DNA of 64,000 bases, taken from assembly GCA_035632695.1 (NCBI GenBank), contig DASQGG010000167.1, forward strand, positions 120 through 64,119. The letters run 5' to 3'. The notes under the pieces were generated by a model, which was given only the letters and a program-made list of their open reading frames with translations, did not search any database and was not told where the DNA came from. A program made the position numbers and the translations under genes. Shown here one piece after another: positions 1 to 64,000 of this stretch (position 1 is the stretch's first letter; the number at the start of each line of letters is the position of its first letter). Source of the DNA: Thermoplasmata archaeon (GTDB taxonomy: Archaea; Thermoplasmatota; Thermoplasmata; RBG-16-68-12).

Positions 1-87
1 TTCCCGCCGCAGGGGGGCGAGAGGAAGGACCTGCTCGCGGATCCCCGGATCCGGACGAGTCGCGACTGGCTCGTGGCAGCGTCGTAA
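1..87 (+). CDS. 3' end of an upstream gene (partial, unknown function)
   Basis: Open frame 1 from the window edge to TAA at 85-87 (..DWLVAAS*). No domain is recognisable in 28 aa. Confidence 0.25.
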   Translation, partial: FPPQGGERKDLLADPRIRTSRDWLVAAS

Positions 88-227
88 GCCGGGATCCCAC
101 CGCCCCCTAGCGGTACAGGCGCTTCCTCTGTCCGTTTCCGTGCATGCGTGCGCCTCCCCGAAGCCGCGGTCATCTTTGATATTCGGTGCGTTAGCCTTAT
201 CCGCCCGTACTCACGGTGAGGTTACGA

Positions 228-2027
228 ATGCAGCGGATGCTACGCAAGGAGGACGAGGGTGTAGCCGCGGCCGTGGCTACGATGTTTGTCCTGCTCATCG
301 TCCTCATCCTTCTCCAGGTCACCGTGATCGGCGCGGTGCCCGCCCAGCAGTACGATGCGGAGTACAGCACGACCAAGCACGACATCCAGCAGATGGACTT
401 CCTCCGGTCCATGATCGTCGGTCCCGCGGTGGCGGGCGCGCAGGTCTCCGTGCCGTTCGCCCTCGGGACCCAGGCTGTCTCCCCGTTCGCGACCGCGAGC
501 GCGGGGACGCTGAGCTACGCCGCGAGTGACACGGCGGGCGTGTCCGTCTCCTTCGCCTTCGTCCCCCAGTTCCGGCAGGCGTCGGTCAAGAAGATCGACC
601 AGGATGTGATCCTGCTCATGGACGACTCGGGTTCCATGGCGCAGAACGACCCGCAGAACCTCCGGATCGTCGGCGCCCAGAACTACGTCGGGCGGCTCTC
701 CGTCCCCGACTGCGTGGCGATCGTGGCCTTCAACGGCAACTCGTGGCTCACCCAGGCGAACATCGGCGGGGTCGCACACCACCTGTACTATCCGGGCATG
801 TGCGGCAACCCGGACTACACGCAGCCCAAGGTGGACCTCGGCACGATCAGCGACATCGACAGCACGAACATCGGCCGCGCGATCATGACCGGGAACAACG
901 AGCTCATCGCGAACGGCCACAAGGGCAAGGCGTGGGTCGAGATCCTCCTGACGGACGGACAGAACGAGTGCGGTGGCAGCGTGTCGCCGTGCGGCGACGC
1001 GTACACGGTCCAGCAGGCCCAGATCGCCAAGGCGAACAACATCACGATCTTCACGATCGGCCTGTGCAGCTCCGGGGACGGGCCGCTCCTGACCCAGATC
1101 GCCTCGATCACGGGCGGGACGTACTACGCCGCGCCCACGGCCGCCTCGATCAAGTGGATTTACTTCGAGATCAGCATGCACTATCAGAGCTCCGTGCAGT
1201 GCGGGAACGTGTACTCCGCGGAGGCGTACGGCGGTTCCCTCTCCTTGGACCTCAACAACATCTACTACCCCTCCCAGGCCCTCCGGTTCGAATCGGGGGG
1301 GCTGGCTGCCATTCAGCCGGACGGGGCCGTGATGCGGGCGGGATTCCCCCTGGAATACACGTCGTACGGTGACGGCTCCGGGAGTCTTCAAGTCGCTCTG
1401 GTCACGTTGACCGGGAGTTCGTTCCAGAGTTCGGGCGGTGGCACGCACGTTCTTGAAGCGAACGTCCTCGCAAGGCAGGTGGTCGACCAGAATCTCACCA
1501 AGGTGAACCTGGCCTCCGAGGCTCAGAACGTCGCCAACATCTCGTCGAACTTGGCATTCTGGGTGACCCAGGGCGCGGCGACTCCGGCAGGCGCCGCCGC
1601 CGTGAACCAGCCCCTCAACGCGTCCCAGGCGAACCTCCTGGCCGCCAACACGAACATGGTCGCGGGAGACCCGGTCAGCGCGCACTTCAACGTGGACCAG
1701 GCGACGACCAACCTCGCGATCGCGCTGAACGTGACGGAGACCCAGAAGAACAACAACAACATCCAGGGCTGGCTCGCGCAGACCACGGAGGACTCGATCC
1801 TCCTCGAGGAGTGCCGGGTGGGCCAGTGGGCCAACTGGTACACCGGGCTCACAATCACGATCATCACCTCCGCGCCGAGCGCCTGGGCGAGCTGGTTCAA
1901 CACGACGATGCCCGAGTGGAAGATCCCCTTCGATCTCGGAATCTCCGGGAACACCGTGGTCGTCTCCCTGCACGCCCTGAACAGGATCATCACGGACCGC
2001 CGTGTCGTCTCCCTGTCCGCGATGTAG
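228..2027 (+). CDS. von Willebrand factor A (vWA) domain surface protein with N-terminal hydrophobic anchor or pilin-like leader
   Basis: MIDAS motif DDSGSM (LLMDDSGSMAQND) sits in a vWA-like alpha/beta region. The N-terminus MQRMLRKEDEG-VAAAVATMFVLLIVLILL has a charged stretch followed by a hydrophobic stretch. The C-terminal half is Asn/Thr-rich with many N-x-S/T sequons. ATG at 228 is the first ATG of the ORF; the 216 start in the track is a GTG. A TATA-like GCCTTAT lies about 28 nt upstream. Confidence 0.75.
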   Translation: MQRMLRKEDEGVAAAVATMFVLLIVLILLQVTVIGAVPAQQYDAEYSTTKHDIQQMDFLRSMIVGPAVAGAQVSVPFALGTQAVSPFATASAGTLSYAASDTAGVSVSFAFVPQFRQASVKKIDQDVILLMDDSGSMAQNDPQNLRIVGAQNYVGRLSVPDCVAIVAFNGNSWLTQANIGGVAHHLYYPGMCGNPDYTQPKVDLGTISDIDSTNIGRAIMTGNNELIANGHKGKAWVEILLTDGQNECGGSVSPCGDAYTVQQAQIAKANNITIFTIGLCSSGDGPLLTQIASITGGTYYAAPTAASIKWIYFEISMHYQSSVQCGNVYSAEAYGGSLSLDLNNIYYPSQALRFESGGLAAIQPDGAVMRAGFPLEYTSYGDGSGSLQVALVTLTGSSFQSSGGGTHVLEANVLARQVVDQNLTKVNLASEAQNVANISSNLAFWVTQGAATPAGAAAVNQPLNASQANLLAANTNMVAGDPVSAHFNVDQATTNLAIALNVTETQKNNNNIQGWLAQTTEDSILLEECRVGQWANWYTGLTITIITSAPSAWASWFNTTMPEWKIPFDLGISGNTVVVSLHALNRIITDRRVVSLSAM

Positions 2028-2114
2028 GCGTGCCCGTCCCGACCTGACCCTGGATGCGCGGATAATTCGCGACTGTGATAGTGGAGTCCATTTCCTTTTG
2101 AACTCGCGGTCGCA

Positions 2115-2543
2115 ATGGTGGACGTGAGCGTGATGGATTCTCTCCGCGCGGTCCCTGCCGACTTCTTCGCGGACCTCGTCCCGAACGGTAGAATCGAGGC
2201 GGCCATGCTCCTCAAGCGGAACGGACGCATGCTCGCCGCCTGGGCGCGGGCCCCCGTGTCGTGGGAGATCGCCTCGATCATGGCGGCGACCGCGCTGGGA
2301 TCGCTCGAGACCCTGCTGGAGACCCTTCGCTCCCCCTCGCCGCAAGTCCTCACGATTGCGGCCGCGGGCAGCCGCATCCACATCGAGAAGGTGGAGCCCC
2401 AAGGCCTCCTCGTGCTCGTGGCCAAGGAGGCCGTCCCGGAGGCCTACCTGCGTGAGATCGCAAGGCGGGTCGTCGCCAAGCTGCCTCCCCCGTCGAACGG
2501 CGAGCCCCCGCGCCAGGTGACCCTGGGCCCCAACTCCCACTGA
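2115..2543 (+). CDS. Roadblock/LC7 (MglB-like) domain protein
   Basis: At 142 aa it has alpha/beta Roadblock-like sequence (..GRIEAAMLLKRNGRMLAAWA..AAGSRIHIEKVEPQGLLVLVAKEAV..). It sits immediately upstream of a Ras-like GTPase, the classic MglB/MglA arrangement. Confidence 0.7.
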   Translation: MVDVSVMDSLRAVPADFFADLVPNGRIEAAMLLKRNGRMLAAWARAPVSWEIASIMAATALGSLETLLETLRSPSPQVLTIAAAGSRIHIEKVEPQGLLVLVAKEAVPEAYLREIARRVVAKLPPPSNGEPPRQVTLGPNSH

Positions 2544-2704
2544 GGATCGTCCACGCGGCGCCCTGGTTCGCCCGATTCTGAGCCTAGTCCAACGACGTGC
2601 CGTCCCGCGCCCTCGTTCCCCCGGGCGATAGCAACACAAGAATGCTTAAGCGGGGCACGGATTCATGCCTCCGTCCCCCATCCGCATCCCTGAGGCCTAG
2701 GACA

Positions 2705-3259
2705 ATGGAGCGCGAGACCCTCAAGACCAAGGTCTGTCTTGTCGGAGACAACGGCGTCGGGAAGACGTCGCTGATCCGCCGCTACGTCCTCGACATGTAC
2801 GAGGACCGGTACATCAGCACGCTAGGCACGAAGGTCTCCAAGAAGGAGATCCAGGTCTCGTTCCCCAAGGAGAACGTCACCGCGAGCATGGACATGCTCA
2901 TCTGGGACATCATGGGTCAGCACGGGTTCCAGGAGCTCCTCAAGGAGGCCTACTTCTACGGGGCCCGGGGCATCCTGGCCGTCGTCGACCTGACGCGCCG
3001 CTCCACCCTGGACGGGCTCGACGACTGGATCGCGTGCGTCGAGGAGGTCGCGGGGCACCTGCCCGCCCTAATCGCCGTGAACAAGACGGACCTCGCGGAC
3101 AAGGCCGAGTTCGGACTGCCCGAGATCACGGAGCGCTGCAACGCGCTCGGCTGCGGCTACTTCTGGACGAGCGCGAAGACGGGGGAGAACGTGGAAGCTT
3201 CCTTCCAGCGCCTCGCGACGATCGTCGCGGAACAGCAGATCTGGGGCGCCCAGTTCTGA
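2705..3259 (+). CDS. Ras-superfamily small GTPase (MglA/Rab/Arf-like)
   Basis: G1 is GDNGVGKTS, switch I has STLGT, G3 is WDIMGQ, G4 is NKTD and G5 is SAK. The protein is 184 aa starting from the internal ATG at 2705 (METLKTKVCLVGD), so it follows the Roadblock gene. Confidence 0.8.
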   Translation: MERETLKTKVCLVGDNGVGKTSLIRRYVLDMYEDRYISTLGTKVSKKEIQVSFPKENVTASMDMLIWDIMGQHGFQELLKEAYFYGARGILAVVDLTRRSTLDGLDDWIACVEEVAGHLPALIAVNKTDLADKAEFGLPEITERCNALGCGYFWTSAKTGENVEASFQRLATIVAEQQIWGAQF

Positions 3260-3289
3260 GCGGCCGTCAATCCTAAGTGGCGGGACGCC

Positions 3290-3874
3290 GTGGCGGGGCC
3301 GGTGCGGACGACCGCCGCGGAACTCCGGAAGGTCCTGCTCCCTGCGGAGCTCGCGGAGACGGAGCTCTCGTCGAAGCCCGCGTCCGCGGTCCTCGTTCTC
3401 CTGCGGCCCAAGGGCGACGGCCTCGAGGTGCTCCTGGGCCGACGGGCGCGCCGCCAGGGAGACCCGTGGTCGGGGCAGATCTCGTTCCCCGGGGGGCACC
3501 GCCATCAGGAGGACGTCTCCCTCCTGGTCACCGCCCTGCGGGAGACCAACGAGGAGGTGAACCTGGACCTCACGGGACGAGCCGAGGTCCTGGGCCACCT
3601 TCCGCCGCGCTCGCCGGGGAACGTCCCCGAGATGCTCGTCGTGCCCTTCGTCGCCTATACGAACGCTCGGGTGGACCCGAAGCCGGGCCCCGAGATCGTG
3701 GAGACGTTCTGGGCGCCCCTCGCAGAGCTGCCGTCCTCCCGGTCCATGACCACGGTGGCCACGCGCTTCGGCGACCTCCGCGTCCCGGCCTACCTGTGGA
3801 AGGGCCTCGTGATCTGGGGCCTCACGTTCCGGATCCTCGAGGAGCTCCTCCTCCTCGTCGGCATGGGCCGGTGA
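3290..3874 (+). CDS. Nudix hydrolase, CoA pyrophosphatase (NudL/NUDT7-like)
   Basis: The Nudix box GGHRHQEDVSLLVTALRETNEEVNL (GX5EX7REUXEEXGU) is preceded by the NudL-type motif GQISFPGG. Confidence 0.75.
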   Translation: MAGPVRTTAAELRKVLLPAELAETELSSKPASAVLVLLRPKGDGLEVLLGRRARRQGDPWSGQISFPGGHRHQEDVSLLVTALRETNEEVNLDLTGRAEVLGHLPPRSPGNVPEMLVVPFVAYTNARVDPKPGPEIVETFWAPLAELPSSRSMTTVATRFGDLRVPAYLWKGLVIWGLTFRILEELLLLVGMGR

Positions 3875-3884
3875 GATGGGTTCC

Positions 3885-4442
3885 CTAGCTGGGGCCCTTG
3901 GGGCGCCGCTCGTCCGGGTCGCGGGGGCTGCGCGGGGAGTCCAGCTGCCTGAGAATCCGTTCGAACTCCTCCGGGGGGACCGGTGCATTCTCCACGTCTC
4001 CCAGGAGCCGGACTTCATCGGATCGGGGACCCGCGAGGTCCTTCCGGGACAGGCGGCGCGCGTCGTCGATGGCCTTGCGGAGCATGACCGCCGCCAGGAC
4101 CTCCTTCTCCGTGGGCCGACGCGACGGGCGGATCCGGTAGTGCCGTGCCGTGTCCTTCAAGGTCTCCTCGAAGAGCGCGCGGCCGCAGGTCTCGCACACC
4201 GTCTTCACGGGCTCGGCCTGCGGGTAGTACAGGGTGGCCACGACGAAGATCAGCCGCAGGAACAGGTAGAGGATCGCGGTGACGAGGAGGAAGCCCTCCA
4301 GGGTGAGGGGCCGCGCCGCACTCCCGGGCTGCAGGTACAGGGACCCGTGGATGAAGAACAGGTACGCTCCTACGCCCGCCACGGCGAGGACCGCGAACTC
4401 CCTCGCGGTGGTCCGTGCAAACCGGCTTTCGCTCAAGTCCAT
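3885..4442 (-). CDS. hypothetical membrane protein with C-terminal zinc-ribbon (CETCGRAL / CPTCA)
   Basis: The protein is 185 aa from ATG at 4442 (MDLSESRF..) and has two predicted TM helices and Cys pairs. No family assigned. Confidence 0.5.
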   Translation of the reverse strand: MDLSESRFARTTAREFAVLAVAGVGAYLFFIHGSLYLQPGSAARPLTLEGFLLVTAILYLFLRLIFVVATLYYPQAEPVKTVCETCGRALFEETLKDTARHYRIRPSRRPTEKEVLAAVMLRKAIDDARRLSRKDLAGPRSDEVRLLGDVENAPVPPEEFERILRQLDSPRSPRDPDERRPKGPS

Positions 4443-4618
4443 GGTCGCGCACGTGGGACACGACGCCACGCCTTGCGGCGGGGTCCCCTCCTCCGTCACC
4501 TCGAACGCCCGCGGGACAAATAAAGTCTCGGTCCGCGCCCTCCGCCGGGCGGTACCAGTATCAAAAACGAGAAGGAGGGGAGATAGTATATCCGGCCCGA
4601 CACAGGGTCGGTTTTCCA

Positions 4619-5362
4619 ATGGTCTCCGAACGAGTCGCACGGCCGCGCACGCTGTCGGCCGTCTTTGGCGCGTACTTCCTCGTCATGGCGATCATCGCGT
4701 GGTATGGCGGGCAGACACTCGGTTACCACTACACCTCGGACATCACGCGGTTCAGCTTCATGATCTTCCTTCTCGCGGGAGCCATCTTCCTCGTCGGCGT
4801 GCTCGCCGCGGCCCTCCTGAGCGCACGATCCCTCGACGCCCGCATCGCGCGGCTCGAGGGCGCTTCGGCTTCTGACACCCTGGTCATGGAGGAAGTCGTC
4901 ATCGAGGAGGAGCCCACGGACGACGTGCCTCCGCCCCTGGAGGAGACCCCTGCGCCCACGGGAGACCACGTGGACCGCGACATCGACGAGCTGCTTGTGA
5001 GCCTCCAGGAGATGGAGCAGGACGCGGGCACCACCGAGGAGGTCGAGACCGTCGAGGCTCCCGCGGAGAGTCGACAGTCGACACGCCCGCTCGAACCCCG
5101 GTCCATGCCGAACGCCGCGGACTCGAAGCGCCTTGCCGCCCTGCGGAAGAAGCGCGACGGGATCGTCGGGTACTTTGCGGGTCCCGCGCTCGCGGCCATC
5201 GGCGCCATCGGGATCAGCGCGGCCATGCTCCCGGGATCCGACGCGTTCCTCCAGACGTACTTCCAGCTCAACACGTCCTTGCTCCTCGGGCTCGCCTACA
5301 CGTTCGGAGGGATCGCGGCCTACGTGGCCGCCTCAATCCTGCTCCTGGTCCGCAGCAAGTGA
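4619..5362 (+). CDS. hypothetical membrane protein (2 N-terminal and 2 C-terminal TM helices, acidic central linker)
   Basis: Internal ATG 4619 (MVSERVARP..). Hydrophobic segments flank an acidic Glu/Asp-rich low-complexity region. There is no recognisable domain. Confidence 0.5.
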   Translation: MVSERVARPRTLSAVFGAYFLVMAIIAWYGGQTLGYHYTSDITRFSFMIFLLAGAIFLVGVLAAALLSARSLDARIARLEGASASDTLVMEEVVIEEEPTDDVPPPLEETPAPTGDHVDRDIDELLVSLQEMEQDAGTTEEVETVEAPAESRQSTRPLEPRSMPNAADSKRLAALRKKRDGIVGYFAGPALAAIGAIGISAAMLPGSDAFLQTYFQLNTSLLLGLAYTFGGIAAYVAASILLLVRSK

Positions 5363-5487
5363 GCCGTTTCGAGGTGCCATTCTATGGAGGGACCGCCGAA
5401 ATTGGTGTCCCGTTATCGAGGTCAAGGGCTTCACACGGTACCTTTATATCCTTGGAAGGTCCAATCCCCTTAGACAGGGGACCTGCG

Positions 5488-5721
5488 ATGATCACCACCG
5501 TCGTCACGACCACATCGACTTTCTTGGCGGGCTCGTTCGGAGCCGCCGCGGTGGTCTCCCTGATCCTCCTGTTGATCATGCGGGAGCTGTCGAGCGCGCA
5601 CGCGGAGGAGTCGGGTAGCCTGAGGTCCAAGATTCTCTCTCACACGCTCCTCATCCCGATTACGCCGCTTCTCGTGGTCTTCGCCTTCATCGTCGCGGTG
5701 AAGGTCCTCGAAGTCCTCTGA
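5488..5721 (+). CDS. small two-TM membrane protein (hypothetical)
   Basis: MITTVVTTT..LILLLIM..LLIPITPLLVVFAFIVAV (77 aa). Support is only the ORF and hydrophobicity. Confidence 0.25.
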   Translation: MITTVVTTTSTFLAGSFGAAAVVSLILLLIMRELSSAHAEESGSLRSKILSHTLLIPITPLLVVFAFIVAVKVLEVL

Positions 5722-5764
5722 GCGCGCCTGAGTACCTGTTGCGTCCACGTACGAGCGGAGCGGC

Positions 5765-6634
5765 TCACGGGCGGAGTGGTGGAAGCCAGGACGCGAGTAG
5801 GAACGGCGCGATCAGGTATAGCACGACGTTGCCGAGGGTGTGGCTCATGATCGCGCCCCAGAGGCTCTTTGTCTTCACAACCACCAGGGCGAAGAACAGC
5901 CCGACGAAGAAGACGAACGTGAGGTCGTATCCGTTGAGGAAGAAGATGTGCATGGCGCTGAACACGAGGGTCACGAAGAGGATCCCCGTCCGATTGCCCA
6001 GCATCTCCATGGCCCGACGGAGCAGGATCCCACGGAAGATGACTTCCTCGGCGAGGCCTGTCGAGAAGAAGATCACGACGCCGCCCGCGAGGACGGGAAC
6101 GATTGTATCACCCGAGATCCAAGGGTACTGCCTCAGAATCGTGTATTCGATGAGGCCGAGGGGGATCCCCGTGAGACCTATGGTGAACTGCAAGGCCATC
6201 TCCCGCCAGGACCGGAATCCCAACCCGAGGAGCCACGGGGGCAGCTGCTGCACGTAGGCGACCGCGCCCGCCGCGGTCAGGAGCGGGATGCCCACCACGG
6301 CGAGCCACGGAAGGGTATGGATCGGCTCCGCGCCCCAGAACCGCGGCATGGAGAGGGAGAAGATGCGGATCAGAGGAGCGAGGCTCAGGGCCATCAGGAA
6401 CAAGGAGAGCTCCGTGTCCTTCTCTTGGATCGTCACGGAGTGGAAGAGGAGGGCGAAGACCAGGAGGATGTGGATCGTGAGCCCGTACTGCTGGTACGGG
6501 TACACGCCTGACTTGGACGGGTCGGGTACGGCGATTAGGATTTCCGCTAGGACGATCAGGCCGAGATAGATCGCGCCGATGGCCCATCGCGGCGGGGGGA
6601 GCGGCGGGGCGGCGTGGACGGTCTCCGTGGCCAT
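5765..6634 (-). CDS. CPBP-family intramembrane glutamic metalloprotease (CAAX protease-like)
   Basis: Motif 1 EEVIFRG, motif 2 FSAMH and later H..GN are characteristic of the Abi/CPBP family in a polytopic membrane protein. The start is ATG at 6634 (MATETVHAAPPLPP). Confidence 0.8.
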   Translation of the reverse strand: MATETVHAAPPLPPPRWAIGAIYLGLIVLAEILIAVPDPSKSGVYPYQQYGLTIHILLVFALLFHSVTIQEKDTELSLFLMALSLAPLIRIFSLSMPRFWGAEPIHTLPWLAVVGIPLLTAAGAVAYVQQLPPWLLGLGFRSWREMALQFTIGLTGIPLGLIEYTILRQYPWISGDTIVPVLAGGVVIFFSTGLAEEVIFRGILLRRAMEMLGNRTGILFVTLVFSAMHIFFLNGYDLTFVFFVGLFFALVVVKTKSLWGAIMSHTLGNVVLYLIAPFLLASWLPPLRP

Positions 6635-6644
6635 GGGTCCTACC

Positions 6645-8006
6645 TCAGGGTTGGATCGGCGTCGTGTCAAGGGGCTCCTTGGGCTCTTGCTGGAACGACA
6701 TGCGCGCGACGTACCAGTAGTACGGGAGCGGGGCGATGGAGCCCAGGACGGTCGCACTGGCTAGCCCGTTGATGCCCGAGCTCTGGAGCCACGCGTACCC
6801 GAGTCCGAGGTTGACCACCGTGGCGATTGACGAGCCCACGATCAGGGGCAGGCTGCGGCGGCGGATGCGCACGCGCGTGACGAGCACGTTGCCGAGCAGG
6901 CCCGGGATGGCGGCGAACACGAGGATCTGCAGCACGGCCGTGGCGTGGACCGAGTAGTCCGAGCTCCCTCCGAACAGGAACAGGAGGAACGGCGCAAAGA
7001 CGAGCATGGCGACGATCGCGGGCGCGAGGAGCACGATGGCGAGGAGGAGCGCCCGCCGCTCGTCCCGATGGCGGTCCACTTTGTTGGACGCCTTTTGGCT
7101 CGCCTCCGCGAAGAACGAGGAAAAGGCGGCACCCGGGATCACGCTCAGGAGACCCGCTACCGCGCTCGCCGCGTAGAAGTAGGACACCGCCCCAGCTCCC
7201 TTGATGACGAGGATCATGGGCGTGAGGAGGGTCGCGCCCGCGGCGCCGACGACCGCCGCGGCGTAGTTCCCCGCGCTGAAATGGAACATCCTCCGGAGCG
7301 GGGAGAAGTGGAAGCGAGGCCGGACGCGGTACGCCGGGAGAACCCGCGGCAGGAGCCAGAGCCCCTCGATGAGTACACTCGCCCCCGTCGCGAGGACGAG
7401 CGCCAGGAAGACCCCGAGCCGCCCCACGCCGAAGGGTTGGCTGAGCGTGTACGCGATCCCGAGGGCGATCGGAATCTTCAGGAGGGCCATCGAGACGCCC
7501 CGCCACAGGCCCAGGTCCGCACGGCGCAGGGCCAGGACGACCGCGTCGTACACGGTCCCCATACCCACCCCAACGGCTCCGAGGACGATTCCCGCGATGT
7601 AGACGGGGTTCGCGAGCACGAAGGCGAGCCCGAGGTTGAACACCGCGATCACGAGGATGTACGCGAACCCCAGGAGGATGGCGAAGCTGCCCACCAACGT
7701 GAGCGACGCGTTGATTAGCCCCACCTGGTCCTCCGCCTCCGGCAGGTAGCGGACCAGGGACACGTTGTAGCCCAGCAGCGCGAGGGACGAGACGAAGGAG
7801 ACCGTGGAGAACAGCGCGACGGCGAAGCCGATGTCGTTGAGGTCGTACACGCGGTACATGATGACCCAGAAGACGAACCCCAGCGCGCTGCCCGCCGCGC
7901 TGTTGATCATCAGGAACAGCGCGTTCCGGTAGAGCGGCGACTTCACCTCGCCCCAGATTCGCCCGATGGGTCGCTGGATGCCTCCGCGGTTGTTTCCCAC
8001 ATGCAT
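6645..8006 (-). CDS. MOP-superfamily polysaccharide/oligosaccharide flippase (Wzx/MATE-like)
   Basis: A 453-aa polytopic membrane protein with about 12-14 TM helices, typical polysaccharide-biosynthesis transporter composition and layout. It lies next to other envelope genes. Confidence 0.7.
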   Translation of the reverse strand: MHVGNNRGGIQRPIGRIWGEVKSPLYRNALFLMINSAAGSALGFVFWVIMYRVYDLNDIGFAVALFSTVSFVSSLALLGYNVSLVRYLPEAEDQVGLINASLTLVGSFAILLGFAYILVIAVFNLGLAFVLANPVYIAGIVLGAVGVGMGTVYDAVVLALRRADLGLWRGVSMALLKIPIALGIAYTLSQPFGVGRLGVFLALVLATGASVLIEGLWLLPRVLPAYRVRPRFHFSPLRRMFHFSAGNYAAAVVGAAGATLLTPMILVIKGAGAVSYFYAASAVAGLLSVIPGAAFSSFFAEASQKASNKVDRHRDERRALLLAIVLLAPAIVAMLVFAPFLLFLFGGSSDYSVHATAVLQILVFAAIPGLLGNVLVTRVRIRRRSLPLIVGSSIATVVNLGLGYAWLQSSGINGLASATVLGSIAPLPYYWYVARMSFQQEPKEPLDTTPIQP

Positions 8007-8090
8007 GCGTCCTGGGGACGGTTGGGACGATGCAAGTTTCTCGGGATAGATTAAGGCTTCGACCCGAATCGCGACCTGAGGTCCGACGCT

Positions 8091-8753
8091 TCATTCCCTC
8101 CCGCGGAGGAGACCGTCCTCGAGCCGGAGCTGGGTCGTCGCGAGGGCCTCGACCGCGGAATCGTGGGTCGCGATCACCACCGCCGCGCCGAAGCTCGTCC
8201 GGGCCAGGCGAAGGGCGTCGAGGACCGCCGCGGTCCCCTTGGGATCCAGGGACGCCGTGGGCTCGTCCGCGAGCAAGAGCTTGGGCCCGTTCGCGAGGGC
8301 GCGGGCGACGGCGACGCGCTGCGACTCTCCCACGGAGATTTCGCCAGGGCGCCGCGAGCCCAGTTTTGTCAAACCGAATGCCTCAAGCAGCTCGTTCGTG
8401 CGGTCTCCTGCAGGCCGCCGCGCCAGTCGGCAAGGAAGCGCCAGGTTCTCCTCCACCGTGAGGTCCTCGACGAGCCGGTGCGTTTGGAACACGAAGCCGA
8501 CCTCCAAGAGCCGGACGCGAGCGAGCTCGGCCTCCTTGAGATGGGTGATGTCCCGGTCGGACAGGAGCACGCTCCCGCGGTTGGGCATGTCGAGTCCTCC
8601 CAGTATGGAGAGGAGGGTGGTCTTGCCGCTGCCGTTCTCCCCCCAGACCATGACGGCCTCGCCGCGTCCCACCTGGAGATGGGCCCCCCGGAGCACGTCG
8701 GTCCGGCCGTCGTATGACTTCCAGAGATCGCGGGCGACCAGGAGCTCCGTCAT
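8091..8753 (-). CDS. ABC transporter ATP-binding protein (LolD/MacB/FtsE-type)
   Basis: Walker A is GENGSGKTT, a Q-loop is present, the signature is SVGESQRVAVARAL, Walker B is LLLADEPTASLD and the H-loop is ATHD. The protein is 220 aa from ATG 8753 (MTELLVARDLWKSY). Confidence 0.85.
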   Translation of the reverse strand: MTELLVARDLWKSYDGRTDVLRGAHLQVGRGEAVMVWGENGSGKTTLLSILGGLDMPNRGSVLLSDRDITHLKEAELARVRLLEVGFVFQTHRLVEDLTVEENLALPCRLARRPAGDRTNELLEAFGLTKLGSRRPGEISVGESQRVAVARALANGPKLLLADEPTASLDPKGTAAVLDALRLARTSFGAAVVIATHDSAVEALATTQLRLEDGLLRGRE

Positions 8754-8880
8754 TCGGCCGCGCAACGCTCCCAGCCCCGAAAAGGTTTCGCGCGACGCGC
8801 GCGCGTGTCGCGACGTGTCGCGCCTTGTCGAAAGGTTTAGAACCCCCGTGCGAGATGCGGCCCCCAGAAGAGGATGGGCC

Positions 8881-10752
8881 ATGCACTCGAATCGTTCTCG
8901 GGTAGCGTTCGTGCTGACGCTGGTGCTCGCCATGGCGGCGTTATCGTTCGCCGTGGTCGTCGCACCGGCTCGCGCGAACCACGACACCGTGCACTGGAAC
9001 TACAGCAACCCTGTGACGACGGACGCGAACGCACAAACAAGCTGGCCATGGGTATTGGACGACCAGGTGGGCCACTTCTACGTGTCGTACAACTACTACA
9101 ACACGGGGACGCTCACGACCAACGTGAACCTGACCAAGTACATGGATTCCCAGCTCGGCCAGGCCCCAGTCAAGGTGTTCCAGTCGCGTGTGAACACGGT
9201 CGCCAATGTGGCGAGCAGCTGGGGCACCGCGATGGCCCTGGATCCGCTCGGGAACCTGTACGTGGCGTGGACCCGGACCGATCCCACGTACGGACTGAAG
9301 ATCTTCATTAGCAAGTCCACGACCGGCGGCGCGAGCTTCGCGGCCGAGGTCCCGGCCACCGCTCCGAACACGTACGGCTCGGACTACTGGCCCAAGATCG
9401 CGTCGACGGCCGATGGGACCATCTACGTGGGTTGGATTCAGAGCTGGTCCGGCTCCAGCATCACCGTGTCCAAGAGCACGGACCACGGCGCCACGTTCGG
9501 ATCCTGGACGAACGTGTCGACGCAATCCGCGAGCTTCACGCCATCCCGGTTCGCAATGACGGCCGACGCGCATGGCCGGGTCTACCTCGTCGTCGAAGGC
9601 TACTCGACCACGCTGGGGAGGCAAGCCGTGTACCTGTACCACTCGGACGACGGCGTGACCTGGACCGCCCCTACGTTGCTGAGCTCAGCCTCGGTCACGA
9701 GCCTGGGTCCGTCCGCGGCGATCGATAGCGCTGGGCGCGTCTACGTGACGTTCTTGGGCCTCTTCGGGTCGAGCTTCCGGGTCTACGTGACGACGTCGGA
9801 CGACCGCGGGTTGACCTGGAGCACACCATTCCCGCTCACCCAGGGAACCTCCTCGGTCACTTACATCCCGACGATCGCGGTGAAGCACGACACGGCGATG
9901 GTTGTCTGGGGCGGATCCGAGGGATCCACGGCAGGCGTGGGGTTCGTCGTGAGCCCCGACCGCGGTGCGACGTGGTACCCCGAGGAGTTCTACGCGCCCG
10001 TGGGCGTTTCGCCGGGCTACTCGGTGGTCAACGCGGATGCGAACGGGACGTTCTACGCGGCCTACGAGACGGGCGCGAGCATGGTCCGCGTGTCCGCGTG
10101 GCACAGCCCGCCCTCGACGCCCGTGATCACGGAGGTCAGTTCCAGCCTTGCCAACGCGAACGTATCCTGGTCCGCGAACCCGGAGCCCGACGTCGTTGCC
10201 TACGAGCTCTTCCGGAGCGCGGACGGATCCAGCTACTCCTTCGTGGCGAACGTCGCGGCCGGCCAAACGTCCTACACGGACGTCGGCCTCGCGAACGGAA
10301 CGTACTGGTACAGACTCATCGCCGTGGACAACCTGGGCGTCTTCAGCCATCCTTCGGCTCCCGCATCGGGAACGGTAGGGCCCACGACCCAGGCGCTCAT
10401 TAACCAGCTGAGCGCCGAGATCGCGGCGCTCAAGGCGCAGCTGAACACCGCGAACACGAACCTGGCGGCTGCCCAGAGCCAGCTCACCGCGATCCAGAAC
10501 CAGCTCGCCGCGATCAAGGGCAACACGACCGCGCTCCAGAACCAGATCAACAACCTGCAGAACCAGCTGAACAACCTGCAGGCCCAGCAGGCGACCCAGA
10601 CGATCTCCTACGCGAACCTCGCGTTCGAGGTCATCGTGGTGGTCCTCCTGGTCGTGCTGCTCCTGAACCAGATGCGGAGGCCCAAGGCCCCGCAGATGAT
10701 GATGGCGCAGCCGGGTCAGGCGGAACCGAAGAAGCCGGAAGACGAGCTCTAA
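8881..10752 (+). CDS. secreted BNR/Asp-box repeat (sialidase/glycosidase-like beta-propeller) surface protein with FN3-like domain, Q/N-rich coiled-coil stalk and C-terminal TM anchor
   Basis: A signal peptide (MHSNRSRVAFVLTLVLAMAALSFAVVVAPARA) is followed by four Asp-box motifs (SKSTDHGATF, SDDGVTWT, SDDRGLTWS, SPDRGATWY). The C-terminus has a coiled coil (LKAQLNTANTNLAAAQSQL..), then a TM (VIVVVLLVVLLL) and a basic tail. Many N-x-S/T sequons are present. Confidence 0.75.
   Translation: MHSNRSRVAFVLTLVLAMAALSFAVVVAPARANHDTVHWNYSNPVTTDANAQTSWPWVLDDQVGHFYVSYNYYNTGTLTTNVNLTKYMDSQLGQAPVKVFQSRVNTVANVASSWGTAMALDPLGNLYVAWTRTDPTYGLKIFISKSTTGGASFAAEVPATAPNTYGSDYWPKIASTADGTIYVGWIQSWSGSSITVSKSTDHGATFGSWTNVSTQSASFTPSRFAMTADAHGRVYLVVEGYSTTLGRQAVYLYHSDDGVTWTAPTLLSSASVTSLGPSAAIDSAGRVYVTFLGLFGSSFRVYVTTSDDRGLTWSTPFPLTQGTSSVTYIPTIAVKHDTAMVVWGGSEGSTAGVGFVVSPDRGATWYPEEFYAPVGVSPGYSVVNADANGTFYAAYETGASMVRVSAWHSPPSTPVITEVSSSLANANVSWSANPEPDVVAYELFRSADGSSYSFVANVAAGQTSYTDVGLANGTYWYRLIAVDNLGVFSHPSAPASGTVGPTTQALINQLSAEIAALKAQLNTANTNLAAAQSQLTAIQNQLAAIKGNTTALQNQINNLQNQLNNLQAQQATQTISYANLAFEVIVVVLLVVLLLNQMRRPKAPQMMMAQPGQAEPKKPEDEL
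10384..10605 (+). repeat. low-complexity CAG/AAC/CTG-rich segment encoding the Q/N/A/L heptad coiled-coil stalk of the BNR surface protein
   Basis: Visible reiteration of cagctg / aaccag / ctgcag units, giving ..LNTANTNLAAAQSQLTAIQNQLAAIKGNTTALQNQINNLQNQLNNLQAQQ.. Confidence 0.5.
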
Positions 10753-10807
10753 GGAATGCAATCACGGAGGGCCGCGAAGGCCCTCCCCTTTCTCCGTTTT
10801 CGAACCC

Positions 10808-11752
10808 TCAGGCCACGCTCGCGAGCGCCCGATGGTACGCGAGCGTCCGCTCGAGCCCCTCGCGTAGCGACGTCTTCGGCGTGAAGCCGAGTCGGTCCAT
10901 GGCCTTCGAGATGTCGGCCCGCGAGTGGCGCACATCCCCTGGGCGGATTTCCTTCCGGGCGGCCTTGATCGGGTTCCCGATGATCTCGGACAGGAGCCGA
11001 GCGACCTCCGTGACCGTGGTCGCGGAGCCCGAGCCGACGTTGAACACCTGCCCCGCCACGGGACGCTCCCCGGCGAGTTCCATGGCCTCCGCCGCGTCCG
11101 CGGCGTAGAGGAAGTCCCGGGTCTGGTCCCCGTCCCCGTAGATCTCGATTCCCTTGCCGCGGGCGACCGCGGAGGAGAACTTGGCGATCACGCCCGCGTA
11201 GGGCGCGTTCGGGTCCTGCCGCGGGCCATACGCGTTGAACAGGCGGAGCACCACGGTCTCGATGGGCTTGAGCTGGGGGATCTCCTCGCACGCGAACTCC
11301 CCGACCATCTTCGTGGTCGCGTACGGGGAGGCGGGCTCGGGCCGCATGGTCTCCACCTTCGGGACGACCTCGGACGAGCCGTAGACCGCGGCGCTCGAGA
11401 TGAACACGACGCGCTTCGCGCCCGCGTCCACGGACGCCTTGAGGGCGTTCAGCGTGCCCTCCACGTTCGTGCGCCAGTACTCGTCCGGCTTGGCCACGCT
11501 CTCGGGCACCGAGGTCTTTGCGGCCAGGTGGTAGACCAGGTCGTGCCCCTCGAGGGCCTTCGCGAGCTGCTTGGGCTGGAGGATCGAGGCGCGATGGAGG
11601 CGGACCTCCTCCTTGGCCCCCTGGAGGTTCCGCAGGGAGCCCGTGGACAGGTCGTCGAACACGGTGACCTCGTTTCGAGCGCTCAAGCGCTCGACCAGGT
11701 GCGAGCCGATGAACCCGGCTCCCCCCGTGACGAGGATCTTCCTGTCCTGCAT
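10808..11752 (-). CDS. NAD-dependent epimerase/dehydratase (UDP-sugar 4-epimerase, GalE-like)
   Basis: Rossmann motif ILVTGGAGFIGSHL and catalytic S..YxxxK (SPYATTK) mark the SDR extended family. The protein is 314 aa from ATG 11752. Confidence 0.85.
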   Translation of the reverse strand: MQDRKILVTGGAGFIGSHLVERLSARNEVTVFDDLSTGSLRNLQGAKEEVRLHRASILQPKQLAKALEGHDLVYHLAAKTSVPESVAKPDEYWRTNVEGTLNALKASVDAGAKRVVFISSAAVYGSSEVVPKVETMRPEPASPYATTKMVGEFACEEIPQLKPIETVVLRLFNAYGPRQDPNAPYAGVIAKFSSAVARGKGIEIYGDGDQTRDFLYAADAAEAMELAGERPVAGQVFNVGSGSATTVTEVARLLSEIIGNPIKAARKEIRPGDVRHSRADISKAMDRLGFTPKTSLREGLERTLAYHRALASVA

Positions 11753-11912
11753 CGGCCCGCGGTCGACACGCTCGTAGGTCCATAAGTGTTGTGGTGCAAC
11801 TTGAACGGCTGCGGCGTCGGGAGGCTCAGGCACCCGCTCGTCCCTAGGACATGTTTGCGTCGGGGAGATTGTTCCCGACGGCTTTATAGGCGGGAGGACC
11901 GAACCCGCACGC

Positions 11913-12911
11913 ATGTCTGCGCCCGCGGCTCCCCTTCCGTCGAACCGCCGGCTCATTCTGTACTTCGTACTCCTGGCGGCCCTCTTGCCCGAGGCGATCA
12001 CCGGTTCGACGCCGCCCCAGGCGTGGCTCAACCCGATTCAGGCCCTCCTCAACTTCTGGCTTTACGGGAGCGGCGTCCTCGTGGTCCGCGAGGTCGCCCG
12101 CCGATGGAAATCGGGGTGGCCGGGGATCCTGCTCCTCGGCGCCGCGTACGGGATCGTCGAGGAAGGCCTCGCGGTGACCACGTTCTTCAACCCCACGTTG
12201 CCCCAGCTGGGCACCCTGGGCTGGTACGGGCGTGACTTCGGCGTGAACTGGCTATGGGCGGTCTGGCTCAGTGAGTTCCATGCCCTCGTGTCCATCGCGA
12301 TCCCCATCTTGCTCCTGGAGTGGCATTGGCCCGCGCTCAAGGAGAAGCGACTCTTGTCGGATCGCGGTCTCTACGTCGCGCTCGCCCTCCTCGCCCTCGC
12401 GGCCGTCACGATCAACGTGATGGTCCACCTCGCCAGCCCGTACCGGGAGGCGGGGCCCGAGTACCTCGCCGCCCTTGCGGCGATCGCCCTCCTCGCGTAC
12501 GCCGCACGTCGATGGTCCACCACGTGGTGGCGTCATCTGCCGGCGACCGGGAGGCCGCTGACCGCGCGCGGGCACTTCCTTCTGGGGTTCACGTTCATCG
12601 GTGGGTCTTTCCTTCTGTACGCGGGCGGACCGTTCTTCGGCCGCCAGCCGCTGATCTCGCTGGCCGAAGGCCTCGCGCTGCTGGGCGTCACGCTCCTGCT
12701 CGTCCGTCGGTCGGCAGGCCGTGCGGACGGGGAGGTCCTCGGGTTCGCGTTCGCGGCGGGTGTCACCGGTTTCTTCTGCGTGTTCGACCTCGCTCTGGTC
12801 CCGGGCAATCCCCTGATGGTCCTTCCGGCGACCGGCTTCGGGTACCTGGTCCTCAGGTTGTGGCGAGAACGTCCTATCTCGCCTACGGCTCTCCCGGTGG
12901 CCCGCGCTTAG
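11913..12911 (+). CDS. hypothetical polytopic membrane protein (about 9 TM)
   Basis: 332 aa and highly hydrophobic. A TATA-like TTTATAG lies about 25 nt upstream, suggesting a leaderless transcript. No family assigned. Confidence 0.5.
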   Translation: MSAPAAPLPSNRRLILYFVLLAALLPEAITGSTPPQAWLNPIQALLNFWLYGSGVLVVREVARRWKSGWPGILLLGAAYGIVEEGLAVTTFFNPTLPQLGTLGWYGRDFGVNWLWAVWLSEFHALVSIAIPILLLEWHWPALKEKRLLSDRGLYVALALLALAAVTINVMVHLASPYREAGPEYLAALAAIALLAYAARRWSTTWWRHLPATGRPLTARGHFLLGFTFIGGSFLLYAGGPFFGRQPLISLAEGLALLGVTLLLVRRSAGRADGEVLGFAFAAGVTGFFCVFDLALVPGNPLMVLPATGFGYLVLRLWRERPISPTALPVARA

Positions 12912-13028
12912 GCACCAACCGGGGCCACGCGCGAACCTCCACGCCGCGCCGAACCGTGTCCTCGATTGACCCTAGCGGTCCGAGGAGAAGCCTTAATCCG
13001 GCCCCGCGATACAGCGGAGGAGGGACGC

Positions 13029-14129
13029 ATGGGACGGCCGGTTCTCCGCCTCGCCACGCGCATCAGCCGCCGCACGCGCTGGACGGCGTGGGCCATCGCG
13101 TTTGCGTGCATGGTCCTCGTGGGCTCCCTGAGTCTCGCGGACGGCCTCGGCGCGGGCGTCGACGCCGTGACCGCGCGTTTCTCCAGCGGCGCCACGGTGT
13201 ACCTCCGCGGCAGCGATCTCCTGGGAAGCGCGATCGACGCGAGCGCGCTCGCCGCGATTCCCACGGACTACGCGGTCCTTCGAGCGCACCTTGGCGCCCT
13301 GAGCATCAACGGACTGTCGCGGACTGCCGTGGTCGCATCCTGGACCGTGTATCATGGCGGCAACGCCACGGTCCCGTTCCCCGCGGCGTCGCTGGATGTC
13401 GCCATCGATTCCGGGCTGCGTTCGCAGATCGAGAACGCGAGCGGACACCCGCTCGGGACGACCGCGAACGTGAGCCTCTTCGGTCTCGCCTCGAAGCCGC
13501 TCGCCGTGACCGCTGCGCCCGCGTCCAGGCCCAGCATGCTCCCGGACACCTGGGCGTGGGTCCGCCCAGACCTCTTCCTCTCCCTGAGTGCGTCCGAAGG
13601 AGGGCCTGCGCAAGCCGTGATCACGCCCGTGCCCCTGGACGCCGGCATGGCGACGTGGCTGGGCCTCACCCCGCTTCAGACCGTCGGTGCGATCGGGTTC
13701 ACCGAGGCGAGCATCGCCGAGGCGCAGTCCGTGCTCCTCGGCCTCGCGGGCGTGCTCGCCGTGGTCATCGGGCTCCTTGCGTACAACGCGATCGGGCTCG
13801 AGGTCCACCTCCGGCAGGACGAGATCCGCACCCTCTGCAGCCTCGGCGCCTCGCCTCGGACGATCGCCGCCGTCTACGAGGCGAAGGCCCTCGTGATCGC
13901 GCTCCTGGGGGCCACCGTGGGTTCCGCGCTGGGGATCGTCGTGGCCCACGGGATCGTGTCCTTCGCTCCCTTGCTCGGGTTGCCGAACCTCCTCCTGCTT
14001 CCCTTGCCCGTGGTGCCGGTGGCCCTGGCGTACGGTCTGGCCGTAGGTGCCGCAGCGCTGGGCGGGCTCCTCCCCGCTGCCCATGCGGTCCGCCTCCTGC
14101 GTCGCCCGACGGGGGCGAGACCATCCTGA
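13029..14129 (+). CDS. ABC transporter permease, FtsX/MacB family
   Basis: N-terminal TM, large extracytoplasmic domain, then a C-terminal FtsX-type 3-TM bundle ending ..LLPAAHAVRLLRRP. ATG 13029 is preceded by GGAGGAGG (an SD) 7 nt upstream. Confidence 0.75.
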   Translation: MGRPVLRLATRISRRTRWTAWAIAFACMVLVGSLSLADGLGAGVDAVTARFSSGATVYLRGSDLLGSAIDASALAAIPTDYAVLRAHLGALSINGLSRTAVVASWTVYHGGNATVPFPAASLDVAIDSGLRSQIENASGHPLGTTANVSLFGLASKPLAVTAAPASRPSMLPDTWAWVRPDLFLSLSASEGGPAQAVITPVPLDAGMATWLGLTPLQTVGAIGFTEASIAEAQSVLLGLAGVLAVVIGLLAYNAIGLEVHLRQDEIRTLCSLGASPRTIAAVYEAKALVIALLGATVGSALGIVVAHGIVSFAPLLGLPNLLLLPLPVVPVALAYGLAVGAAALGGLLPAAHAVRLLRRPTGARPS

Positions 14130-15328
14130 CGAGCCGTCGCGCGTTCGCGGGCCTGCTCCTCTGCGCCCTGCTCCTGGGCTTCACGTGGCCGCTCCTGTCC
14201 GCGGTCCCGGGGCTGCCGTCCCAGATCCTCGCGGGCGACGTATACGTGCTCACGCCGGGCACGGGTCCTTACTCGATTAACGAGAGCCTCGTGCAGAACC
14301 TCACCGCGCAGCCGTGGGCCCAGGCCGTGAGCCCCGAGATCTTCTCCCTAGGCACGCTAGGCGGCGCCCCCGCCGTCATCCGCGGCGTCGATCCCGCCAC
14401 GTTCCTGCGGATCGAGGGCGCCTCCTCCGGGCCGCCCTCCAACCTGACGCCGCCGTGGGCCCTCGCGGGGTCGGGCCTCGCGTCGCGCCTCGCGCTCGTC
14501 CCCGGGCAGGAACTCACCCTGGTCGGCTCGTCCATCCCGCGCCTGGATGTCGTGCCCCTGGCCGGCACGTTCCGGACGTCCACGGCGGCGGACGACGAGC
14601 TCCTCGTCGACTACGCCACGGCGCGCTTCCTCACGGGTGTGGGACTCGGCGTGTACCACTCGATCCGCGTTGAGACCTCCGAGCCCACCCGACTCGTCGC
14701 CTTCCTCGCAGCGCGGACCGCGAGCGTCCATGTCGCAGGCCCCGGCGGGAACGTCGGCGGCGTGAACAGCGCCCCGCTGCCCGCGGACCCGCGCGTGATC
14801 AACCTCTTCCTGCGCTACGGCCTCGGCCCCCTCCCCCTCGACTACGTGGCCGAGGGCGTCACCGAGGCCGCGAACTCCGTGCAGGTCGTGGCCTGGGGCC
14901 TCGAGACGTTCATGCTCCTCCTGGTCGCGTGCGGGATCCACGCCGTGCAGGCGCGCGCCTTCGCGGACCGGCGGCCCACCGTGGGCGTACTCCGTGCCCT
15001 TGGCGCCCCGGGCACCTGGCTCCGGCTGCAGGCGCTGCGGGAGCTGCTGCCCCTCGCCGCTGCGGCCGGGGCTCTCGGCGCGGTCCTGGGTGCCGTGGGA
15101 GCCACGCTCCTCACGCCCAGCGCCGCGATCGTCGCGTTCGGCCACGAAGTCCGCGTGACGCTCGGCCCGATCGACATCCTCCTCGTCGCAGTGAGCGTGG
15201 TGCTCGTCTCCGCGGTCTCGGAACTCGGGCTCCTCCAGGGCGCGATGCGGGAGCGGCCCTCGGAGTCCATCCGCGGCAGCCCGGTCCGGCAGCCTCCTCG
15301 GTCTCTAGAGGTGGTCCTGCGCGAGTGA
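14126..15328 (+). CDS. second ABC transporter permease, FtsX/MacB family; start codon uncertain
   Basis: The frame opens exactly at the stop of the first permease (..GGETILTSRRAFAGLLLCALLLGF..). It has a TM1-like N-terminus, a large loop, and a C-terminal FtsX bundle (..RALGAPGTWLRLQALRELLPLAAAAGALGAVLGAVGATLL..). No ATG/GTG/TTG lies near the N-terminal TM helix; CTG (14126) and ATC are the only candidates. Confidence 0.55.
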   Translation: MTSRRAFAGLLLCALLLGFTWPLLSAVPGLPSQILAGDVYVLTPGTGPYSINESLVQNLTAQPWAQAVSPEIFSLGTLGGAPAVIRGVDPATFLRIEGASSGPPSNLTPPWALAGSGLASRLALVPGQELTLVGSSIPRLDVVPLAGTFRTSTAADDELLVDYATARFLTGVGLGVYHSIRVETSEPTRLVAFLAARTASVHVAGPGGNVGGVNSAPLPADPRVINLFLRYGLGPLPLDYVAEGVTEAANSVQVVAWGLETFMLLLVACGIHAVQARAFADRRPTVGVLRALGAPGTWLRLQALRELLPLAAAAGALGAVLGAVGATLLTPSAAIVAFGHEVRVTLGPIDILLVAVSVVLVSAVSELGLLQGAMRERPSESIRGSPVRQPPRSLEVVLRE

Positions 15329-16953
15329 AGAGCCACCTCGCCCTGGTCGCCTCCCTGTACGCGTTCGCCCTGGCGCTCCGGCTGGTGCCGCTGACCTTCT
15401 CCCCGCTCCCCTACAACATCGACGGCTTCCCCCTCGCGAGGATCGCCGCGCAGATTACGGGGACCGGGACCTGGCGCATCAACCCGGTCGACCCGAACTG
15501 GTACAACGAGATGATGCCCGTCTACTCCCTGGTGTGGTCCTCGGCTTCCCAGCTCGGAGGGCTCGATCCGCTCCTGTACCTTCAAGCAGTCCTCCCCTTC
15601 GTCCTCGCGACCGCGGTCCTGCCCGCGTACCTCCTCGGCGTGAAGGCTGCGGGGCACCCCGCCGCGGGCTTCGCGTCGGGCCTGTTTGTCGCGGCGTTCG
15701 GGAGCTTCCTCTCCCTGACGAGCATGGGGATGAAGGAGTCTCTGGCCCTCGTCCTCCTTCCGACCGTAATCCTCGTGTTCGCGGAGCGTCGCGACCCGCG
15801 CAAGCGCGCGTTGGCCCTCCTGCTGCTCCTGATTCTCCCGTTCCTCCATCAGCTCTCCGACTTCCTCGTCCTGGGCATGGTTGCGGCGCTCGTCGTGCTC
15901 ACCCACGCCCGCGCGATCCAGCGCGGTCGGTTCGCCGCGCGCGCCCTGCTCCTGGACATCGCCACAGGCCCGGGCCCCGCGGTGCTGGCCTACGCGTACT
16001 ACGTTGTCGTGAGCATGCCCGATCTCGATGCGGTCACCTCCCCGGACGCCCTCGCCCTGTTCCTCGGCGTCACGACACTCCTGTCCGCCCTCCTTGTCCG
16101 GATGGCCCGGCCTTCGAGCCTCCGCCCCGGAGCGCGGCTCGTCCGCCCGGTCGGCCCCATCCTCCTGGTCCCCGCGATCGCCTTCGTCGCGCTCCTCGTG
16201 GACGCCCGCACGGACCTGTTCGCAGGCGTGTTGGGGACGCAGCCCGCGCTCGTGCCGATCTTCCTGGCAGCCGCGGCCCTGGTCGTGTTCGCGTTCCTCG
16301 GATACCAGCTCCTCCGCCGCACGGCGAACCCGTTGACGGACCTCGCGCTCGCGATGGGCATCGCCCCCGTGGCCCTCGTCCTCTTCGCCTTCCTGCGCGG
16401 CCTGGACGGCCTGAGCCAGGTGCTCGTGTACCGGAGCTTCGACTTCCTGGACTATGGGCTCGCCCTCGCCGTCGGGGTGGGCTTCGCGTATTCCTGGCAT
16501 CGTCTGGGCCGGACGCCGGCGCGGCTCGCCCTCGCCGTGGGCCTATTGGGGCTTCTCCTCGCCACGACGCCGATCGCCTGGAACACCCAGGCCGTGTTCG
16601 GCGTAGACAATGTGACGACCTCCTCGGAATTCCAAGCCCTGGCCGTCCTCGCGTCCTTGCATCCTTCGAACGTGACCACGGACCAACGTCTCGCGGACGT
16701 CGGCCGGTTGTGGTTCGGACTCCCCACGGACCCGACGCTGCCGTACCGGCTCCGGGACAACGGGTCCATCTCGGGCCACGACTACGCGTTGGTCTTGGAC
16801 CGCTGGACGTCGATCGGGGCCCAGGTGCATCCCCAGCCCAACATCATCCTGTCGCCGACGATCCTGAGCGCGCTCCTTCGGGCGAACCGTGTCGTCTTCG
16901 CCGCGGGGCCACCGGGCGATCGCATGTACGTCGTCCAGTTGGCGGGGACGTGA
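15325..16953 (+). CDS. large polytopic membrane protein, putative GT-C-fold glycosyltransferase (AglB/PMT/ArnT-like topology)
   Basis: GTG start overlaps the preceding stop (GTGA). 542 aa with about 13 TM helices, then a C-terminal soluble domain of roughly 130 aa. Loop-1 motif NIDGF..VDPNWYNE resembles the acidic first loop of GT-C enzymes; FDFLDYG is a possible weak WWDYG-like element. The family call is tentative. Confidence 0.5.
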   Translation: MKSHLALVASLYAFALALRLVPLTFSPLPYNIDGFPLARIAAQITGTGTWRINPVDPNWYNEMMPVYSLVWSSASQLGGLDPLLYLQAVLPFVLATAVLPAYLLGVKAAGHPAAGFASGLFVAAFGSFLSLTSMGMKESLALVLLPTVILVFAERRDPRKRALALLLLLILPFLHQLSDFLVLGMVAALVVLTHARAIQRGRFAARALLLDIATGPGPAVLAYAYYVVVSMPDLDAVTSPDALALFLGVTTLLSALLVRMARPSSLRPGARLVRPVGPILLVPAIAFVALLVDARTDLFAGVLGTQPALVPIFLAAAALVVFAFLGYQLLRRTANPLTDLALAMGIAPVALVLFAFLRGLDGLSQVLVYRSFDFLDYGLALAVGVGFAYSWHRLGRTPARLALAVGLLGLLLATTPIAWNTQAVFGVDNVTTSSEFQALAVLASLHPSNVTTDQRLADVGRLWFGLPTDPTLPYRLRDNGSISGHDYALVLDRWTSIGAQVHPQPNIILSPTILSALLRANRVVFAAGPPGDRMYVVQLAGT

Positions 16954-16968
16954 GCCCCTGCGAGGGGC
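16954..16968 (+). terminator. perfect 6-bp stem / 3-nt loop hairpin (GCCCCT-GCG-AGGGGC) immediately after the stop of the GT-C-like gene
   Basis: The inverted repeat is seen directly in the sequence. It sits at the end of the flippase-to-GT-C gene string. Confidence 0.45.
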
Positions 16969-17054
16969 AAGCCCTAATATGGGCGGCCTTCCCTACTTGA
17001 GTCCTGTCCAGGGGGTCGAGACTCGCGCGGACGCTCCTGATCGCACTGGCACTC

Positions 17055-19382
17055 GTGCTCGCCTCCCTCGCGATCCCGGGGGGCGCGGCCGACGCGGCGC
17101 GCTCCGGCGCCTCGACGCGCGGGCTCACGGGCCACGCGCCGATCGACATCGAGGGCAACGCGGGGTTCAACGCCACGAACGGCGTCATGTCAGGGACCGG
17201 GAGCGCGACCGACCCCTACGTGATCTCGGGATGGTCGATTGCGACCGCGGGATCCATGGGCGTCCAGATTCGGAACACGGTCGCCCATGCGGTCCTGCGC
17301 GATCTCCAGGTGACGGGCGCCACCGTGGCGGCACTCTACTTCTACAACGTGGCGAACGTGACCCTGGCGAACGTGACCGCGAGCCTGAACCCGGGCGACG
17401 GGTTTCGTTTCGAATCGAGCCGCGACGTCGCGGTCGGGGGGAGCGACGCAACGGAGAACGCGAACGGCCTCGTCCTCCTGAACACGGTTCGGGCCGTGGT
17501 TCGAGGCACGAACTTCACCGCGAACACGGGCGATGGGGTCCTCCTCACCGGGTCGCCGAACGCCACCTTGCAGGGCAACCGGGTCGCCTACAACGGGTTC
17601 GGCGGCGGTCACGGCATTGAGCTCTCCTTCACCACGGGTGATGCGATTCGGGGGAACGCGTTCACGGGGAATGGTGTCTTCCTCGACGGCGATGCGCTCG
17701 GCTACTTCGACTCCCATGCGATCACGTCGGACAACCTGGTCGGCGGGCTCCCGATCCTCTACGAGAAGGGCCAGAACGGACTCGGACTTTCGGGGATGCA
17801 GGTGGGGCAGGTCCTGCTGGCCGGGTGCCTCCACACGCACCTGTCCAACCTGACCGCGACGGGAGCCGACGTGGGCATCCAGGTCGCGTTCGGCAACAAC
17901 GTGACGGTAGGGCCCGGCGTGACCGTATCCGATACCGCGGTCGGCGTCCAGGTGCTGCAATCTCCGGGGTTCCGGCTCCTGGGGAGCGCCCTTCTCGATA
18001 CCGCTACGGGGGTCCTGGTGCTGTCCTCAGGTAACGCCGCGATCCTCAACACGAAGATTTCCGCGCCGTTCGCGACCTCGGGACCCTACGACGGCGTCGT
18101 GATCCGGAACTCGGGCCTCGCAAACGTCTCGGGCAACCTGATCCGTCACCACCGGAACGCGATTGCAGTCTCGAATTCGGGCAACGCCACCCTGATGGAC
18201 AACGTGGCCCAGTTCAGCGTGGTCGGGTTGAACGTGTCGTCGTCCGCCCACCTTCGCGCGGCCGGGAACCTGATCGTCCAAGACTCCGCGGGGATCCGGC
18301 TCCAGAACGTGACCAACTCGACCTTCTCCGGGAACGCGGTCCTCGGGATCCTGGGCACGGGCGCGAACGTCTCCGGCTCCTCGAGCCTCAGGTTCGTCCA
18401 CAACACCTTCGGCGGCGCCCGCACCAACGCGTACGACGCCTGGGGTCCGAGCGACCGTTGGAACGCGAGCTATCCCACGGGCGGCAACTTCTGGGCCGAC
18501 TACCACGGCGTCGACCAGTGCCACGGCTCCCTGCAGAACGATTGCACGGGCGGCGACGGGATCGGCGACACGCCCTACCCGTTCGCCGTGAACGCGGAGG
18601 ACCGGTATCCTCTCATGGTGCCTCCCGTGAACGCGAGCCTGCCCCCGGAGGCGATCCTCGTGGTCGCGCCGCTCGAGGGTACCGTGCTTACACCGTTCGA
18701 GGCCACGGCGAACCTGTCTTCCGACTTCAAGGATTCCCTCGCGTCCCTTCAGGTGCGGTGGTCCTGGGACGACGGGCTGTCGTGGACCCCGTGGTCGACC
18801 GCAAAGTTCGTCTCCCACCGATTCGCCACCGTGGGCGCCCACACGGTCGACCTCGAGGTGCGGAACCGCGCCGGCCTCACGGACAACGCGACGGAGCGAG
18901 TGATCCTGGTCCCGAAGCCGGACACGGTGCCGCCGGCGATCCTGTTTTCGCCTCCCGCGAGCGCGAACGTGTACATGCCCATCCCGCTCGTCGCGAATCT
19001 CTCGGATCTCAGCGGCATTGCGAACGCCACGGTGCTCTTCCAGGGTGTGGACGGCGGACCGTTCCTTCCCCTGTCGATGCGGATCGAGAGCGGCGGCGAG
19101 AACTTCACGGCGACGGTCCCCGCGCAGTCCCACGCGGGCACGGTTGCCGTCGTCCTCTTTGCGAACGACACGTGGGCCAACGAAGCCCGCGCACCGCTCG
19201 TGGGTGCGTCGACAATCCGGATCGTGGACACGCAGACCCCGATTCTCATCGGGTTCGCCCTAGCCGCCTCCCTGATCGCCGCGGTCGCGGTCGTGTTCTT
19301 CCTTCTCCGGAGGAAGCGCAAGCGGCCGGCGGTCCCGCCCGCGGCTCCCGCCGAACCCGCGCGCCCACCCGAGAAGCCTTAA
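17055..19382 (+). CDS. surface protein with right-handed parallel beta-helix repeats (pectate-lyase/NosD-like) and a PKD domain, C-terminal TM anchor
   Basis: Repeating G-x-x-x-x-N-x-(V/I/L) rungs occur (NTVRAVVRGTNFTANTGDGVLLTGSPNATLQGNRV..). A PKD-like WSWDDGLSWTPW..HTVDLEVRNRAGLTDNATERVILV is present. The C-terminal TM ILIGFALAASLIAAVAVVFFLL is followed by RRKRKRP. The start is uncertain: only GTG 17055 is available, yet an in-frame signal-peptide-like ..RTLLIALALVLASLAIP.. lies upstream without a canonical start. Confidence 0.7.
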   Translation: MLASLAIPGGAADAARSGASTRGLTGHAPIDIEGNAGFNATNGVMSGTGSATDPYVISGWSIATAGSMGVQIRNTVAHAVLRDLQVTGATVAALYFYNVANVTLANVTASLNPGDGFRFESSRDVAVGGSDATENANGLVLLNTVRAVVRGTNFTANTGDGVLLTGSPNATLQGNRVAYNGFGGGHGIELSFTTGDAIRGNAFTGNGVFLDGDALGYFDSHAITSDNLVGGLPILYEKGQNGLGLSGMQVGQVLLAGCLHTHLSNLTATGADVGIQVAFGNNVTVGPGVTVSDTAVGVQVLQSPGFRLLGSALLDTATGVLVLSSGNAAILNTKISAPFATSGPYDGVVIRNSGLANVSGNLIRHHRNAIAVSNSGNATLMDNVAQFSVVGLNVSSSAHLRAAGNLIVQDSAGIRLQNVTNSTFSGNAVLGILGTGANVSGSSSLRFVHNTFGGARTNAYDAWGPSDRWNASYPTGGNFWADYHGVDQCHGSLQNDCTGGDGIGDTPYPFAVNAEDRYPLMVPPVNASLPPEAILVVAPLEGTVLTPFEATANLSSDFKDSLASLQVRWSWDDGLSWTPWSTAKFVSHRFATVGAHTVDLEVRNRAGLTDNATERVILVPKPDTVPPAILFSPPASANVYMPIPLVANLSDLSGIANATVLFQGVDGGPFLPLSMRIESGGENFTATVPAQSHAGTVAVVLFANDTWANEARAPLVGASTIRIVDTQTPILIGFALAASLIAAVAVVFFLLRRKRKRPAVPPAAPAEPARPPEKP

Positions 19383-19386
19383 ATAT
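19379..19386 (+). promoter_or_regulatory. TATA box (TTAAATAT) about 27 nt upstream of the rpS3Ae ATG; leaderless mRNA
   Basis: An A/T octamer in otherwise 67% GC DNA. The identical octamer precedes larA at the same spacing. Confidence 0.5.
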
Positions 19387-19412
19387 CCCCCGCCCATTCG
19401 AGCGGCTTACCC

Positions 19413-20186
19413 ATGCCGGAGAAGAAGTCCCGCGCCGCGGCACGCAAGATCAAGGACAAGTGGAAGGCGAAGGTCTGGTACAACCTGCTCGCCCCCGACA
19501 TGTTCAACAAGCAGCTCCTCGGCGAGACGCCCACGGACACGCCGGACAAGCTCGTCGGCCGCATCACGGAGGTCACGGTCCAGGACCTCACGGGGGACTT
19601 CAGCAAGATGCACATCAAACTCCTGTTCCGCGTGAACCAGGTCCAGGGGCAGGACGCACTCACCCAGTTCGTCGGGCATGACATGACGTCGGACTACATC
19701 CGCCGCCTCACGCGCCGGAAGCGCACGCGGACGGACCTCACGGTCGACGTGGCCACGAAGGACAACTGGCACATCCGCGTGAAGCCCATGGCGATCACGG
19801 ACCGCCGCATCCAGTCGTCCAAGCAGCGCGTGATCCGCGCCATCATGGCCAGGACGATTTCGGACACGGCCGCGAAGCAGAGCGTGGGCGAGTTCGTCAA
19901 GGGAATCATCTCCGGGGATCTCGCCAAGGCAATCGCCCTGGGCTGCAAGCCCATCCACCCTGTGTCGCGCGTCGAGGTGCGCAAGTCCGAGGTCACGACC
20001 ATGGGCGCGGTCCCCACGGAGCCCATCACGCCTCCCGCCGCGGAGGAGAAGCCAACGGAGGCGCCCGTGGAGCCGCCCGCCCCGGAAGCGCCGGCTCCCG
20101 CGCCCGCGGAGCCGAAGCCCCAGGAACCCACTCCGGAGGAACTCCCACCCGAGGAGATTCCGCCCGACCGACCCGGCGGGCTCTGA
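19413..20186 (+). CDS. rps3ae: 30S ribosomal protein S3Ae (S1e)
   Basis: N-terminus KKSRAAARKIKDKWKAKVWYNLLAPDMF and the rest match the archaeal S3Ae family. An unusual Pro/Glu/Ala-rich C-terminal tail of about 55 aa follows. Confidence 0.9.
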   Translation: MPEKKSRAAARKIKDKWKAKVWYNLLAPDMFNKQLLGETPTDTPDKLVGRITEVTVQDLTGDFSKMHIKLLFRVNQVQGQDALTQFVGHDMTSDYIRRLTRRKRTRTDLTVDVATKDNWHIRVKPMAITDRRIQSSKQRVIRAIMARTISDTAAKQSVGEFVKGIISGDLAKAIALGCKPIHPVSRVEVRKSEVTTMGAVPTEPITPPAAEEKPTEAPVEPPAPEAPAPAPAEPKPQEPTPEELPPEEIPPDRPGGL

Positions 20187-20243
20187 GTCTGCGTCCGTGC
20201 AAAATGGGGAAGGACCGGCTCCCGTCGGGCCGGTCGTCCTCGG

Positions 20244-22376
20244 TCACGAGACGGTCGTCGGCACCCACGCCTCCAACGGCTGGGTTCCGGCGTCCGTGGT
20301 TCCTGGCGAGTTGGGATCGGGGCCCGAGTACTCGTAGACGATCCATTCGTGGCTCACGATGCTCCCGTCCGGCGCGTACACGGTCTTCTCGGCACGGAAG
20401 GAAATCGTGACGTTCCGGAACTGGCCGGTGGAGTTCGCGTCCACGTACCGCGCCTCGTAGCTGAGGGACTCGGTCATCTCGAGCGTGCCGTTCTGCGCCT
20501 TCTGGACCACGGACCCGCTCGCGGTGACGTTCACGTACTCCGGCTGGCCGTCGTCGTTCGCGTCCGTGTACTGCACGTAGAGGTCGAAGGAGGCCTGATA
20601 CTCCGCGACGCCGTCGTGGTTCAGGTCCACCACGTCGGTCGCGTGGACCGTGAGGTTCGCGGATTCCGCGTGGCCGTCCGAGTTCGCGTCCACCGCGACG
20701 AAGTCCAGGGTGACGCCTCGAGTCTCGTCCGTGATGCCGTCCCCGTTCAGATCGATGGTCTCCGTCGCCACGTAGTGTAGCTCGACGCGGTCCGGGTGCT
20801 CCGCGCCCAAGTCGTTCAGCACGAGGGCGTCCAGCGTGGCGTAGGCGTGCGCCACCGTGCCGTTCGCAACGACGAGGGCCTCGGCCTGGAGATGCAACGT
20901 GGCCTTCTCCACGACGCCGCTGGAGTCGTTGTCGTAGGCGGTGTACACGCCGTCCAGCGTGGCGTTCACGTGGGGCCGCCCGTCGCTCACGTTCCGCAGG
21001 GCGGCCGCGTGGAGCGTGAGTTGCAGGAACTCGGGATGGCCGTCGCCGTTCGCGTCCATCGCCACGCCGGCGATCTCGAGCGCCGTGCGGTACTCGAGAC
21101 TGCCGTTTCCCTGCGGATCCGCCCAGCCGTACACGTAGATGTGCAAGTCCGTGCGCGTCGGGTTCGGGAGGTCCCCGGGGTTCGAGGCGTTCAGGGCGAA
21201 CTCGAGACCGCGCGCGAGTTCCGGCCGCCCATCCCGGTCTCGGTCCAGGGCCTCATAGCCCGTCGCCGTGACGTTGGCCGTCTCGTTGCGGCCGTCGTGG
21301 TTCGCATCGACCGTGTGCGCCGCGATCTCCAGGACGCCCTCGTATTCCTTTCCGCCGTCGTCGTGGAGGTCGTACGTCTGGTACACGCGGAGGGAGACGT
21401 TCGCGGTGTTGGGCACGCCCGCGCTCAGGTTGGTCACGGTCTCGAGGTGGGCGGTCACCGTGCGCACGAACTCCGCGTTCCCGTTCCCATTCCGATCGAA
21501 CGACTGCATGCCTGCAAACGTGACGCGGGCGAACTCGGGCTTGCCGTCCTCATCCGCGTCGCGTACGCTCAGGGTCCACGAGGCGAGGGCGTGGTACTGC
21601 CAGGTGCCGTGAAGCGGACCCGCGTAGGCCTCGAGTCCCTGTCGGGCTTCCAAGGCGTTGAAGACCCCGCTGGAGTCGTTGTCCCAGAGCTGGACGTCGC
21701 GGGCCACCGTGGCCTTCGCGATCACGACGTCGTTGCGGGTGACCGTGCAGGTCCCGAGCATCTTGATGTCGACGTATTCCGGATGGCCGTCGTGGTCCTT
21801 GTCCGAGGAGGTAACCTCCTTGGTCCACGTGCACGCGCTCTCGTTCACCGTGGGATCCAGGAAGTGGGCCACGTCGGGCGCGCCGGTCACGTTGCCCGCG
21901 TCCCGCGGCAGGACGCCCAGGCCGAAGGAGTCCAGGGGGTTCGCGGTCAGGTTGTCCCTCGTTTCGTTCAGCTCCAGAATCGCCGGACTGGAGGTGCCCA
22001 CGGGATCCGCGCCAGCGGACGAGCCGCTCCCGACCGTGGTCGTCGCGTTCGCGGGGGGCGCGGTTGGCGGCGCGGTCCGGGCGGTCGCCTGGGGCGGCGA
22101 GGGGGTCGCACCCGGAACCGCCGCGGCGGCGAGCATGACCTGGCCCGCGTTCGCGTCGCCGGCGCTCTGGGCGGTCAGGGAGGTCCCGGTCGACGCGGGC
22201 TGGAAGCCCAGGAGCCGCAGGAACGTGGGATTTCGGCCGAGGCCTCCCTGGAGGAGGGAAGGGCCGAACGCGGCGGTCACGGCCACGGCTCCCAGCACGA
22301 TCGCGATCACGAGGTACAGGACACGGGGCGGACGTCGAGAGACGCAGAGGGCTTGCATCGGTCGCACCTTGCCCAT
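20244..22376 (-). CDS. secreted/anchored repeat protein with 10 or more DxNxDG-type calcium-binding loops (EF-hand/thrombospondin-3-like)
   Basis: N-terminal signal/anchor (RPPRVLYLVIAIVLGAVAVTAAF). Reiterated about 40-aa units carry loops VDANHDGRNE, MDANGDGHPE, VDANSDGHAE, VDLNHDGVAE, TDANDDGQPE, IDLNGDGITDE, FDRNGNGNAE, LDRDRDGRPE, DADEDGKPE, SDKDHDGHPE. The protein is N-x-S/T rich. Confidence 0.7.
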   Translation of the reverse strand: MGKVRPMQALCVSRRPPRVLYLVIAIVLGAVAVTAAFGPSLLQGGLGRNPTFLRLLGFQPASTGTSLTAQSAGDANAGQVMLAAAAVPGATPSPPQATARTAPPTAPPANATTTVGSGSSAGADPVGTSSPAILELNETRDNLTANPLDSFGLGVLPRDAGNVTGAPDVAHFLDPTVNESACTWTKEVTSSDKDHDGHPEYVDIKMLGTCTVTRNDVVIAKATVARDVQLWDNDSSGVFNALEARQGLEAYAGPLHGTWQYHALASWTLSVRDADEDGKPEFARVTFAGMQSFDRNGNGNAEFVRTVTAHLETVTNLSAGVPNTANVSLRVYQTYDLHDDGGKEYEGVLEIAAHTVDANHDGRNETANVTATGYEALDRDRDGRPELARGLEFALNASNPGDLPNPTRTDLHIYVYGWADPQGNGSLEYRTALEIAGVAMDANGDGHPEFLQLTLHAAALRNVSDGRPHVNATLDGVYTAYDNDSSGVVEKATLHLQAEALVVANGTVAHAYATLDALVLNDLGAEHPDRVELHYVATETIDLNGDGITDETRGVTLDFVAVDANSDGHAESANLTVHATDVVDLNHDGVAEYQASFDLYVQYTDANDDGQPEYVNVTASGSVVQKAQNGTLEMTESLSYEARYVDANSTGQFRNVTISFRAEKTVYAPDGSIVSHEWIVYEYSGPDPNSPGTTDAGTQPLEAWVPTTVS

Positions 22377-22501
22377 GCGATTCCACGCGCAGGGGATATC
22401 CGGACGGGCAAGAGTCTTCCCGATGGCTTTATGAGGTCCTCCGTTCGACCCGTCCTGCGGAACGCATTAAGTAGCCCCGTTCCGGTGCCGCGGCTGTCCT
22501 C

Positions 22502-22885
22502 ATGCCCTCCCGGCCGTACAAGGACCTCGTGATCTACGGATGCTTCGTCCTGAACCGGCTCGTCGCGGACCTCGGGATTGACTTGTACCAGGACGACCTG
22601 GAGGCCAAGCTCGATCCGCTCCTGCCGCGGCAGGCGGGAATTTCCAAGGAGCAGGTGAAGCGCGAGATCAAGTCGAACCACTTCATGACGGAGCGCGTCC
22701 TCGAGGCGCTGGTCAAGGAGGGCCACGTGACGGTCGAGGAGGCGGAGGGCCACTACCGCGTGAAGATCACCAAGGCGGGCGTAGTCCACATCCGCAAGTA
22801 CAATGAATTCTACCGCAAGATTTACGAGGAGCAAATCCGGGACCACTATCGGTTTACCAAAGCGCCGTTCTGGCTCCAGGAGTAA
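22502..22885 (+). CDS. hypothetical protein, possible winged-helix domain
   Basis: 127-aa ORF with a C-terminal segment ..MTERVLEALVKEGHVTVEEAEGHYRVKITKAGV.. that looks like helix-turn-helix plus wing. The assignment is weak. Confidence 0.4.
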   Translation: MPSRPYKDLVIYGCFVLNRLVADLGIDLYQDDLEAKLDPLLPRQAGISKEQVKREIKSNHFMTERVLEALVKEGHVTVEEAEGHYRVKITKAGVVHIRKYNEFYRKIYEEQIRDHYRFTKAPFWLQE

Positions 22886-22891
22886 CGCGCC

Positions 22892-24046
22892 TCACGCCTT
22901 CGCGGGCGGAGGAGGAGTGGGGGACAACCCGAGGGCGGGCTCGACGACGACGGGGATGAAGTCGTACGTGCCATCTTCCCCTTCGCGCGCGAGCTCGAGG
23001 GAGCAGACGAACGTGGAGCCGCGGATCGTGACTCGGATCGCATCCTTTGTGACGAGGTCGTAGACGTCGGGAGCGATCGTCTCCGTTCCCTTGCCCTTCC
23101 AAATCGCGAGGACGCGCGCAGGAGGGATCCGCGTGGCCAGGCAGACGTCCGCGACCGCGGTTTTCAACGCCTGCACATCGGCGATGGTGGGCGTGTGGTC
23201 GAACGTCTTCGCGAAGATCGCGAAGCCCGGGTCGCCGAACCCGGTGTACCGCCGCACGGCGGACGGTGTGGCGCGGAGGTAGCCGTCGAAGGAGTACGTC
23301 AGGCCGCTCTTTCCCGTGAGCAGGGCCGGCGTCGCGAGGGCTCCCGGGATTGCCGCGACCGCGCGCACGTCGGGGCTCGAGGCCGCCAGGTGGCTGAAGA
23401 TTCGGCTGACGGAATCCTTCCCTTCCGGGATGTAGACCACGGGGTCCGAGCTGCGGAGGCGTTGAATGACCCGGTGCCGCAGGGCGAAGTAGTCGAAGAA
23501 TCCGCGGAGGTCACGAAGCAGCTCTAGGATGAGGAAGCCGAGGAAGAACAAGACTTCGAGGACCGTCCCGATGATCAGGGTGCCGCGGAACGAGAGGACT
23601 TGGAGCACGCCGAAGACGAGCGCGGCGGCGAACACGACGGACCGGCTCGTGGGGGTGCTCGTGTAGCGCAGGGCGAAGAGAAGGCCAACGACGGGGGCGA
23701 ACAGGACGAGCGTCAAGCCCTTGTCCTCGGACATCAGAATCATGATGAAGAAATCGAGGACCAACCAGACCAGCACGAACCACCACACGTACCGCAGCAT
23801 GCGTCGAATCTTCGGCGTCTGGCGATTCACGGACTCCGCCAGATCGAACGTTGCGGCGATGGGGTCCTCGACAGCGCGTGCGTCCCGTGACGCGTATTCC
23901 GGGTCCACGTGGAACTCACGATTTCGCAGGTATTTAATGGGGTCGGGAAGATCGACGCCTTGACTGGACCGCCTGTGCTCAACGGAGCGAGCGTAGCGGT
24001 CCGGACCAATTCCCTCCAGGCTCACGGGAACTTCCGTTTCGCCCAT
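22892..24046 (-). CDS. hypothetical membrane protein (4-5 TM N-terminal region plus about 200-aa cytoplasmic domain)
   Basis: 384-aa ORF. TM helices are VWWFVLVWLVLDFFIMILM, LVLFAPVVGLLFAL, VVFAAALVFGVLQVL and VLEVLFFLGFLILELL. Its 3' end overlaps the next gene by 25 nt. Confidence 0.5.
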   Translation of the reverse strand: MGETEVPVSLEGIGPDRYARSVEHRRSSQGVDLPDPIKYLRNREFHVDPEYASRDARAVEDPIAATFDLAESVNRQTPKIRRMLRYVWWFVLVWLVLDFFIMILMSEDKGLTLVLFAPVVGLLFALRYTSTPTSRSVVFAAALVFGVLQVLSFRGTLIIGTVLEVLFFLGFLILELLRDLRGFFDYFALRHRVIQRLRSSDPVVYIPEGKDSVSRIFSHLAASSPDVRAVAAIPGALATPALLTGKSGLTYSFDGYLRATPSAVRRYTGFGDPGFAIFAKTFDHTPTIADVQALKTAVADVCLATRIPPARVLAIWKGKGTETIAPDVYDLVTKDAIRVTIRGSTFVCSLELAREGEDGTYDFIPVVVEPALGLSPTPPPPAKA

Positions 24047-24906
24047 GCGATGAGAGGACGCCAGGAACCCTCGGGGAACACCGCATGCCTTGCCCCCGGA
24101 ATGACCAAGAATTCCTTGTCGTCACACTCGATGCCGTCCAAGAGTGCACGTGTCGATTCCACGGGAAAGAGCTCGTCCTGGTCCCCGACTCCCACGAGGC
24201 TTGGGACTTGGAGCTTCCGGCGGAATCGCAGGTTCGGGGAGTCCAGCTGCCCTTCTCGGAACATCCGTGCCACCGCGAGCGCGGGCGCTCCGAACAGGAT
24301 CGACATGAAGCGGGCGGAATACTCGAAGTTGAAGAGGGGATCCCCTTCGCCCGTCATCCCGGCACGGCGGTACTCGATGAGGGGTCGGCCCCGGAGCAAG
24401 GAGACGCCGATCAGGGTCTTGACGAGCGCGCGGCCTTTCGGCTTCGCATACACGCCGCGTCGGAGTTGGCGTCCCGCGCTGATCAGGACGAGCCCGTCGA
24501 TTCGGTCGGGGAACGCGTTCGCGGCGACGACGGCATTCAGGGCTCCGAGACTGTGGCCCAGTAGTACGGTCTTCGGAACCTGGGTCCTCATGAAGGCGAG
24601 GGCCTCACCGAGGTCCGCCAGCAACCGGTCGCGGCTGGGATAGTCTCCGCGGCGGCCGTCCGAGAGACCGTGGCCCCGCAGATCGAGGCCGTACACGGGA
24701 AAGCCGGCGGCGGCGAGCTCCTTGGACAGCAGCCCCCCATACGGCCCGCTGTGCGCGGTGATGCCGTGGAGCACGAGGAACGCGGTGCTGGAGCGCGCGG
24801 CGGTGTCCCATCGTCGAAGGAACAAGACCTTCCCATCCGACGCGTGGACGAGCTCGTGGGGTTCCGTGAACCCCTCACGCAACTGCGCCACGTCGACGCG
24901 AACCAC
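24022..24906 (-). CDS. alpha/beta-hydrolase (lysophospholipase / monoacylglycerol-lipase-like)
   Basis: Nucleophile elbow GHSLG, an HG oxyanion motif (LHGITAHSGPYG), and a length of 294 aa fit the Hydrolase_4/MGL family. Confidence 0.8.
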   Translation of the reverse strand: MVRVDVAQLREGFTEPHELVHASDGKVLFLRRWDTAARSSTAFLVLHGITAHSGPYGGLLSKELAAAGFPVYGLDLRGHGLSDGRRGDYPSRDRLLADLGEALAFMRTQVPKTVLLGHSLGALNAVVAANAFPDRIDGLVLISAGRQLRRGVYAKPKGRALVKTLIGVSLLRGRPLIEYRRAGMTGEGDPLFNFEYSARFMSILFGAPALAVARMFREGQLDSPNLRFRRKLQVPSLVGVGDQDELFPVESTRALLDGIECDDKEFLVIPGARHAVFPEGSWRPLIAWAKRKFP

Positions 24907-25115
24907 ACCTCACCAACCCGGGGACCGCACGGGGTTCCCGAGTCCATCGGGACAGCGGCGAACCGCATGAGCTTTCTGGCCGGCCACGTGCGGATGTTGC
25001 CGCGCGAATTTCCGTGGTTCGTGGATTCGCGGGTCGGGCTGCGCGGGGGCGCGGTTCGGAGGAAATGCGGAAACACGAATCGCGAAGCGAGTCGCTGCCG
25101 CGGTCGCCCCGCATG

Positions 25116-25123
25116 CTTTATTA
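25116..25123 (+). promoter_or_regulatory. TATA box (CTTTATTA) 24 nt upstream of the tRNA 5' end
   Basis: An AT-rich octamer at canonical archaeal spacing from the mature tRNA start. Confidence 0.5.
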
Positions 25124-25146
25124 CACGCCGGTCCATGGGCCGGGCC

Positions 25147-25258
25147 GTCGGGGTGGCTCAGCCTGGTGGAGCGTCGGACTCATAGGGTGATGCCGCCGTC
25201 CAGACCACGGCGCTCCTGAGGCATCCGGAGGTCGCGGGTTCAACTCCCGCCCCCGACA
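25147..25258 (+). tRNA. tRNA-Met (anticodon CAU; elongator type, or tRNA-Ile2 if C34 is agmatinylated) with a 38-nt intron after position 37
   Basis: The structure was folded by hand. The acceptor stem is GTCGGGG / CCCCGAC with discriminator A, and U8 is present. The D-stem is GCTC / GAGC. The anticodon stem is TCGGA / TCCGG with one G-U pair, and the loop CTCATA+A gives anticodon CAT. The T-arm is GCGGG-TTCAACT-CCCGC. Exons are 25147-25184 and 25223-25258; the intron is 25185-25222 (GGGTGATGCCGCCGTCCAGACCACGGCGCTCCTGAGGC). G1-C72 means it is not an initiator. Confidence 0.8.
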
Positions 25259-25265
25259 TTCACCG

Positions 25266-25778
25266 TCAACCGGGATCGGGCATGCGCTTCGGAATCACCC
25301 AGGGGACCTCGGCGGCGAACTCGAGCTGAACGACGGGCTTGTCGCGGAAGGGCTTCGGGGTGCGCGTGAGACGCGTCGTGAAGCCCATCCGGAACGTGGG
25401 CGTCAGGAATTCCGTGGCCTCGCGATCGTTCATCAGCCCCCCGCCCGGTTTCGGTTTCCAGAAATCCGAGCCGGACACGAGCTTCCCGATGAGCGCGAAG
25501 GATCCGGTGTAGAAGTACGTGTCGCGACCGAGCGGCTCGACGGGGATCACCTCCTGCTCCAGGGCCGGCGTAATACCGAGGCGCTGCATGAGGTCCGTCG
25601 CCTCGACCGGGTACGTGGTCGGGCGCGCCTGCGCGAAGTTCCGACAATGCACGCACCCGCAGAACTCGGGCCAACCGATGCCGATGCTCGCGTACGCGTC
25701 GTGCGTGCCGAGCGCGTCTGCGGCAAGCTCCCACCGGCGGAATCGGACGGTCTGCAGCCGCACGGTCCCGTGAACCAC
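25266..25778 (-). CDS. hypothetical protein
   Basis: 170-aa ORF (..GWPEFCGCVHCRNFAQARP..) with no recognised family. Its codon usage is consistent with its neighbours. Confidence 0.45.
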   Translation of the reverse strand: MVHGTVRLQTVRFRRWELAADALGTHDAYASIGIGWPEFCGCVHCRNFAQARPTTYPVEATDLMQRLGITPALEQEVIPVEPLGRDTYFYTGSFALIGKLVSGSDFWKPKPGGGLMNDREATEFLTPTFRMGFTTRLTRTPKPFRDKPVVQLEFAAEVPWVIPKRMPDPG

Positions 25779-25824
25779 AGGAGCGCCTAAGAGCTTGGCG
25801 GGTCGCTCAACTGTCCCGCTGTGC

Positions 25825-26973
25825 CTACATGAGGTGCTCGGCGACGTACTCCGCGACGTCGCGGACCGCCAGGGGCGACGATGCGACCGTCTTCGAGCTG
25901 TCCTCGAGGTTCAGGACGCAGTAGGGGCACGCGGAGCAGAGCACCTGGGCGCCTGTCCGTTCTGCCTGGGTGACCCGGAGATCCGAGAACCGCTCCCCCC
26001 GGGGCGTCTCCAGGAAGATCCGCCCCCCGCCGCCTCCACAGCACAGGCTGTCGGTCCGGTTGCGCTCCATCTCCTCCAGGCGCACCCCGGGAATCGACTC
26101 CAGCACCTTCCGGGGCTCCTCGTACACCCCGTTGTACCGCCCGAGGTAGCAGGGGTCGTGGTACGTCACGCGGGCACCTCCGTACGTCTTGAGCTTGAGG
26201 CGGTCCTCGTCCGCGAGGCGGGCCAGGAGCTGCGTGTAGTGCTCCACCTCGAACGACGCCCCGAGCTTCGGGTACTCGTGCTTCAACGCCTCGAAGGAGT
26301 GCGGGCTGATCGTGACGATGCGTTCCACGCCACGCTCGCGGAACCGGGCCGCGTTCCGATCTGCAAGAGATCGGAAGAGGGCCGGGTCGCCGATCCGGAG
26401 TGCGGGGTCTCCGCAGCACGCCTCGTCGTTCCCGAGGGTCCCATACCTCACCCCGGCGGCGTCGAGGATCTTGACGAGCGCGCGGGCCACGGTCCGGATG
26501 CGGGGGTCGTACGCCGCCGTGCAGCCCACGTAGAGGAGGAGGTCCATGCCGGGCTCGAACGGGCGCACGGTCAGACCCTCCGCCCATCGGCTCCGTTCCT
26601 CAGGGTTCCCGCCCCACGGGTTCTGGACCGTGGACAGGCGGCCGAGGACCGTCTTCAGCGCGTCAGGTTCTGCGCCCACGGCGGTGACGAACTCCCGGGC
26701 CGTGCGGATCACGCTCGGGATGTCCACGCCGCGCGGGCATCGGGCGGTGCACGCACGGCACGTCGTGCAGAGCCACAGGAAGTCACCTTCGAGACCGCCG
26801 AGGCCGAGCTGGGTCAGGCGGAGCATCTTCCGCAGGCTCACGTCCCGGACCTCGCTCCACGGGCACGTGGCCGTGCACGTTCCGCACTGATAGCAGAGGT
26901 ACAGGGACGACCCGCCCGCTTTCCCGAGTTCGTCCATCATCTCGTCGAACGGGCGCACGGCCGTGGCGGTCAT
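25825..26973 (-). CDS. CCG-domain iron-sulfur oxidoreductase (GlcF / HdrD-like: 2x[4Fe-4S] ferredoxin motifs plus two cysteine-rich CCG domains)
   Basis: CxxCxxCxxxCP motifs are CYQCGTCTATCP and CTTCRACTARCP. CCG-domain hallmarks are YVGCTAAYDP, CCG, YHDPCYLGR, CCGGGGG and CPYC. Confidence 0.8.
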   Translation of the reverse strand: MTATAVRPFDEMMDELGKAGGSSLYLCYQCGTCTATCPWSEVRDVSLRKMLRLTQLGLGGLEGDFLWLCTTCRACTARCPRGVDIPSVIRTAREFVTAVGAEPDALKTVLGRLSTVQNPWGGNPEERSRWAEGLTVRPFEPGMDLLLYVGCTAAYDPRIRTVARALVKILDAAGVRYGTLGNDEACCGDPALRIGDPALFRSLADRNAARFRERGVERIVTISPHSFEALKHEYPKLGASFEVEHYTQLLARLADEDRLKLKTYGGARVTYHDPCYLGRYNGVYEEPRKVLESIPGVRLEEMERNRTDSLCCGGGGGRIFLETPRGERFSDLRVTQAERTGAQVLCSACPYCVLNLEDSSKTVASSPLAVRDVAEYVAEHLM

Positions 26974-27042
26974 GGGAGCACACTCCCGTCGGTGTCTCCC
27001 TTGCGGTGGGCCTCGGTTGCACGGTCCATGCGGCCGGTGGCA

Positions 27043-28554
27043 TCAGATGCGGAAGGAACTCCCAACGAATCGCCCCTCGATATCCGAGTGGAGGAGATGA
27101 GGACTGAACACGTTCGCGGGGTCGTACGTCGCCTTGAGGCGGCGCAGCTCCTCGTGGCGCGACGCGGTTCCGTCCCGGAAGAGCGCGAGGCCAAGCCCGT
27201 GTTCCTTGCGGTCCTCCACGGTGAGGTCGGTGCGCAGCACGGCCTCCCGAACCTTCTGGATGAGCGCCCACGCGGCCTCGATGTCCGCCTTCGTCACGGC
27301 CGCCTGCGGCCGGTAGTGGACCTCGATCCCGTCCGGGTAGTGGTGGCCTACGGGCCGCCCTGCGGCGCCCTCCATGGCTGCGAACATCCGCGAGAGGACG
27401 TCCCCGAACCGCTCCGGGTCGTACACGATGAAGTCCTCGCATCCGGGGACGTTCACGCGGTGGAGCGCCTTCCCCGTCGCCGCGGTCCGCACGGCCATCA
27501 TCTTCCGGAATTCTGGGAACGTGATCTCCCGGTAGCCGACGTCCGGGAATTCCGCCGCGATGCGGGGCAGCGGCTCCATGCCTTCCGTGCGTCCCCGGTA
27601 CAGCAGGACCATGCGGCGCCGGCCGGGCGTGACGGCGAAATAGGCGCCGAGGACCGGGTCCGTTCGGATCGGGTCGTCCGGCCGCACGATCCCTTCGTCG
27701 ATGAAGAGGAACTCGCCCGCGAAGTACCGGCAGGAGGCCGCGACCCGCTTCATCAGACGGCCCATGGTCGCACCGAGACGCCCGGCTTCCTCGGACTCGA
27801 TGGAAAGGATCGCGCACACCATGTCCTCCGGCTTCGGGATCGGGGCGATCCGAACGTCGAGTTCCGTGACGAGGCCACAGAGCCCGTGGTGGCCGGCGAG
27901 GCGTCGGATTTCCTTCCGGTCCGTGATCTCGAGGACGCGCGCGCCTTCCTTCGACGTTGCGACCATCCGGAGGCGGTTGACCGCGTCGCCGAAAGCGCCG
28001 AAGGCGGGAGTCCCGCTGCCTCGCGCGTTCGTCGCGAAGTTCCCGCCGAATGTGCTGTAGCCACTGCTCGGCACGACGGCCACGGTCCACGCGTACCTGG
28101 CGAGTGCTCGATTTGTCTCGTCGCTCGTCCGTCCCGCGCCGACGCGGACGTACAGCTCGTCCTCGGGTCCCGCGTTCGCCAGGTCGACGGCGCCCCCGTT
28201 CGCGTCCACGATCAGGGGCGTGAAGAGCCCGCGCCGGTGGCCGCGCGCATCGGTCGCACCGACCCGCTCCATGTCCACGAGGAGCGACCCGGGGGGCGCG
28301 ATGGCTGCCCCTGCGGTGCCCGACCCCGTTCCCCGAGGCACGAGCGCGACGCCATGCCGCACCGCATGTTCCGTGAGGGCCACGCACTCCGCCTCGTCCT
28401 TGGGGAAGGCGATCCGGGTGGGGACCCCGAGCGTGAGGAACGACGCGTCCGTGGCGTACCCCAGGAGCTCGCCCGCCTGATATGGGATCCTCGCCTCTCG
28501 GAGGAACGCCAACGTCGCGTCCTCCCGGCCTTGCTCGAGGGCGAGGGCAACCAA
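27043..28554 (-). CDS. FAD-linked oxidase (GlcD / D-lactate dehydrogenase family: FAD_binding_4 plus FAD-oxidase C-terminal domain)
   Basis: 503 aa with PCMH-type FAD-binding signature (VPRGTGSG..G) and the C-terminal GlcD-like domain ..EHGLGL.. It is operonic between two CCG Fe-S proteins, the classic GlcD-GlcF / Dld-LldF pairing. Confidence 0.85.
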   Translation of the reverse strand: MVALALEQGREDATLAFLREARIPYQAGELLGYATDASFLTLGVPTRIAFPKDEAECVALTEHAVRHGVALVPRGTGSGTAGAAIAPPGSLLVDMERVGATDARGHRRGLFTPLIVDANGGAVDLANAGPEDELYVRVGAGRTSDETNRALARYAWTVAVVPSSGYSTFGGNFATNARGSGTPAFGAFGDAVNRLRMVATSKEGARVLEITDRKEIRRLAGHHGLCGLVTELDVRIAPIPKPEDMVCAILSIESEEAGRLGATMGRLMKRVAASCRYFAGEFLFIDEGIVRPDDPIRTDPVLGAYFAVTPGRRRMVLLYRGRTEGMEPLPRIAAEFPDVGYREITFPEFRKMMAVRTAATGKALHRVNVPGCEDFIVYDPERFGDVLSRMFAAMEGAAGRPVGHHYPDGIEVHYRPQAAVTKADIEAAWALIQKVREAVLRTDLTVEDRKEHGLGLALFRDGTASRHEELRRLKATYDPANVFSPHLLHSDIEGRFVGSSFRI

Positions 28555-28558
28555 CCTC

Positions 28559-29716
28559 TCACCCCAGGGCTTGCGCGGCGAGGTCGGTCAGGTCGATGAT
28601 CTTCAGCGCGGGGAGGGGATCCACGGGCCGGCCGTCGAGGTAGCAGGAGAAGTGGATGCGACAGTGCGGGCACGCGGTGACCAGGTTCCCCGCCTTCGAC
28701 GCGGCTTCCTCGAGGCGCTCCTGCTGCAGGAACTTCGTCTGCGCGTCGCAATTCGAGTACGCCCCGACGCCGCAGCACATCGCGTTCTCCCGCACGCGGT
28801 CCATCTCGACCAGTGTGACGCCCGGGATCGCCTGCAGGACGGCCCGCGGTGCGTCGTACTCCCGGGAGTGGCGGCCGAGGCGGCAGGGATCCTGGTACGT
28901 GACCGTGAGGTCCACGGGCTTCGTGAACGCGAGCCGTCCCTCCTGGACGAGTTCCTGGATGAGCTGGGTCATGTGGAGGACCTCAATGGGCCACTCGCCG
29001 ACGACCTTCGGGTACTCGTACTTCAGCATGGAGTAGCACTCGGCGCATGTGGTCACGAGGCGCTTCGCGCCGCTCGCCCGGATCCACTCCGCGTTCCGGC
29101 GGGCCAGGGTCTCGAACGTCTCGCGGTCGCCGTTCCAGAGGGCGTCGTGGCCGCAGCACCGTTCCGCGTTCGCGACGACGGGCACGATCCCGGCCGCATT
29201 CATGATCTTGATCGCCGCCTTCCCGATCCGGGCGCTGTCGCAGTAGGAGAAGACGCCGTCGAGGTAGGGCATGCAGCCCGTGAAATAGATCACGTCGCCG
29301 GTGTCCGCGACCTTGAGCCCGTCCCCGATCCAGGCGCGGCGGTCCTGCTTCAGGTTCGGCTTCGCCATGATCTTGGCCAGGAGGTCCTTGTACCCACCGT
29401 GCTTGCACGGTGCGGTCCGCTCCCGGATGGGGCGCAACGCCTCCCGCTTCGCGCGGATGAACGCCGGGTACGGCACCTGGGTCGGGCAGACCGCCTGGCA
29501 CTCCCCGCACGTGAGGCAGGCCCAGAGGTCTCGCTCGCTCATGCCGTCCGCCCCGCCCAGGTACGCCCGGAGGACCACCTTGCGGGGGCTGAAGAGGACG
29601 TCTGCCCGGTGGACGGGGCAGCTCAGGGTGCACTTGTTGCACTGGATGCAGCCCTCCTGGGCCAGGATTCGCAGGGCGTCGTCCGGGCCAACCGTCGGGG
29701 ATGCGAGGGCCGCCAT
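28559..29716 (-). CDS. HdrD-like iron-sulfur protein (HdrC-type 2x[4Fe-4S] N-terminus fused to HdrB-type CCG domains)
   Basis: CIQCNKCTLSCP and CLTCGECQAVCP, then FTGCMPYLD, CCGHD, YQDPCRLGR, CCGVG and CPHC. The start is ATG at 29716, overlapping the mvhD stop in an ATGA overlap. Confidence 0.8.
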   Translation of the reverse strand: MAALASPTVGPDDALRILAQEGCIQCNKCTLSCPVHRADVLFSPRKVVLRAYLGGADGMSERDLWACLTCGECQAVCPTQVPYPAFIRAKREALRPIRERTAPCKHGGYKDLLAKIMAKPNLKQDRRAWIGDGLKVADTGDVIYFTGCMPYLDGVFSYCDSARIGKAAIKIMNAAGIVPVVANAERCCGHDALWNGDRETFETLARRNAEWIRASGAKRLVTTCAECYSMLKYEYPKVVGEWPIEVLHMTQLIQELVQEGRLAFTKPVDLTVTYQDPCRLGRHSREYDAPRAVLQAIPGVTLVEMDRVRENAMCCGVGAYSNCDAQTKFLQQERLEEAASKAGNLVTACPHCRIHFSCYLDGRPVDPLPALKIIDLTDLAAQALG

Positions 29717-30129
29717 CAGGCCACCTCCCGCAGGGGGCTCGGGCCAAGCTTCCGAAGGGTGTCCGTGAACTCGTTCGCGATTTCCGCGAACCGCGGTCCC
29801 TCCGAGCTCGAGGCCGCTTCCATCCGGAGCCGCTCGGGGCCGATGCCCAGCGTCCGGAGGACGCCCGAGAGACGGTCCGTCTGCTCGCGCGCCTGGACGT
29901 TCCCGCTCTTGTAGTGGCACGAACCCGGGTGGCAGCCCATCACGAGGACACCGTCGAACCCGCGCTCGAACGCCCGGAGGACGTAGTACGGGTCCACCAT
30001 GCCCGTGCACATGAGGCGGACGATCTTCACCGCGGACGGATACGGGATCTTCGCGGCGCCCGCCTGGTCTGCGGCGTTGTACCCGCACCAGTTGCAGCAG
30101 AGCGCGAGGATCTCGGGGTCGGCCGTCAT
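29716..30129 (-). CDS. mvhD: methyl-viologen-reducing hydrogenase delta subunit homologue (MvhD/FlpD [2Fe-2S] electron-transfer protein)
   Basis: 137 aa with LALCCNWCGY, CTGMVDP and MGCHPGSCHY, the diagnostic MvhD cysteine pattern. It lies directly downstream of hdrA. Confidence 0.85.
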   Translation of the reverse strand: MTADPEILALCCNWCGYNAADQAGAAKIPYPSAVKIVRLMCTGMVDPYYVLRAFERGFDGVLVMGCHPGSCHYKSGNVQAREQTDRLSGVLRTLGIGPERLRMEAASSSEGPRFAEIANEFTDTLRKLGPSPLREVA

Positions 30130-32129
30130 GGGGCCACCGCCTTCGGAGCGAGCGCGTCGATGGACGCGACGATCTGCGGCTTCGTGAACTGGCGCACGGT
30201 GATCGCGCCCGTGGGACAGACGACCGTGCACTTCCCGCATCCCTCGCACGAGGTCTCGTCCACGACCGCGACGAGCCCCTGCGGGTCGATGTGGACGGCG
30301 TCGAACTCGCACGCGTCCGTGCATCGGTCGCACGCGCGGCACAGATCCGGGTTCACCTCCGCGACGAGCGGGTTCAGGGTCATCTCGCCGCTCCCGAGGA
30401 ACGTCGCCGCGGACATCGCCGCGGCGCCGGCCTGCGCGATCGTGTCCGTGATGTCCTTGGGGCCCTGGGCGCAGCCCGCGACGAAGACGCCCTTCACCGC
30501 GGTGTCCGTGGGGTTGATCTTCGGGTGATATTCCTTCACGAACCCGTCCGCGGTCTTGTCGAGGTGGAGGGAGGCCAGGAGCCCGTCGACGTCTCCCGGC
30601 TCCATCGCGGTGCTCAGTACGACCATGTCCACCGGCACGCGGAGGGTGACACCCGCGAGCGTGTCCTCGACGACGATCATGAGCTTGCCCTGCTCCTCCG
30701 GCGACGTCGCGACGTCCGTCACCCGCGCGGGCTTCCCGCGGACGAACCCGACCTGCTCGGAGGCCACGCGCTGGTAGAACTCCTCGTATCCCTTCCCGTT
30801 CGCGCGCATGTCCATGTAGAAGTTGTACACGCGCGCCCCGGTCCGCTCGCGGATCAGATGGGCGTACTTCAGGGAGTACATGCAGCACACGCGCGAGCAG
30901 TACGGGCGGTACTTCTCGTCGCGTGAGCCGACGCAGTGGATGATCCCCACGGACGTCGGCGGCGTCCCGTCCTTCTTCACGAGCTTCCCACCGGTGGGTC
31001 CCGTGGAGGACAGGAGTCTCTCGATCTGCAGGCCATGGTACACGTCCGGATACGTCCCGAACCCGTAGTGCGCGACCTGCGTAGCGTCGAACGGACGGTA
31101 CCCCGTGGCGACGACGACCGCGCCCACCTCGACCTTGACTTCCTCCGGTTGCATGGAGAAGTCGATGGCGTCCGCGGGGCACACGTTCGCGCACATCCGG
31201 CACGCGCGGTTCCTCTGGAAGTAGAAGCAGTGGTCCGCGTCAATCGTCCAGAGTTGCGGGAGGGCCTGGGAGAACGGGAGGTAGATCGCCTTGCGGAGGT
31301 CGAGCCCCATGTTCCATTCGGATTCCACCTTGACCGGGCTCTTGGGCGTGCTCACGGGGCAGCGCTCCGTGCACCGATTGCACCCGATGCAGTCGTCCGT
31401 CACGTAGCGGGGCTTCTTGCGAACGGTCAGCGTGAACTTCCCCGGCGTGCGGACGGCATTCGTGACCTCGGCGTACGTGAGCAGCTCGACGTTCTTGTGG
31501 TTGAAGACCTGGTTCATCTTCGGGGAGAGGGTGCACATCGCGCAGTCCATCGTGGGGAACGTCTTGTCGAAGCGCGCCATGTTGCCGCCGATCGTGGGGC
31601 TCTTCTCGATGAGCGTGACCTTGTGCCCGGCATTGCCGAGCAGGATGGCCGCGTGGATCCCCGCGATCCCCGCACCGATCACTGCGACGCCCTCGTGGAT
31701 GGGGGCGATCTTCACCTCGAGAGCCCGGAGACGGAGGACCTTGGCGACCTGGGCTCCCACGAGGGCCTTCGCCTTCTCCGTCGCCTTCTCGGGCTGGGAC
31801 CGGTGGGCGTAGGCGCACTGCTCGCGCACGTTGGCGATCTCCAGGAGGTACGGGTTCATCCCCGCGTCCTTGGCGGTCTCGCGGAACATGTCCTCGTACA
31901 TCTTGGGGGTGCAGCATGCGACGACGACCCCGTCGAGTCCCTTCTCCTTGATCGTCTCCTGGAGCTGCGCCTGCCCCTGGTTCGAGCACATGAACCGGAA
32001 GTCCGTGGCGGCCACGACCCCGGCTTGCTTCGCGGCGAACTCCCGTAAGGCGTTGACATCGACGACGTCGGAGATGTTCCCGCCGCAATGGCAGATGAAG
32101 ACGCCGACCTTGCGTTCCCCGTCCGTCAC
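30126..32129 (-). CDS. hdrA: heterodisulfide reductase subunit A (HdrA flavoprotein)
   Basis: N-terminal Cys cluster FICHCGGNI, FAD Rossmann motif VAVIGAGIAGIHAAILL, several CxxCxxCxxxCP ferredoxin motifs (CIGCNRCTERCP, CRMCANVCP, CEGCGKCTVVCP) and a C-terminal Cys-rich region. GTG start at 32129 overlaps the hdrB stop (GTGA); 667 aa. Confidence 0.85.
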   Translation of the reverse strand: MTDGERKVGVFICHCGGNISDVVDVNALREFAAKQAGVVAATDFRFMCSNQGQAQLQETIKEKGLDGVVVACCTPKMYEDMFRETAKDAGMNPYLLEIANVREQCAYAHRSQPEKATEKAKALVGAQVAKVLRLRALEVKIAPIHEGVAVIGAGIAGIHAAILLGNAGHKVTLIEKSPTIGGNMARFDKTFPTMDCAMCTLSPKMNQVFNHKNVELLTYAEVTNAVRTPGKFTLTVRKKPRYVTDDCIGCNRCTERCPVSTPKSPVKVESEWNMGLDLRKAIYLPFSQALPQLWTIDADHCFYFQRNRACRMCANVCPADAIDFSMQPEEVKVEVGAVVVATGYRPFDATQVAHYGFGTYPDVYHGLQIERLLSSTGPTGGKLVKKDGTPPTSVGIIHCVGSRDEKYRPYCSRVCCMYSLKYAHLIRERTGARVYNFYMDMRANGKGYEEFYQRVASEQVGFVRGKPARVTDVATSPEEQGKLMIVVEDTLAGVTLRVPVDMVVLSTAMEPGDVDGLLASLHLDKTADGFVKEYHPKINPTDTAVKGVFVAGCAQGPKDITDTIAQAGAAAMSAATFLGSGEMTLNPLVAEVNPDLCRACDRCTDACEFDAVHIDPQGLVAVVDETSCEGCGKCTVVCPTGAITVRQFTKPQIVASIDALAPKAVAP

Positions 32130-33019
32130 GCCTTCACGACCTCCTGTGCCTCGAGCATCCCGATGACAGGGGCCACGCTGACCGTGTGGCGCCCCACGCC
32201 GAGGCGGCCCGGATCGATGCCGAACGCGAGCCCGGCGAGCTGGGGGAGATGGAGGATGGGCATGCCGATCCGCCGGCCTGCGGCCTTCGAGGCCTCCTTC
32301 TGATGCGCGTCGAGCACGAGGTGACAGAGTGGGCAAGGGGTCGCAAGCATCGTCGCACCCGCGTCCTTTGCCTCTGCGAGGGCCGCGCCGGACAACCGCG
32401 AGGTGAGGTCCTCGCTCACCGTCGGGGCATCGAACCCGCAGCAGGCGGTCCGGCCTCGGTACGGCAGCGGATTCCCGCCGAGGATCCGGACAAGGCGCTC
32501 AATCGATTTCGGGTCCGCAGGCGTGTCGAACGCCTCCGCACCAGGAGCCCGCAAGAGGCGGCACCCGTAGAACGCGCCCACCGCGACGTCGCCGAGCGGT
32601 CGCCGCACGTGGGCCGCGAGCTTCTTCTCGCCGACGTCCTGCAGCAGGACCTGGAGGAGATGTTTGACCCGAACGCCACCGCCGTAGGCGCTCGGTCCCG
32701 CCCGTCCCAGGGCGTGGTTGATCCTCGCGCGTGTATCCGGGTCCTCGAGGGCCTGCGCGGCTTCGGACAGGTAGAGCTGGCACGCGCCGCACACGGTGAG
32801 GATGTCGAGCCCCTTGGCCTGTGCCAGGGACAGGGTGCCGGCGTTCGCCGCCAGGGCGCGTTCGGGCTCCGTCCGTTGGAGGTCCCCCGCGCCGCAACAC
32901 GCGGCGCCCTCTAGGTCGACGAGTTCGATCCGGAGTTCCTTCGCCACCGCGCGCGTGGACTCGTCGAGCTCCTCGCACTCATCCTGCGCCGCGCACCCCG
33001 GGAAATACGCAAATCTCAT
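32126..33019 (-). CDS. hdrB: heterodisulfide reductase subunit B (HdrB; two CCG domains)
   Basis: MRFAYFPGC N-terminus, CCGAG, YGCR, CCGFD and CPLCH, typical of HdrB. The protein is 297 aa from ATG 33019. Confidence 0.85.
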   Translation of the reverse strand: MRFAYFPGCAAQDECEELDESTRAVAKELRIELVDLEGAACCGAGDLQRTEPERALAANAGTLSLAQAKGLDILTVCGACQLYLSEAAQALEDPDTRARINHALGRAGPSAYGGGVRVKHLLQVLLQDVGEKKLAAHVRRPLGDVAVGAFYGCRLLRAPGAEAFDTPADPKSIERLVRILGGNPLPYRGRTACCGFDAPTVSEDLTSRLSGAALAEAKDAGATMLATPCPLCHLVLDAHQKEASKAAGRRIGMPILHLPQLAGLAFGIDPGRLGVGRHTVSVAPVIGMLEAQEVVKA

Positions 33020-33305
33020 GGGAATTCCTCCAAGGCGGCGAGCGTTGATCCCCTGCCGGCTCGGCGTGCAACGCCGCGTGACCTCGAGGCGACTCCGGGC
33101 CAGAACTCGGGAGCCACCGAACGAGGGGATGTCAGCTCCATCGCTCCCGCCATCCTGTGGGCGTCGACCCTCCGGACGCCGGATATAGCTAAGGTACGTA
33201 CTGCACGTGTAATCCCTGGACGCGTCCACTGGAGGATCGACAGGAAGACGCACGGGCTCGGAAGGCGCCGGATGCGGGGCCATCCGCACGGTGGGTGCGC
33301 GTCCG

Positions 33306-33313
33306 TTAAATAT
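33306..33313 (+). promoter_or_regulatory. TATA box (TTAAATAT) about 25 nt upstream of the larA-like ATG (33337); leaderless
   Basis: The same octamer precedes rps3ae. It lies in the 300-bp divergent intergenic region between hdrB and the larA-like gene. Confidence 0.5.
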
Positions 33314-33336
33314 CGCGTCCCGCGTTGTGGCGACCC

Positions 33337-34797
33337 ATGGTGGCGAAGAGCATCGCGGCGCAAGTGCCCCGCCTCGCGTACGGGGATCGCTTCCTATCCG
33401 ACTTCCTCCCGGATCGCGTCCTGTCCGAGGGCCGACTCGTTCCGCTGCGGACGCCCGAAGGTGCGCCCGCGGTGCCGGACGTGGCGGTCGCCCGGCGGCA
33501 AGCGCTCGAGGTGTCCTCGACGCCGGACCTGGTCCCTGCCCTGAACGAATGGCTCGTCTCCCGGTACCGCGGCGGGGATGTCGCGGTCATAATCGACGAC
33601 TACGCGCGGCCGTGCGCCCACCAACGTCTCCTCCTGCCCGGCCTCCTCGAGTGGCTCCAGGCCCACGGCGTCAAGCGGGAGCGGATCGCCTTGATCATCG
33701 CCGCGGCGACCCACCGGGACCCGAAACCGGAGGAGTGGCCGTACATGCTCGGGGACAAGCTGTGGCCCGCCTGGAAGGACCGCGTGTTCTTCCATCACGA
33801 CCGCGAGGACCTCGAGAAGCTCGGCGCGATGCCCGACGGCACGCCCATCGAGCTGAACGGACGGGCCGCCCGCTCGGAGCTCATCCTCTCCCTGTGCGAC
33901 CTCGACTACCACTACTTCGCCGGCGTGAGCGGAGGGCCGAAGCACCTGGTGCCCGGGATTGCGGGGCGGGCGCTCACGACCGCGGACCACCTCCGGATGT
34001 TCGGCGAGCTTGGGTTCGCGCCCCACGTGGACATGGGCATCCTAGACGGCAACCCGGTGTACGAGTACAAGCGCGCGGCCGTGCGGATCGTCCTGGACGC
34101 GCTCCGGGCCCGCGGGAGCTTCGTCTACGCCGTGGTCTGCGTCCTGAACCCTGCGTACCAGGTGGTTGCGCTCCAGGGCGGCGATATCGTCGCCGTCCAC
34201 CGGAGGCTGCGGCACGACCTCGACAAGGTGTACGCCGCGTCGATCCCGCGGCTCGCGGACATCGCGATCGTGACGGCACGCCACCTGGGGATCAACGTCT
34301 ATCAGGCCGGGAAGGCGATCAACGCCGCGGCGCGTGCCGTGAAGCCGGGCGGGACCGTGGTCTGCGTGGCCCCATGCCCGGACGGGTTCGGGAACGAGGA
34401 GTTCCGAAACCTGATGAAGATCGCGGCCCCCGTGCTCCAGGAGGCGGACGACCTGATCGCCCTAGGTGGGGATCCTGCCAAGCTAGGTCCCGAGGCGATC
34501 GACCGCGCCCTGCGGGCGGTCCAGAAGGTCGTCATGGCGGACTTCAAGATCGGGAAGCAGAAACCCGTGGACATGCTCGTCCAGTACCGCCGCACAGGCT
34601 GGGGACACCTGTGGCTCCTGTGCGACGGGCTCACGGACGAGGAGCGCAAGTTGCTCCCCTTCCGCTACGTCGGCAAGCGCGGCGAGGACCCGCAGACGCG
34701 CCTACAAGCCTGGGTCCGGGACCAGGAGAGGAACGGCAAGCCCACGTATCTGATCGTCGACGACCCTACGTACTGGATTCAGCTCAAAGGCGCGTAA
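33337..34797 (+). CDS. larA: lactate racemase (LarA) family protein, DUF2088-type nickel-pincer enzyme homologue
   Basis: 486 aa. N-terminal DUF2088-like region and central HYFAGVSGGPKHLVPGIAG (LarA-type H..G.SGG.K) are present, with several conserved His/Asp candidates. It is adjacent to lactate dehydrogenase-like genes. Family-level confidence only. Confidence 0.65.
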   Translation: MVAKSIAAQVPRLAYGDRFLSDFLPDRVLSEGRLVPLRTPEGAPAVPDVAVARRQALEVSSTPDLVPALNEWLVSRYRGGDVAVIIDDYARPCAHQRLLLPGLLEWLQAHGVKRERIALIIAAATHRDPKPEEWPYMLGDKLWPAWKDRVFFHHDREDLEKLGAMPDGTPIELNGRAARSELILSLCDLDYHYFAGVSGGPKHLVPGIAGRALTTADHLRMFGELGFAPHVDMGILDGNPVYEYKRAAVRIVLDALRARGSFVYAVVCVLNPAYQVVALQGGDIVAVHRRLRHDLDKVYAASIPRLADIAIVTARHLGINVYQAGKAINAAARAVKPGGTVVCVAPCPDGFGNEEFRNLMKIAAPVLQEADDLIALGGDPAKLGPEAIDRALRAVQKVVMADFKIGKQKPVDMLVQYRRTGWGHLWLLCDGLTDEERKLLPFRYVGKRGEDPQTRLQAWVRDQERNGKPTYLIVDDPTYWIQLKGA

Positions 34798-34820
34798 GCC
34801 CGGATTCGGAGGCCGCGCGT

Positions 34821-36140
34821 CTACCCCGCCAGTTCCATGTACTTCGCGATTTCGTCCCAGTTCCACGAGCCCCCCGATTTCGGGCTCGGCTTGAGATGAT
34901 CCAGGTCCCCGCGGTTGGCGAGGCGGTCCACGAGGTACGCGGCGAACGCGGGAGAGCCCGTGGCCCCCGGGGAATTGTAGTTCAAGATGTGGTACGAGTG
35001 GGGTCCGGGCACCTCGATGGCTTCTTTCACGATCCCCCCGCGGCGGTTGACCACCGGAGTGCGGATGCCCGCGGTCCCCGGCGAGACGAGGTGCGCGAGC
35101 CTCAACCCGGGCAGGAACCGCTGCACGCGCTGCAGCATGGCCTCCTTGGAGACTGAGCTCCACATCTCTTGGGTGGCCAGGCTCAGGAAGTCCTTGTCGA
35201 GCATGAGGCGGACCTTGTTGAAGATCGGCGGCTCGAAGAACTTCGCGAACCACGGGCCCATGGGTCGGAACAGCCCATCGTAGGACGCCGGCCCGGAGAC
35301 AGGCACGGCGTTCGGCCCGATCTCCCGCCGGCCGTTCGCGCGGATCACCCAGTGTGGATCAAGGAACGGAAGGTCCGTGTGCCGCGGAACCGAGTAGACA
35401 TTGTGCCGGACGAGGTCCGCGGCGTGCGCGTCGATCGTCCAGTACTCGCCTCGGAAGTGCATGTCCGTGTACTCCAGCGCGACCCCCATCGCGTGGGCGA
35501 GGTCGATCGCGCTCCCGCCCGCGCAGCCGATCAGGAATCCGGCGCGAACGGGCTCGTTCGCCCCATCCACGCGGACTTCGATGCCCGAGTCCGACGCGAG
35601 GACGGAGGTCGCGTCCGCGCCGGTGAGGAACCGGACCCCGAGCGCCTCCGCATCCGCCTTGACCGATTCCGTGAACGCCTGGTAGTCCACGGCCGTGTCC
35701 GTCCTCGAGAACAGGGCGCCCTCGCACCGAACGTTCGGTTCCCGACGCGCCATCTCGCGTCTGTCGAGGAGCTCGACCTCGGAGGGCGCCATCCCGTTTT
35801 CCGCGGCGTAGCCCACGTACGCCCCCAGGTGGGACATCTGCCCGTCCTCGAGCGCCACCTCGTAGGTTCCGATCTCGTACCACGGGAGCCCCTTCGTCGC
35901 GGCGTACTTCTTCCAGAGATGATACGAAATGCCGGCCGCACGGGCGAAGATTCTCGCCTTCGCAGGATTCAGGTAGAACGGCCGGTGGACGACGCCCGTG
36001 TTCCGCCGGCTCGCATGCAGGGCCACGTCGCGCTCCTTCTCCAGGACGACGAACCGGCCGTCGTAGCGGGCCGCGAGCCAGTAGGCGACGGAGGTGCCGA
36101 GGATTCCGCCTCCCACGATGGCGACGTCCCAGGGTTCCAT
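34821..36140 (-). CDS. FAD-dependent oxidoreductase, L-2-hydroxyglutarate oxidase/dehydrogenase-like (LhgO/YgaF family, DAO superfamily)
   Basis: N-terminal dinucleotide-binding motif WDVAIVGGGILGTSVAYWL, a length of 439 aa, and DAO-family C-terminal elements. Confidence 0.75.
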   Translation of the reverse strand: MEPWDVAIVGGGILGTSVAYWLAARYDGRFVVLEKERDVALHASRRNTGVVHRPFYLNPAKARIFARAAGISYHLWKKYAATKGLPWYEIGTYEVALEDGQMSHLGAYVGYAAENGMAPSEVELLDRREMARREPNVRCEGALFSRTDTAVDYQAFTESVKADAEALGVRFLTGADATSVLASDSGIEVRVDGANEPVRAGFLIGCAGGSAIDLAHAMGVALEYTDMHFRGEYWTIDAHAADLVRHNVYSVPRHTDLPFLDPHWVIRANGRREIGPNAVPVSGPASYDGLFRPMGPWFAKFFEPPIFNKVRLMLDKDFLSLATQEMWSSVSKEAMLQRVQRFLPGLRLAHLVSPGTAGIRTPVVNRRGGIVKEAIEVPGPHSYHILNYNSPGATGSPAFAAYLVDRLANRGDLDHLKPSPKSGGSWNWDEIAKYMELAG

Positions 36141-36194
36141 GAGGGTCCTGCGGTCTCCGCAACCAAGCGCGGCTTATTAGGACTGCGACAACGA

Positions 36195-37280
36195 CTACGG
36201 ACCGGTCCAAGGTACGCGCAGATCGGAACCGATTTGCTTCAGGTTCTCGGCGACCTTCGGAGAGAGCGGGATGCCTTCCTTCCGGTATTTCTCCATGCGC
36301 GCGAAGCTCTTCTCGCCCGCGACGTAGATGCGCGTCTGGCCCTCCGCCTTCGGGCTGTCCTTGAGCTCGCGGGCGAGGCGGTCCATGTCCCGCTTGAACT
36401 CCTCCAGCGGCCGAAACGCTCCCGGATCGATCGCCAGGAAGAAGTGACCCACGTCCGGACGCTTTTCGTCCGCGTAGACCTGGAGCCCCGTGGCCGCGCC
36501 GGGGAGGACTCCCGAGAGGACGTCGACCAAGAGGGCGAGCCCGTAGCCCTTGTGGCCTCCGAGTTCCTCGCCCTCGCCTCCGAGGGGCAGGAGGCCGCCG
36601 CCGAGACGCTTGGACAAGGCGTTCAGGACGCGGGCCGCGTCCGAGGTGCTCTTCCCGGTTTCGTCCACCGCCCAGCCGTGCGGCATAGGCTTGCCCGCCC
36701 GGTTGTAGACCTCGACCTTGCCCCGCGGGACCGTCGCCGTGGCCATGTCGAAGACGAAGGGCGTCTCGTGCGACGTCGGCGCGGTGATGCTGATCGGGTT
36801 CGTCCCGAGGACGGCCGATCGGCCGAACGTGGGCACGACGAGCGGCGCGGCGTTCGTCATGCTCATTCCGATCAGATCGTGCTCGAGCGCCATCAAGGAA
36901 TAGTACCCGGCGATGCCGTAGTGATTCGAGTTCCTCACGGTCACGACGCCGACCGCGGTCTCTTTGGCCTTCCGGATCGCGAGCTCCATGCCCTTCTTGC
37001 CGACGACCTGCCCGAGGCTCTGCGCCCCGTCGAGCAGCGCGGTGGCCTTCGTCTCCCGGACGATCGTGCTGTGGTCCGTGGGCTTCATGTAGCCTTCCTG
37101 GAGCCCGCTCACGTACCGCTGGAGCCGCGCGACGCCGTGGCTCTCGATGCCGCGAAGGTCCGCAAGGACGAGGACGTCCGTCGTCACGCCCGCGTCGTCC
37201 GCCGGCACCCCGAGCTTCATGAGGACTTGTTCGCAGAAGCTCCTGAGAGGCTTCTCCTGGATGAGAATCTTGTCCGCCAT
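36195..37280 (-). CDS. Ldh_2-family malate/L-lactate/L-sulfolactate dehydrogenase (type-2 MDH/LDH, ComC-like)
   Basis: 361 aa from ATG 37280 (MADKILIQEKPL..). Conserved Ldh_2 motifs are GIESHGV, NSNHYGIAGYY, GTNPISIAAP and GHKGYGLAL. Confidence 0.8.
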   Translation of the reverse strand: MADKILIQEKPLRSFCEQVLMKLGVPADDAGVTTDVLVLADLRGIESHGVARLQRYVSGLQEGYMKPTDHSTIVRETKATALLDGAQSLGQVVGKKGMELAIRKAKETAVGVVTVRNSNHYGIAGYYSLMALEHDLIGMSMTNAAPLVVPTFGRSAVLGTNPISITAPTSHETPFVFDMATATVPRGKVEVYNRAGKPMPHGWAVDETGKSTSDAARVLNALSKRLGGGLLPLGGEGEELGGHKGYGLALLVDVLSGVLPGAATGLQVYADEKRPDVGHFFLAIDPGAFRPLEEFKRDMDRLARELKDSPKAEGQTRIYVAGEKSFARMEKYRKEGIPLSPKVAENLKQIGSDLRVPWTGP

Positions 37281-37405
37281 GCACACGCCTCGGTTCGGGG
37301 CCCACAATTGCCGTTCGCGTATAAGGCTGCGGTGCGTACGATGGGAACCACGGGAACGCCGGTCATCGCCGCAGACTCAAGTAGGGGTGCGTCTCTCCGT
37401 CCACC

Positions 37406-37936
37406 GTGAGTGCGGAGCGCGATGCGTTCTTGCTCCTCCGTCGGCTGGCGCCGGAGGACCACGGGCTCACCGTGTTCGATGCGGACACCCAGGAGACTTC
37501 GTACGGTACGTTCGTCGTCGACGGGCTCCCCCTGATCTTCGACACGCATCGCAAGGAGACGTGGTTCGTGTCCACGGCGGAGCTCCTCACGGAGATCGGG
37601 GCTCCCGCCCGCGTGACGCCTGAGGAGGTCGAGCGCTTCGCGAAGGTCGCGGAGCACGCGGGCGCGCAGGCGATTCCCTACAGCGCCTGCTTCTTCAAGG
37701 GAAACCTCCACGTGTACGCGTACTACGGGCCCGTCCGCGGCCTGGACATTTCCACGGTGGGTGAGTCCGTTGCCGCTGCGGAACGGAAACTCGACGCGAT
37801 CGTTCGCGGGCTCTGGTCCGACATCCCCGGGGGCGTCCGGGAGGCGCAGGCCGAACTCCTCTCGGGCCGGCGAAAGGCCCGCTATCCCGAGGACCTGGAG
37901 GTCTTGTTGAAGAGAAAGGCCGCGGCCCCCGGTTGA
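37406..37936 (+). CDS. hypothetical protein
   Basis: 176-aa ORF with good codon usage, divergent from the Ldh_2 gene with TATA-like GCGTATAAGG upstream. No family recognised. Confidence 0.5.
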   Translation: MSAERDAFLLLRRLAPEDHGLTVFDADTQETSYGTFVVDGLPLIFDTHRKETWFVSTAELLTEIGAPARVTPEEVERFAKVAEHAGAQAIPYSACFFKGNLHVYAYYGPVRGLDISTVGESVAAAERKLDAIVRGLWSDIPGGVREAQAELLSGRRKARYPEDLEVLLKRKAAAPG

Positions 37937-37945
37937 GCTCGACAC

Positions 37946-38743
37946 CTACCTGGGCCTCGACCGACTCTTCCGCCGCAGTTCCTCGCGGAACGCCTTGGAC
38001 GCGCGTTCCGTCGCCACGGTGATGGTCACGGGTGGGAGGCCTCGCGCGTGCTTCCGCAAGAACGCCTCGGTCCTCCGGCGGTCCCGCTTCCAGCATTCCC
38101 GGAGCCAGGTCCCCACGGCCCGCTGCACCCAGAACTCCTCGTCGTACAGGAGGCGTTCCAGGAGGCGGAAGGGCTTGTCCAGCTCGCCCCCGCGGACGAA
38201 TTCGTTCAGTGCGTAGGTGGACGCGCGGCGGCGCCAGAAGTTCTTCGCCTTGGTCCACCGCAGGAGTTCGGCGAACCGCTTGGGCGTCGATCGGGCCATG
38301 GAGCTGATGGGTCCGGAGGCGAGGCCGTCGCTCAGCGCCCACCCCGTGGCCTCGTCGACCCAGGAATCCGCCAAGAGCCACGAGCGCTCGTCGAGCACGT
38401 CGCGGTGGCGGTCCAGGAGCCCGATCGCAAGCGCCTTCTCCTCGAACGTGTGGCCGGACCACAGGGCCCCCGCGAGGAGGTTCACCTCCCGCACCGTCAG
38501 GGTCGGGTGGTCCTTCCGGAACTGAGCCTGGAGGGCCCGGAGCTGTGGGGTGGATAGGCCCAGTACGGGGACCGGCGAGCCGAGGTACGCCTGGAGCTTC
38601 TCCCAGGTCCCCGGACGAGCCACCCCGCGCATGGCGCCGAGAAGTCGCTCCCGCTCCGCCCACACATCGAGGGGCATCGCTCGGGGAACGTGCGGGAGCC
38701 CCATGAGGCTTCCGCCGCACCCGGAGGCTCGCGTTTCCCACAC
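37946..38743 (-). CDS. DNA alkylation repair protein (AlkD/AlkC-like HEAT-repeat glycosylase family); start may be an internal ATG
   Basis: An all-helical protein of about 250 aa with W/R-rich HEAT-like repeats (..EFWVQRAVGTWLRE.., ..WRRRASTYAL..), typical of Pfam DNA_alkylation. Family-level call only. Confidence 0.55.
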   Translation of the reverse strand: MWETRASGCGGSLMGLPHVPRAMPLDVWAERERLLGAMRGVARPGTWEKLQAYLGSPVPVLGLSTPQLRALQAQFRKDHPTLTVREVNLLAGALWSGHTFEEKALAIGLLDRHRDVLDERSWLLADSWVDEATGWALSDGLASGPISSMARSTPKRFAELLRWTKAKNFWRRRASTYALNEFVRGGELDKPFRLLERLLYDEEFWVQRAVGTWLRECWKRDRRRTEAFLRKHARGLPPVTITVATERASKAFREELRRKSRSRPR

Positions 38744-38790
38744 GCCGTCCCTCGAAAGTTACTTTACCCCCTTCCGCTGTGGTCGCCCCA

Positions 38791-38958
38791 ATGCCGAGCT
38801 TCAAGTGCGCGGACATCGGCATGGACTGCAAGTTCGCGGCGAAGGCCATCACGAAGAACGGTCTCATGAAGAAGATCCAGGACCATGCCTCCGAGGTCCA
38901 CAAGATCACCTCGATCCCCGAGGACCTCAAGACGAAGATCGAGAGCGCGATCAAGTAG
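38791..38958 (+). CDS. DUF1059 family small metal-binding protein (55 aa)
   Basis: MPSFKCADIGMDCKFAAKAITKNGLMKKIQDHASEVHKITSIPEDLKTKIESAIK matches the conserved DUF1059 pattern (M..F.CAD.G..C......TEEELM..I..HA...H.....PE......AIK). It is below the 60-aa cutoff of the supplied ORF track. Confidence 0.75.
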   Translation: MPSFKCADIGMDCKFAAKAITKNGLMKKIQDHASEVHKITSIPEDLKTKIESAIK

Positions 38959-39070
38959 CGGTCCGCGGACCGTGTCCGCCGCGCGACGGAACGCCGCGCC
39001 GTGGTCGCGGGGAAAGGCTAAATAGCCCGCTTCGAATGGGACGGTTCGTCTCCCGAAGGGAGGGAACCGT

Positions 39071-39865
39071 ATGAGTTGGGGACTCCACAACCGACTGTCC
39101 CGGATCATCCGCCCCACGGACCATCGGACGGTCATGCTCGCCGTCGACCATGGGTACTTCCTCGGACCCACGCACAAGCTCGAGGTGCCGCGGAAGACGA
39201 TCGAACCCCTGCTGCCCTTCGCGGACGGCCTCATGATCACCCGCGGTGTCATCCGCACGTCGATCGACCCCGCGTTCAACACGCCCATCGTCCTGCGCGT
39301 GTCGGGCGGGGCGAGTGTCCTCAAGGAGGATCTGAGCCACGAGGAGGTGACCACCTCCATGGACGAGGCGATCCGGCTCAACGCATCCGCGGTCGCCCTC
39401 TCCATCTTCGTGGGCGCGCCCCACGAGCACGACAGCCTCGTGAACCTGGGTGCGCTCGTGGACCTGGGCGAGGAAGTCGGGATGCCCGTGCTCGCCGTGA
39501 CCGCGGTCGGCAAGGAGCTCGAGAAGCGCGACGTGCGCTACCTGAGCCTGGCGTGCCGCATCGCCGCGGAGTTCGGCGCGCACTTCGTGAAGACGTACTA
39601 CTGCGACGAGTTCGAGAAGGTGGTCGAAAGCTGCCCCGTTCCCCTCGTCGTCGCGGGCGGCCCGAAGCTCGACACGGAGCTGGACGCCCTCGAACTCACG
39701 CAGCGCGCGATCGAGGCGGGCGCCGCCGGCGTGGACATGGGGCGGAACATCTGGCAGGCCCCGAATGCGGTCGGCATGATCCGCGCCGTGCGCGCGGTCG
39801 TGCACGAGCACGCCTCCGCGAAGGAGGCCCTCGAGTACGTGAAGGGCTCCAAGGCCAAGCGCTGA
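39071..39865 (+). CDS. class I fructose-bisphosphate aldolase family protein (archaeal DhnA/FbaB type; could also be ADH synthase AroA')
   Basis: 264 aa with motifs DHG (MLAVDHGYFLGP) and Schiff-base lysine context HFVKTYY. GGAGGG (an SD) lies 7 nt upstream of the ATG. Confidence 0.8.
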   Translation: MSWGLHNRLSRIIRPTDHRTVMLAVDHGYFLGPTHKLEVPRKTIEPLLPFADGLMITRGVIRTSIDPAFNTPIVLRVSGGASVLKEDLSHEEVTTSMDEAIRLNASAVALSIFVGAPHEHDSLVNLGALVDLGEEVGMPVLAVTAVGKELEKRDVRYLSLACRIAAEFGAHFVKTYYCDEFEKVVESCPVPLVVAGGPKLDTELDALELTQRAIEAGAAGVDMGRNIWQAPNAVGMIRAVRAVVHEHASAKEALEYVKGSKAKR

Positions 39866-39884
39866 GCGCGGCGGACGGCACCCC

Positions 39885-40904
39885 ATGCGCGCCGCGATGT
39901 ACTACTCGAACAGCGACGTGCGCCTGGTGGACCTGCCGAAGCCGACGATCGGCGCGGGCGAGGCCCTCGTGAAGGTCCGCGCGAGCGGCATCTGCGGCTC
40001 CGACGTCATGGAATGGTACCGCAAGCCGAAGGCGCCCCTGGTCCTCGGGCACGAGATCGCCGCGGAGGTCGTCGAGGTCGGTGCGGGCGTCCGCCGGGTC
40101 AAGGTGGGCGACCGCGTGTTCGTCTCCCACCACGTCCCGTGCGGGGAGTGCCGCTACTGCAAGGCCGGGCACGAGACCGTCTGCGACACCCTGCGAACCA
40201 CGAACTTCGATCCCGGTGGCTTCACGGAATTCGTGCGCGTCCCGAAGATCAACATGGACCGCGGGATGTACAAGCTCCCCTCGGAGGTCTCGGACGACCG
40301 GGCGGTCTTCATCGAGCCGCTCGCCTGCGTGGCCCGCGGCCAGCGCCTCGTCGGCGTGCCGAACGGGGGGACCGTCCTGGTCCTAGGCAGCGGGATCGCG
40401 GGGCTCCTGCACATCCGGCTTGCCCGGGAGCTCGGCGCGGGCAAGATCCTCGCGACCGATGTCGTGGAATACCGGAAGCAGGCCGCTCGCCGCTCCGGAG
40501 CGGACGCCGTTATCGACGGCAGGGAGGATGTGCCCGCACGCGTGAAGGCGGAGAACCGCGGTCACCTCGCGGACCTCGTGATCACGTGTACGGGCGCTCC
40601 CGCGGCGATTGCCCAGGGTCTCGCGTCCGTGGACCGCGGCGGCCGGGTGCTCTTCTTCGCTCCGACGGATCCCGCGGCCACGATTGCCGTGCCCTTCAAC
40701 GCGCTCTGGCGGGAGGAAGTGACCCTGACCTCATCGTATGGCGGCGCGCCTCAGGACATACGGGCCGCGATCGAGCTCCTGCGGCTCGAGAAGGTCCAGG
40801 TGGACGATCTCGTCACGCACCGCCTCCCGCTGGAGAAGGCGGGCGAAGGGTTTCGCCTCGTGGCCTCCGCCCAGGATTCCATCAAGGTCATCCTCCGGCC
40901 CTAA
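39885..40904 (+). CDS. zinc-dependent medium-chain alcohol/polyol dehydrogenase (threonine/sorbitol dehydrogenase-like)
   Basis: Catalytic Zn is GHEIAAEV, structural Zn is C..C..C..C (CGECRYCKAGHETVC), and the NAD motif is VLVLGSGIAGL. Confidence 0.85.
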   Translation: MRAAMYYSNSDVRLVDLPKPTIGAGEALVKVRASGICGSDVMEWYRKPKAPLVLGHEIAAEVVEVGAGVRRVKVGDRVFVSHHVPCGECRYCKAGHETVCDTLRTTNFDPGGFTEFVRVPKINMDRGMYKLPSEVSDDRAVFIEPLACVARGQRLVGVPNGGTVLVLGSGIAGLLHIRLARELGAGKILATDVVEYRKQAARRSGADAVIDGREDVPARVKAENRGHLADLVITCTGAPAAIAQGLASVDRGGRVLFFAPTDPAATIAVPFNALWREEVTLTSSYGGAPQDIRAAIELLRLEKVQVDDLVTHRLPLEKAGEGFRLVASAQDSIKVILRP

Positions 40905-40942
40905 GGCCTCCGACTCGTGGGGCCGATCCGTCTCCCGCCGGT

Positions 40943-41602
40943 TCACGGGTGGCTTTGCGCTCCAACGTAGGGAGCCCGAACGGCCTTCGCGCGGCGGCGC
41001 AGGCCCGGTCCGAGGGGAATCGTTCCTGCCCCCAGGTTCGAGTTGGTGACGATGGCGAAGCTCGTGTACGCAGCGGCGGTGGCCGAGAAGATGCCGAAGT
41101 AGCCTCCCGCCGTCGTCGCCATCGTGCTGGGAAGCACGTCGCCCAGGCCCAGGAACACGAAGGCCAGCCACAGGAAGAGGAACGTCAGGTTCAGGGAGAG
41201 GTTCGCGAACATCGCGGGGATCCACATGTAGAAGGTGAAGATCCCGTAGAGCAGCAGGGCCGTCCCCACGGCGACCGCGGGCGGCGCGATCAGGCCCATC
41301 TTCTCTAGGAGGACGAGGCTTCCGAAGAAGAGCCAGAAGGCCCCGTAGCTACTGAAGGCCGTGAATCCGAAGGTGTTCCCCTTGCGCATCTCGAACACAC
41401 CCGCCAGGAGTTGGCCCAGCCCCCCGTAGAACAGCGCCAGGGGGACAACGACGCCCACCGCGCTCGCGCCGAGCCATCCGGTGTTCACGAAGCTGAGAAG
41501 GAACGTCGTGAACGCGAAGCCGGCCAAGCCGAGGGGCGCGGGGTCTGCCAGGAGGGCTTTCTCGTTCAGACTCGTCGGCGAAGGCGCAGTCATTTGACTC
41601 AT
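40943..41602 (-). CDS. acetate uptake transporter, GPR1/FUN34/YaaH (SatP/AceTr) family
   Basis: Family signature NPAPLGL-GFA-TT is present as [20 protein letters not shown], with six TM helices in 219 aa. It is divergent from acs. Confidence 0.8.
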
Positions 41603-41837
41603 CCTGATCCACCTCGTTTCATCAGGTCCGCCGCATCCGTTGGCGGGCTCCGTCGGCCCGTTCAGCCCTTGCCGGGTAAGGAGCTATGGAAAATACCCTA
41701 CGGGACGAGTGCGCGAGGCGCCCGGCCGCGAGCTGCGCGGGAATCCGCTCACGCTATATACTTTCTATGGATTGTGCTTGACCAGCCCTTATAAAAGAGG
41801 GCATCGCCTGGAACGATTCCGAACCGGGGTCGCGACC

Positions 41838-43799
41838 ATGGTTGTGTCCAGTGCCACCATCGACAGCCTGCTCAAGGAAAAGGAACAGTATCCTCCGTCG
41901 GACGACTTCCGCCGCCGCGCCCTGGTCAAGGACGACGCCGTCTATGCGCAGGCGGCCAAGGACCCGGAGGGGTTCTGGGCCAGGCAGGCGGAACAGTACC
42001 ACTGGATCCGGAAGTGGGACAAGGTCCTCGAATGGGACGCGCCGTTCGCGAAGTGGTTCGTCGGCGGGAAGATCAACGTCTCCGAGAACTGCCTGGACCG
42101 CCAGGTGCACTCGGAGCGGCGGAACAAGGCCGCGATCGTGTGGGAAGGCGAACCCGGCGACAAGAAGGTCTTCACGTACTACCAGCTGTGGCGCGAGGTG
42201 AACAAGTTCGCGAACGTCCTGAAGTCTCTAGGCGTGAAGCGCGGGGATCGGGTCACGATCTACATGCCCATGATCCCCGAGCTGCCCATCGCAATGCTCG
42301 CGTGCGCCCGGATCGGGGCGCCCCACAGCGTGATCTTCGGCGGCTTCAGCTCCAAGGCGATCCACGACCGTGCGTCGGACGCGGAGTCCGCGATCATCGT
42401 CACCGCGGACGCGGGGTACCGCCGCGGCAGCCTCGTCCCGCTCAAGAAGACCGTGGACGAGGGGATTGCGGACCTGCCCAGCGTGAAGCACGTGGTCGTA
42501 TTCAAGCGCGCGACCGGCGATTGCGCGATGAAGGAGGGCCGCGACGTCTGGTGGCACGACCTCATGGCCCACGCAGACCCCTGGTGCGAGCCCGAGCCCA
42601 TGGACGCCACGGACCCGCTCTTCGTCCTGTACACGTCGGGCACCACGGGCAAGCCCAAGGGGATCGTCCACTCCACGGGCGGCTACCTCGTCGGCGTCGC
42701 GGCGACCCAGCGGATGATCTTCGCCCTGCGCGAGGATGACTTCTACTGGTGCACGGCGGACATCGGCTGGGTCACGGGGCACTCGTACATCGTGTACGGC
42801 CCCCTGGCGAACGGCGCGACGTCCTTCATCTACGAGGGCGCCCCCGACTTCCCGAAGCAGGACCGCTGGTGGTCCCTCGTGGAGGACTACGGCGTCACGA
42901 TCATGTACACGGCCCCGACCGCGATCCGCGCGTGCATGCGCTGGGGCGACGACTGGCCCAAGGCGCACGACCTGTCCACTCTGCGGCTCCTGGGGACCGT
43001 GGGCGAGCCCATCAACCCGGAGGCGTGGCGGTGGTACTACAGGAAGATCGGCGGCTCCCGCTGCCCCGTCGTGGACACGTGGTGGCAGACGGAGACGGGC
43101 ATGATCCTGATCACGCCCCTCCCCGCGGTCGGGCCCCAGAAGCCTGGGTCGGCCACGTTCCCGTTCCCGGGCGTGAGCGCGGAGGTCGTCGACGAAACCG
43201 GACAGCGCGCGGGCGTGAACCGCGGCGGCTACCTCGTGATCACGAAGCCATGGCCCGCGATGCTCACGACGATCTACAAGGACCCGGAGCGGTACAAGGC
43301 CACGTACTGGTCCCAGATCAAGGGCAAGTACTTCACCGGGGACGGGGCGCGCGTGGACGAGGACGGCTACTTCTGGCTCATGGGTCGCATCGACGACGTG
43401 ATCAACCTCGCGGGCCACCGGATCGGCACCATGGAGGTCGAGTCCGCCCTCGTGAGCCATCCCAAGGTCGCGGAGGCCGCGGTCGTTGGGAAGCCGGACC
43501 AGCTCAAGGGCCAGGTCCTCGTGGCCTACGTGGTCCTGAAGACGGGCCAGGAACGGTCCGAGGCGCTCAAGGACGAGCTCAAGAAGCACGTGCGTAAGGA
43601 GATCGGCCCCATCGCCGCCCCGGAGGCGATCTACATCACGGACAAGCTCCCGAAGACTCGCAGCGGGAAGATCATGCGGCGCGTGATCCGCGCCCTCGTG
43701 AGCGGCCAGGAGATCGGCGACACGACCACCCTGGAGGATCCCGGCGCCGTCGAGGAAGTCCGGAAGTGGCTCGCCGCCGTGGAGGGGAAGGCTCCTTAG
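41838..43799 (+). CDS. acs: acetyl-CoA synthetase (AMP-forming)
   Basis: 653 aa. The AMP-binding motif is [11 protein letters not shown], with WWQTETG and the acetylatable lysine motif [11 protein letters not shown] near the C-terminus. Confidence 0.9.
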
Positions 43800-43806
43800 G
43801 TCCGAC

Positions 43807-45753
43807 GTGGCATTCGTCCGCGTGAGCCCGGAAGGTGATCCCGTGCAGAGCCCCGATTCGAGCGCGGCGCAGGACTGGCAGACGCGCTACGAGGAGAAGG
43901 TCCGCACCCCGGACGAGGCCGTGTCCGCGATCCAGAGTGGGGACCACATCTTCATCGGGTCGGGGGCCGCGGAACCCCAGCGGCTCGTCGAGGCCCTCGT
44001 GAAGCGCGCGAACGCGGTCTTCGGCACGGAGATCGTTCACATCATGACCCTGGGCATCGCGCCGTACGCGGAGCCCAAGTGGGGCGACAACTTCCGCCAC
44101 AACGCCCTCTTCATCGGCCCCAACGTGCGGGAGGCGGTGGCCCAAGGGCGGGCGGACTACACGCCCATCTTCCTGGGCGAGATCCCGCGGCTCTTCGAGA
44201 CGGGGCGCGTGCCCATCGACGTCGCTCTGATCCAGGTGAGCCCGCCCGACCGGCACGGATACTGCTCCTACGGCGTGAGCACGGACGTCGTGAAGCCGGC
44301 CACGGAGGCGGCGAACCTCGTGATCGCCGAGGTCAACCGGGAGATGCCCCGGACCCTCGGCGACTCGTTCCTCCACGTGGACGACATTGACTTCCTGATC
44401 CCGGTGGCCTACCCGATCCTGGAGACCCAGGTGGGCGTGGCCGACGAGATCGCACGGAACATCGGGAAGTACATCGCGAACCTCGTCGAGGACGGCTCCA
44501 CGCTCCAGATGGGGATCGGCACGATCCCGGACAGCGTCCTGTACTACCTGCGGGACAAGAAGGACCTCGGGATTCACACGGAGATGTTCTCGGACGGGAT
44601 GATGCACCTCGTCGAGCTCGGCGTGATCACGAACATGAAGAAAACGCTGCACAAGGGCAAGGTGGTCGCGGCCTTCTGCATGGGCTCCAGGGCGCTCTAC
44701 GAGTTCGTGGACAACAACCCCTTCATCGAGTTCCATCCCGTGTCCTACACGAACGACCCGTTCGTCATTGCGCAAAACGACCGCATGGTCTCCATCAACT
44801 CCGCCCTCGAGGTGGACCTCACGGGCCAAGTGTGCGCGGACAGCCTCGGCGCCTACTTCTACTCGGGGATCGGCGGCCAGGTGGACTTCGTCCGCGGCGC
44901 GGCCCGCGCCAAGGGCGGCAAGCCGATCATCGCGCTCCCCTCCACCGCGGCGGACGGCACGATCTCCCGGATTACCGCGCAGCTCAAGCCCGGGGCCGGC
45001 GTGGTCACGAGCCGCGGGGACGTACACTACATCGTCACGGAGTGGGGCGTCGCGTACCTGCACGGCCGCACGATCCAGGAGCGTGCGCTTGCCCTGATCT
45101 CGATCGCCCACCCCAAGTTCCGCCCCGACCTCATCCGTCAGGCCAAGACATTCAAGTACATCGCGGACGACGTGCCCGAGATCTCCGAGATCGGCATGGT
45201 CTACCCGGAACGGTGGGAGATGACCCACACCTTCGAGGACGGCACGCGGGTCTTCTTCCGCCCCATCAAGATGACGGACGAGGAGATGATGAAGGACCTG
45301 TTCTACCGGCTCTCCGAGCAGACGATCTACCACCGGTTCTTTCGCTCCCTGAAGTCCATGCCCCACCGCGACCTCGTGCACTTCGTCCACATCGACTACA
45401 CGAACGAGATGGGGATCGTGGGCATCGTCCAGGATCCCGACAAGACGGAGCGCGAGGAGATTATCTGCATCGGGCGGTACTACCTGAACCGTTCCACGAA
45501 CGTGGCCGAGGTCTCGTACCTGGTCCGGGACGACTACCAGAAGCGCGGCATCGGATCGTACCTGGTGAAGTACCTCGCCCGGATCGCGAGGGAGAATGGG
45601 ATTGCGGGCTTCGAGGCGGAGATCCTGCCGGACAACCCCCCCGCGATGAAGGTCCTCCACAAGCTCGGTTTCCCGGTCGAGACGATCGCGTCCTCGGGGA
45701 ACTATCAGCTTCGCGTGCGCTTCGAGCGGCCCGCGCCCACGGCGAAGAGCTGA
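43807..45753 (+). CDS. fusion protein: acetyl-CoA hydrolase/transferase (family I CoA-transferase, AbfT/Ach1-like) N-terminal domain of about 440 aa plus a C-terminal GNAT N-acetyltransferase domain of about 190 aa
   Basis: The N-terminus has AcetylCoA_hydro architecture (..IFIGSGAAEPQ.., ..HTEMFSDGMMHL.., ..GGQVDFVRGA..). The C-terminus is a GNAT with motif A RDDYQKRGIGSYLVKYLARIARENGI and the preceding beta-strands. Its start is 8 nt after the acs stop. Confidence 0.8.
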   Translation: MAFVRVSPEGDPVQSPDSSAAQDWQTRYEEKVRTPDEAVSAIQSGDHIFIGSGAAEPQRLVEALVKRANAVFGTEIVHIMTLGIAPYAEPKWGDNFRHNALFIGPNVREAVAQGRADYTPIFLGEIPRLFETGRVPIDVALIQVSPPDRHGYCSYGVSTDVVKPATEAANLVIAEVNREMPRTLGDSFLHVDDIDFLIPVAYPILETQVGVADEIARNIGKYIANLVEDGSTLQMGIGTIPDSVLYYLRDKKDLGIHTEMFSDGMMHLVELGVITNMKKTLHKGKVVAAFCMGSRALYEFVDNNPFIEFHPVSYTNDPFVIAQNDRMVSINSALEVDLTGQVCADSLGAYFYSGIGGQVDFVRGAARAKGGKPIIALPSTAADGTISRITAQLKPGAGVVTSRGDVHYIVTEWGVAYLHGRTIQERALALISIAHPKFRPDLIRQAKTFKYIADDVPEISEIGMVYPERWEMTHTFEDGTRVFFRPIKMTDEEMMKDLFYRLSEQTIYHRFFRSLKSMPHRDLVHFVHIDYTNEMGIVGIVQDPDKTEREEIICIGRYYLNRSTNVAEVSYLVRDDYQKRGIGSYLVKYLARIARENGIAGFEAEILPDNPPAMKVLHKLGFPVETIASSGNYQLRVRFERPAPTAKS

Positions 45754-45762
45754 GGCTCACCG

Positions 45763-46212
45763 TCACCCGCGGCGTCGCCGGGTCTTCCGTGGCCTAGCGA
45801 TTCGTCGCTTCTTCGTGGGCTTCGTGGCTCGGTGGAAGACGTCGAGCCAGAGCCCATCCACCACGGGAACGAAGGCGTAGTGCCACCGCCCACCATGGAA
45901 CGGTCCGTGTTTCACGAGGTAGCCCTCCTCCTTCAGGCTCGCGAGGGCCGCGTCCAAGTCATCGACCTCGAAACCCAGGTGGTCCAACGTGTCGCCCTCG
46001 CGGAACGGACCCTCCACGGGACCCTGCTCGGGGTACCAGTTCAGCTCAAGCCAGTGCTTCCCATCGCGGCTCAGGAGGTTCGCGAACTCCCCTTGCGTCC
46101 ACTTCGGCTTCACGCGCCCCCGGAGCTTCATGCCCATGACCCGGGTGAAGAAGTCGATGGCTCGGTCGAGGTCCCGCACGCGGATGCCCGTATAGGCGAA
46201 CGCGGACTTCAT
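45763..46212 (-). CDS. VOC-family protein (glyoxalase/bleomycin-resistance/dioxygenase fold)
   Basis: Paired beta-alpha-beta-beta-beta modules (..FAYTGIRVRDLDRAIDFF..GMKL.. and ..HLGFEVDDLDAALASLKEEGY..). 149 aa with a basic tail. Confidence 0.65.
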   Translation of the reverse strand: MKSAFAYTGIRVRDLDRAIDFFTRVMGMKLRGRVKPKWTQGEFANLLSRDGKHWLELNWYPEQGPVEGPFREGDTLDHLGFEVDDLDAALASLKEEGYLVKHGPFHGGRWHYAFVPVVDGLWLDVFHRATKPTKKRRIARPRKTRRRRG

Positions 46213-46258
46213 GGCCCGCGGGACGTGGCGCAAGCGGCTTAGACTTTCCGTCGTCCCC

Positions 46259-47002
46259 TCACGGGTCCGTCCAGTGGGCCAGGCGCGAGGCGAGGAGGGC
46301 GAGGGCCACCGCGAACCCGATCAGGTAGGCCCAGCCGAACACGAGTTCCGTGCCTGTGAGCGGCACGGCCAGGAGGCCCGCGTAGTTCTTGGACAGCTGG
46401 GCCGCTTGCGTCGTGGGGATGAGGAGGGCGAGAGGCTGCAGAAAGACCGGGAGCCGGTCCAACGGGTAGTAGACCGGCGGTAGGAACCCGAGGAGGAGCC
46501 CGAGCAGCTGCGGCAGAGAGTTCGCCCGCCGCGTGTTCTTCGTGCTCGCGCCCAGGACGAAGCCCAGCAGGAGCATGGCGATCCAGGTCACGAGGGCCAC
46601 GAGCGCTACCGCCAGGATGCCCAGGATGCCCGCCGACGTCTCCAGGAGCAGGAGCGTCATCGCGATGACGAGCGCGGGCAGGGAGACGAGCAGGGTGCTC
46701 ACGCTCAACCCGATCGCGTACGAGACGGGCGAGACCCGCGAGGCGACGAAGATGTCCTGGAAGCGGAACCAGTGTTTGTTGAAGTAGACGGACTGAGCGG
46801 AGCCGATGCCCGCGAACGCAAGGCTCAGGACGATGGCCCCGACCACGGACTGGAGGAACGCCTGTTGGCCCGCGTTGAATACGAAGATGAAGAGGACGGG
46901 GAGGAACGAGATCAGGCTCAGGAGGATCATGAGCATGGGGTCGCGGAGGAGCGGCAGGGAATCGAACAGGCCGATGTAGACGGCCTCACGCGCTCTCATC
47001 AT
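46259..47002 (-). CDS. ABC-2 type transporter permease
   Basis: 247 aa with six TM helices and ABC-2 membrane-component topology. It is downstream of, and overlapping, the ABC ATPase gene. Confidence 0.75.
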   Translation of the reverse strand: MMRAREAVYIGLFDSLPLLRDPMLMILLSLISFLPVLFIFVFNAGQQAFLQSVVGAIVLSLAFAGIGSAQSVYFNKHWFRFQDIFVASRVSPVSYAIGLSVSTLLVSLPALVIAMTLLLLETSAGILGILAVALVALVTWIAMLLLGFVLGASTKNTRRANSLPQLLGLLLGFLPPVYYPLDRLPVFLQPLALLIPTTQAAQLSKNYAGLLAVPLTGTELVFGWAYLIGFAVALALLASRLAHWTDP

Positions 47003-47864
47003 CGATGTTCCCTCCCACCATGGCGATGAACGCGTCCTCGAGGGTCGGCGGCTTGAATGTGACCCGCTTCCCGTCCTGAATCCCTCGCTGCACGATCTGC
47101 ACGATCTCCTGATCCGAGTTCGGGCTGAGGACCTGCCGCTCGCCGCCGTTGTTGAGCGCCTCGATGATCACCTGCATGCCGTGTCCGGCGTGGGCCTTGG
47201 CCGCCTCGACGCTGCCGAGGAAGACCGTCCGGCCCTTGTCCACGATCGCGAGACGGTCCGAGAGCCGCTCCGCCTCGTCCATGTAGTGCGTCGTCAGGAG
47301 GACGGTCACGCCCTGTCTCGTCATGCGGCGGACCATGGCCCATACCTGCCGCCGCCCGAGCGGATCGAGACCAATCGTGGGCTCGTCGAGGAACAGGAGC
47401 TCGGGGTCCGTCGTCAGAGCGATCGCGACCATCACGCGCTGCCGCAGGCCGCCGCTCAGGTCCGCGGTGAGCTTGTCCTTGTGCTCCCAGAGGTCGAACT
47501 CCTCCATGATCGCTCGCGTCCGGCGCCGGGCCTCGGCGCGCGGAATCCCGCGGATCATCGACATGAGGTAGATGTGGTCGTAGGCGGAGAGCATCATCTG
47601 GGGGCGCGCCTCCTGGGGGACCACGGAGATCTTCTCGCGGATCGCGCGGGCCTCCTTCGTCACATCATGTCCTAGCACCGTGGCGTGCCCGGTCGTGGGA
47701 CGCAGCTGGGTCGCCAGGATGCGAAGCAGCGTGGTCTTGCCGGCCCCGTTGCGGCCGAGAAGGCAGAAGACTTCGCCCTTCGGAACCTCGAAGGAGACGC
47801 CCTCGAGGGCCTGCGTGCCTCCCGGGTACGTCTTGCCGAGGGCCTGCACCTCGATGACTGCCAT
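46986..47864 (-). CDS. ABC transporter ATP-binding protein (ABC-2/DrrA-type)
   Basis: Walker A GRNGAGKTT, signature LSGGLRQRV, Walker B LLFLDEPTIGLD and H-loop TTHYM. 292 aa from ATG 47864. Confidence 0.85.
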   Translation of the reverse strand: MAVIEVQALGKTYPGGTQALEGVSFEVPKGEVFCLLGRNGAGKTTLLRILATQLRPTTGHATVLGHDVTKEARAIREKISVVPQEARPQMMLSAYDHIYLMSMIRGIPRAEARRRTRAIMEEFDLWEHKDKLTADLSGGLRQRVMVAIALTTDPELLFLDEPTIGLDPLGRRQVWAMVRRMTRQGVTVLLTTHYMDEAERLSDRLAIVDKGRTVFLGSVEAAKAHAGHGMQVIIEALNNGGERQVLSPNSDQEIVQIVQRGIQDGKRVTFKPPTLEDAFIAMVGGNIDDESA

Positions 47865-47874
47865 CCCCCGTTCG

Positions 47875-48921
47875 ATGTGGCACCCGGTACTTGAGCGTTC
47901 TGAGCCTTTGTGGCCGATACGTTCCACTCGCAGGGAGGACGTCGCTCGGCGTCCGGGCGCGATCGTCCACAATGTACTTACCGTGCAGGGTTCGTCGGGG
48001 GCCGTGGACGGTACCGCGAAACCGGCCGGACCGGCCGAGGAGACCGCCCGGGCGAAGTGGTCCCGCGGTCGCAAGATCTTCGCGGTGATCGGGGCGCTCA
48101 TCTTGGTCTTCGTCGGCGTCTACGTGGCGTACGGGTACCTGAACGGCCTCCCTCCCCAGGTGCTGTCCGTCCTAGGTCGAGGGCAGGCCTACCTGGACGT
48201 GGCCTTCATGACGGTCTACACGCCGTCCATCCCGGGCGCCACCGACTTCAATGTCACCGCGATGGTCACCTTCGCCAACGGATGGCAGTTCCCGTTCGCG
48301 TGGGGGAATGTGAGCGGTACCTCGCTGCCCGTCCGGTTCGTCCTGAGTCCCAGCGACGTCTTCCGGACCGGTCCGTCGGACGGGTTCGTGTACGGGGAGG
48401 CCGTCAGCGGGACGACCCGCATCGGGGTCGTAGGCCCTCACCCGCCCGGCGCGTTCGTGTCGTTGTGGTTCATGACCTACTCCGTCCGGCAGCTGACGGC
48501 CTGGCAGGGGTTCACCCAGGCCACGTGGCTCGAGGTGGACTACGCCCTGGCGCCCGTTTCGCTCGACTTTGGCGAACCCCTTCCCGTGGCCAACGTGAGC
48601 GCACCTGTCGCGTCCGATCTCATCCCGGCGGGCATCACGGACGACCTGAACCTAAGCGTGCAACCGGGCTACGTCTTGCCGCTGGACCACGACATCTACA
48701 ACGCGTCGTCTCCGTGGCCCACCTTTCACCACGCGCTGCCCGCGGTCACCTTCCGCGCAGGCAGCGTGGGCAACTTCACCGCGTCGCTGACGTCCTCGTT
48801 CCAATGGGCGAAGGGGGACAACTACCGCGTCGAGATGACGTTCTCTGGAGCCTTGCACGGGTATCTGACCTGGTATTGGGACGCACGGTTCGGCTCGTTG
48901 TACGCCGTGTTCTCTCCCTAG
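47875..48921 (+). CDS. hypothetical N-terminally anchored extracytoplasmic protein
   Basis: A cytoplasmic N-terminus, one TM (IFAVIGALILVFVGVYVAYGY), then a roughly 280-aa Ser/Thr/N-sequon-rich domain. The start is ATG 47875, or alternatively GTG 47983. Confidence 0.5.
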   Translation: MWHPVLERSEPLWPIRSTRREDVARRPGAIVHNVLTVQGSSGAVDGTAKPAGPAEETARAKWSRGRKIFAVIGALILVFVGVYVAYGYLNGLPPQVLSVLGRGQAYLDVAFMTVYTPSIPGATDFNVTAMVTFANGWQFPFAWGNVSGTSLPVRFVLSPSDVFRTGPSDGFVYGEAVSGTTRIGVVGPHPPGAFVSLWFMTYSVRQLTAWQGFTQATWLEVDYALAPVSLDFGEPLPVANVSAPVASDLIPAGITDDLNLSVQPGYVLPLDHDIYNASSPWPTFHHALPAVTFRAGSVGNFTASLTSSFQWAKGDNYRVEMTFSGALHGYLTWYWDARFGSLYAVFSP

Positions 48922-49025
48922 GACCGCAGTTTGATTTCGGTTCGTCGCCTTTCGTTTTGGGACGACCCAAAATCGCCGGAATACGTGCCAAAGGCTTATG
49001 GTCCCGTCGTGAATCCAGTCGGCTC

Positions 49026-50735
49026 GTGGACCGCCTCGCATACGACGTGGTCGTGGTCGGCGGCGGCGGCGCGGGGCTGCGCGCGGCGATCGCCGCGGCG
49101 GAAGCCGAGCCGAAGCTGACTATTGGGTTGCTCTCCAAGGTGTATCCGATGCGGAGCCACACGGTTTCCGCGGAAGGCGGCACCGCCGCGGTCATGCGGG
49201 ACTACGACAGCTTCGAGCTGCACGCACTCGACACGATCAAGGGCTCCGACTACCTGGCGGACCAGGACGCGGTCGAGTACTTCGTCGCCCACTGTCCGGA
49301 GGAAATCGTCCAGCTCGACCACTGGGGATGCCCCTGGTCCCGCGACGACGACGGCAAGATCCAGCAGCGGGCCTTCGGCGGCATGTCCGTGAAGCGGACC
49401 TGCTTCGCCGCGGACAAGGTCGGCTTCCACATGCTCCACACCCTTTTCCAGACGTCCATGAAGTATCCCCAGATCGTCCGGCACGACGAGTGGTTCGCGA
49501 CGGACATCATCGTGGAGAACGGCGTCGCCGCGGGCGTGGTCGCGATCGACATCCGTCGCGGCGAGCTCAGCTACGTGAACGCGAAGGCCGTCGTCCTCGC
49601 GACCGGCGGCTCCGGGCGTGTGTACGAGTTCACGACGAACGGGTTCATCAAGACGGGCGACGGGATGGCGCTCGCGTACCGTGCCGGCGTTCCGCTCAAG
49701 GACATGGAGATGGTCCAGTTCCATCCCACCTGCCTGCCGGGCACCGGGATCCTGATCACGGAGGCGGCCCGTGGCGAGGGCGGGTACCTGATCAACAAGG
49801 ACGGGGAGCGGTTCATGAAGAACTACCTCCCGAGCAAGATGGAGCTCGGCCCGCGGGACATCCTCTCCCGGTCGGAGATTCAGGAGATCCGCGCGGGCCG
49901 CGGCTTCGAGGGGCCCCACGGCGCGTACGTGGGCCTCGACCTGCGCCACCTCGGCGAGAAGGCGATCGACGAGCGGTTGCCCATGGTCCGGGAGCTCGCG
50001 GAGAAGTACCTCGGCCTCGACCCGATCCACGAGCCGATCCCGGTCCGGCCGGGGCAGCACTACATCATGGGCGGCGTCGCGACGAACCTCCGCGGCGAGA
50101 CGAACGTCCCCGGGCTTTACGCGGTGGGCGAGACCGCGTGCGTCTCGATCAACGGCGCGAACCGCCTCGGGTCGAACAGCCTGAGCGAGTGCCTCGTCTT
50201 CGGTAAGTCGACCGGGCTGGCGGCCGCGGCCTACGCGAAGAAGCGGGACTGGCCGCGGGGGACCGCCGCGAAGGAGCACCTCGCGAAGGAGGAGACCCGG
50301 ATCTTCGGCGGCCTGATGACGCGCGAGGTCGGCAAGGAGAGCGTCGCCGCGATCCGCACGGAGATGCAGCAGATCATGGAGCGGGACGTGGGCATCTTCC
50401 GAGACGAGAAGGGCCTCACGGACGCATGCGCGAAGCTCGCGACGTTGCGGCAGCGCTTCGCGAACGTGGGCGTCACGGACAAGGACCGCGTCTTCAACAC
50501 GGAGCTCCAGCAGGCGTTGGAGCTCGACTTCATGCTCGACGTGGCCCAGGCGATCGCGTGGAGCGCGCTGAACCGGCGGGAGTCCCGCGGGGCGCACAGC
50601 CGGACGGACTACGCAAGCCGGGACGACGCGAACTACCTGAAGCACTCCCTCGCGTACCGCACGGACCGCGCGCCCCGGATCGACTACCTGCCCGTGACGA
50701 TCACCAAGTGGCAGCCCCAGGAGAGGAAGTACTGA
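49026..50735 (+). CDS. sdhA: succinate dehydrogenase / fumarate reductase flavoprotein subunit
   Basis: GTG start giving (M)DRLAYDVVVVGGGGAGLRAA. The FAD-attachment motif RSHTVSAEGG and active-site R..HY.MGG, ..RESRGAH.R are present. 569 aa. Confidence 0.9.
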   Translation: MDRLAYDVVVVGGGGAGLRAAIAAAEAEPKLTIGLLSKVYPMRSHTVSAEGGTAAVMRDYDSFELHALDTIKGSDYLADQDAVEYFVAHCPEEIVQLDHWGCPWSRDDDGKIQQRAFGGMSVKRTCFAADKVGFHMLHTLFQTSMKYPQIVRHDEWFATDIIVENGVAAGVVAIDIRRGELSYVNAKAVVLATGGSGRVYEFTTNGFIKTGDGMALAYRAGVPLKDMEMVQFHPTCLPGTGILITEAARGEGGYLINKDGERFMKNYLPSKMELGPRDILSRSEIQEIRAGRGFEGPHGAYVGLDLRHLGEKAIDERLPMVRELAEKYLGLDPIHEPIPVRPGQHYIMGGVATNLRGETNVPGLYAVGETACVSINGANRLGSNSLSECLVFGKSTGLAAAAYAKKRDWPRGTAAKEHLAKEETRIFGGLMTREVGKESVAAIRTEMQQIMERDVGIFRDEKGLTDACAKLATLRQRFANVGVTDKDRVFNTELQQALELDFMLDVAQAIAWSALNRRESRGAHSRTDYASRDDANYLKHSLAYRTDRAPRIDYLPVTITKWQPQERKY

Positions 50736-50736
50736 C

Positions 50737-51492
50737 ATGGCGGAACCGAAGCGCGTCGTGTTCCGCGTCCGGCGCTACCAGCCCCAAGGGACGAAGGGCC
50801 CGTACTATCAGGAGTACACGGTCCCGTACCGCGACGACGAGGTCGTGCTGGACGGGCTGAACTACATCAAGGACCACCTGGACCCCACGCTCACGTTCCG
50901 CTGGTCGTGCCGGATGGGCATCTGCGGCTCCTGCGGCATGGACGTGAACGGGAAGCCCAAGCTCACGTGCGGCACGTTCATCCGCGACGCGAGCGCGGGC
51001 GGCGTCGTCCAGGTGGACCCGCTCACGAGCTTCAACTCGATCAAGGACCTGGTCACGGACTTCGACCCGTTCATGGAGCACTTCCTCCACGTGAAGCCCT
51101 GGCTCATCCGGGAGAAGGAGAAACCGCTCTCCGAGGGCGAGTACCTCCAGTACCCCGAGGACCTGGCGGCCTTCCGGCAGCAGAGCCTGTGCATCAACTG
51201 CACCCTCTGCATGGCCGCGTGTCCCGTGTTCCAGGGCGACGACGGGTTTATCGGCCCCGCGTCCCTCGCGATGGCCCTGCGGTACATCCGGGATACCCGC
51301 GACCAGGGCGCTGAGGAACGGTTCCAGCGCATCTCGACGTCCCACGGGATCTGGGAGTGCACGTTCGTGGGCGAGTGTTCCGTCGTCTGCCCGAAGGAGG
51401 TCGATCCCGCGGGCGCGATCCAGACCCTGAAGCTCATGGCGACGACGCGGCGGATGAAGAAGCTCCTCATGCCCAAGTCCGCCCCGAGGTGA
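50737..51492 (+). CDS. sdhB: succinate dehydrogenase iron-sulfur subunit
   Basis: The [2Fe-2S] motif is CRMGICGSCGMDVNGKPKLTC, the [4Fe-4S] is CINCTLCMAACP and the [3Fe-4S] is CTFVGECSVVCP. It starts 2 nt after the sdhA stop. Confidence 0.9.
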   Translation: MAEPKRVVFRVRRYQPQGTKGPYYQEYTVPYRDDEVVLDGLNYIKDHLDPTLTFRWSCRMGICGSCGMDVNGKPKLTCGTFIRDASAGGVVQVDPLTSFNSIKDLVTDFDPFMEHFLHVKPWLIREKEKPLSEGEYLQYPEDLAAFRQQSLCINCTLCMAACPVFQGDDGFIGPASLAMALRYIRDTRDQGAEERFQRISTSHGIWECTFVGECSVVCPKEVDPAGAIQTLKLMATTRRMKKLLMPKSAPR

Positions 51493-51496
51493 ACGC

Positions 51497-51892
51497 ATGG
51501 TGGAAGTGCGAGAGGCTCGATGGCGACGCCCCGCGGGCTGGTGGGCCCACAACCGGCGGTACCTGCTCTTCATGCTCCGCGAGGCGGGCGGCTCCCTGTC
51601 CGCGGTCTACGGGATCATCCTGCTCGGCCTCCTGATCATGGACCACCAGGGTCCCGGCGCGTACGCGAACTACCTCGCGTTCCTCCAGACGCCCGCGATG
51701 CTCGTCGTGCAGGGCGTCATCCTTGCGTTCGTCCTCATCCACGCGGTCACGTGGTTCTACCTGATCGGCAAGAGCCAAGCCGCCATGTCCGCGTACCGTG
51801 CCCCGTCGTGGACCCGGATCTTGACCCTGATGATCGTGGTCTTCCTGGCCGCGTCGGTCGGCGTGCTGTACGTCGTGTTCGGAGGCGTGTGA
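51497..51892 (+). CDS. sdhC: succinate dehydrogenase membrane anchor / cytochrome b subunit
   Basis: 131-aa three-TM protein immediately after sdhB, with a His in TM2 (LIHAVTWFY) as a candidate heme ligand. Confidence 0.7.
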   Translation: MVEVREARWRRPAGWWAHNRRYLLFMLREAGGSLSAVYGIILLGLLIMDHQGPGAYANYLAFLQTPAMLVVQGVILAFVLIHAVTWFYLIGKSQAAMSAYRAPSWTRILTLMIVVFLAASVGVLYVVFGGV

Positions 51893-52357
51893 ATGGGCGA
51901 CGAGACGGCGGACCGTTTCGACGCGCGCTACAACCCCGGCCACGAAATCATCCGCGCCGAGGCGACGCAGAAGGAAGGCGAGCTCGCCCTCGAGCCGTTC
52001 CTTTGGGGCTTGTTCTCCCTGGGCGGCTTCCTCACCGCCTTCCTTCTCCCGATCACGATCCTCGCGCTGTCGTTCTTCGTGCCGCTGGGGATCTGGCCGT
52101 CGAGCCGAACCGGGTACGCGTGGCTTCAATCCGCGATGAACCCTGCCGCGGCGTACTACCAAGGACTCCTCGTCCGTTTGTTCTTCCTGCTTGTAATCGC
52201 GGGCTCCCTGTTCCATGGGGCGCACCGCTTCACGTACATGGTCTCGGAGGCCGCCGGGCACCGCGGGGAGAAGGGGATCAGCGCCCTGTTCCATGGCCTG
52301 GCGGCCCTCGGGAGTCTGATCGCCCTCTACTACGTCCTCGTGGGCTGGCTCCTGTGA
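51893..52357 (+). CDS. sdhD: succinate dehydrogenase hydrophobic anchor subunit
   Basis: 154-aa three-TM protein, translationally coupled (ATG 1 nt after the sdhC stop). His-containing helix LFHGAHRF is present. Confidence 0.7.
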   Translation: MGDETADRFDARYNPGHEIIRAEATQKEGELALEPFLWGLFSLGGFLTAFLLPITILALSFFVPLGIWPSSRTGYAWLQSAMNPAAAYYQGLLVRLFFLLVIAGSLFHGAHRFTYMVSEAAGHRGEKGISALFHGLAALGSLIALYYVLVGWLL

Positions 52358-52364
52358 CGCCGGT

Positions 52365-52625
52365 TCACGGCGGCAGGACCTTGTAGACGAGGTCCCTCTC
52401 CCGCGCGCGGTCCTTCAGCTTCACGCCGACCTCCTGTCCCTTCGCGGCCTCTCGCACGGCGCCATGCTCGATCTGCATGGTCTCCACGACCTGCGTGAGG
52501 TTCGTCGAGGGCCCTTGGACCTGGATCGTGTCCCCCACGGCGAGCGCGCCGTCCGTCAGGCGGATGGCCGCCACGCCGATGTGCCCGAAGTAGTGAAAGA
52601 CCTCGCCGACCTTCGTGCGCTCCAT
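52365..52625 (-). CDS. small beta-barrel protein, EF-Tu/aIF2-gamma domain-II-like (hypothetical)
   Basis: 86 aa (..GEVFHYFGHIGVAAIRLTDGALAVGDTIQVQG..EVGVKLKD..) resembling translation-factor domain 2 barrels. Low certainty. Confidence 0.4.
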   Translation of the reverse strand: MERTKVGEVFHYFGHIGVAAIRLTDGALAVGDTIQVQGPSTNLTQVVETMQIEHGAVREAAKGQEVGVKLKDRARERDLVYKVLPP

Positions 52626-52773
52626 TCTATCCGCGGGAGAACCGGTGGCTCGCGATAAATACGTTGGTCCCGCCTCGGCTGTTCCATGGTCCTGCGGGAG
52701 GCGCGGCCTCCAGAAGAAAAGGTTTAAGACGGCTCACTCGCTTCCGCCGCCACAGAAGGGGGAACGGCCTTTC

Positions 52774-52989
52774 ATGGTGATGCCTCTCAACGTTCTAGAA
52801 AAATCCATCAACAAGCGCGTCCAGCTTCTCCTCAAGGATAACCGCCTGCTCGAGGGCAAGCTCGTCGGGTACGACGACTACATGAACATGGTCCTCGAGG
52901 ACACCGAGGAGACCAAGGAGGATAACGTGCGCCGCGTGGGCACGGTCGTCCTCCGCGGGAACAACGTCGTCACGATTGTCCCCAAGTAG
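52774..52989 (+). CDS. Sm-like archaeal protein (SmAP/LSm)
   Basis: MVMPLNVLEKSINKRVQLLLKDNRLLEGKLVGYDDYMNMVLEDTEE....GTVVLRGNNVVTIVPK contains the Sm1 and Sm2 motifs. 71 aa. Confidence 0.85.
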   Translation: MVMPLNVLEKSINKRVQLLLKDNRLLEGKLVGYDDYMNMVLEDTEETKEDNVRRVGTVVLRGNNVVTIVPK

Positions 52990-53027
52990 CCCCCGCCGGG
53001 GGAGAAAATAGATATTCGGACCGCAGC

Positions 53028-54050
53028 ATGCGCGCGCCCGTGCAGTTCGTGATCATCGCGGGAGGATTGGGCACGCGCCTCCGGCCCTTGACGCTCCGCC
53101 GCCCCAAGGCGCTCCTCCCTCTCCTGAACCGTCCCCAGATCCTCCATGTCCTGGACCGTCTCCCCATGGGTTGCGACCGTGTCGTCGTCGCAGTGAACTA
53201 CCTGTACGAGCAGGTCCGCGACTACTTCGAGGTCCTCGACTCCGACGTCGAGGTCGTCGTGGTCAACGAGCCCCAACCGCTCGGGACCGGCGGTGCGATC
53301 AAGAACGTCGAGGACCACGTCTCGGGCACCTTCGCGGTCGCGAACGGCGACGTGATCGACCGGATCGACTTCGAAGGGTTCCTGAAGTTCCACCGCCGCC
53401 ACCGCGGGATCGGGTCCCTCGGCGTCGGCTCCGTCGAAGATCCCACCGCGTACGGGGTCGTCGCCCTGGACGGCGAGCGCATCACGCGCTTCGTCGAGAA
53501 GCCCCAGGAGACGGAGGCTCCGAGCAACTTGGCGAACGCGGGCCGCTATCTCCTGGAGCCCGAGGTGTTCGATGCGATTGAGGCGGGGCGGGTCGTCTCC
53601 ATGGAGCGCGAGGTGTTCCCCAAGCTGATCCCTCGGGGCCTGTACGCCTTCCGCGAGGAGGGCTACTGGTCCGATGCGGGGACGCTCCCCGCGTACCTGG
53701 AGGCCCAGCGCTTCCTCCTGGAGGACGGAGGCAGCGGCCTCGCCAAGGGCGCCGAGGTCTCCCGCGCCGACCTCCTGTCGCACGTCCTCGTGGCACCGGG
53801 CTGCTTCGTCGAAGGCCACCTGGGGCCCAACGCGGTCCTGGGGAAGGGGTGCAAGGTCGGCCGCTCCGTGGTCCGGAACGCGGCGCTGTTTGACGGCGTG
53901 AGCGTGGACGACAAGGTGGAGATCGACACCTCCATCGTCGGGGAAGGCGCGGCGATTGGCGAGGGCGCGCTGGTGCGCAACTCCATCGTGGGGGACGGAG
54001 TCCAGGTGCTGCCCCATGCGCGGCTCCTCGGGGCGCGGGTGGACGGATGA
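53028..54050 (+). CDS. sugar-1-phosphate nucleotidyltransferase (mannose-1-P guanylyltransferase / glucose-1-P thymidylyltransferase-like) with C-terminal left-handed beta-helix
   Basis: N-terminal motif IIAGGLGTRLRPLT (G-x-G-T-R-x-x-P-x-T), then GTGGAI, then C-terminal hexapeptide repeats (..VGEGAAIGEGALVRNSIVGDGVQV..). Confidence 0.8.
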   Translation: MRAPVQFVIIAGGLGTRLRPLTLRRPKALLPLLNRPQILHVLDRLPMGCDRVVVAVNYLYEQVRDYFEVLDSDVEVVVVNEPQPLGTGGAIKNVEDHVSGTFAVANGDVIDRIDFEGFLKFHRRHRGIGSLGVGSVEDPTAYGVVALDGERITRFVEKPQETEAPSNLANAGRYLLEPEVFDAIEAGRVVSMEREVFPKLIPRGLYAFREEGYWSDAGTLPAYLEAQRFLLEDGGSGLAKGAEVSRADLLSHVLVAPGCFVEGHLGPNAVLGKGCKVGRSVVRNAALFDGVSVDDKVEIDTSIVGEGAAIGEGALVRNSIVGDGVQVLPHARLLGARVDG

Positions 54051-55402
54051 CGCGGCTCTTCGGGACGAACGGGATTCGGGGCGTCGTGGGCCAGGACATG
54101 ACCGCCGACCTCGCGGTCCGGGTCGGGCGTGCCATCGGTTCCCAGTTCGGAGCCGGCTCCGTGGTCCTCGCCCGCGACCCGCGCCTATCGGGACCCATGC
54201 TCGCCCGAGCGGTCGCGGCGGGCCTCATGTCCGCGGGCCTCGAGGTGATCGACCTCGGGATGGTCCCGACGCCTTGCGCCCAGTACTACATCCACAAGCA
54301 CGGCCACCTGAAGGGCGGCGTGGTGATCACCGCCTCCCACAACCCCCGGGAGTTCAACGGGATCAAGGCGATCGACGCCCGCGGGATGGAGATGGCTCGG
54401 GAGGAAGAGGAGGCCATCGAGACCATCTACTTCGAGGAATCCTACCGCGCCGCGGACTGGTCCGCGGTGGGCGACCTCCGGTCCGACGGGAGCGCGATCG
54501 ACCTGTACCTTCGCGACATCCTCTCCCGGGTGGATGTCGACGCGATCCGGAAGCGGAAGCTGACCGTGGTCGCGGATCCCGCGAGCGGCGCCGGCTGCGT
54601 CACGACGCCGTACCTGCTGCGAATGCTCGGCTGCCGCGTGCTCACCCTGAACGGGCAACCCGACGGTGCATTCCCCGGGCGCCTCCCCGAACCCACGCTG
54701 GAGCACCTCGGCGACCTCATGCGGGCCGTGCCCGACTCCAAGGCGGCCCTGGGCGTCGCCCACGACGGCGACGCGGATCGCGCCATCTTCGTGGACGAGA
54801 CGGGAGCCTTCCTCTACGGCGACCGGAGTCTCGCCCTCCTCGCGAAGTCGGAGCTCGCGGATCACGGCGGTCTCGTGGTGACTCCCGTGAGCACGTCGAG
54901 CGTCCTCGACGACGTGGTTCGCGAGGCCGGCGGCAAGGTCCTACGCACGAAGGTGGGCTCCCCGATCGTCGCGCGGACCATGCTCGAGCAGGGCGCCGCG
55001 TTCGGCGGCGAGGAGAACGGGGGCATCATCTTCCCCGAGCACCAGTTCTGCCGCGATGGCGGGATGACCCTCGCCAAGATGCTCGAGGTCGTGGCCCGGG
55101 AGGGCAAGCCGCTCTCGGTCCTGGTCGCTCAGCTCCCGCAGTACAGCCTGTCCAAGGCGGCCGTGGACGTCCCCATCGACCGACGCGAAGCCACCTTGGA
55201 GCGCCTGCTCGGGTTGGTCCGGGACCGGCGCGTCGAGACGATCGACGGCGTCAAGATCCACGAGGAGGACGGCTGGGTCCTCGTCCGCCCCTCGGGGACC
55301 GAGCCCCTGTTCCGCGTCTACGCGGAGGCGCGGACCCCGGAGCGGGCGAAGGCGCTCGCCCAGGAAGGATCGGACCTCGTGCGGAAGGCTCTCAGGTCAT
55401 GA
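54047..55402 (+). CDS. phosphohexomutase (phosphoglucosamine mutase / phosphomannomutase, GlmM/ManB family)
   Basis: Active-site serine loop TASHNPREFNGIK, metal-binding loop DGDADR, and sugar-binding GEENGG. It overlaps the upstream NTP-transferase by 4 nt. Confidence 0.85.
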   Translation: MTRLFGTNGIRGVVGQDMTADLAVRVGRAIGSQFGAGSVVLARDPRLSGPMLARAVAAGLMSAGLEVIDLGMVPTPCAQYYIHKHGHLKGGVVITASHNPREFNGIKAIDARGMEMAREEEEAIETIYFEESYRAADWSAVGDLRSDGSAIDLYLRDILSRVDVDAIRKRKLTVVADPASGAGCVTTPYLLRMLGCRVLTLNGQPDGAFPGRLPEPTLEHLGDLMRAVPDSKAALGVAHDGDADRAIFVDETGAFLYGDRSLALLAKSELADHGGLVVTPVSTSSVLDDVVREAGGKVLRTKVGSPIVARTMLEQGAAFGGEENGGIIFPEHQFCRDGGMTLAKMLEVVAREGKPLSVLVAQLPQYSLSKAAVDVPIDRREATLERLLGLVRDRRVETIDGVKIHEEDGWVLVRPSGTEPLFRVYAEARTPERAKALAQEGSDLVRKALRS

Positions 55403-56180
55403 GCGCGGGGAACCAGACGGCCAGGATCGCGTAGGCGAGGATCGCCCCCGCGGATGTGGCGAGCAGGTTCGTGGTCTTCTTGTTCACGATTCCCCTGCGC
55501 TCGAGCGTCGCCCCGATCACGCTGTCGATCTGGCAGCCCACGAACCCCAGGACCGCGGGCACGAGGAGGACCTCGGGAAGGCCCGGCATGGTCATGCTCA
55601 TGCCGTACATCCTCGCCACGTCCCCGAGGATAAACCATCCGACCACGGCCGTGTACAAGGCGGCGGCGACCGCGCACATCTGGCCCAGAACGGAGACGCC
55701 GCCGTCCGTGCCCGGTGTCACGCGTTTGAACGACGTGATCAGGTAGGCCTTCGGGGAGAGAACCCCGATCTCGCTGGCCAGGGTGTCGGAGCCCGCCACG
55801 GCGAGCCCGGAGAGGAACACCACGCCGCTCACGGTCCGAGGGAGCCAGGGCGGGTTCACGAAGGACAGGATGGCGGCGGCCATCGGGGCGATTCCGTTCG
55901 CGAGGACGTTCGACGCCCGGCGCTCCCCCTTGACGCCCTCCTGGACCCCCATGGCCTCCTTAAGGGCGAACTTGTACCGCGTGGCCAGGAAGGAGGAAAG
56001 GAGGAAAAAGAGGAGGAGGAAGAGCCAGGTCACGTCGCCGAAGATCCCGATGACCATGCCCACTGCGAAGGCCGCCACGGAGCCGTCCAGCGTGAGGACG
56101 TCCTTCGCGTAGGCGAGGTAGCAGAGCACCCCGCACATCCCCAGGCTGACGAGGGCGGAGCCCCAGAGGTCCAGCGCCAT
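55392..56180 (-). CDS. DUF92 / TMEM19 / VTE6-family integral membrane protein (putative isoprenoid-phosphate kinase-like)
   Basis: 262 aa with about 7 TM helices. The family signature region is ..RRASNVLANGIAPM..SGLAVAGSDTLASEIGVLS.. The start is ATG at 56180 (MALDLWG). Confidence 0.65.
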   Translation of the reverse strand: MALDLWGSALVSLGMCGVLCYLAYAKDVLTLDGSVAAFAVGMVIGIFGDVTWLFLLLFFLLSSFLATRYKFALKEAMGVQEGVKGERRASNVLANGIAPMAAAILSFVNPPWLPRTVSGVVFLSGLAVAGSDTLASEIGVLSPKAYLITSFKRVTPGTDGGVSVLGQMCAVAAALYTAVVGWFILGDVARMYGMSMTMPGLPEVLLVPAVLGFVGCQIDSVIGATLERRGIVNKKTTNLLATSAGAILAYAILAVWFPALMT

Positions 56181-56301
56181 TCCGGCATGGAAAGGGGGGT
56201 CCCCATAAAGGTTTTCCTTCGCGAATCTCGCCGTCGAAATCCGGCGGCGTCGTTCGAGGCGTCGAAACGTACAAGTACGCGACAATACGTTGTGGATACG
56301 C

Positions 56302-56309
56302 CATAAATA
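56302..56309 (+). promoter_or_regulatory. TATA box (CATAAATA) about 25 nt upstream of ATG 56332, with GGCGGAGG (SD-like) 9 nt upstream of the ATG
   Basis: An AT-rich element in GC-rich DNA. Its placement supports translation from 56332, which includes the RHH extension. Confidence 0.45.
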
Positions 56310-56331
56310 CGTTTTGGCGGAGGTATGACGT

Positions 56332-57048
56332 ATGACAGAAGTGCGCGTGGCTCTGTCCGAGGAGATCAACCGGTACCTGGATTCCCTGGTCCGCACGGGT
56401 CCGTTCGCGAGCAAGGCGGAACTGGTCCGGGCCGCCCTCGTGTCCTACGCAAGCGAGGCGGGTCCCATGGCCCAGGGCTTCGACCTGGAGACGCGGTTCG
56501 CCCCAAACGGGCGCGTGTACCAGTTGGAGTACGCTCGGGAGTGTGCCCGCCGCGGCAGCCCGGGCGTCGGTGCGGTGTACGACGGCGGCGTCCTGCTCGC
56601 GGCGACCGCGACCGCCGGGAAGTTGGTGCGTTCGATCCCCAAGATCCGCAGGATCGAGGAGCGCCTCGCGATTCTGGCCTCCGGGTTCGTCGCGGACGCG
56701 TACGTCGCGGCCCAACGGGCGCGACAGGCCAAGCCGCAGAGCACGGAGGATGCCCTCGACCTGCTCGTGAGCCTCTACTGGGAACACTCGGCAGACCGGA
56801 CGAAGCGACCCATGGCCGCCGGGCTCCTGATCGCCAGCGCCCTGGACGGCGATGGACGGCTCTTCTACCTAGACCCCAGCGGCGCGCTCATCGAGTACGA
56901 GGCCGCGGCCGTGGGTGACGACGCGGACGAGCGGATGGAGGCCCTCGAGAAGCGGTATCGGAAGGGGACGGCGCGGGAGACGGAACGGCTCCTCCTCGAC
57001 GTCCTCGGCAAGCCCCCGAAGGTCGAACTCCTGAAGGTGTCCGCCTGA
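56332..57048 (+). CDS. proteasome alpha-type subunit homologue carrying an in-frame N-terminal ribbon-helix-helix (CopG-like) extension
   Basis: Residues 1-45 (MTEVRVALSEEINRYLDSLVRTGPFASKAELVRAALVSYASEA) have the classic RHH beta-alpha-alpha pattern. Residues about 46-238 match the proteasome alpha signature (FDLETRFAPNGRVYQLEYAREC..GSPGVGAVYDGGVLLAA..RIEERLAILASGFVADAYVAAQRARQ). There is no Thr1, so it is alpha-type and not catalytic. Confidence 0.7.
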   Translation: MTEVRVALSEEINRYLDSLVRTGPFASKAELVRAALVSYASEAGPMAQGFDLETRFAPNGRVYQLEYARECARRGSPGVGAVYDGGVLLAATATAGKLVRSIPKIRRIEERLAILASGFVADAYVAAQRARQAKPQSTEDALDLLVSLYWEHSADRTKRPMAAGLLIASALDGDGRLFYLDPSGALIEYEAAAVGDDADERMEALEKRYRKGTARETERLLLDVLGKPPKVELLKVSA

Positions 57049-57051
57049 CCC

Positions 57052-58074
57052 TCACCCGAACCAGGTGTCCAGCGATTTCTGCTTCTGGGCGCCTCGGGCC
57101 TCGGTGAACTTGGCCAGCGCCTGGTCGATGCGGTCCCGCGAGAACGCGAACTCGTCGCAGAGCATCCTGCGAACGCCCTCCGCATCGGGGTCCCGGAACT
57201 CGATGGGGACCTCGGGCAGGACACGAGGCTCGAGGAAGATCCGGCGCACCTCGTCCTTGGACTCGATGTCGATCTGGAGTTCGTCGAGCGCGGGCTCCAG
57301 GGAGCCGTGCTTCTTGATCAACGCGAGCGCCTTCTTGGGCCCGATGCCCCGCACGCCCTCGTTGAAGTCCGTGCCGATGAGGAGGGCCATGTCCACGAGC
57401 TGCTCCCGCGTGATCCCGAGCGCGGTCAGCGTGGCCTCGAGTCCGATCTCCTCGGGCTGCACATCCACATAGACCTCCTTCCGCGGGAGCTTCCGGCGAC
57501 CCGTGATCGCGAGGTTCTTCACGAGGCGCGGCGAGCCGAAGAGGAGGGAATCGTAGTCCTGGGACGCCGCGGCGTACGCGGTGCCGGAGCGGGCCATGGC
57601 GGACGCCTGGGCCTCGCCCTCGCTAGGCGCCTGGACGCAGGGCACGCCCAGGAGCCCGAGGAGCCGCTTGGACTGCTCGACTATCTCCCGCGTCAGGCGC
57701 GAGGTCTGCATGGCCTTCGTCCTCGCCCTGGCCAGATCGCCGATCTCCACGGCCTCCTTCCACTCCCGCTCCGCGCGGACCTTGACCTCGTCGCGCTCGC
57801 TGATCGTGCGGGCCTTGAGCCGCGGCGGCTCGCCGTCGAACACGAACACGGGCCGGATGCCCGCGGCCACGAAGTTGGACAGGCGGTAGATCAGGCCGCT
57901 CAGGTGGGACGTGATCCGGCCCTGCCCGTCCATGAGCGGCGTGCCGTCGGGCTGGCGGATGATCGCGAGGAACTGGTACAGGGTGTTGAACGCGTCGATC
58001 GCAAGGACCTTTCCGGAGAAGTCCTCCAGGGCGCGCTTCTCCGGCGACACGATGTCGGAGAGGATGACTCCCAT
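57052..58074 (-). CDS. fen: flap endonuclease 1 (FEN-1)
   Basis: XPG-N (MGVILSDIV..AIDAFNTLYQFL) and XPG-I (..QAPSEGEAQASAM..SQDYDSLLFG) domains, a helix-2-turn-helix (GIGPKKAL), and a C-terminal PIP box QKSLDTWF. Confidence 0.9.
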   Translation of the reverse strand: MGVILSDIVSPEKRALEDFSGKVLAIDAFNTLYQFLAIIRQPDGTPLMDGQGRITSHLSGLIYRLSNFVAAGIRPVFVFDGEPPRLKARTISERDEVKVRAEREWKEAVEIGDLARARTKAMQTSRLTREIVEQSKRLLGLLGVPCVQAPSEGEAQASAMARSGTAYAAASQDYDSLLFGSPRLVKNLAITGRRKLPRKEVYVDVQPEEIGLEATLTALGITREQLVDMALLIGTDFNEGVRGIGPKKALALIKKHGSLEPALDELQIDIESKDEVRRIFLEPRVLPEVPIEFRDPDAEGVRRMLCDEFAFSRDRIDQALAKFTEARGAQKQKSLDTWFG

Positions 58075-58114
58075 GGCGTCGCTCCAATGGCGGGCGCGCC
58101 TAAAACCCTGCCGT

Positions 58115-61100
58115 CTACATCTGAGCCTGGCGGATCCCGAGGTACAGGGTGTCCTTGCCCAGGACCGCCTCGATCACGTACGCGTCTTGGGGCGCCTTCG
58201 ACGCGAAGCGCACCTCGAGGGCGTTCGCCTCCCGGAGGATCATGTCCCGCCAGGGCTTGAGCATGCCGCGGACCTCCGAGCTCCCGACGATGTCGAGCTC
58301 CACGACGCTCTCCTCGGTGAGGTTCAGGTCCTTGCGGGAGTCCTTCACGATCCCCACGATTTCCCGCGCGTAGCCTTCCGCGAGGAGGTCCTTGTTGAGC
58401 CGCGTGTCCAGGTAGATCACGCCGCCGTCGAAGGGCTCCTCGACGACGTGCTCGGGAATGCTCTCGACGAAGGAGACCATGCTCGGGTCGATCCGCACCT
58501 TCTGGCCCTCGATGCCCACGGAGTACTCGCCCTTGTCGAGGCCCGCCTTGATCTTCCAGGCGTCCTGGCTCCGGAGGAGGATCTCGATCTTCTTCGCCCA
58601 CAGCTTGTACGCCGCGGACACGGAGTCCATGTGGACGTCGATGTCGATCTTCATCCCCCGCCAGGTCTCGTTGGGGGGGATGATGTCGAGCTCCTTCGCG
58701 CCGCTTTGCCCAACGATGATCTTGCGGAACGCGCTCACCGCGTCGTAGACCAGGGGATCGCTCGCCTGGATTGCGAGTCGGGACACGGGCCAGTACCGCT
58801 CGATCCCGGCGCGCATCTTCGCCTGGAAGGCCGCCTCGAGGGCGCGGCGCAGCACGTCCACGAACGCCTGGACCTGCTCGTCGGAAAGCTGGAGGGTACC
58901 CGCTTCCTTGGCGGTCAGGACCTCCTTCTGGATCTGCTTCTGGATCTCCTCCGTCGGACCGACCGTCGCGTCGCGGACCTTCTGGAGCATCTGGGCACCC
59001 ACTTCGAAGCCGCCCTCCTCGATCGCAGCGCAGGCGGCTTCCAGGAAGTCGCCCTCCTTCCCGCCGAGCAGCCCGCGGTCGAGGAGGATGGGGATCTTGC
59101 TGACCGGCGTGTCTTCGAGGGGTCCCAGGGAGACGCCCTCCACCTCGGTGGCGAAGAGGAGCTTCCGGACCAGGTCCTGGACGCCGTCCAGGACCCCGAG
59201 GTCCCCGCTCCAGTTCTCGAGGCGGATGCCGTAGGCGTCGTGGATCTCCTTGAGGACCTGGACCGTGTAGAGCGGGAGGACCCGCGGCTCCTTGCCGCGG
59301 ATTCCCAGGATTACGAACATCTGGGGCCCGCGCGCGGCGAAGAGGTTCTGATGGCCCATCTTCGCTCGCTGGACCCCTCGGGCCCCGGAGTCCGCGAAGG
59401 CCTTCGTGATGAGGGCCTTGGCCTGGGCCTCCATGGTCGCGGCCTTGTCCGCCTCCTCGGCGGAGAGGTACACGCGGCTCTCGTGGCAGATCAGGTCCCC
59501 GCCCTCATGGAACAGGATTGCGTCCTCGATCGAGTAGCCGTCCTCCGCCTCCACGCGAACAATCTTGGAGTCCGTGACCTGGTGCTTCGCATCGTCGAGA
59601 GGGCGGGTGTAGTGGATCTCGAAGTCGAGGTCCATGGTGCCCGCTTCCCGCGGGCGGACGCCGAACTCGAGGGAGACTTTCTCGTTGGGGTCCAGCTTCT
59701 CCACGCTGTGGAGCCCATGGACGTCGGCAGGGCCGTTGACCACGGGGATGATGTTCTTCGCGGGCCAGTCCCCCTTGTTCTCGATCCGGAGCTCCATCCG
59801 GTTCCACCGGTTCGCCTGGAGGCCCGCGTTCTTCTCTTCGAGGAAGAGGCGCGGGTAGCGGTCCCGGAGGATCTGCTCGAGGCGCGCCCTCGCGGTCGCC
59901 TCAGCCCGGTCGATCAGGGGCTCGAGCCCCTTGAAGTCCTCGGCCTTGAGCGCCTCCTCGGCCTTTGCGAGCAGGACCTCCACATCGCCCAGGTCCGCGT
60001 GGACCTCCTTGGCCTCCGCGACGGTCGCCTGGAGCTTGGCGAGTTCCTCTTTGGCCCGCGCCAGGACCGTGTGGCGCCGCTGGCGCGCCAGGCTGTCCTT
60101 GGCGCGGCGGAGGTAGTCCTCCATCTGCCGGTAGTTCTTCCGCTGGATGGCCGCCTCGATCTTCGTGAGGTACGACTCCGCCTCGCGGGCGTCGAGGTTC
60201 TGGCTCTTGGCGATCTGGATGTCGTTGATCAGGGAAGCGAGCTCAATCTCCACGCGCTTCGCCGCGATTTCCCCCTTCGCGCGCTCCAGGGACTCGTGGA
60301 GCCCCGCGTGGATCTCGCGGACGCGCTCGTACTTCCCCTCGTGGAACGCTTCTTCGGCTTCCCGGAGGAGCAGCTCCGCCTGGCTCACGTCGACCCCGAG
60401 GGACCGCATCTCGCCGACCGTGTCGCGGGCCGCGGCCATGAGGTCTCCCATGCGGCTCTGCAGCTGCTCCTGGGCCGCGTCCGCCTGCGCCTTCGCCTGT
60501 TCGATGAACTGGAGAGCGAGCCGCACGTCCGTCTCGAGGGTCGACTGGGCCTTCGCGAGGAGCTCGTTCGCCGCCACGGTCTGCTCGACGCCGAGGGCGT
60601 CGATGAGCTTCGCGGTCAGGGTAATCGGGCTGTCCGCGAGCGCCCCCATGTCCGCGTTGGGGTCGGTCGCCACGTAGAGGAGCTTCTTGATGACGTCGTC
60701 GATCCCGTCGAGCTGGTGCAGGAGCCCCGTCCACTTGTCGAGGACGGTCCCATATTTCGTCTCGACCTCCTGGAGGATCTGCGCCATGTAGAGCGGGAGG
60801 AGCCGCGGTTCCTCGCCCACGACGACCGTGGCCAGGTACGTGTGGTCCGAGCGCTCGATGAGGACCTTCTCGTCCCCGAAGCCGAGTCGGTCGAGGCCCT
60901 TCCGGGCGCGCTTGAAGGAATCCTTGACGAAGTCCCGGACGACGGTCAGCATGCCCGAGAAGATGTCCTCGTCGATCTCCTCGCGGAACTTGCGGGAGTG
61001 GTGGCTGATCAGCCGGCCGTCCGAGTGGATCAGGAACACATCCTCCACGAGGTACGTGCCCTCGGGCTCCACCTTGACGCTTTGCCGGTCCTTGAGCTCG

Positions 61101-64000
61101 TAGCGGTTCTCGTCGAACATCCGCTGGTACGCGACGTCGACCGTGATGGGCAGATCTCCCGAGGTCCCCGGCTTCAGCCCAACCTCGACGAGCTTCCGCT
61201 CCCCGACGCCGAGCTCGGCGATCGGCGTGGAGCCCTTGACCTCGACGTCGCCCTCGAACCCGAACTCCACGTTCCGCGCGGGGAGCTTGCCCCGGTTCTC
61301 GACCTCGAACACGTAGCGGTTCCAGTTGTTCGCCTGGAGGCCCGTGGTCGGGAGGTGGAGGACCAGGTTCGGGTAGCGGTTCTTGATGAAGTTCGCGATC
61401 TGCATCCCGATGGAGACCTCGGCCTGTTTGATTAGGATGTCCGCCATCGCGAGGTCGTTCTTGCGGACCGCCTCCTCGGCCTGGGCCAGGGACGATTCCG
61501 ACTCGCCGATCTCCGCGCCGAGGCGCTTCGCGTTCGCGATCATGGCGGAGACCGCGTGCATCCGGGACTGGTAGCGGTTGATGAAATGATCACTGCGCGA
61601 CTTCTCGAGGGCCTCCTTCGCTGAGGCGACGCCGTTCTGGAAGCCGGGGACGTCCCCTGCCTCGATGGCGTGGCGAGCGTCGTCGAGCTTCCCGCGGGCC
61701 TCGGCCACGGGGATCCCGAGCCGCTCGCTCTGGACGAGCAGGTCCTCGAGGGTCTGGACCTCCTCGAGGGACCGGCGCTGGAGGGCTTTCTGCTTCGCCT
61801 CGAGCACCTTCTCCTGGAGGTCTCCCTTGATCTTGTAGACGGCCTCGAGGTCGCCGGCGACCGCCGCCTCCGCGGCGTGCTGCCGCGACTCCTGAAGTTC
61901 CTCGGAGAGGAGCCCGAGTTCGAGCCCTTCGTCGATCAGGGGCGAAAGGGATCCGACGAGGCCGTCCAGGTGGGCCTTCGAGGCGATGTCGATCGCCTCG
62001 GAGATCTCCTTGCGGTACGTCTCCATCTCCTCCAGGTTCCCTTCGGAGGCGCGCGCGTCCGCCTTGTCCCAGATTTCTTGGGGGATGCGCATGTCCGCCC
62101 CGAGCTTGGCATGGGCGTCGATGCTCGCCTTGAGCTCGGCGAGCTCGTCCCGCAGGGAGCGTGTGGCACGGTCGCGGCGTGCATCCGTCAGGATGTCCTC
62201 GATGACCTTCTTGTACTCGATCGCCTCGACGTACCGTCCGTCCTCGATCGCCTCGTGGGCGTTCACGAGGACCATGGCCGCGCGCCCCGGGTCGAGACCC
62301 GCGGTCTTCGTCTCTTCGAGGTCGCGCTCCGCCGTGCCGACGAGGTCGCGCGCCGCGGCCTCGAGCCCGATCGCGAGCCCCTGGGCCATCTCCTGGGTCT
62401 CGGCGAGTTCGGCGTGGACCTCGGGGAAGCGCCCTTCTTCGAGGGACTGCTCCGCCCGGGCCATGGCGGCGTCGGCGTTCACGATGGAGATGTCCGCCCG
62501 GGCCAGGTCCGCGAGGACTTTCCGGAGGGCTTGCAGCTCCTTCCGGGCGGCATCCTGGGCCTTGCGGAGTTCGAGCGCCTTGGCGTCCTCGATGAGCTTG
62601 AGCGCTTCCGTCATCCGCGTTTCGGCGGCGCGGGCGAACTCGACCGCGTCCGCGTATTCCTCGTGGTCGAAGTGGCTCTGCGCGCGGGCGAGCTGGTCCG
62701 CCGCGTCGGTCACGTCGACCCCGTTCTCCATCCCCTCCTGAATCTTCCTCTCGGCGCGCTGGATGAGCGCGCGGGCCGCCGCGACGAGCTCGTCCATGAG
62801 CTCCTTGGCCGTGTCGTCAAGGCCGCTCAGGATCGCATCGACGTCATCGAACGCACGTTCGTCGAGGGCTTTCTCCGCTTTGTGGAGGTCCTCCTCGGCG
62901 CCCGTGATGTCGATGTCGGCCTTCCGGAGATCCTCGATGAGCTTCTTGACCGCGATGAACTTCGTGGCGGCGGACTTCGCCTTGTCCATGGCCACGCGCT
63001 GTTGCTCCAAGAGCCGATCGCGGCGCTTGCCCTCGATCACCCGATCGAGGTCCTCCGCGGCTCGGATGGCGAGGCCCGCCCGGCCCTCCTTGAGGTGGGC
63101 CTCCGCTTCCCCGAGGGACGCCTCCATCTCCGGGGTGAGGTAGCTCTCCTCGCGGGCCGTCGCGATCTTCTCGCGCAGGTGATCAAGTGCCGTGGCCGCC
63201 TGCTGCTGCAGGGCGACCTTGGCGCCGTCCACGAGGCCCTCCGCCGCCGCGACGTACCGCTCCGCCCGATCCAGGTCCTCGTCCTTGATGGCCTGGTCCG
63301 CGCTCGCGAGGAGGGCCAGCGCCTTCGCGAGATCGAGTTTCTCCTCGACGAGGTGCCGGACTTCCTGGCCCACCGCCTGCATCCGTGCCTGGAGTCCCTG
63401 CACGCGGTCCGCCCGGGCCTGGGCTTCCTGCTCGCGGCTCTCGGCCTTGGCTTGGAGGGCCGATTGGGTGATCCGCTGGACTTCGTCGATGCAGGACTTG
63501 CTGATGTAGATCGTGTCGCCGTAGCGGCCCTCCGCGTATGCGGATTCGGCCTCCTTGAGCATCATGAGCACGGGCGCGTCCACGGAGAGACCCCCGGCCT
63601 GCGCGTGGTCAATCTCGCCCCGAGCGCGGCCGAGGACTTCGGCGGCCTCCCCCCGGAGGGTCTCCCGCAACGTCTGGAAGTCGTGTTCCACGGCGTCGAG
63701 CAGCCCGTCCGCGTTCGGGAACCGGCGCTCTTGGACCGCGATCGCCGCATCAGCGAGCTTGCCTTCCATGGCGATCGTGTCCTGGCCCGCCTGGCGCAGC
63801 TTGACAATTTCGTCGCGCGCCCGCAGGACCCGGTCGCCGAGGTTCCTCTCCGCCTCGGCGTCCGTCGTGTGGAGGTGCTCGTCGATGAGGGCTTGCAGGT
63901 CCACCGTCTTCCCGAGGGAGATCGCGTCGTCCACCTGGCGGAGGAGCTGGCGGCCGACTTCGGGGTCGAGCCCGCGCGGGGCGTTGATGAGAATGACCTT
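58115..64000 (-). CDS. giant coiled-coil / helical-repeat protein (>1,960 aa, N-terminus beyond the window edge) with duplicated beta-sandwich plus Roadblock-like modules and an aaRS-C-terminal-like tail
   Basis: One uninterrupted frame runs from the window edge (in-frame ..KVILINAPRGLDPEVGRQLLRQ before the first GTG/Met at 63934) to the stop at 58115. The composition is E/A/R/K/L/D-rich. At least 13 helical units of about 70-80 aa share the motif A-E-x-[AS]-x-x-E-G-[RK]-[YF] (for example AESAYAEGRYGD, AEAHLKEGRAG, AEEAFHEGKYER). Two paralogous modules of about 250 aa (aa about 845-1095 and 1352-1597; DNA 60652-61402 and 59146-59881) begin [ND]RYP[NR]L..LQAN.WNR..L.IEN.G..PA.N. The C-terminal segment ..LDTRLNKDLLAEGYAREIVGIVKDSRKDLNLTEESVVEL.. 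resembles class I aaRS (IleRS) C-terminal motifs. Confidence 0.6.
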   Translation of the reverse strand, partial: KVILINAPRGLDPEVGRQLLRQVDDAISLGKTVDLQALIDEHLHTTDAEAERNLGDRVLRARDEIVKLRQAGQDTIAMEGKLADAAIAVQERRFPNADGLLDAVEHDFQTLRETLRGEAAEVLGRARGEIDHAQAGGLSVDAPVLMMLKEAESAYAEGRYGDTIYISKSCIDEVQRITQSALQAKAESREQEAQARADRVQGLQARMQAVGQEVRHLVEEKLDLAKALALLASADQAIKDEDLDRAERYVAAAEGLVDGAKVALQQQAATALDHLREKIATAREESYLTPEMEASLGEAEAHLKEGRAGLAIRAAEDLDRVIEGKRRDRLLEQQRVAMDKAKSAATKFIAVKKLIEDLRKADIDITGAEEDLHKAEKALDERAFDDVDAILSGLDDTAKELMDELVAAARALIQRAERKIQEGMENGVDVTDAADQLARAQSHFDHEEYADAVEFARAAETRMTEALKLIEDAKALELRKAQDAARKELQALRKVLADLARADISIVNADAAMARAEQSLEEGRFPEVHAELAETQEMAQGLAIGLEAAARDLVGTAERDLEETKTAGLDPGRAAMVLVNAHEAIEDGRYVEAIEYKKVIEDILTDARRDRATRSLRDELAELKASIDAHAKLGADMRIPQEIWDKADARASEGNLEEMETYRKEISEAIDIASKAHLDGLVGSLSPLIDEGLELGLLSEELQESRQHAAEAAVAGDLEAVYKIKGDLQEKVLEAKQKALQRRSLEEVQTLEDLLVQSERLGIPVAEARGKLDDARHAIEAGDVPGFQNGVASAKEALEKSRSDHFINRYQSRMHAVSAMIANAKRLGAEIGESESSLAQAEEAVRKNDLAMADILIKQAEVSIGMQIANFIKNRYPNLVLHLPTTGLQANNWNRYVFEVENRGKLPARNVEFGFEGDVEVKGSTPIAELGVGERKLVEVGLKPGTSGDLPITVDVAYQRMFDENRYELKDRQSVKVEPEGTYLVEDVFLIHSDGRLISHHSRKFREEIDEDIFSGMLTVVRDFVKDSFKRARKGLDRLGFGDEKVLIERSDHTYLATVVVGEEPRLLPLYMAQILQEVETKYGTVLDKWTGLLHQLDGIDDVIKKLLYVATDPNADMGALADSPITLTAKLIDALGVEQTVAANELLAKAQSTLETDVRLALQFIEQAKAQADAAQEQLQSRMGDLMAAARDTVGEMRSLGVDVSQAELLLREAEEAFHEGKYERVREIHAGLHESLERAKGEIAAKRVEIELASLINDIQIAKSQNLDAREAESYLTKIEAAIQRKNYRQMEDYLRRAKDSLARQRRHTVLARAKEELAKLQATVAEAKEVHADLGDVEVLLAKAEEALKAEDFKGLEPLIDRAEATARARLEQILRDRYPRLFLEEKNAGLQANRWNRMELRIENKGDWPAKNIIPVVNGPADVHGLHSVEKLDPNEKVSLEFGVRPREAGTMDLDFEIHYTRPLDDAKHQVTDSKIVRVEAEDGYSIEDAILFHEGGDLICHESRVYLSAEEADKAATMEAQAKALITKAFADSGARGVQRAKMGHQNLFAARGPQMFVILGIRGKEPRVLPLYTVQVLKEIHDAYGIRLENWSGDLGVLDGVQDLVRKLLFATEVEGVSLGPLEDTPVSKIPILLDRGLLGGKEGDFLEAACAAIEEGGFEVGAQMLQKVRDATVGPTEEIQKQIQKEVLTAKEAGTLQLSDEQVQAFVDVLRRALEAAFQAKMRAGIERYWPVSRLAIQASDPLVYDAVSAFRKIIVGQSGAKELDIIPPNETWRGMKIDIDVHMDSVSAAYKLWAKKIEILLRSQDAWKIKAGLDKGEYSVGIEGQKVRIDPSMVSFVESIPEHVVEEPFDGGVIYLDTRLNKDLLAEGYAREIVGIVKDSRKDLNLTEESVVELDIVGSSEVRGMLKPWRDMILREANALEVRFASKAPQDAYVIEAVLGKDTLYLGIRQAQM

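Follow-up and report, generated by a model that had tools for sequence, protein, structure and literature searches.

A window of 64,000 nt from a contig of a Thermoplasmata archaeon MAG was analysed, domains being assigned with Pfam and NCBIfam. All eight genes named in the initial annotation were found, with domains as stated there. A minus-strand string of hdrB, hdrA and mvhD continues with genes for an HdrD-like protein (HdrD-like #1), a FAD_binding_4 flavoprotein (FADox) and a second HdrD-like protein (HdrD-like #2), and a larA homologue is transcribed divergently (Table 1). The end positions given in the initial annotation coincide with the stop codon of the last gene of the string (25825) and the ATG of Ldh_2 (37280). 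The mvhD frame differs from that of long spurious ORFs and becomes visible only once it is translated.

Table 1. Features of the hdr locus, with positions in the window.
Feature	Position	Strand	Description
HdrD-like #2 ("GlcF-like")	25825-26973	-	382 aa; Fer4 + 2xCCG
FADox (FAD_binding_4 flavoprotein)	27043-28554	-	503 aa, TTG start
HdrD-like #1	28559-29716	-	385 aa; Fer4 + CCG x2
mvhD	29716-30129	-	137 aa; PF02662 E 9e-49
hdrA	30126-32129	-	667 aa, GTG start
hdrB	32126-33019	-	297 aa; PF02754 x2 (2xCCG)
hdrC remnant	33016-33141	-	41-codon ORF
Putative promoter/operator block	33181-33212	-	intergenic, conserved
LarA homologue	33337-34797	+	486 aa; Lar_N + LarA_C
DAO/LhgO-like	34821-36140	-	439 aa; PF01266 E 2e-45
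Ldh_2	36195-37280	-	361 aa from ATG at 37280; PF02615 E 8e-128

The junctions, read directly from the sequence, consist of a GTGA overlap between hdrB and hdrA, an ATGA overlap between hdrA and mvhD, a 1-nt overlap (TGATG) between mvhD and hdrD and a 4-nt gap between hdrD and FADox. The tight coupling described for the whole string does not extend to its last gene, 69 nt separating FADox from HdrD-like #2. Nor do the LhgO-like and Ldh_2 genes follow larA, as had been proposed: both lie on the minus strand, 54 nt apart, and form a separate unit converging on larA, with 23 nt from stop to stop. Since independent assemblies from two domains repeat this gene order and purifying selection acts on every gene of the cluster (dN/dS 0.12-0.31), the arrangement is not due to chance.

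The archaeal context is borne out by HdrA, whose sequence recurs unchanged (100% identity) in a 'Thermoplasmata archaeon' MAG, and by genes for ribosomal S3Ae, a proteasome subunit and FEN1 in the window. As the initial annotation had held, methanogenesis genes are missing: the 64 kb contain no mcr, mtr or fwd genes, and no dsr or apr genes either. HdrA, HdrB and MvhD are 45-50%-level homologues of methanogen subunits and one related contig is labelled Methanomassiliicoccales, as would suit a methanogen or methanotroph with an ordinary CoM-S-S-CoB heterodisulfide reductase. However, besides the missing mcr, mtr and fwd genes, hdrC is deleted, no hydrogenase or formate dehydrogenase adjoins the hdr cluster, the RBG-16-68-12 / RBG_19FT relatives fall in clades described as non-methanogenic, and the same module is present in non-methanogens (Pseudomonadales, NC10, Myxococcales). 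An ordinary reductase is thus extremely improbable.

HdrA aligns over its full length with the solved methanogen HdrA 8rvu (616 bits) and scores 769 bits against NCBIfam HdrA2 (cut-off 1100). It is of the short archaeal type, devoid of a fused MvhD or NAD(P) domain, and its 29 cysteines include three CxxCxxCxxxC motifs and CAMC at 196-199. HdrB has two CCG domains with every cysteine of both non-cubane cluster sites, and its Cys motifs align with those of 5odc_B, the HdrB of a solved Hdr complex (170 bits). MvhD is an MvhD/FlpD-type [2Fe-2S] adaptor subunit (PF02662). Between hdrB and larA, tblastn with four HdrC proteins detected no hdrC. The short remnant there keeps the hdrC start, which aligns with that of L012 and L018, and an ATGA overlap with hdrB; it is free of cysteines, both [4Fe-4S] motifs having been lost through an internal deletion. 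Functional hdrC is absent from this MAG. Locus L018 carries a similar Cys-free remnant of 48 codons, and L001 and L012 have intact hdrC. Because HdrC is the electron wire from HdrA to HdrB in solved complexes, the canonical HdrB branch may be broken here.

FADox matches PF01565 (E 1e-15), and FAD-oxidase_C with only 19.9 bits. The best Foldseek PDB matches of its AF2 model (pLDDT 87.9) are FAD-dependent D-lactate dehydrogenases (TM 0.63-0.69), with LctD and D-2-HGDH also ranking high. Its EHGxG motif aligns with 9qgz and LctD, residues H404, H413, E451 and H452 are invariant, and EHGxG/His residues define 2-hydroxyacid use in this subfamily (PMC7801405). Mapping of the active site is partial, since FADox shares 15-22% identity with solved D-2-hydroxyacid dehydrogenases and its C-terminal domain alone has no PDB match by sequence. 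Judged from sequence searches, the family is small and sharply isolated: seven matches among 1.84e9 representatives reach E<=1e-30, after which scores drop from 627 to 120 bits. We predict FADox to be a D-2-hydroxyacid dehydrogenase-type member of the VAO/PCMH flavoproteins, albeit a divergent one.

HdrD-like #1 combines, as a fusion, an HdrC-like 2x[4Fe-4S] domain with two complete CCG domains, and every Cys motif is intact. It shares 47% identity with the HdrD of bacterial modules and 55% with that of L004, whereas other HdrD-like proteins reach only 29-33%, suggesting a module-specific partner of FADox. HdrD-like #2 was rejected as GlcF (51 bits, precisely 50.8, with a cut-off of 333); it belongs to a family of HdrD-like proteins encoded directly upstream of hdrA, sharing 47% identity with that of L005 and 42% with that of L006. 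Its first CCG domain has 'SPHS' instead of the CxxC pair, and its gene is restricted to a subclade with at least 83% FADox identity. FADox itself scores 42 bits against the GlcD model (cut-off 568). Of the GlcD/GlcF-type pair proposed initially, the D-lactate/D-2-HG dehydrogenase fold of FADox is retained and the assignment to GlcD and GlcF is not.

The composition of the cluster, once regarded as unusual, is widely shared. In about 20 genomes, from Thermoplasmata and from bacteria, each locus of sufficient length shows the core genes in the colinear order hdrC-hdrB-hdrA-mvhD-hdrD-FADox. Apart from Thermoplasmata and an unassigned contig (L004), its carriers are bacterial MAGs of Myxococcales, Deltaproteobacteria/Desulfobacterales, Bacteriovoracaceae, NC10 and marine Pseudomonadales. 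This previously undescribed module is thus conserved across Thermoplasmata and several bacterial phyla. HdrA is long and carries an NAD(P) domain ("HdrL" type) in the bacterial modules, whereas that of this MAG is short. HdrD-like #1 and HdrB resemble their counterparts in the modules of other genomes more closely than they do other HdrD and HdrB proteins.

It could be argued that two independent systems merely share an operon, FADox and HdrD-like acting as a GlcDF/YdiJ-like D-2-hydroxyacid:quinone (or other acceptor) dehydrogenase beside a separate HdrA-MvhD-HdrB thiol/disulfide-ferredoxin enzyme. FAD_binding_4-Fer4-CCG fusion enzymes, of which E. coli YdiJ is one, function without HdrA (PMC9504171). 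A fused gene of this kind adjoins the module in L004, and hdrD and FADox are not adjacent in L010/L021, where two unrelated genes intervene. Nevertheless, strict colinearity and translational coupling (overlaps, 4-nt gap) extend across two domains, and FADox adjoined the module in every sampled context whose contig extends upstream of FADox, no family member outside the module being seen among these loci. Moreover, mvhD is placed exactly between hdrA and hdrD-FADox, and to our knowledge MvhD has no described role other than that of an adaptor linking HdrA with an input dehydrogenase. We therefore regard two separate systems as quite unlikely.

In our preferred reading, to which we assign a probability of roughly 55%, the locus encodes an Hdr complex, a flavin/iron-sulfur system in which a D-2-hydroxyacid dehydrogenase forms the module linked through MvhD. 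In methanogen enzymes, MvhD joins HdrA to either a formate dehydrogenase or a hydrogenase (MvhAG); FADox would take that place here, together with its HdrD-like Fe-S/CCG partner. The order mvhD-hdrD-FADox mirrors mvhD-mvhG-mvhA, and in L006 genes for the small and large hydrogenase subunits come after mvhD.

The proposed tie between Hdr genes and 2-hydroxyacid enzymes is upheld by the FADox fold, by the residues of the LarA homologue and by the recurrence of Ldh_2 and LarA in bacteria. Five archaeal and five bacterial loci have Ldh_2, alone or together with LarA, immediately upstream of the module; as six module loci have neither, both are accessories, not obligatory parts. Module-linked LarAs belong to unrelated subfamilies, share only 22-26% identity across domains and differ in their substrate loops, which indicates that a racemase was recruited independently to the same module in both. 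The LarA homologue of the window, a predicted nickel-pincer 2-hydroxyacid racemase/epimerase of a long archaeal type whose homologues have 486 aa, retains all catalytic and NPN-binding residues (equivalents of D72, R75, H108, H174, K184, H200, Y294, Q295 and K298); LarBCE were not found in the 64 kb. A distant member of this type adjoins a GlcD-type flavoprotein, and LarAH groups associate with COG0277 and COG0247 (PMC7583248). The DAO protein, encoded beside the module in Thermoplasmata loci only, scores 212.8 bits against NCBIfam LhgO (cut-off 299) and is nearest to L-2-hydroxyglutarate dehydrogenases; its best PDB match is 8w75 (listed as FI05204p; E 3e-27), presumably Drosophila L2HGDH. 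Ldh_2 is a predicted NAD(P)-dependent L-2-hydroxyacid dehydrogenase, its closest solved relatives being the P. horikoshii type-2 malate dehydrogenase 1v9n (E 5e-106) and then sulfolactate dehydrogenase 2x06; against the ComC equivalog it reaches 300 bits (cut-off 500).

Lactate, the substrate favoured by the initial annotation, is not what these relationships point to. Bifurcating D/L-lactate oxidation, in which LarA racemises, a GlcD/GlcF-type pair oxidises D-lactate and HdrA delivers electrons to ferredoxin and a second acceptor, appears unlikely. The LarA homologue is under every NCBIfam cut-off, the lactate-racemase model included (156 bits, cut-off 460), and falls far short of it, as do FADox and HdrD-like #2 of theirs. 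Its best relatives are malate racemases (best PDB match Mar2, 6d6z, E 5e-33), and its neighbours are L2HGDH-like and type-2 MDH/sulfolactate-DH-like. Its substrate loop is H-Y-F, with G preceding the K298 equivalent (Y-F/G versus F-F/V in LarA), although Y-F is bulky and hydrophobic like F-F. D-lactate dehydrogenases are indeed among the best structural matches of FADox, as is LctD from the bifurcating Ldh-EtfAB complex, and a coupling of lactate oxidation with heterodisulfide reduction has been proposed for HdrD/GlcD pairs (PMC10667645). A SatP-type carboxylate channel and acetyl-CoA synthetase are encoded 3.6 kb away; these genes are not kept beside the module in other loci, and no lactate permease was found. 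The substrate would be some 2-hydroxyacid, a dicarboxylic one (2-hydroxyglutarate or malate) being at least as likely as lactate.

For the D-2-hydroxyacid-linked Hdr complex, we infer a path from the D-2-hydroxyacid to the FAD of FADox, the HdrD-like clusters, the [2Fe-2S] cluster of MvhD and the FAD of HdrA. The latter would exchange electrons with ferredoxin, in either direction, and deliver them to a CCG-domain site in HdrB or HdrD-like #2. The neighbouring genes may supply the substrate pool or keep it balanced: L- and D-forms would be interconverted by the LarA homologue, while the L-form would be acted on by the L-specific, NAD(P)-linked Ldh_2 and by the L2HGDH-like flavoprotein.

That Hdr passes these electrons on to ferredoxin, as the initial annotation supposed, is doubtful on thermodynamic grounds, for lactate as for other substrates. 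The 2-oxoacid/2-hydroxyacid couple lies at about -190 mV, and such a donor can reduce ferredoxin only if the partner acceptor has a potential of about +100 mV or higher. Since a disulfide cannot offer that potential, confurcation or simple transfer is more plausible than forward bifurcation. In confurcation, hydroxyacid and reduced ferredoxin would jointly reduce an acceptor of intermediate potential. For the bacterial versions, with their HdrL, this could be NAD(P)+; the archaeal version could use a disulfide or another substrate of the CCG site. The thermodynamics of coupling hydroxyacid to ferredoxin depend on this third substrate.

The system might also run reductively, reduced ferredoxin (and/or thiols) turning a 2-oxoacid into a D-2-hydroxyacid from which LarA and Ldh_2 regenerate the oxoacid at the expense of NAD(P)+, with net electron transfer from ferredoxin to NAD(P)H by a hydroxyacid shuttle. 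The NAD(P)-linked L-specific Ldh_2, the racemase and the D-specific flavoenzyme close such a cycle on paper, in an exergonic reaction that is workable even without HdrC/HdrB. Yet HdrB, with the highest dN/dS of the cluster (0.28-0.31), is still constrained by purifying selection, the shuttle would be redundant in bacterial versions already possessing the NAD(P)-binding HdrL domain, and flavin-dependent D-2-hydroxyacid dehydrogenases are oxidative as a rule. We hold this direction to be improbable.

Finally, the intergenic region contains a putative promoter/operator of the hdr operon, a block that reads TTACACGTGCAGTACGTACCTTAGCTATATCC on the hdr strand and holds the palindromes CACGTG and GTACGTAC together with a TATA-like box; the ATG of the hdrC remnant follows about 40 nt further downstream. 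The block is identical in L012 and, in translation, in L003. Ahead of larA, a TATA-like TTAAATAT is located at 33306-33313.

Every gene of the island named in the initial annotation could be mapped with Pfam and NCBIfam models, codon-position GC serving as a further guide and start codons being checked in the sequence. The window has a GC content of 67%, and its very high GC3 gives rise to an abundance of long spurious ORFs. mvhD is absent from the list of long ORFs, and translation of another frame yields a clean FlpD protein of 137 aa. The tight junctions first described for the hdr string hold from hdrB to FADox, as we call the divergent FAD_binding_4 flavoprotein: a GTGA overlap joins hdrB to hdrA and an ATGA overlap hdrA to mvhD, mvhD and hdrD overlap by 1 nt, and hdrD is followed by FADox after 4 nt. 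They do not extend to the second HdrD-like gene (HdrD2; the one preceding FADox is HdrD1), which is separated from FADox by 69 nt. Ldh_2 and the DAO gene run in the same direction, 54 nt apart. Since this pair is convergent on larA, with stop codons 23 nt apart, the transcription units number three, not two.

Genes of the hydroxyacid-Hdr island and their positions in the window
Gene	Position	Strand	Remarks
Ldh_2	36195-37280	-	361 aa counted from ATG
DAO/L2HGDH-like	34821-36140	-	439 aa
LarA homologue	33337-34797	+	486 aa
hdrB	32126-33019	-	2xCCG
hdrA	30126-32129	-	667 aa
mvhD	29716-30129	-	137 aa; PF02662 E 9e-49, full profile length
HdrD-like 1 (HdrD1)	28559-29716	-	Fer4 + 2xCCG
FADox (FAD_binding_4 protein)	27043-28554	-	503 aa
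HdrD-like 2 (HdrD2; initially GlcF-like)	25825-26973	-	Fer4 + 2xCCG architecture

The intergenic region between larA and the hdr genes contains a 32-nt block (33181-33212) found with the same sequence in L012, the locus of a relative. Within the block lie the palindromes CACGTG and GTACGTAC and a TATA-like element, TTAGCTATAT; on account of these elements and the identity with L012, it looks like a candidate shared promoter/operator. At the other end of the island, a 170-aa ORF (25266-25778, minus strand) begins 46 nt downstream of HdrD2 on the same strand. It has coding-like GC3 and no family match in Pfam and NCBIfam scans.

FADox has a single Pfam domain above threshold, FAD_binding_4 (PF01565, E 1e-15); FAD-oxidase_C reaches 19.9 bits (cut-off 21.2), the GlcD model TIGR00387 42.3 bits (cut-off 567.9), and the match to YdiJ is weak (E 3e-9). 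A word-indexed search of 5.8 billion clusters returned only 112 relatives, with identity falling to 35-42% in bacteria and nothing beyond. Exhaustive profile search of 1.84 billion representatives yielded seven proteins at E<=1e-30 (three full-length 50%-identity clusters plus fragments), after which the score drops from 627 to 120 bits at the next full-length proteins. By these sequence searches, the FADox family is small and sharply isolated.

For FADox, Pfam, an AF2 model built from a 30-sequence alignment (pLDDT 87.9, pTM 0.87) and Foldseek agree on a FAD_binding_4 domain in a two-domain fold of the VAO type. The best PDB matches are the FAD-dependent D-lactate dehydrogenases 9qit/9qgz. 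High ranks are also taken by mouse LDHD, human D-2-HGDH and LctD from Ldh-EtfAB, with alkyl-DHAP synthase and cytokinin oxidases scattered among these hydroxyacid enzymes. TM scores to the hydroxyacid enzymes 9qit, 8jde, 7qh2_C and 6lpn are 0.63-0.69, at 15-22% identity. In a profile alignment the invariant E451-H452-G-x-G of FADox falls on the EHG motif of 9qgz and LctD. Also invariant in the family are H404, H413, R356 and R366, the two histidines being spaced by 9 residues as against 7 in human D-2-HGDH, where H434, H441, E475 and H476 provide the Zn ligands and the catalytic base and an arginine binds the C1-carboxylate (PMC7801405). The mapping to D-2-HGDH is only partial, because the C-terminal domain of FADox, searched alone against PDB sequences, found no match. 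For the same reason a proposed equivalence of R356-x3-T360 and H413-x-R415 with R386-x3-T390 and H441-x-N443 of D-2-HGDH was set aside as speculation. We conclude from motifs and the predicted fold that FADox is probably an enzyme of the D-2-hydroxyacid dehydrogenase type, lying outside GlcD, D-LDH and D-2-HGDH proper.

Next, we examined the Hdr subunits. HdrA is similar over its full length to the solved HdrA 8rvu (616 bits, residues 4-660) and has 29 cysteines, three CxxCxxCxxxC motifs among them, though it misses the NCBIfam HdrA/HdrA2 equivalog cut-offs (769 vs 1100 bits). HdrB carries PF02754 twice, and its alignment to 5odc_B (170 bits) contains every CCG cysteine motif; on TIGR03288 it scores 184 bits against a cut-off of 345. 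With a dN/dS of 0.28-0.31, compared to 0.12-0.23 in the other genes of the cluster, hdrB evolves fastest, yet it remains under purifying selection. The PF02662 match identifies MvhD as an MvhD/FlpD [2Fe-2S] subunit.

In tblastn searches with four HdrC queries, no match to an HdrC with two [4Fe-4S] clusters was found between hdrB and larA in the window. What is left is a Cys-free remnant of 41 codons (33016-33141), in which the start of hdrC and its ATGA overlap with hdrB survive. L018, the closest relative, contains a comparable remnant of 48 codons, whereas hdrC is complete in L001 and L012. As the same loss occurs in two independent assemblies, the deletion is real. In a further relative (L003) a two-frame match suggested an hdrC pseudogene; this was ruled out, the interruption being an N-run in the scaffold with no sign of decay.

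HdrD2 had initially been described as GlcF-like. It reaches 50.8 bits on the GlcF model (HdrD1 58.5 bits; cut-off 333), and its Fer4 + 2xCCG architecture is generic among HdrD-like proteins. Its identity to HdrD-like genes located directly upstream of hdrA in two unrelated Hdr clusters is 47% (L005) and 42% (L006), by which measure it is an orthologue of the hdrA-adjacent HdrD proteins instead of a GlcF. The first CCG domain is devoid of the CxxC pair. HdrD2 is confined to one subclade, that in which FADox identity is 83% or higher, and some of its members retain hdrC. It is plausible that a fused HdrCB-type protein was gained first and that HdrC then became dispensable.

The composition of the island had looked unusual to the initial annotation; comparison with other genomes shows that it is not peculiar to this MAG. 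We collected contigs encoding HdrA or FADox relatives, supplemented by a FADox-profile scan with one genome per GTDB species, and mapped all loci by tblastn. The gene order hdrC-hdrB-hdrA-mvhD-hdrD-FADox (hereafter the module) is kept wherever a locus is long enough to reveal it. Archaeal loci comprise eight Thermoplasmata-type contigs; L004, with HdrA 55% identical, is an unassigned contig. Bacterial copies come from MAGs labelled Bacteriovoracaceae, Deltaproteobacteria, Desulfobacterales/Desulfobacteraceae, Myxococcales, NC10, Pseudomonadota and Pseudomonadales, the last form being present also on a TARA Oceans scaffold. In all bacterial loci HdrA measures ~1130 aa and includes Fer4_20 and Pyr_redox_2 domains, with mvhD as the next gene; archaeal HdrA is of the short type. 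HdrD1 of the window is 47% identical to bacterial module copies and 55% to L004 but 29-33% to non-module copies; for HdrB the values are 42-43% (bacterial module copies) and 35% (non-module copies). Both proteins are thus closer to module copies; judged from these identities, the module as a whole, or failing that the segment HdrB/HdrD/FADox, appears to have been inherited as one unit across domains.

Several loci deserve separate mention. L018 (DPMS01000176.1) is labelled 'Actinomycetota bacterium UBA9676'; its island is of the archaeal type, with 72-92% protein identity to the window and the same hdrC loss, and the contig is probably mis-binned. L013 bears the label 'uncultured Methanomassiliicoccales'. 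In L004 the module is directly followed by an 864-aa fusion of FAD_binding_4, FAD-oxidase_C, Fer4 and CCG domains (15088-17682), YdiJ/Dld-like, that is, by a second, conventional hydroxyacid dehydrogenase next to FADox.

The genes flanking the module provide hints of its substrate. Ldh_2 lies directly upstream of it in five archaeal loci (the window, L001, L003, L012 and L018) and five bacterial ones (L009, L019, L021, L024 and L027), and in all ten but L021, where the contig ends, it is accompanied by a LarA homologue. In the bacterial loci both genes are on the module strand and abut hdrC. Archaeal and bacterial LarA share 22-26% identity and have different loops, which indicates that LarA subfamilies differing between the domains were recruited to the same module. 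Flanks of the bacterial loci without Ldh_2/LarA (L020, L026, L028 and L031) show no other recurrent partner. In L031 (Desulfobacteraceae), a 369-aa ORF (860-1969, minus strand) 1.2 kb upstream of hdrC has an N-terminus which, judged by eye, resembles the mandelate racemase/muconate-lactonizing enzyme family. In Pseudomonadales loci FADox is followed by a SerA-like 2-Hacid_dh+ACT gene; SerA is a known D-2-hydroxyglutarate source (PMC9504171).

The LarA homologue of the window has the Lar_N and LarA_C domains and belongs to an archaeal subtype of 486 aa with a C-terminal insertion. In alignments to Mar2, a broad-spectrum LarA and the family, it retains all catalytic/NPN residues listed in PMC7583248 (D72, R75, H108, H174, K184, H200, Q295 and K298) and the motifs DxxR, HR, H...SGGxK, H and YQxxK. 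Its best solved relative is the malate racemase Mar2. Every NCBIfam cut-off is missed, both by the top model, malate racemase LarAH6 (195 vs 500), and by LarA itself (NF033504, 156.5 vs 460 bits). Lactate racemases are marked by F175-F176 and V297, malate racemases by Y-K and Q (PMC7583248); the window protein, with an H-Y-F loop and a Gly preceding the catalytic Lys (K298), fits neither of them nor any other group characterised in that paper. The same work reports LarAH groups associated with COG0277 and COG0247. In L033, a distant LarA of the long archaeal type adjoins a conventional GlcD-type flavoprotein.

For the DAO protein, LhgO is by far the top family (212.8 bits, cut-off 299; next family 102 bits) and 8w75 the best PDB match (E 3e-27); by these scores it is closest to L-2-hydroxyglutarate oxidases/dehydrogenases. 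Ldh_2 matches its Pfam domain over the full length (426.6 bits, cut-off 38.8) and is nearest to the Pyrococcus type-2 malate dehydrogenase 1v9n (E 5e-106), then to M. jannaschii sulfolactate dehydrogenase, reaching no cut-off of the NCBIfam equivalogs ComC and AllD. A link to CoM biosynthesis through a ComC-like Ldh_2 was set aside, given the score below the ComC cut-off and the presence of the module in bacteria that to our knowledge are not CoM makers.

The FADox fold, the flanking LarA, DAO and Ldh_2 genes and their recurrence in both domains tie the module to a chiral 2-hydroxyacid, as the initial annotation had supposed. Its choice of lactate finds no such backing, considering the LarA score and Y-F/G signature, the L2HGDH-like DAO protein and the malate dehydrogenase nearest to Ldh_2. 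We see no preference for lactate; a dicarboxylic acid is at least as likely.

The context of the island is archaeal and, within the 64-kb window, non-methanogenic, in agreement with the first description. HdrA is 100% identical to a protein from a 'Thermoplasmata archaeon' MAG and 89% to that of 'Euryarchaeota archaeon RBG_19FT_COMBO_69_17', and the window encodes ribosomal protein S3Ae along with a nuclease of the FEN1 type and a proteasome subunit. A haloarchaeal origin, which the GC content might suggest, was ruled out by these HdrA matches and by the window proteins not being acidic (D+E ~11-13%). Pfam and NCBIfam searches of the 64-kb window detected no mcr, mtr, fwd, dsr, apr, hydrogenase, formate dehydrogenase, etf or larBCE genes, and CoM/CoB synthesis genes are likewise absent from it. 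Papers on 'Ca. Yaplasmales' (RBG-16-68-12) mention Mvh/Hdr generically only.

How might the module work? Flavin-based electron bifurcation has its archetype in Hdr-type enzymes, of which only a few input modules are known to have been characterised experimentally: those for H2, formate, F420H2, and NADH via Flx. Solved structures of Mvh-Hdr and Fdh-Hdr show MvhD as the adaptor that joins the flavin of HdrA to the input dehydrogenase. The window order mvhD-hdrD-FADox resembles that of mvhD-mvhG-mvhA, and in L006 genes for the small and large subunits of a hydrogenase come after mvhD. Because of this parallel and the adaptor role of MvhD, we propose that FADox and HdrD1 would form an MvhD-linked substrate module.

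Midpoint potentials are about -170 to -190 mV for 2-oxoacid/2-hydroxyacid couples, -400 to -500 mV for ferredoxin, about -140 mV for CoM-S-S-CoB and -320 mV for NAD(P)H. Bifurcation from a hydroxyacid to ferredoxin, the direction assumed in the initial annotation, would thus require, on its other branch, an acceptor with a potential close to +100 mV or higher; a disulfide does not offer that, and this direction is the less likely one. Precedent exists for the opposite one: the confurcating Ldh-EtfAB of Acetobacterium woodii (LctBCD, 7qh2), in which lactate and reduced ferredoxin together reduce NAD+, offers a thermodynamic template. It combines a GlcD-type flavoprotein of D-lactate dehydrogenase fold with a bifurcating module, as proposed here. 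In our case the latter would be HdrA/HdrL-MvhD, archaeal HdrA has no NAD(P) domain, and no ETF domains (EtfA/EtfB) were found in the island or the 64-kb window; the likeness is one of analogy only. We infer direction, acceptor and substrate as follows. Bacterial HdrL forms, with their NAD(P) domain, would be suited to reducing NAD+ with a hydroxyacid and reduced ferredoxin, and the archaeal form might use an acceptor at the CCG site in place of NAD(P)+.

FADox-HdrD-MvhD-HdrA/HdrL-HdrBC may accordingly be put forward as an unrecognised class of flavin-based electron-bifurcating or -confurcating enzymes, connecting a D-2-hydroxyacid/2-oxoacid couple, ferredoxin and a third acceptor. We hold this reading tentatively, at roughly three chances in ten. 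For the third acceptor, bacteria would use NAD(P)+ and archaea a disulfide or another substrate of the CCG site, and the signature of the class would be a flavoprotein family with three 50%-identity clusters among the 1.84 billion representatives. Horizontal transfer would have carried such a class between Bacteria and Thermoplasmata, and nickel-pincer racemases of different subfamilies would have been recruited to it repeatedly. In the window lineage, deletion of the HdrC wire after the gain of the fused HdrCB-type protein would represent a natural rewiring of the high-potential branch. If the genes act independently, what remains is an ordinary hydroxyacid dehydrogenase beside an orphan Hdr.

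Parts of this arrangement are familiar. The methanogen complexes MvhAGD-HdrABC and FdhAB-MvhD-HdrABC (5odc, 8rvu, 7bkb) contain homologous HdrA, HdrB and MvhD, and in mvhDGA, too, mvhD adjoins the genes of the presumed input module. The window differs from them in its input (VAO-type flavoprotein and HdrD-like protein, not [NiFe] hydrogenase or formate dehydrogenase), in the Cys-free hdrC remnant, in an extra HdrD-like gene and in the lack of a methanogenesis context. HdrD/GlcD pairs of Archaeoglobus, Bathyarchaeia, Methanomethylicia, Methanomassiliicoccales and Korarchaeia have been proposed to be lactate:heterodisulfide oxidoreductases, and it is conceded that what they do in non-methanogens is a puzzle (PMC10667645). 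Like the window, these archaea have a FAD_binding_4 dehydrogenase adjoining an HdrD-like Fer4+CCG protein. Their pairs stand alone or with Fpo, whereas that of the window is inside an hdrA-mvhD-hdrB operon, its flavoprotein falls in a separate, isolated family, and its partners are LarA, Ldh_2 and L2HGDH-like proteins. E. coli YdiJ (a D-2-hydroxyglutarate dehydrogenase) and the glycolate oxidase GlcDEF follow the same domain logic of a FAD_binding_4 dehydrogenase with a Fer4/CCG protein. Unlike in YdiJ, the window genes are not fused; scores are far below the curated cut-offs of both systems, and neither is associated with HdrA/MvhD. The LarA superfamily (lactate racemase, malate racemases Mar1/Mar2, 2-HG racemase) shares domains and catalytic/NPN residues with the window LarA. 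HdrL of Desulfobacterium autotrophicum is described as an HdrA/glutamate-synthase fusion with an NADH site (PMC2702500). This description fits bacterial module HdrA (~1130 aa, then mvhD), the window HdrA being short; the loci described there are linked to dsr and other genes, and searches of that paper by term found no FADox/HdrD pair.

The link of lactate to heterodisulfide reduction through HdrD/GlcD is already established as a genomic hypothesis. What we rate as new is the type of input module in this putative Hdr complex: no description of the operon, the FADox family or the Hdr-LarA link was found in the open full-text literature, subscription-only papers being outside the search. The module is a testable candidate, being a six-gene unit with a signature flavoprotein family, hosted by uncultured Thermoplasmata and by bacteria, NC10 and marine Pseudomonadales among them. 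Should the proposal hold, an organic-acid-driven Hdr would join the list of bifurcating and confurcating enzymes, nickel-pincer LarA racemases would become tied to energy metabolism, and the hdrC-less variant of this MAG would reveal what the Hdr wiring can do without.

Further features of the window were recorded in passing. An acetate-handling unit (40943-45753) lies 3.6 kb from the island, an adjacency not kept in relatives. An SDH/fumarate reductase operon (48960-52357, plus strand) has anchors matching E. coli-type Fumarate_red_C and Fumarate_red_D (FrdABCD-like), an anchor type unexpected for a Thermoplasmata-type archaeon. At 216-3259 (plus strand) a VWA-domain protein (603 aa), a 142-aa ORF without any family match and a Ras/Roc-family small GTPase (220 aa) are encoded in a row. 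Large NosD/beta-helix/PKD and BNR proteins are located at 8239-10752 and 17055-19382. A giant 1939-aa ORF (58115-63934, minus strand), with CARDB and DUF5915 as its only matches, is probably a surface protein.

Follow-up and report, generated by a model that had tools for sequence, protein, structure and literature searches.

We propose, with a probability of roughly 0.7, that the gene directly downstream of acs in a Thermoplasmata archaeon encodes a Pat-family N-epsilon-lysine acetyltransferase that carries a CoA-transferase as accessory domain, and that this protein acetylates and silences the neighbouring Acs. The control of Acs by reversible lysine acetylation is the textbook example of how acetylation regulates prokaryotic metabolism. 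The analyzed stretch of DNA (hereafter the window) comprises 64,000 nt (GCA_035632695.1, DASQGG010000167.1:120-64119). The identities of the domains, the intactness of the catalytic residues, the gene linkage and the decay that the CoA-transferase domain has undergone in other clades were all directly observed.

The locus opens with a gene for a SatP/AceTr-family acetate (succinate-acetate/proton) transporter at 40943-41602 on the minus strand (Pfam Gpr1_Fun34_YaaH, 1.5e-42; NCBIfam AceTr_1, 133.5 bits with a cutoff of 50), lying upstream of and divergent from acs as had been described. A satP homologue occupies the equivalent position in loci L001 and L003, and one of 30% identity is found in loci L007, L008, L011 and L023. 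The divergent intergenic region, read from the sequence, spans 235 bp (41603-41837) and contains a TATA-like TTATAAAA at 41789-41796, 42-49 nt 5' of the acs ATG, which we regard as a putative acs promoter element. The acs gene itself (41838-43799, plus strand) encodes an AMP-forming acetyl-CoA synthetase of 653 aa, with scores of 1024.9 bits for the NCBIfam acetate--CoA ligase model (cutoff 657) and 971 bits for TIGR02188 (cutoff 725), and with the Pfam domains ACAS_N, AMP-binding and AMP-binding_C. The canonical acetylatable lysine context that the preliminary description had placed at the C-terminus is indeed there. More specifically, a motif search located the A10 motif PKTRSGK at aa 605-611 (codons 43650-43670, plus strand) within an 11-residue motif at aa 605-615, and the acetylatable lysine is thus K611 (codon 43668-43670). 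The same 11 residues are found in all 15 linked Acs proteins for which the C-terminus was captured. The counterpart of K611 in S. enterica, K609, is the acetylated active-site lysine of Acs (PMC12184503).

The longest open reading frame of the fusion gene runs from 43807 to 45753 on the plus strand (648 aa) and has no internal stop. A complete CoA-transferase followed by a C-terminal GNAT had been claimed for this one gene, and the Pfam scan bore this out: AcetylCoA_hydro (PF02550) covers aa 25-197 (1.4e-32), AcetylCoA_hyd_C (PF13336) aa 293-446 (1.4e-67) and Acetyltransf_1 aa 528-622 (1.4e-11), while the GNAT motif-A string quoted earlier, RDDYQKRGIGSYLVKYLARIARENGI, lies within the frame. 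The AlphaFold2 model of the protein has a pLDDT of 79.7 and a pTM of 0.70. The two domains are joined in frame, with neither a stop codon nor a frameshift between them, and their junction is kept in more than 100 homologues. In fact, more than 120 homologue clusters at 90% identity are full-length with both domains, and 40 independent genome loci also have both, which rules out an assembly artefact. The preliminary description had the gene start 8 nt after the acs stop. The tight linkage stands, but the distance does not. The first in-frame GTG, at 43807, lies 7 nt past the acs stop, and the N-terminal 15 residues of the 648-aa product are not conserved among the homologues. A Shine-Dalgarno-like GGAAGGTGAT (43830-43839) precedes a second GTG at 43843 (together 43830-43845, plus strand), which is the likely true start and yields a product of 636 aa; this length agrees with the NCBI gene model, and P0001, likewise of 636 aa, is 100% identical. 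With this start the gap to acs is about 43 nt, which matches the 20-49 nt found in relatives. The two genes are tightly linked and probably co-transcribed.

The GNAT domain (aa 465-630; 45199-45696, plus strand) was delimited by PDB sequence matches, NCBIfam, Foldseek and alignment, and it aligns from end to end with the GNATs of Pat enzymes: SlPatA (4nxy, 1.7e-23), PatZ (9it0, 1.9e-19), MtPat (4ava, 5e-14) and SsPat (3f8k, 9e-8). The NCBIfam model 'acetyltransferase Pat' matches at 7.6e-22, and the top NCBIfam match is the mycobacterial Pat. In the structural comparison with Pat GNATs that had been suggested, the top Foldseek match is the complex of the SlPat GNAT with the C-terminal domain of Acs (4u5y; TM 0.87, rmsd 2.7 A). 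The domain has the Pat-specific N-terminal segment YPERWE...RPI...YHRFF, in which Y466, P467, R485, P486, Y500, R510, F511 and F512 are invariant in the homologue alignment. Degenerate acetyl-CoA-binding residues had been named as a possible objection; they are intact. The catalytic E568 (codon 45508-45510) aligns with E809 of PatZ and E235 of MtPat, and the acetyl-CoA pyrophosphate-binding loop (Q/R-x-x-G-x-G/A) reads Q578-K-R-G-I-G-S. Both E568 and G581 are kept in 34 of the 34 fusions from genome loci; among 37 divergent fusion representatives the acid is retained in 35 (27 Glu and 8 Asp) and G581 in 36. By sequence and structure match the domain is therefore assigned to the Pat-family protein lysine acetyltransferases.

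The N-terminal part of the protein (aa 25-446; 43879-45144, plus strand) is, according to Pfam, PDB matches and Foldseek, a family-I CoA-transferase domain of the 4-hydroxybutyrate-CoA-transferase type. Its PDB sequence matches 9vag (3.5e-151), 3eh7, 2oas and 3gk7 range from 1e-123 to 1e-151, and its two-lobed alpha/beta fold superimposes with TM 0.89-0.93 on 3gk7, 2oas, 3eh7 and RipA, with a structure-aligned identity of 40-48% to AbfT, 2oas, 3eh7 and RipA. The nucleophile E259 (codon 44581-44583, motif HTEMFSDG) aligns with E238 of AbfT, and the oxyanion/CoA motif SGIGGQVDF occupies aa 353-361. As the domain keeps every catalytic residue in the window clade, it may still turn over acyl-CoA.

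This brings up a tentative extension of the main proposal, namely a bifunctional protein in which the CoA-transferase domain is a working, ATP-free acetyl-CoA hydrolase or acyl-CoA:acetate CoA-transferase, the GNAT meanwhile silencing Acs such that no futile cycle arises, and Glu259-CoA possibly serving as the gating signal. Among 66 homologues that share at least 59% identity, E259, G354, G356-G357-Q358, D360 and F361 are invariant, which speaks for it. So does the fact that, within the window clade, the CoA-transferase domain surpasses the GNAT in conservation each time two proteins are compared (66% versus 48% for L028); conservation of this kind is easier to reconcile with an enzyme active in metabolism than with a sensor alone. 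Further support comes from the E-values given above, the 45-48% structure-aligned identity to the solved 4-hydroxybutyrate CoA-transferases and the acetate-related neighbours: the window has SatP and Acs, and locus L036 has an ADP-forming acyl-CoA ligase gene 4 nt 3' of the fusion. Nevertheless, across the wider family the domain has often decayed. The nucleophilic Glu is present in 31 of 31 stand-alone CoA-transferases versus 19 of 35 divergent fusion representatives (p = 5e-6); for the GGQ motif the figures are 30 of 31 and 6 of 37 (p = 3e-12). The nucleophile is thus missing from roughly half, and GGQ from most, of the divergent fusion clusters, which indicates that CoA-transferase catalysis is not needed for the conserved function of the family. 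In the Asgard fusion clade the Glu is replaced by His and GGQ by GET, yet acs still adjoins the gene in three Asgard loci. It appears that the CoA-transferase domain repeatedly turned into a pseudoenzyme while the GNAT stayed catalytic and that, consequently, the former is an accessory module, probably with a regulatory role. This loss parallels the dead domain of Pat/PatZ that resembles an ADP-forming acetyl-CoA synthetase (ACD): in PatZ the catalytic His of the ACD is replaced by Leu, and the GNAT is opened when acetyl-CoA binds to this inactive domain (PMC12184503).

Indirect evidence for a link to Acs comes from the genomic context. We compared 40 genome loci of the fusion with 32 loci of stand-alone CoA-transferases and scored acs within 6 kb. 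The gene was found in 16 of the 40 fusion loci and in none of the 32 others (p = 2e-5), so the acs linkage that had been asked of the orthologues is present. It occurs in Thermoplasmata (with two different acs paralogues), Chthonomonadales and Promethearchaeota, and over these three phyla in co-directional, divergent and convergent orientation. In addition, a gene for an HDAC-type deacetylase lies directly 3' of the fusion in 10 of the 40 loci (Thermoplasmata, Oceanospirillaceae and Verrucomicrobiota) versus none of the 32 controls (p = 0.0017). The best solved relatives of this HDAC-fold neighbour are the protein deacetylases HDAC6/8/1-3. Four loci (L007, L008, L011 and L023) have the order acs-fusion-HDAC, which by analogy with acsA-acuABC may represent a layout of target, writer and eraser; six others (L010, L012, L014, L015, L038 and L044) have the fusion-HDAC pair. 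Within the 64 kb of the window no HDAC or sirtuin gene was matched. No acs gene lies in the vicinity in 24 of the 40 fusion loci, nor in any of five additional fusion contexts that were inspected (Phycisphaerae and members with a degenerate domain); Acs may therefore be only one of the substrates, or a clade-specific one. The preliminary description had spoken of a variant of the Pat logic in archaea. The fusion is indeed present in archaea (Thermoplasmata and Asgard archaea), but it is not restricted to them, as it is also found in several bacterial phyla including Armatimonadota and Planctomycetota.

Within the proposed scheme, the GNAT would use acetyl-CoA to acetylate the active-site K611 in PKTRSGK, which would block the adenylation step of Acs, and ATP-costly acetate activation would be halted when acyl-CoA is plentiful. 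Judged from the sequence, the fusion protein probably switches Acs off. The CoA-transferase domain would bind acyl-CoA or CoA, probably dimerise or tetramerise the protein, and control or shape the activity of the GNAT in the way the regulatory domain of PatZ does. That Acs is the substrate, that the two domains are allosterically coupled and that the regulation runs in this direction is inferred. A more speculative elaboration, which we hold with less confidence than the bifunctional protein as such, is that the occupancy of a Glu259-CoA thioester, set by the acetyl-CoA:acetate (acyl-CoA:acid) ratio, gates the GNAT and thereby the silencing of Acs. One polypeptide would then combine ATP-free exchange of acetate and acetyl-CoA with a block on the futile cycle, and the family would trace a path from enzyme to allosteric pseudoenzyme. 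The Pat design would then have been invented twice independently, the second version being present in Asgard archaea as well.

Improbable, in our view, is a channelling of acyl donors, where the CoA-transferase would make an acyl-CoA (4-hydroxybutyryl-, propionyl-, butyryl- or succinyl-CoA) from the free acid and the GNAT would write non-acetyl lysine acylations. Among solved structures, 4-hydroxybutyrate and butyryl-type CoA-transferases are the nearest, propionyl-CoA is a known substrate of Pat-family GNATs, and the best NCBIfam match of the downstream gene in L036, below cutoff, is 4-hydroxybutyrate--CoA ligase; degenerate members, however, could not synthesize acyl-CoA, and the linkage with acs and the HDAC-type deacetylase indicates ordinary acetylation. 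It is very improbable that the GNAT acetylates small molecules or protein N-termini, plays no part in Acs control and lies next to acs only by chance: the Pfam models for GNATs are unspecific, there are weak matches to RimI, phosphinothricin and diamine acetyltransferases (7.6e-5 to 1.5e-3) and many fusion loci lack acs, but all strong matches belong to the Pat family and are 10-18 orders of magnitude better, the segment YP..WE...RPI...Y.RFF is conserved, and the linkage with acs and HDAC genes is significantly enriched over the controls, such that the small-molecule alternative offered earlier is not favoured.

The combination of a CoA-transferase with a GNAT was absent from the papers and reviews of the searched literature and from current classifications of acetyltransferases, in line with the earlier statement that it was undescribed. 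The writers of Acs acetylation are classed by their regulatory domain (ACD-like, cAMP, ACT or NADP), to which the family-I CoA-transferase would add a fifth, unrelated module. It occurs widely among uncultured Thermoplasmata, Asgard archaea, Armatimonadota, Planctomycetota and further phyla; to our knowledge, control by acetylation is poorly understood in these lineages, and no classical Pat has been reported from them. Moreover, the occurrence of intact and clearly dead CoA-transferase domains in one family offers a natural series from metabolic enzyme to allosteric sensor, and the Pat design would have arisen twice, from different acyl-CoA enzymes. The fusion genes are currently annotated only as 'GNAT family N-acetyltransferase' or 'acyl-CoA hydrolase'.

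Among the known systems, AbfT, RipA and butyryl-CoA:acetate CoA-transferase share full-length homology with the N-terminal 440 aa, including GGQxDF and the nucleophilic Glu (E238 in AbfT, E249 in RipA), but these are metabolic enzymes that occur on their own, with no GNAT attached, and neither acs nor an HDAC gene was found near any of the 32 sampled stand-alone homologues. The acsA-acuABC locus of B. subtilis, with the GNAT writer AcuA and the HDAC-type eraser AcuC, resembles the four loci in which acs, an acetyltransferase and a Zn-dependent HDAC-type gene adjoin, whereas the window has acs and the fusion without an HDAC gene within 64 kb; AcuA consists of a GNAT domain alone and belongs to another subfamily. 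The type III Pat enzymes (the cAMP-Pat of M. tuberculosis and M. smegmatis, the ACT-GNAT proteins AAPatA and MaKat, and the NADP-binding Kat of M. xanthus) regulate Acs by a metabolic signal and have the same order of a regulatory domain followed by a Pat-type GNAT. Their regulatory domain is slightly smaller (300-400 aa versus about 440 aa) and binds cAMP, amino acids or NADP, whereas that of the fusion derives from an acyl-CoA-handling enzyme; Pfam matched no cNMP_binding, ACT or NAD(P) Rossmann domain in the fusion protein. The type III regulatory domains listed in reviews are cAMP, ACT and NADP domains, and the CoA-transferase is not among them (PMC11254643, PMC8556138, PMC12184503). Finally, the type I/II Pat enzymes (S. 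enterica Pat, E. coli PatZ/YfiQ and S. lividans PatA) share the GNAT with its catalytic Glu, P-loop and N-terminal segment, the functional link to Acs and a large fused accessory domain that handles acyl-CoA and in many members is a pseudoenzyme. [quoted passage not shown] In contrast to these enzymes, the accessory domain of the window clade retains all its catalytic residues and the gene directly adjoins acs.

The fusion gene of the acetate locus (43807-45753, forward strand) is a single ORF without interruption that contains both Pfam halves of a CoA-transferase (AcetylCoA_hydro, residues 25-197, and AcetylCoA_hyd_C, residues 293-446) followed by Acetyltransf_1 (residues 528-622). Over its full length, the N-terminal domain corresponds to a family-I CoA-transferase of the 4-hydroxybutyrate-CoA-transferase type. 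Its closest sequence matches in the PDB are 9vag (3.5e-151), 3eh7, 2oas and AbfT (3gk7), and in an AlphaFold2 model of the fusion (pLDDT 79.7, pTM 0.70) the domain superimposes on the structures of 3eh7, 2oas, AbfT and RipA with TM scores of 0.89-0.93. Besides the fold and the Pfam halves, the domain has the family motif SGIGGQVDF, and E259, within HTEMFSDG, is aligned with E238 of AbfT (counted along the 3gk7 alignment), which we take to be the nucleophile of that enzyme. The equivalent residue of RipA, Glu249, has been described as the family-I nucleophile (PMC3180442).

The C-terminal domain is a GNAT of the Pat type. Among solved structures its closest relatives are all protein lysine acetyltransferases, namely PatA of S. 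lividans (GNAT domain, 1.7e-23), PatZ of E. coli (1.9e-19) and Pat of M. tuberculosis (5e-14), together with the Pat enzymes of M. smegmatis and Sulfolobus, and the top NCBIfam match is 'acetyltransferase Pat' (7.6e-22). The top structural match (TM 0.87) is 4u5y, the co-crystal of the SlPat GNAT with the C-terminal domain of Acs. The Pat-specific N-terminal segment YPERWE...RPI...YHRFF lies within the alignment, E568 is aligned with the catalytic Glu of PatZ (E809) and MtPat (E235), and the P-loop QKRGIGS is intact. This supports the first of the two readings in the preliminary description, a Pat-like protein acetyltransferase, and the acetyl-CoA-binding residues are not degenerate. No chain in the PDB comparison spanned both domains of the fusion.

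A search of 5.8 billion proteins yielded full-length homologues (59-100% identity) in more than 120 clusters, from Thermoplasmata and Phycisphaerae; apart from two truncated entries, all contain both domains. When one genome per GTDB species was scanned, the fusion was present at 40 of 76 loci, in the archaeal Thermoplasmata and Promethearchaeota (Asgard) and in the bacterial Chthonomonadales, Phycisphaera, Desulfobulbia, WOR-3, Oceanospirillaceae and Verrucomicrobiota. The same continuous ORF in these clusters and loci rules out an assembly or frameshift artefact and bears out the claim that both domains belong to one gene. Only L027 looks frameshifted: at 7324-7857 of this Thermoplasmatota locus the GNAT similarity fades after about residue 565 and tblastn spans GNAT residues 5-104 only, a pattern that points to a frameshift, a pseudogene or an assembly error. 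When the GNAT part alone was searched exhaustively with HMMER against 1.84 billion representatives at 50% identity, 68 of the 150 best matches were fusions or fragments thereof, which makes this a large and diverse family. In the databases these proteins are named no more specifically than 'GNAT family N-acetyltransferase' or 'acyl-CoA hydrolase/GNAT'. A further architecture is seen in P0206 (967 aa) and P0173 (965 aa), which combine the CoA-transferase and the Pat-GNAT with some 330-410 additional residues, N-terminal in the former and C-terminal in the latter.

The acetate locus was largely as initially described. A gene for a SatP/AceTr acetate transporter (40943-41602, reverse strand; Pfam Gpr1_Fun34_YaaH, 1.5e-42; above the NCBIfam cutoff for AceTr_1) is divergent from acs (41838-43799, forward strand), which encodes an AMP-forming acetyl-CoA synthetase (1025 bits with the NCBIfam acetate--CoA ligase model, whose cutoff is 657). 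In the 235 bp between them a TATA-like TTATAAAA can be read at 41789-41796. The canonical acetylatable lysine was located as K611 in the C-terminal A10 motif of Acs. The proposed adjacency of acs and the fusion gene holds, but the gap of 8 nt does not: the start codon is probably the GTG at 43843, with GGAAGGTGAT just before it, which widens the gap to about 43 nt, similar to the 20-49 nt in relatives. With this start the product has 636 aa, the length annotated by NCBI for a 100%-identical Thermoplasmata MAG protein. Convergent to the fusion gene is a glyoxalase/VOC-family gene (45763-46233, reverse strand) whose position is kept in the closest relatives (L001, L002, L053 and L061) and not beyond them, probably as mere local synteny. 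Upstream of the locus a cluster of organic-acid redox genes (25825-37307) encodes two CCG/4Fe-4S proteins, an FAD_binding_4 protein, a 736-aa Fer4/FAD oxidoreductase, a LarA-like lactate-racemase homologue, a DAO-family oxidase and an Ldh_2 dehydrogenase, and SdhA/SdhB genes are found at 48945-51492. An ORF of more than 1961 aa (58115-64000, reverse strand) with a coding-like GC3 of 0.93 continues past the window end, and three other ORFs with coding-like GC3 (14929-16953, 20244-22376 and 47680-48921; 674, 710 and 413 aa) gave no Pfam match at 1e-5.

The linkage to acs extends to the orthologues, as had been anticipated. Of the 36 loci without the fusion, 32 carry stand-alone CoA-transferase homologues and served as a natural control. 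With the window Acs as tblastn query (>250 bits) and flanks of up to 6 kb, as far as available, acs was found near 16 of 40 fusion loci versus 0 of 32 controls (Fisher p = 2e-5). This linkage is not one inherited arrangement: acs is directly upstream of the fusion in the Thermoplasmata clade of the window, a different paralogue (45% identical, above the NCBIfam acetate--CoA ligase cutoff) is upstream in a second Thermoplasmata clade, acs is also upstream in the Chthonomonadales, and it is divergent or convergent in the Asgard loci. The A10 motif is kept in all 15 linked Acs proteins with a captured C-terminus. Independently of this, the gene that directly follows the fusion in the same orientation is a Hist_deacetyl gene at 10 of the 40 fusion loci (eight Thermoplasmata, one Oceanospirillaceae, one Verrucomicrobiota) versus none of the 32 controls (p = 0.0017); the best solved relatives of its product, HDAC6, HDAC8, HDAC1-3 and RPD3, are protein deacetylases. 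Consequently, four loci (L007, L008, L011 and L023) read satP-like, acs, fusion, HDAC. The loci are not phylogenetically independent, although at least four lineages show the linkage, in several orientations. Loci were annotated with a simple GC3-based caller, as an all-against-all BLAST of raw ORFs was swamped by high-GC shadow ORFs.

A universal linkage is ruled out by the unrelated contexts of the Phycisphaerae and several divergent fusions: neither acs nor HDAC was nearby where Phycisphaerae and degenerate-domain fusions were looked up, as expected of a regulator able to act in trans. On three contigs the 3' end of a degenerate-domain fusion gene is overlapped by a gene of the histidine phosphatase family (His_Phos_1; L080:7878-8582, L081 and L082), and a further such gene (L078:15104-15796) is found some 5 kb away from a Phycisphaerae fusion. 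At the WOR-3 locus L036 the fusion gene is followed after 4 nt by a gene (7855-10017) for an ADP-forming acyl-CoA ligase of ACD architecture with 4-hydroxybutyrate--CoA ligase as its top NCBIfam match (763 bits, below the cutoff of 1300); such a ligase beside a 4HB-CoA-transferase-like domain hints at a 4-hydroxybutyrate connection in this lineage.

An alignment (MAFFT) of 37 full-length fusion representatives and 31 stand-alone homologues suggests that the GNAT stayed catalytic while the fused CoA-transferase domain decayed. The nucleophile Glu is present in 31/31 stand-alone proteins versus 19/35 fusions, the others having D, A, P, S, C, H or Q (p = 5e-6), and the GGQ motif in 30/31 versus 6/37 (p = 3e-12); the GNAT catalytic acid is kept in 35/37 fusions and the P-loop Gly in 36/37. 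For the most divergent representatives the residue mapping depends on the alignment, in which the flanking H-T/S anchor is kept. The Asgard clade (L030, L032, L037 and L051) has HS-H for HT-E, GET for GGQ and an altered MGIG, and yet its Pat GNAT, fused to a domain with His for the nucleophile Glu, is intact, with acs adjacent in three loci. The domain would thus have repeatedly lost catalysis and been kept as a folded module. The clade of the window displays the opposite pattern: across 66 homologues there is no variation at E259, G354, G356-G357-Q358, D360 or F361, and conservation is higher in the CoA-transferase domain than in the GNAT, so that here the former may still be an active enzyme.

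Beside the domain identities, the intact catalytic residues and the statistical linkage to acs and a deacetylase gene, which are established, we propose that the GNAT would use acetyl-CoA to acetylate K611 of Acs and so inactivate its adenylation activity, that a deacetylase encoded elsewhere, of the HDAC type in sister clades, would reverse this, and that the CoA-transferase domain would bind acyl-CoA or CoA and control or scaffold the GNAT. By tblastn the 64-kb window contains no HDAC or ACD gene and no sirtuin, the latter result, with E. coli CobB as query, being indicative only; nor does this part of the genome hold a second Pat-like GNAT. The proposal can be extended to a bifunctional enzyme whose CoA-transferase domain would still transfer CoA between acetyl-CoA and acids, with the GNAT preventing futile cycling with Acs; in that case the signal may be the covalent Glu-CoA state. 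Channelling of acyl donors for non-acetyl acylation is less likely. The same holds for acetylation of small molecules, the alternative initially raised, as small-molecule GNATs match at 8e-5 or worse, behind the Pat enzymes, a ranking on which such an identity was rejected.

The four loci with acs, fusion and HDAC form a writer-eraser-substrate cluster comparable to acsA-acuABC of B. subtilis. The combination of a catalytically decayed accessory domain and a catalytic GNAT is likewise the pattern of Pat/PatZ, where the catalytic His of the ACD-like domain is lost and this domain binds acetyl-CoA, brings about tetramerisation and opens the substrate gate of the GNAT (PMC12184503). Current classifications distinguish five types of bacterial lysine acetyltransferases, with an ACD-like regulatory domain in types I and II, a cAMP-, ACT- or NADP-binding domain in type III and no regulatory domain in types IV and V, and do not mention a CoA-transferase domain (PMC11254643, PMC8556138, PMC12184503). 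A full-text literature search, in which subscription papers were only partly covered and absence is no proof, did not retrieve a description of the architecture either; the variant of the Pat logic envisaged for archaea is in this sense undescribed, but it occurs in bacteria as well. The fusion has a Pat GNAT and a family-I CoA-transferase and lacks both the ACD-like domain of types I and II and the cAMP-, ACT- or NADP-binding domain of type III. Judged by these features, its most fitting description is that of a putative further regulatory-domain type among the Pat enzymes, rather than of a new principle.

Follow-up and report, generated by a model that had tools for sequence, protein, structure and literature searches.

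The 64-kb window analysed here, the whole stretch of 64,000 nt from a Thermoplasmata archaeon, carries a gene in which a ribbon-helix-helix (RHH) module reads in frame into a proteasome alpha-type domain. Alpha subunits of the proteasome are seen as having only structural and gating roles. The locus raises the question of whether the fusion is a genuine product and, if so, whether it is a subunit with an altered gate or, as a sequence-only reading had offered as the other choice, a regulator built on a proteasome-like fold.

Fusion Gene and Protein Family

The fusion protein was identical to GenBank HYM40587.1, annotated as 'hypothetical protein VEY12_10705' of a Thermoplasmata archaeon MAG. 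It consisted of a ParD/CopG-type RHH domain (residues 1-44) and a proteasome alpha-type domain (residues ~50-238), and its start codon at position 56332 was the earliest possible one downstream of the preceding stop. The coordinates of the features are listed in Table 1.

Table 1. Features of the RHH-alpha gene and its upstream region (positions in the window).
Feature	Position	Strand	Basis or detail
RHH-proteasome-alpha-like fusion ORF, 238 aa + stop, complete	56332..57048	+	ORF translation
RHH domain, residues 1-44	56332..56463	+	Profiles, AF2/Foldseek, family alignment
Fixed-length linker, residues 45-49 (PMAQG), with non-conserved Met46	56464..56478	+	Alignment; pLDDT 51-61
Alpha gate and H0 region, residues 50-72, with signature PNGRVYQLEYARE	56479..56547	+	Profiles, alignment
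Alpha-type beta-sandwich core, residues 73-238	56548..57045	+	Structure matches, AF2, alignment
Four direct RTACR repeats, putative RHH operator	56275..56311	+	GTACG 56275; ATACG 56285, 56296, 56307
ATAAATA, previously taken as TATA box, in A-rich spacer between two repeats	56303..56309	+	Sequence
GGAGG, Shine-Dalgarno-like, 8 nt before ATG	56319..56323	+	Sequence
ACGTAT, inverted repeat core overlapping start codon	56328..56333	-	Within tandem GTATGAC GTATGAC (56323-56336)

Database searches revealed more than 110 homologues covering 100% of the window protein at 35-100% identity, and a chance ORF in GC-rich DNA was rejected on this basis. At least 146 proteins shared the RHH-alpha architecture. 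They fell into at least 31 clusters when grouped at 50% identity, and the exhaustive search gave 31 such clusters that aligned from residue 1. The sources were mostly Thermoplasmatota MAGs, with one Hodarchaeota MAG, and one RHH-alpha contig was labelled 'Nitrospirae'. The architecture was recovered in at least 12 GTDB species representatives. Besides the short form found in the window, long forms of 262-301 aa (e.g., the Hodarchaeota protein P0133) were present, in which the H1-H2 hairpin was of full length and neither the C-terminal strand nor the C-terminal helix was lost.

Hardly any variation was seen in the family alignment at the start (M-x-E-[IVL]-R) or in the RHH helices, and 29-30 residues always separated RHH helix B from the alpha signature. 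The internal Met proposed as an alternative start lies at residue 46, not 47 as first given, and was kept in only 25 of the 78 aligned family members, with F, I, or L elsewhere; initiation there is thus very unlikely, and this start was rejected in favour of the fused product. An annotation artefact, in which a start at Met46 would give an ordinary alpha subunit or a separate RHH gene would have been joined by a sequencing error, was judged very improbable. The Met does sit just ahead of the alpha gate motif; against this, besides its poor conservation, the fusion was in frame in each of 146 or more independent sequences drawn from numerous assemblies and sequencing projects, and purifying selection was stronger on the RHH part than on the remainder. 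With the RHH part best conserved and the junction fixed in length, the in-frame fusion is a real, selected product.

Literature searches found nothing relevant on an RHH/CopG-proteasome fusion, in agreement with the earlier remark that no described one was known. The main survey of proteasome homologues, by Fuchs et al. 2021 (PMC8665760), distinguished 22 groups of proteasome homologues, none described with an RHH or DNA-binding domain, and the words 'ribbon', 'RHH', 'DNA-binding', and 'fusion' do not occur in the text. The RHH-alpha proteins form a conserved, apparently undescribed archaeal family, whose architecture is hidden behind the labels of about 150 database entries ('hypothetical protein', 'peptidase', or 'proteasome alpha subunit').

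N-Terminal RHH Domain

Matches of the window sequence itself were below threshold for Pfam RHH_1 (14.2 bits, cut-off 20.5, E 0.044) and Pfam ParD (14.7 bits, cut-off 21, E 0.043), and NCBIfam ParD gave an E-value of 5.6e-4. Among 36 diverse N-termini of the family, RHH_1 was matched by 18 (best E 1.3e-5) and ParD by 11. A profile search of the N-terminal module against the PDB, which the sequence-only reading had suggested as a check, returned ParD antitoxins as the best matches.

The AF2 model of residues 1-46 (pLDDT 91) had an extended segment at 1-9 and helices at 10-22 and 28-43; the strand segment was extended and unpaired in the monomer models. Foldseek comparison of this model with the PDB showed that the best 16 matches were all RHH proteins (ParD/PrpA, NikR, Reg576, and MazE; TM 0.60-0.83, rmsd 1.1-3.0 A), with weak E-values (about 1) because the domain is small. 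The modelled N-terminus therefore has the RHH strand-helix-helix fold, and the RHH assignment, weak for the window sequence taken singly, is solid at the family level.

The N-terminal module was the most conserved segment of the protein. In the beta-strand segment (residues 2-9), E3 and R5 were invariant; helix A (10-22) was followed by the turn G23-x-F25-x-[SN]-K28 and helix B (28-43), in which K28, A29, E30, L31, R33, A34, and A35 were nearly invariant. For a residue expected to contact bases on the strand presumed to read the DNA, an invariant Glu3 is unusual, and it counts against a DNA-binding autoregulator. Together with the below-threshold matches, it would suit a module for protein-protein contact (a plug that dimerises, for example, or a docking site for a partner), which is weighed below with the upstream repeats.

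Alpha-Type Domain

The identification of the C-terminal part as proteasome alpha was upheld. Pfam Proteasome (PF00227) matched residues 74-220 with 73.5 bits (cut-off 22.4). The alpha signature PF10584 scored 20.9 bits over residues 54-70, below its cut-off of 27.7; the motif PNGRVYQLEYARE was plainly present, and most family members carried a precomputed PF10584 match. Among solved structures, archaeal 20S alpha subunits were the best relatives (3h4p_A, E 5e-27), with the alignment beginning at residue 54. In the full-length AF2 model (pLDDT 88), H0 lay at residues 58-72, and the best 50 Foldseek PDB matches were all 20S alpha subunits (E about 1e-16, TM about 0.7).

Alignment with the T. acidophilum subunit gave the equivalences F50-D51 = Y8-D9, P58 = P17, G60 = G19, Y67 = Y26, and K104 = K66. 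The residues F/Y50, D51, P58, G60, Y67, and K104 of the gate and HbYX pocket were each found in 78/78 members, and the pocket residues G60, K104, L119, and V120 were invariant or nearly so. Of the positions conserved in canonical alphas, the H0/gate region kept 13 of 22 and H1-H2 kept 2 of 21. H1 (120-133) and H2 (138-154) were together 9 residues shorter than in canonical subunits. The annulus loop was the basic D155-R156-T157-K158 in place of YGGV, and the equivalent of annulus G127 was Arg or Lys in 76/78 members. The C-terminus, previously called alpha-type, was only partly so: the chain ended after a single C-terminal strand, and the last strand and helix H5 were absent. The domain thus has the alpha fold and keeps the residues of the top face, and its H1-H2 hairpin and annulus are degenerate.

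Separation from Canonical PsmA

The window protein scored 96.9 bits on NCBIfam TIGR03633 (cut-off 287.35) and 104.5 bits on NF003075 (cut-off 219). Nine further family members scored 75.9-190.1 bits over the two models, all below cut-off, the highest values (up to 190 bits) being those of long forms, while a canonical Thermoplasmatota control alpha (L039) reached 296.5 and 309.3 bits, respectively.

The typical, although not strictly defining, place of psmA is at the head of the exosome superoperon beside SBDS. SBDS adjoined 55/72 canonical psmA loci versus 0/22 family loci. In the NJ tree, the alpha domains of the family split from all canonical alphas in 85/100 bootstraps, a separation that could reflect long-branch attraction. 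By score, genomic context, and tree, the fusion protein looks like a paralogue separate from PsmA.

Neither a beta subunit nor a second alpha gene was found in the 64-kb window, which extends the earlier observation that no beta subunit is adjacent; a second proteasome gene nearby was thus rejected. Canonical alphas in the same genomes were sought by indirect comparisons. None with the WGS prefix of 12 RHH-alpha assemblies was among the best 80 of 577 confirmed matches, no single contig with both kinds of alpha was matched among the search matches, and no NCBI protein accession series was shared between RHH-alpha and canonical alpha clusters. The assemblies of a canonical alpha from a 'Nitrospiraceae' MAG (P0382) differed from that of the 'Nitrospirae' contig with RHH-alpha, and those of the widely sampled RHH-alpha protein P0062 differed from those of the canonical P0431.

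These data bear on a competing explanation, in which the protein is a working 20S alpha subunit, alternative or sole, seated on beta rings, and the RHH domain replaces the gating tails. In that case the RHH would modify the gate, connect particles with one another, or anchor the proteasome on DNA, and autoregulation by free subunits could coexist. The perfectly conserved HbYX-pocket lysine and the gate cluster are as expected of a working subunit and count against the autoregulator; the complete hairpin and C-terminus of the long forms, with their higher scores, and the indirect comparisons, which demonstrated no canonical psmA in the same genome, also favour it. Opposed to it are, in the short form, the shortened H1-H2 with 19 of 21 canonical-conserved positions lost, the basic loop in place of the YGG annulus, and the absence of H5. 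The scores of all tested members below the curated PsmA cut-offs, a gene never in the psmA-SBDS-exosome position, the separate clade, the recovery in few species representatives (the at least 12 given above), and the commonness of alpha paralogy in the phylum also speak against it. On balance, a working 20S subunit was considered possible but less likely than the autoregulator.

Upstream Repeat Array and Promoter

The region upstream of the gene contained four direct RTACR repeats, mostly ATACG, at spacings of 10, 11, and 11 nt with A-rich spacers, and a weaker GTACA at 56269. The array occurred in the same register (-25, -36, -47, and -57 from the ATG) in 16/18 family genes, in loci of 35 to 69% GC, and was also present in one further family locus beyond the 18. 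Upstream of the 18 genes, 34 RTACR sites were found where 4.1 were expected (Poisson 4e-20); of 18 spacings in family loci, 13 were 11 nt. The arrays of L007 and L017 ended in an inverted ACGTAT unit.

The array was specific to this gene. No phased RTACR pair or triple occurred elsewhere in the 64-kb window (2 vs 0.15 expected), and the family loci (213 kb) contained 14 phased pairs, 12 of them just upstream of the RHH-alpha gene. In 724 kb of canonical-psmA loci (72 controls), 0/13 phased pairs lay just upstream of psmA. The two loci without an array, L008 and the Hodarchaeota locus L009, were both of the long form, which counts against the autoregulator.

A phasing of 11 bp is known for RHH operators such as those of Arc and CopG. 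The array is probably an RHH operator for autoregulation, with ATACGTTGTGGATACG as the candidate DNA target of an RHH dimer, and we infer that the RHH domain of the fusion protein binds at the ATACG-type repeats. Another regulator could use the repeats. If the N-terminal module served protein-protein contacts, as introduced above, the repeats would belong to such a factor or to promoter architecture, and promoter elements could account for the A-rich spacers and for some of the motif. We consider this improbable: DNA-binding RHH families are consistently indicated by both fold and sequence profile, the repeats are absent elsewhere in the window and at canonical psmA, their phasing matches that of Arc and CopG, and reading-strand residues and motif are both conserved across the family.

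The argument of the sequence-only reading that a TATA box fixes the start was not secure. The presumed box, ATAAATA, lies in an A-rich spacer of the conserved array, and the conserved GGAGG lies between it and the ATG. Since GC-rich loci, too, had A-rich spacers within the repeat unit, and AT-rich relatives had a clearer TATA (TTTAAAT or CTTAAATA) upstream of the array, ATAAATA is at most a tentative TATA box. GGAGG or a close variant was present at the same distance in about 12/18 family loci, and the 16-mer GGAGGTATGACGTATG was identical in L009.

Gene Neighbourhood

In the window, the neighbours of the fusion gene were DUF92 and FEN1 genes. No gene neighbourhood was conserved family-wide; synteny was found only within subclades. 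Some loci shared genes for an MFS transporter and a radical-SAM protein, others shared adenylosuccinate synthase, and two had PAC2. In these two (L007 and L017), a PAC2-family gene whose product has the HbYX-type tail VMYG lay directly 3' of the RHH-alpha gene, and this co-operonic homologue of an assembly chaperone is a further point in favour of a working 20S subunit.

Neither ParE nor any other toxin gene was adjacent in the window or in 19 related loci, and a toxin-antitoxin module was rejected on these neighbourhoods. Both in sequence and in fold, the RHH domain is closest to the ParD/PrpA antitoxins, which would suit a ParD-type antitoxin of such a pair incidentally fused to another domain. 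Given the lack of an adjoining toxin gene and a C-terminal part that is a folded alpha-type domain rather than a toxin-binding tail, this origin is scarcely credible.

Proposed Mechanism

The phased operator-like array upstream and the degeneration of the beta-facing H1-H2 hairpin favour a regulator on a proteasome-like fold over an altered gate. With somewhat better than even confidence, we propose that an alpha-subunit paralogue has become a DNA-binding protein that controls its own synthesis.

The N-terminal domains would pair as dimers, and the two-stranded sheet of each dimer, bearing E3 and R5, would enter a single major groove where an ATACG(T) unit lies. The 11-bp spacing of the units would let three to five dimers fill consecutive grooves along the same face of the helix. 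Occupancy would repress transcription of the gene, since the array overlaps the core promoter. The alpha-like domain would supply oligomerisation, probably as an alpha-type ring, and thereby gather several RHH domains; a symmetry mismatch between seven-fold rings and two-fold RHH dimers counts against this autoregulator. With its gate cluster and HbYX pockets kept, the top face can probably still dock HbYX partners, which may be the PAC2/PbaA-like protein of the same operon in some relatives, or PAN/Cdc48. H1 and H2 reportedly face the beta ring, and because this hairpin is shortened and degenerate, the short Thermoplasmatota form probably no longer caps a canonical beta ring. Repression, ring formation, and loss of beta docking are what we infer from the features described above.

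A more speculative extension, which we regard as rather doubtful, is that the alpha-type ring sits on DNA instead of on a beta ring, with pairs of RHH domains gripping the phased ATACG sites and the intact HbYX pockets bringing AAA+ unfoldases (PAN, Cdc48/VAT) or PAC2-type factors to chromatin. The long forms, including that of the Hodarchaeota MAG, may instead tether a complete 20S particle to DNA.

Comparison with Known Systems

RHH-alpha shares with archaeal PsmA (TIGR03633/NF003075; T. acidophilum 1PMA, M. jannaschii 3H4P) the fold, the H0 signature PDGRxxQxEYAxE, the gate cluster (Y/F8, D9, P17, and Y26), the HbYX pocket (G19 and K66), and the absence of the conserved catalytic threonine. 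It differs in that 46 extra N-terminal residues form an RHH instead of a gating tail of 7-12 residues, that the annulus is D-[RK]-T-[KRQ] instead of the YGG turn, that H1-H2 is 9 residues shorter, and that the last strand and H5 are gone. Identity with canonical alphas was 35-43%, with a score of about one third of the equivalog cut-off, and the family forms a separate clade outside the psmA-SBDS-Rrp4-Rrp41-Rrp42 superoperon.

In PutA and NikR, an N-terminal RHH is fused to a domain that does not bind DNA, and the protein controls its own or cognate genes. RHH-alpha likewise has an RHH of about 45 residues ahead of a larger functional or oligomerising domain and a putative operator at the cognate promoter, and it too would be a structural or enzymatic protein doubling as its own regulator. 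In contrast to PutA and NikR, its partner domain is a proteasome alpha fold without a known ligand or switch, and its DNA binding is presumed. To our knowledge, a proteasome alpha fold joined to an RHH has not been reported before.

The best sequence and structure matches were among ParD/PrpA, CopG, and Arc (PF03693, PF01402), which share the strand-helix-helix order, the pattern G-x-x-x-[ST/N]-K/R-[AS]-E-[LIV]-[LIV]-R at the start of helix B, and short repeats about one helical turn apart, in RHH-alpha as a putative operator. Unlike these proteins, RHH-alpha does not stand alone and has no toxin partner, and its strand carries the invariant E3 and R5. We know of no ATACG(T) among described RHH operators.

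Haloferax alpha2, the eukaryotic alpha4s, Anbu, BPH, and connectase are likewise lineage-restricted, divergent members of the proteasome-like superfamily. Like them, RHH-alpha probably coexists with a canonical core particle; it differs in its RHH domain, since none of these proteins is described with an RHH or another DNA-binding domain.

Significance

RHH-alpha provides a simple example in which autogenous control in archaeal proteostasis can be tested, and adds a putative RHH operator motif, ATACG(T) with 11-bp phasing. The member from the Hodarchaeota MAG gives the family some interest for the pre-eukaryotic history of the proteasome. If the proposal is true, the alpha fold would have been recruited as the oligomerisation or docking scaffold of a transcription factor, or some archaeal proteasomes would be wired directly to DNA. 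A ring seated on DNA would amount to a docking platform that is anchored to DNA and stems from the lid surface of the proteasome, and long forms that tether the 20S particle to DNA would provide a prokaryotic precedent for proteasome-chromatin coupling.

Gene organization and product

The RHH-alpha gene joins an N-terminal ribbon-helix-helix (RHH) domain to a divergent proteasome alpha-type domain, and its product has the same sequence as GenBank HYM40587.1 ('hypothetical protein VEY12_10705', Thermoplasmata archaeon MAG). The G+C content of the window was about 67–68% and even along its full length. No second alpha-like or beta-like proteasome gene was found within the 64-kb window, which extends to the whole stretch the earlier statement that no beta subunit is adjacent.

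Features of the RHH-alpha locus (positions in the window)
Feature	Position	Strand	Remarks
Divergent intergenic region RHH-alpha/DUF92	56181–56331		151 nt, common to both genes
RTACR repeats	GTACG 56275; ATACG 56285, 56296, 56307	+	spacings 10, 11 and 11 nt; A-rich spacers
ATAAATA, 'TATA box' of the sequence-only reading	56303–56309		within an A-rich spacer of the array
RHH-alpha ORF	56332–57048	+	238 residues; 56332 is the first start codon possible past the upstream in-frame stop
DUF92 membrane protein gene	upstream, start 151 nt from RHH-alpha start	opposite
FEN1/XPG flap endonuclease gene	downstream of RHH-alpha		convergent

The repeat array was confined to the RHH-alpha side of the intergenic region. 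A second AT-rich patch, CCATAAAGGTTTTCC (about 56203–56217), is a possible promoter of the DUF92 gene, whose start is 22–35 nt away. At 53028–55402 (+), an NTP_transferase/hexapeptide (GlmU-like) gene overlaps a phosphoglucosamine/phosphomannomutase gene by 4 nt; this sugar-nucleotide pair is ordinary and has no relation to the RHH-alpha finding. At 58115–63934 (−), a 1939-aa ORF with Ala/Glu-rich helical repeats contains a CARDB-like stretch (residues 855–941, E 1e-6) and a C-terminal DUF5915 domain (residues 1780–1915, E 2.6e-11). Loci L006, L014, L017 and L007 likewise have large repeat or TPR proteins close to the RHH-alpha gene, but low-complexity similarity may account for those matches.

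The fusion and its RHH domain

A word-indexed search returned more than 110 proteins spanning 100% of the query at 35–100% identity, mostly of 238–244 residues, and when cluster representatives at 50% identity were searched exhaustively, 31 clusters aligned from residue 1. The N-terminal module was the best-conserved segment of the family alignments: M1, E3, R5, G23 and R33 were invariant, and D13, Y15, L16, V20, F25, K28, A29, E30, L31, A34 and A35 were at least 90% conserved. Helix B and the alpha signature were 29–30 residues apart in 59 of the 60 members measured. The alignment from residue 1 and the fixed junction spacing uphold the in-frame fusion proposed earlier, and these comparisons indicate that it is real and under selection. 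The internal methionine, previously numbered 47, is residue 46; it is Met in just 25 of 78 members, and because of this poor conservation a conventional alpha subunit started there is not credible as the product.

Single-sequence matches of residues 1–46 of the window protein were weak (RHH_1, E 0.044; ParD, E 0.043; NCBIfam ParD family, E 5.6e-4). The whole family supplied 146 proteins with 130 distinct N-termini, and every one began with M-x-E-[IVL]-R. In a non-redundant set of 36 N-termini, 18 matched RHH_1 (best E 1.3e-5) and 11 matched ParD_antitoxin; the profile of this set against the PDB had the ParD antitoxins 7b22 and 3kxe in the top three, with the strand, helix A and helix B aligned. 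The AlphaFold2 model of residues 1–46 (pLDDT 91) had an extended segment (1–9) and two helices (10–22 and 28–43). The 16 best Foldseek matches to this model were all RHH proteins (ParD/PrpA, NikR, Reg576, MazE; TM 0.60–0.83), with E-values that were weak because the domain is small. The family-level matches and the predicted fold agree with the RHH module first read from the sequence, and on these grounds the assignment is accepted. A role of RHH-alpha as an antitoxin is effectively excluded.

Retained and lost parts of the alpha domain

The window protein matched Pfam Proteasome PF00227 with 73.5 bits over residues 74–220, and scored 20.9 bits on the alpha N-terminal signature PF10584, below the cut-off of 27.7. 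The closest solved structures were archaeal alpha subunits (3h4p_A, E 5e-27), with alignments starting at residue 49–54. In the AlphaFold2 model of the RHH-alpha protein, built from 78 family sequences (mean pLDDT 88), H0 lay at residues 58–72 and was followed by an alpha/beta sandwich; the 50 PDB structures that Foldseek ranked highest were all 20S alpha subunits (E ~1e-16, TM ~0.7).

The 78 family members were aligned with 139 canonical alphas (ordinary archaeal 20S alpha subunits, PsmA). Of the 101 columns with 85% or higher conservation among the canonical alphas, the family retained 42, and retention was asymmetric along the domain. In the gate/H0 region (T. acidophilum 8–34), 13 of 22 canonical-conserved positions were retained; the equivalents of D9, P17, G19, Y26 and K66 were invariant, and Y8 was F or Y. 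These are all of the residues that, according to work by Rabl, Yu, Forster and colleagues, reportedly stabilize the open gate and receive HbYX tails. In H1-H2 (84–125), just 2 of 21 such positions were retained and nine residues were deleted. In the annulus, the YGG turn was replaced by D-[RK]-T-[KRQ], and the G127 position was basic in 76 of 78 members. The C-terminus had neither the last strand nor helix H5; the 'alpha-type C-terminus' described earlier holds only in part.

In 20S particles, the contact with the neighbouring ring is made by H1 and H2, and those of alpha subunits are reported to face the beta ring (Lowe et al. 1995). Beta subunits contact each other via H3/H4, according to a published paper. 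With the gate and HbYX residues kept and H1-H2 and the annulus turn degenerate, the top of the ring would be preserved and the underside would not.

A PAC2-family gene (proteasome assembly chaperone 2/PbaA-like) was located directly 3' of the RHH-alpha gene in loci L007 (8736–9509) and L017 (6740–7507). The two products were 67% identical, and both ended in VMYG, an HbYX-type tail, which is consistent with retained function of the HbYX pocket. L007 also has a Prok-JAB gene, 4 kb upstream.

Relationship to housekeeping PsmA and distribution

On two NCBI archaeal alpha models (cut-offs 219 and 287), the window protein scored 104.5 and 96.9 bits, nine further family members 75.9–190.1 bits (the top being a Hodarchaeota long form), and a canonical Thermoplasmatota alpha 309 and 296 bits. 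Canonical psmA leads a psmA-SBDS-Rrp4-Rrp41-Rrp42 cluster; SBDS adjoined canonical psmA in 55 of 72 loci and the RHH-alpha gene in none of 22. In a neighbour-joining tree of alpha domains with the RHH removed, the family stood apart from all 27 canonical alphas, eight of them from Thermoplasmatota, in 85 of 100 bootstraps, a separation to which long-branch attraction may contribute. Every test run thus indicated that RHH-alpha is not the housekeeping PsmA.

Five indirect comparisons, among them one of WGS prefixes over the best 80 of 577 confirmed hits and one of NCBI protein accession series, linked no canonical psmA to a genome that carries RHH-alpha. Three pairs of canonical alphas had near-consecutive NCBI accessions (P0294/P0355, HEX2021384/HEX2022349; P0308/P0356, MHB8584217/MHB8584932; P0310/P0354, MHB8603813/MHB8603987) and 58–82% identity to the query alpha; this indicates that some Thermoplasmatota MAGs encode two canonical alpha paralogues, so paralogy is common in the phylum.

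The main competing reading, conceivable though rather unlikely, is that RHH-alpha functions as an alpha subunit, either an alternative one or the only one, with RHH domains sitting over the pore. The long forms (262–301 residues; one is MFX0097547.1 of a Candidatus Hodarchaeota MAG) have H1-H2 at full length and, like ordinary alphas, the C-terminal strand and helix, and are better candidates for such a role.

Named sources of RHH-alpha were Thermoplasmata, Thermoplasmatota and 'Euryarchaeota' MAGs. Among GTDB species, each represented by one genome in the scan, at least 12 carried it; their labels were Thermoplasmata, Methanomassiliicoccales, DHVE2 or Thermoplasmatota. None of the matches listed came from a cultured organism. 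An RHH-alpha gene was also present on a 4-kb contig of a 'Nitrospirae bacterium' MAG (L013, VBOD01000062.1), and a canonical archaeal psmA-SBDS-exosome cluster was labelled 'Nitrospiraceae bacterium' (P0382, JAACEN01); both contigs are probably archaeal and mis-binned into bacterial MAGs.

Repeat array upstream of the RHH-alpha gene

The four repeats all lay inside the 60 nt preceding the ATG. The same layout was found upstream of family genes from organisms of 35–69% G+C whose proteins were just 35–67% identical, with a constant register relative to the ATG (−25, −36, −47 and −57); the repeat unit of these arrays reads roughly AAAnATACGTnAAA. Across 18 non-redundant loci, 34 forward RTACR sites occurred in the 100 nt upstream, compared with 4.1 expected from the remainder of the same loci (Poisson 4e-20), and successive spacings were exactly 11 nt in 13 of 18. 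In the 64-kb window, the phased pair RTACR-N6-RTACR occurred only at the array (2 matches, 0.15 expected) and the phased triple was unique. The family loci (213 kb) contained 14 phased pairs, 12 of them just upstream of the RHH-alpha gene; the canonical loci (724 kb) contained 13, none of them just upstream of psmA. In a further locus, L094, from a soda-lake MAG, TTTAAAT was followed by ATACA-N6-ATACA at −46 and −35. The array was absent from L008 and Hodarchaeota L009, both with long-form genes, and present in the others of the 18 loci.

The ATAAATA that had been taken to fix the start lies in a spacer of the array and is an insecure marker of the transcription start, but the translated product is not in doubt. 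A GGAGG lies between ATAAATA and the ATG and, judged by eye, is conserved at about 12 of the 18 loci; AT-rich relatives had a better TATA upstream of the array. A 16-mer, GGAGGTATGACGTATG, covering the Shine-Dalgarno-like element as well as the start codon was identical in the window (56319–56336) and in L009, a 41%-GC Hodarchaeota locus (about 2872–2887). In the window this region has a tandem GTATGAC GTATGAC and an inverted copy of the repeat core (ACGTAT); the 16-mer could serve as an additional operator site or act at the RNA level.

RHH repressors usually have operators made of short repeats that are spaced by one helical turn and overlap the promoter; dimers of Arc and CopG sit in consecutive major grooves along a single face of the DNA. 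E3 and R5 are on the presumed reading strand, and K28 stands where helix B begins, the phosphate-anchoring position. Given the gene-specific conservation of the array, the invariant E3 and R5 and the nearly invariant K28, autogenous regulation by the RHH domain would be the most economical explanation. An improbable alternative is that the RHH module mediates protein-protein contacts and that the repeats are used by a different factor.

Novelty and proposed role

Public labels of the proteins were 'hypothetical protein', 'peptidase' and 'proteasome alpha subunit', and a precomputed RHH_1 assignment was present on only one match (P0079). A proteasome subunit fused to an RHH, or to another DNA-binding domain of any kind, was mentioned neither in the full texts searched, which came from outside subscription journals, nor in Fuchs et al. 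2021 (PMC8665760), the principal survey of proteasome homologues. This agrees with the sequence-only reading, which knew of no described RHH-proteasome alpha fusion.

On balance, RHH-alpha may well be an alpha paralogue turned oligomeric, autoregulating DNA-binder: the oligomer would bind DNA and regulate its own gene, the top face of the alpha ring would still be presented to HbYX partners, and in the short form the capping of beta rings would probably be lost. Both domains are familiar, unlike their combination, the putative operator and the way in which the alpha domain has decayed on one side only.
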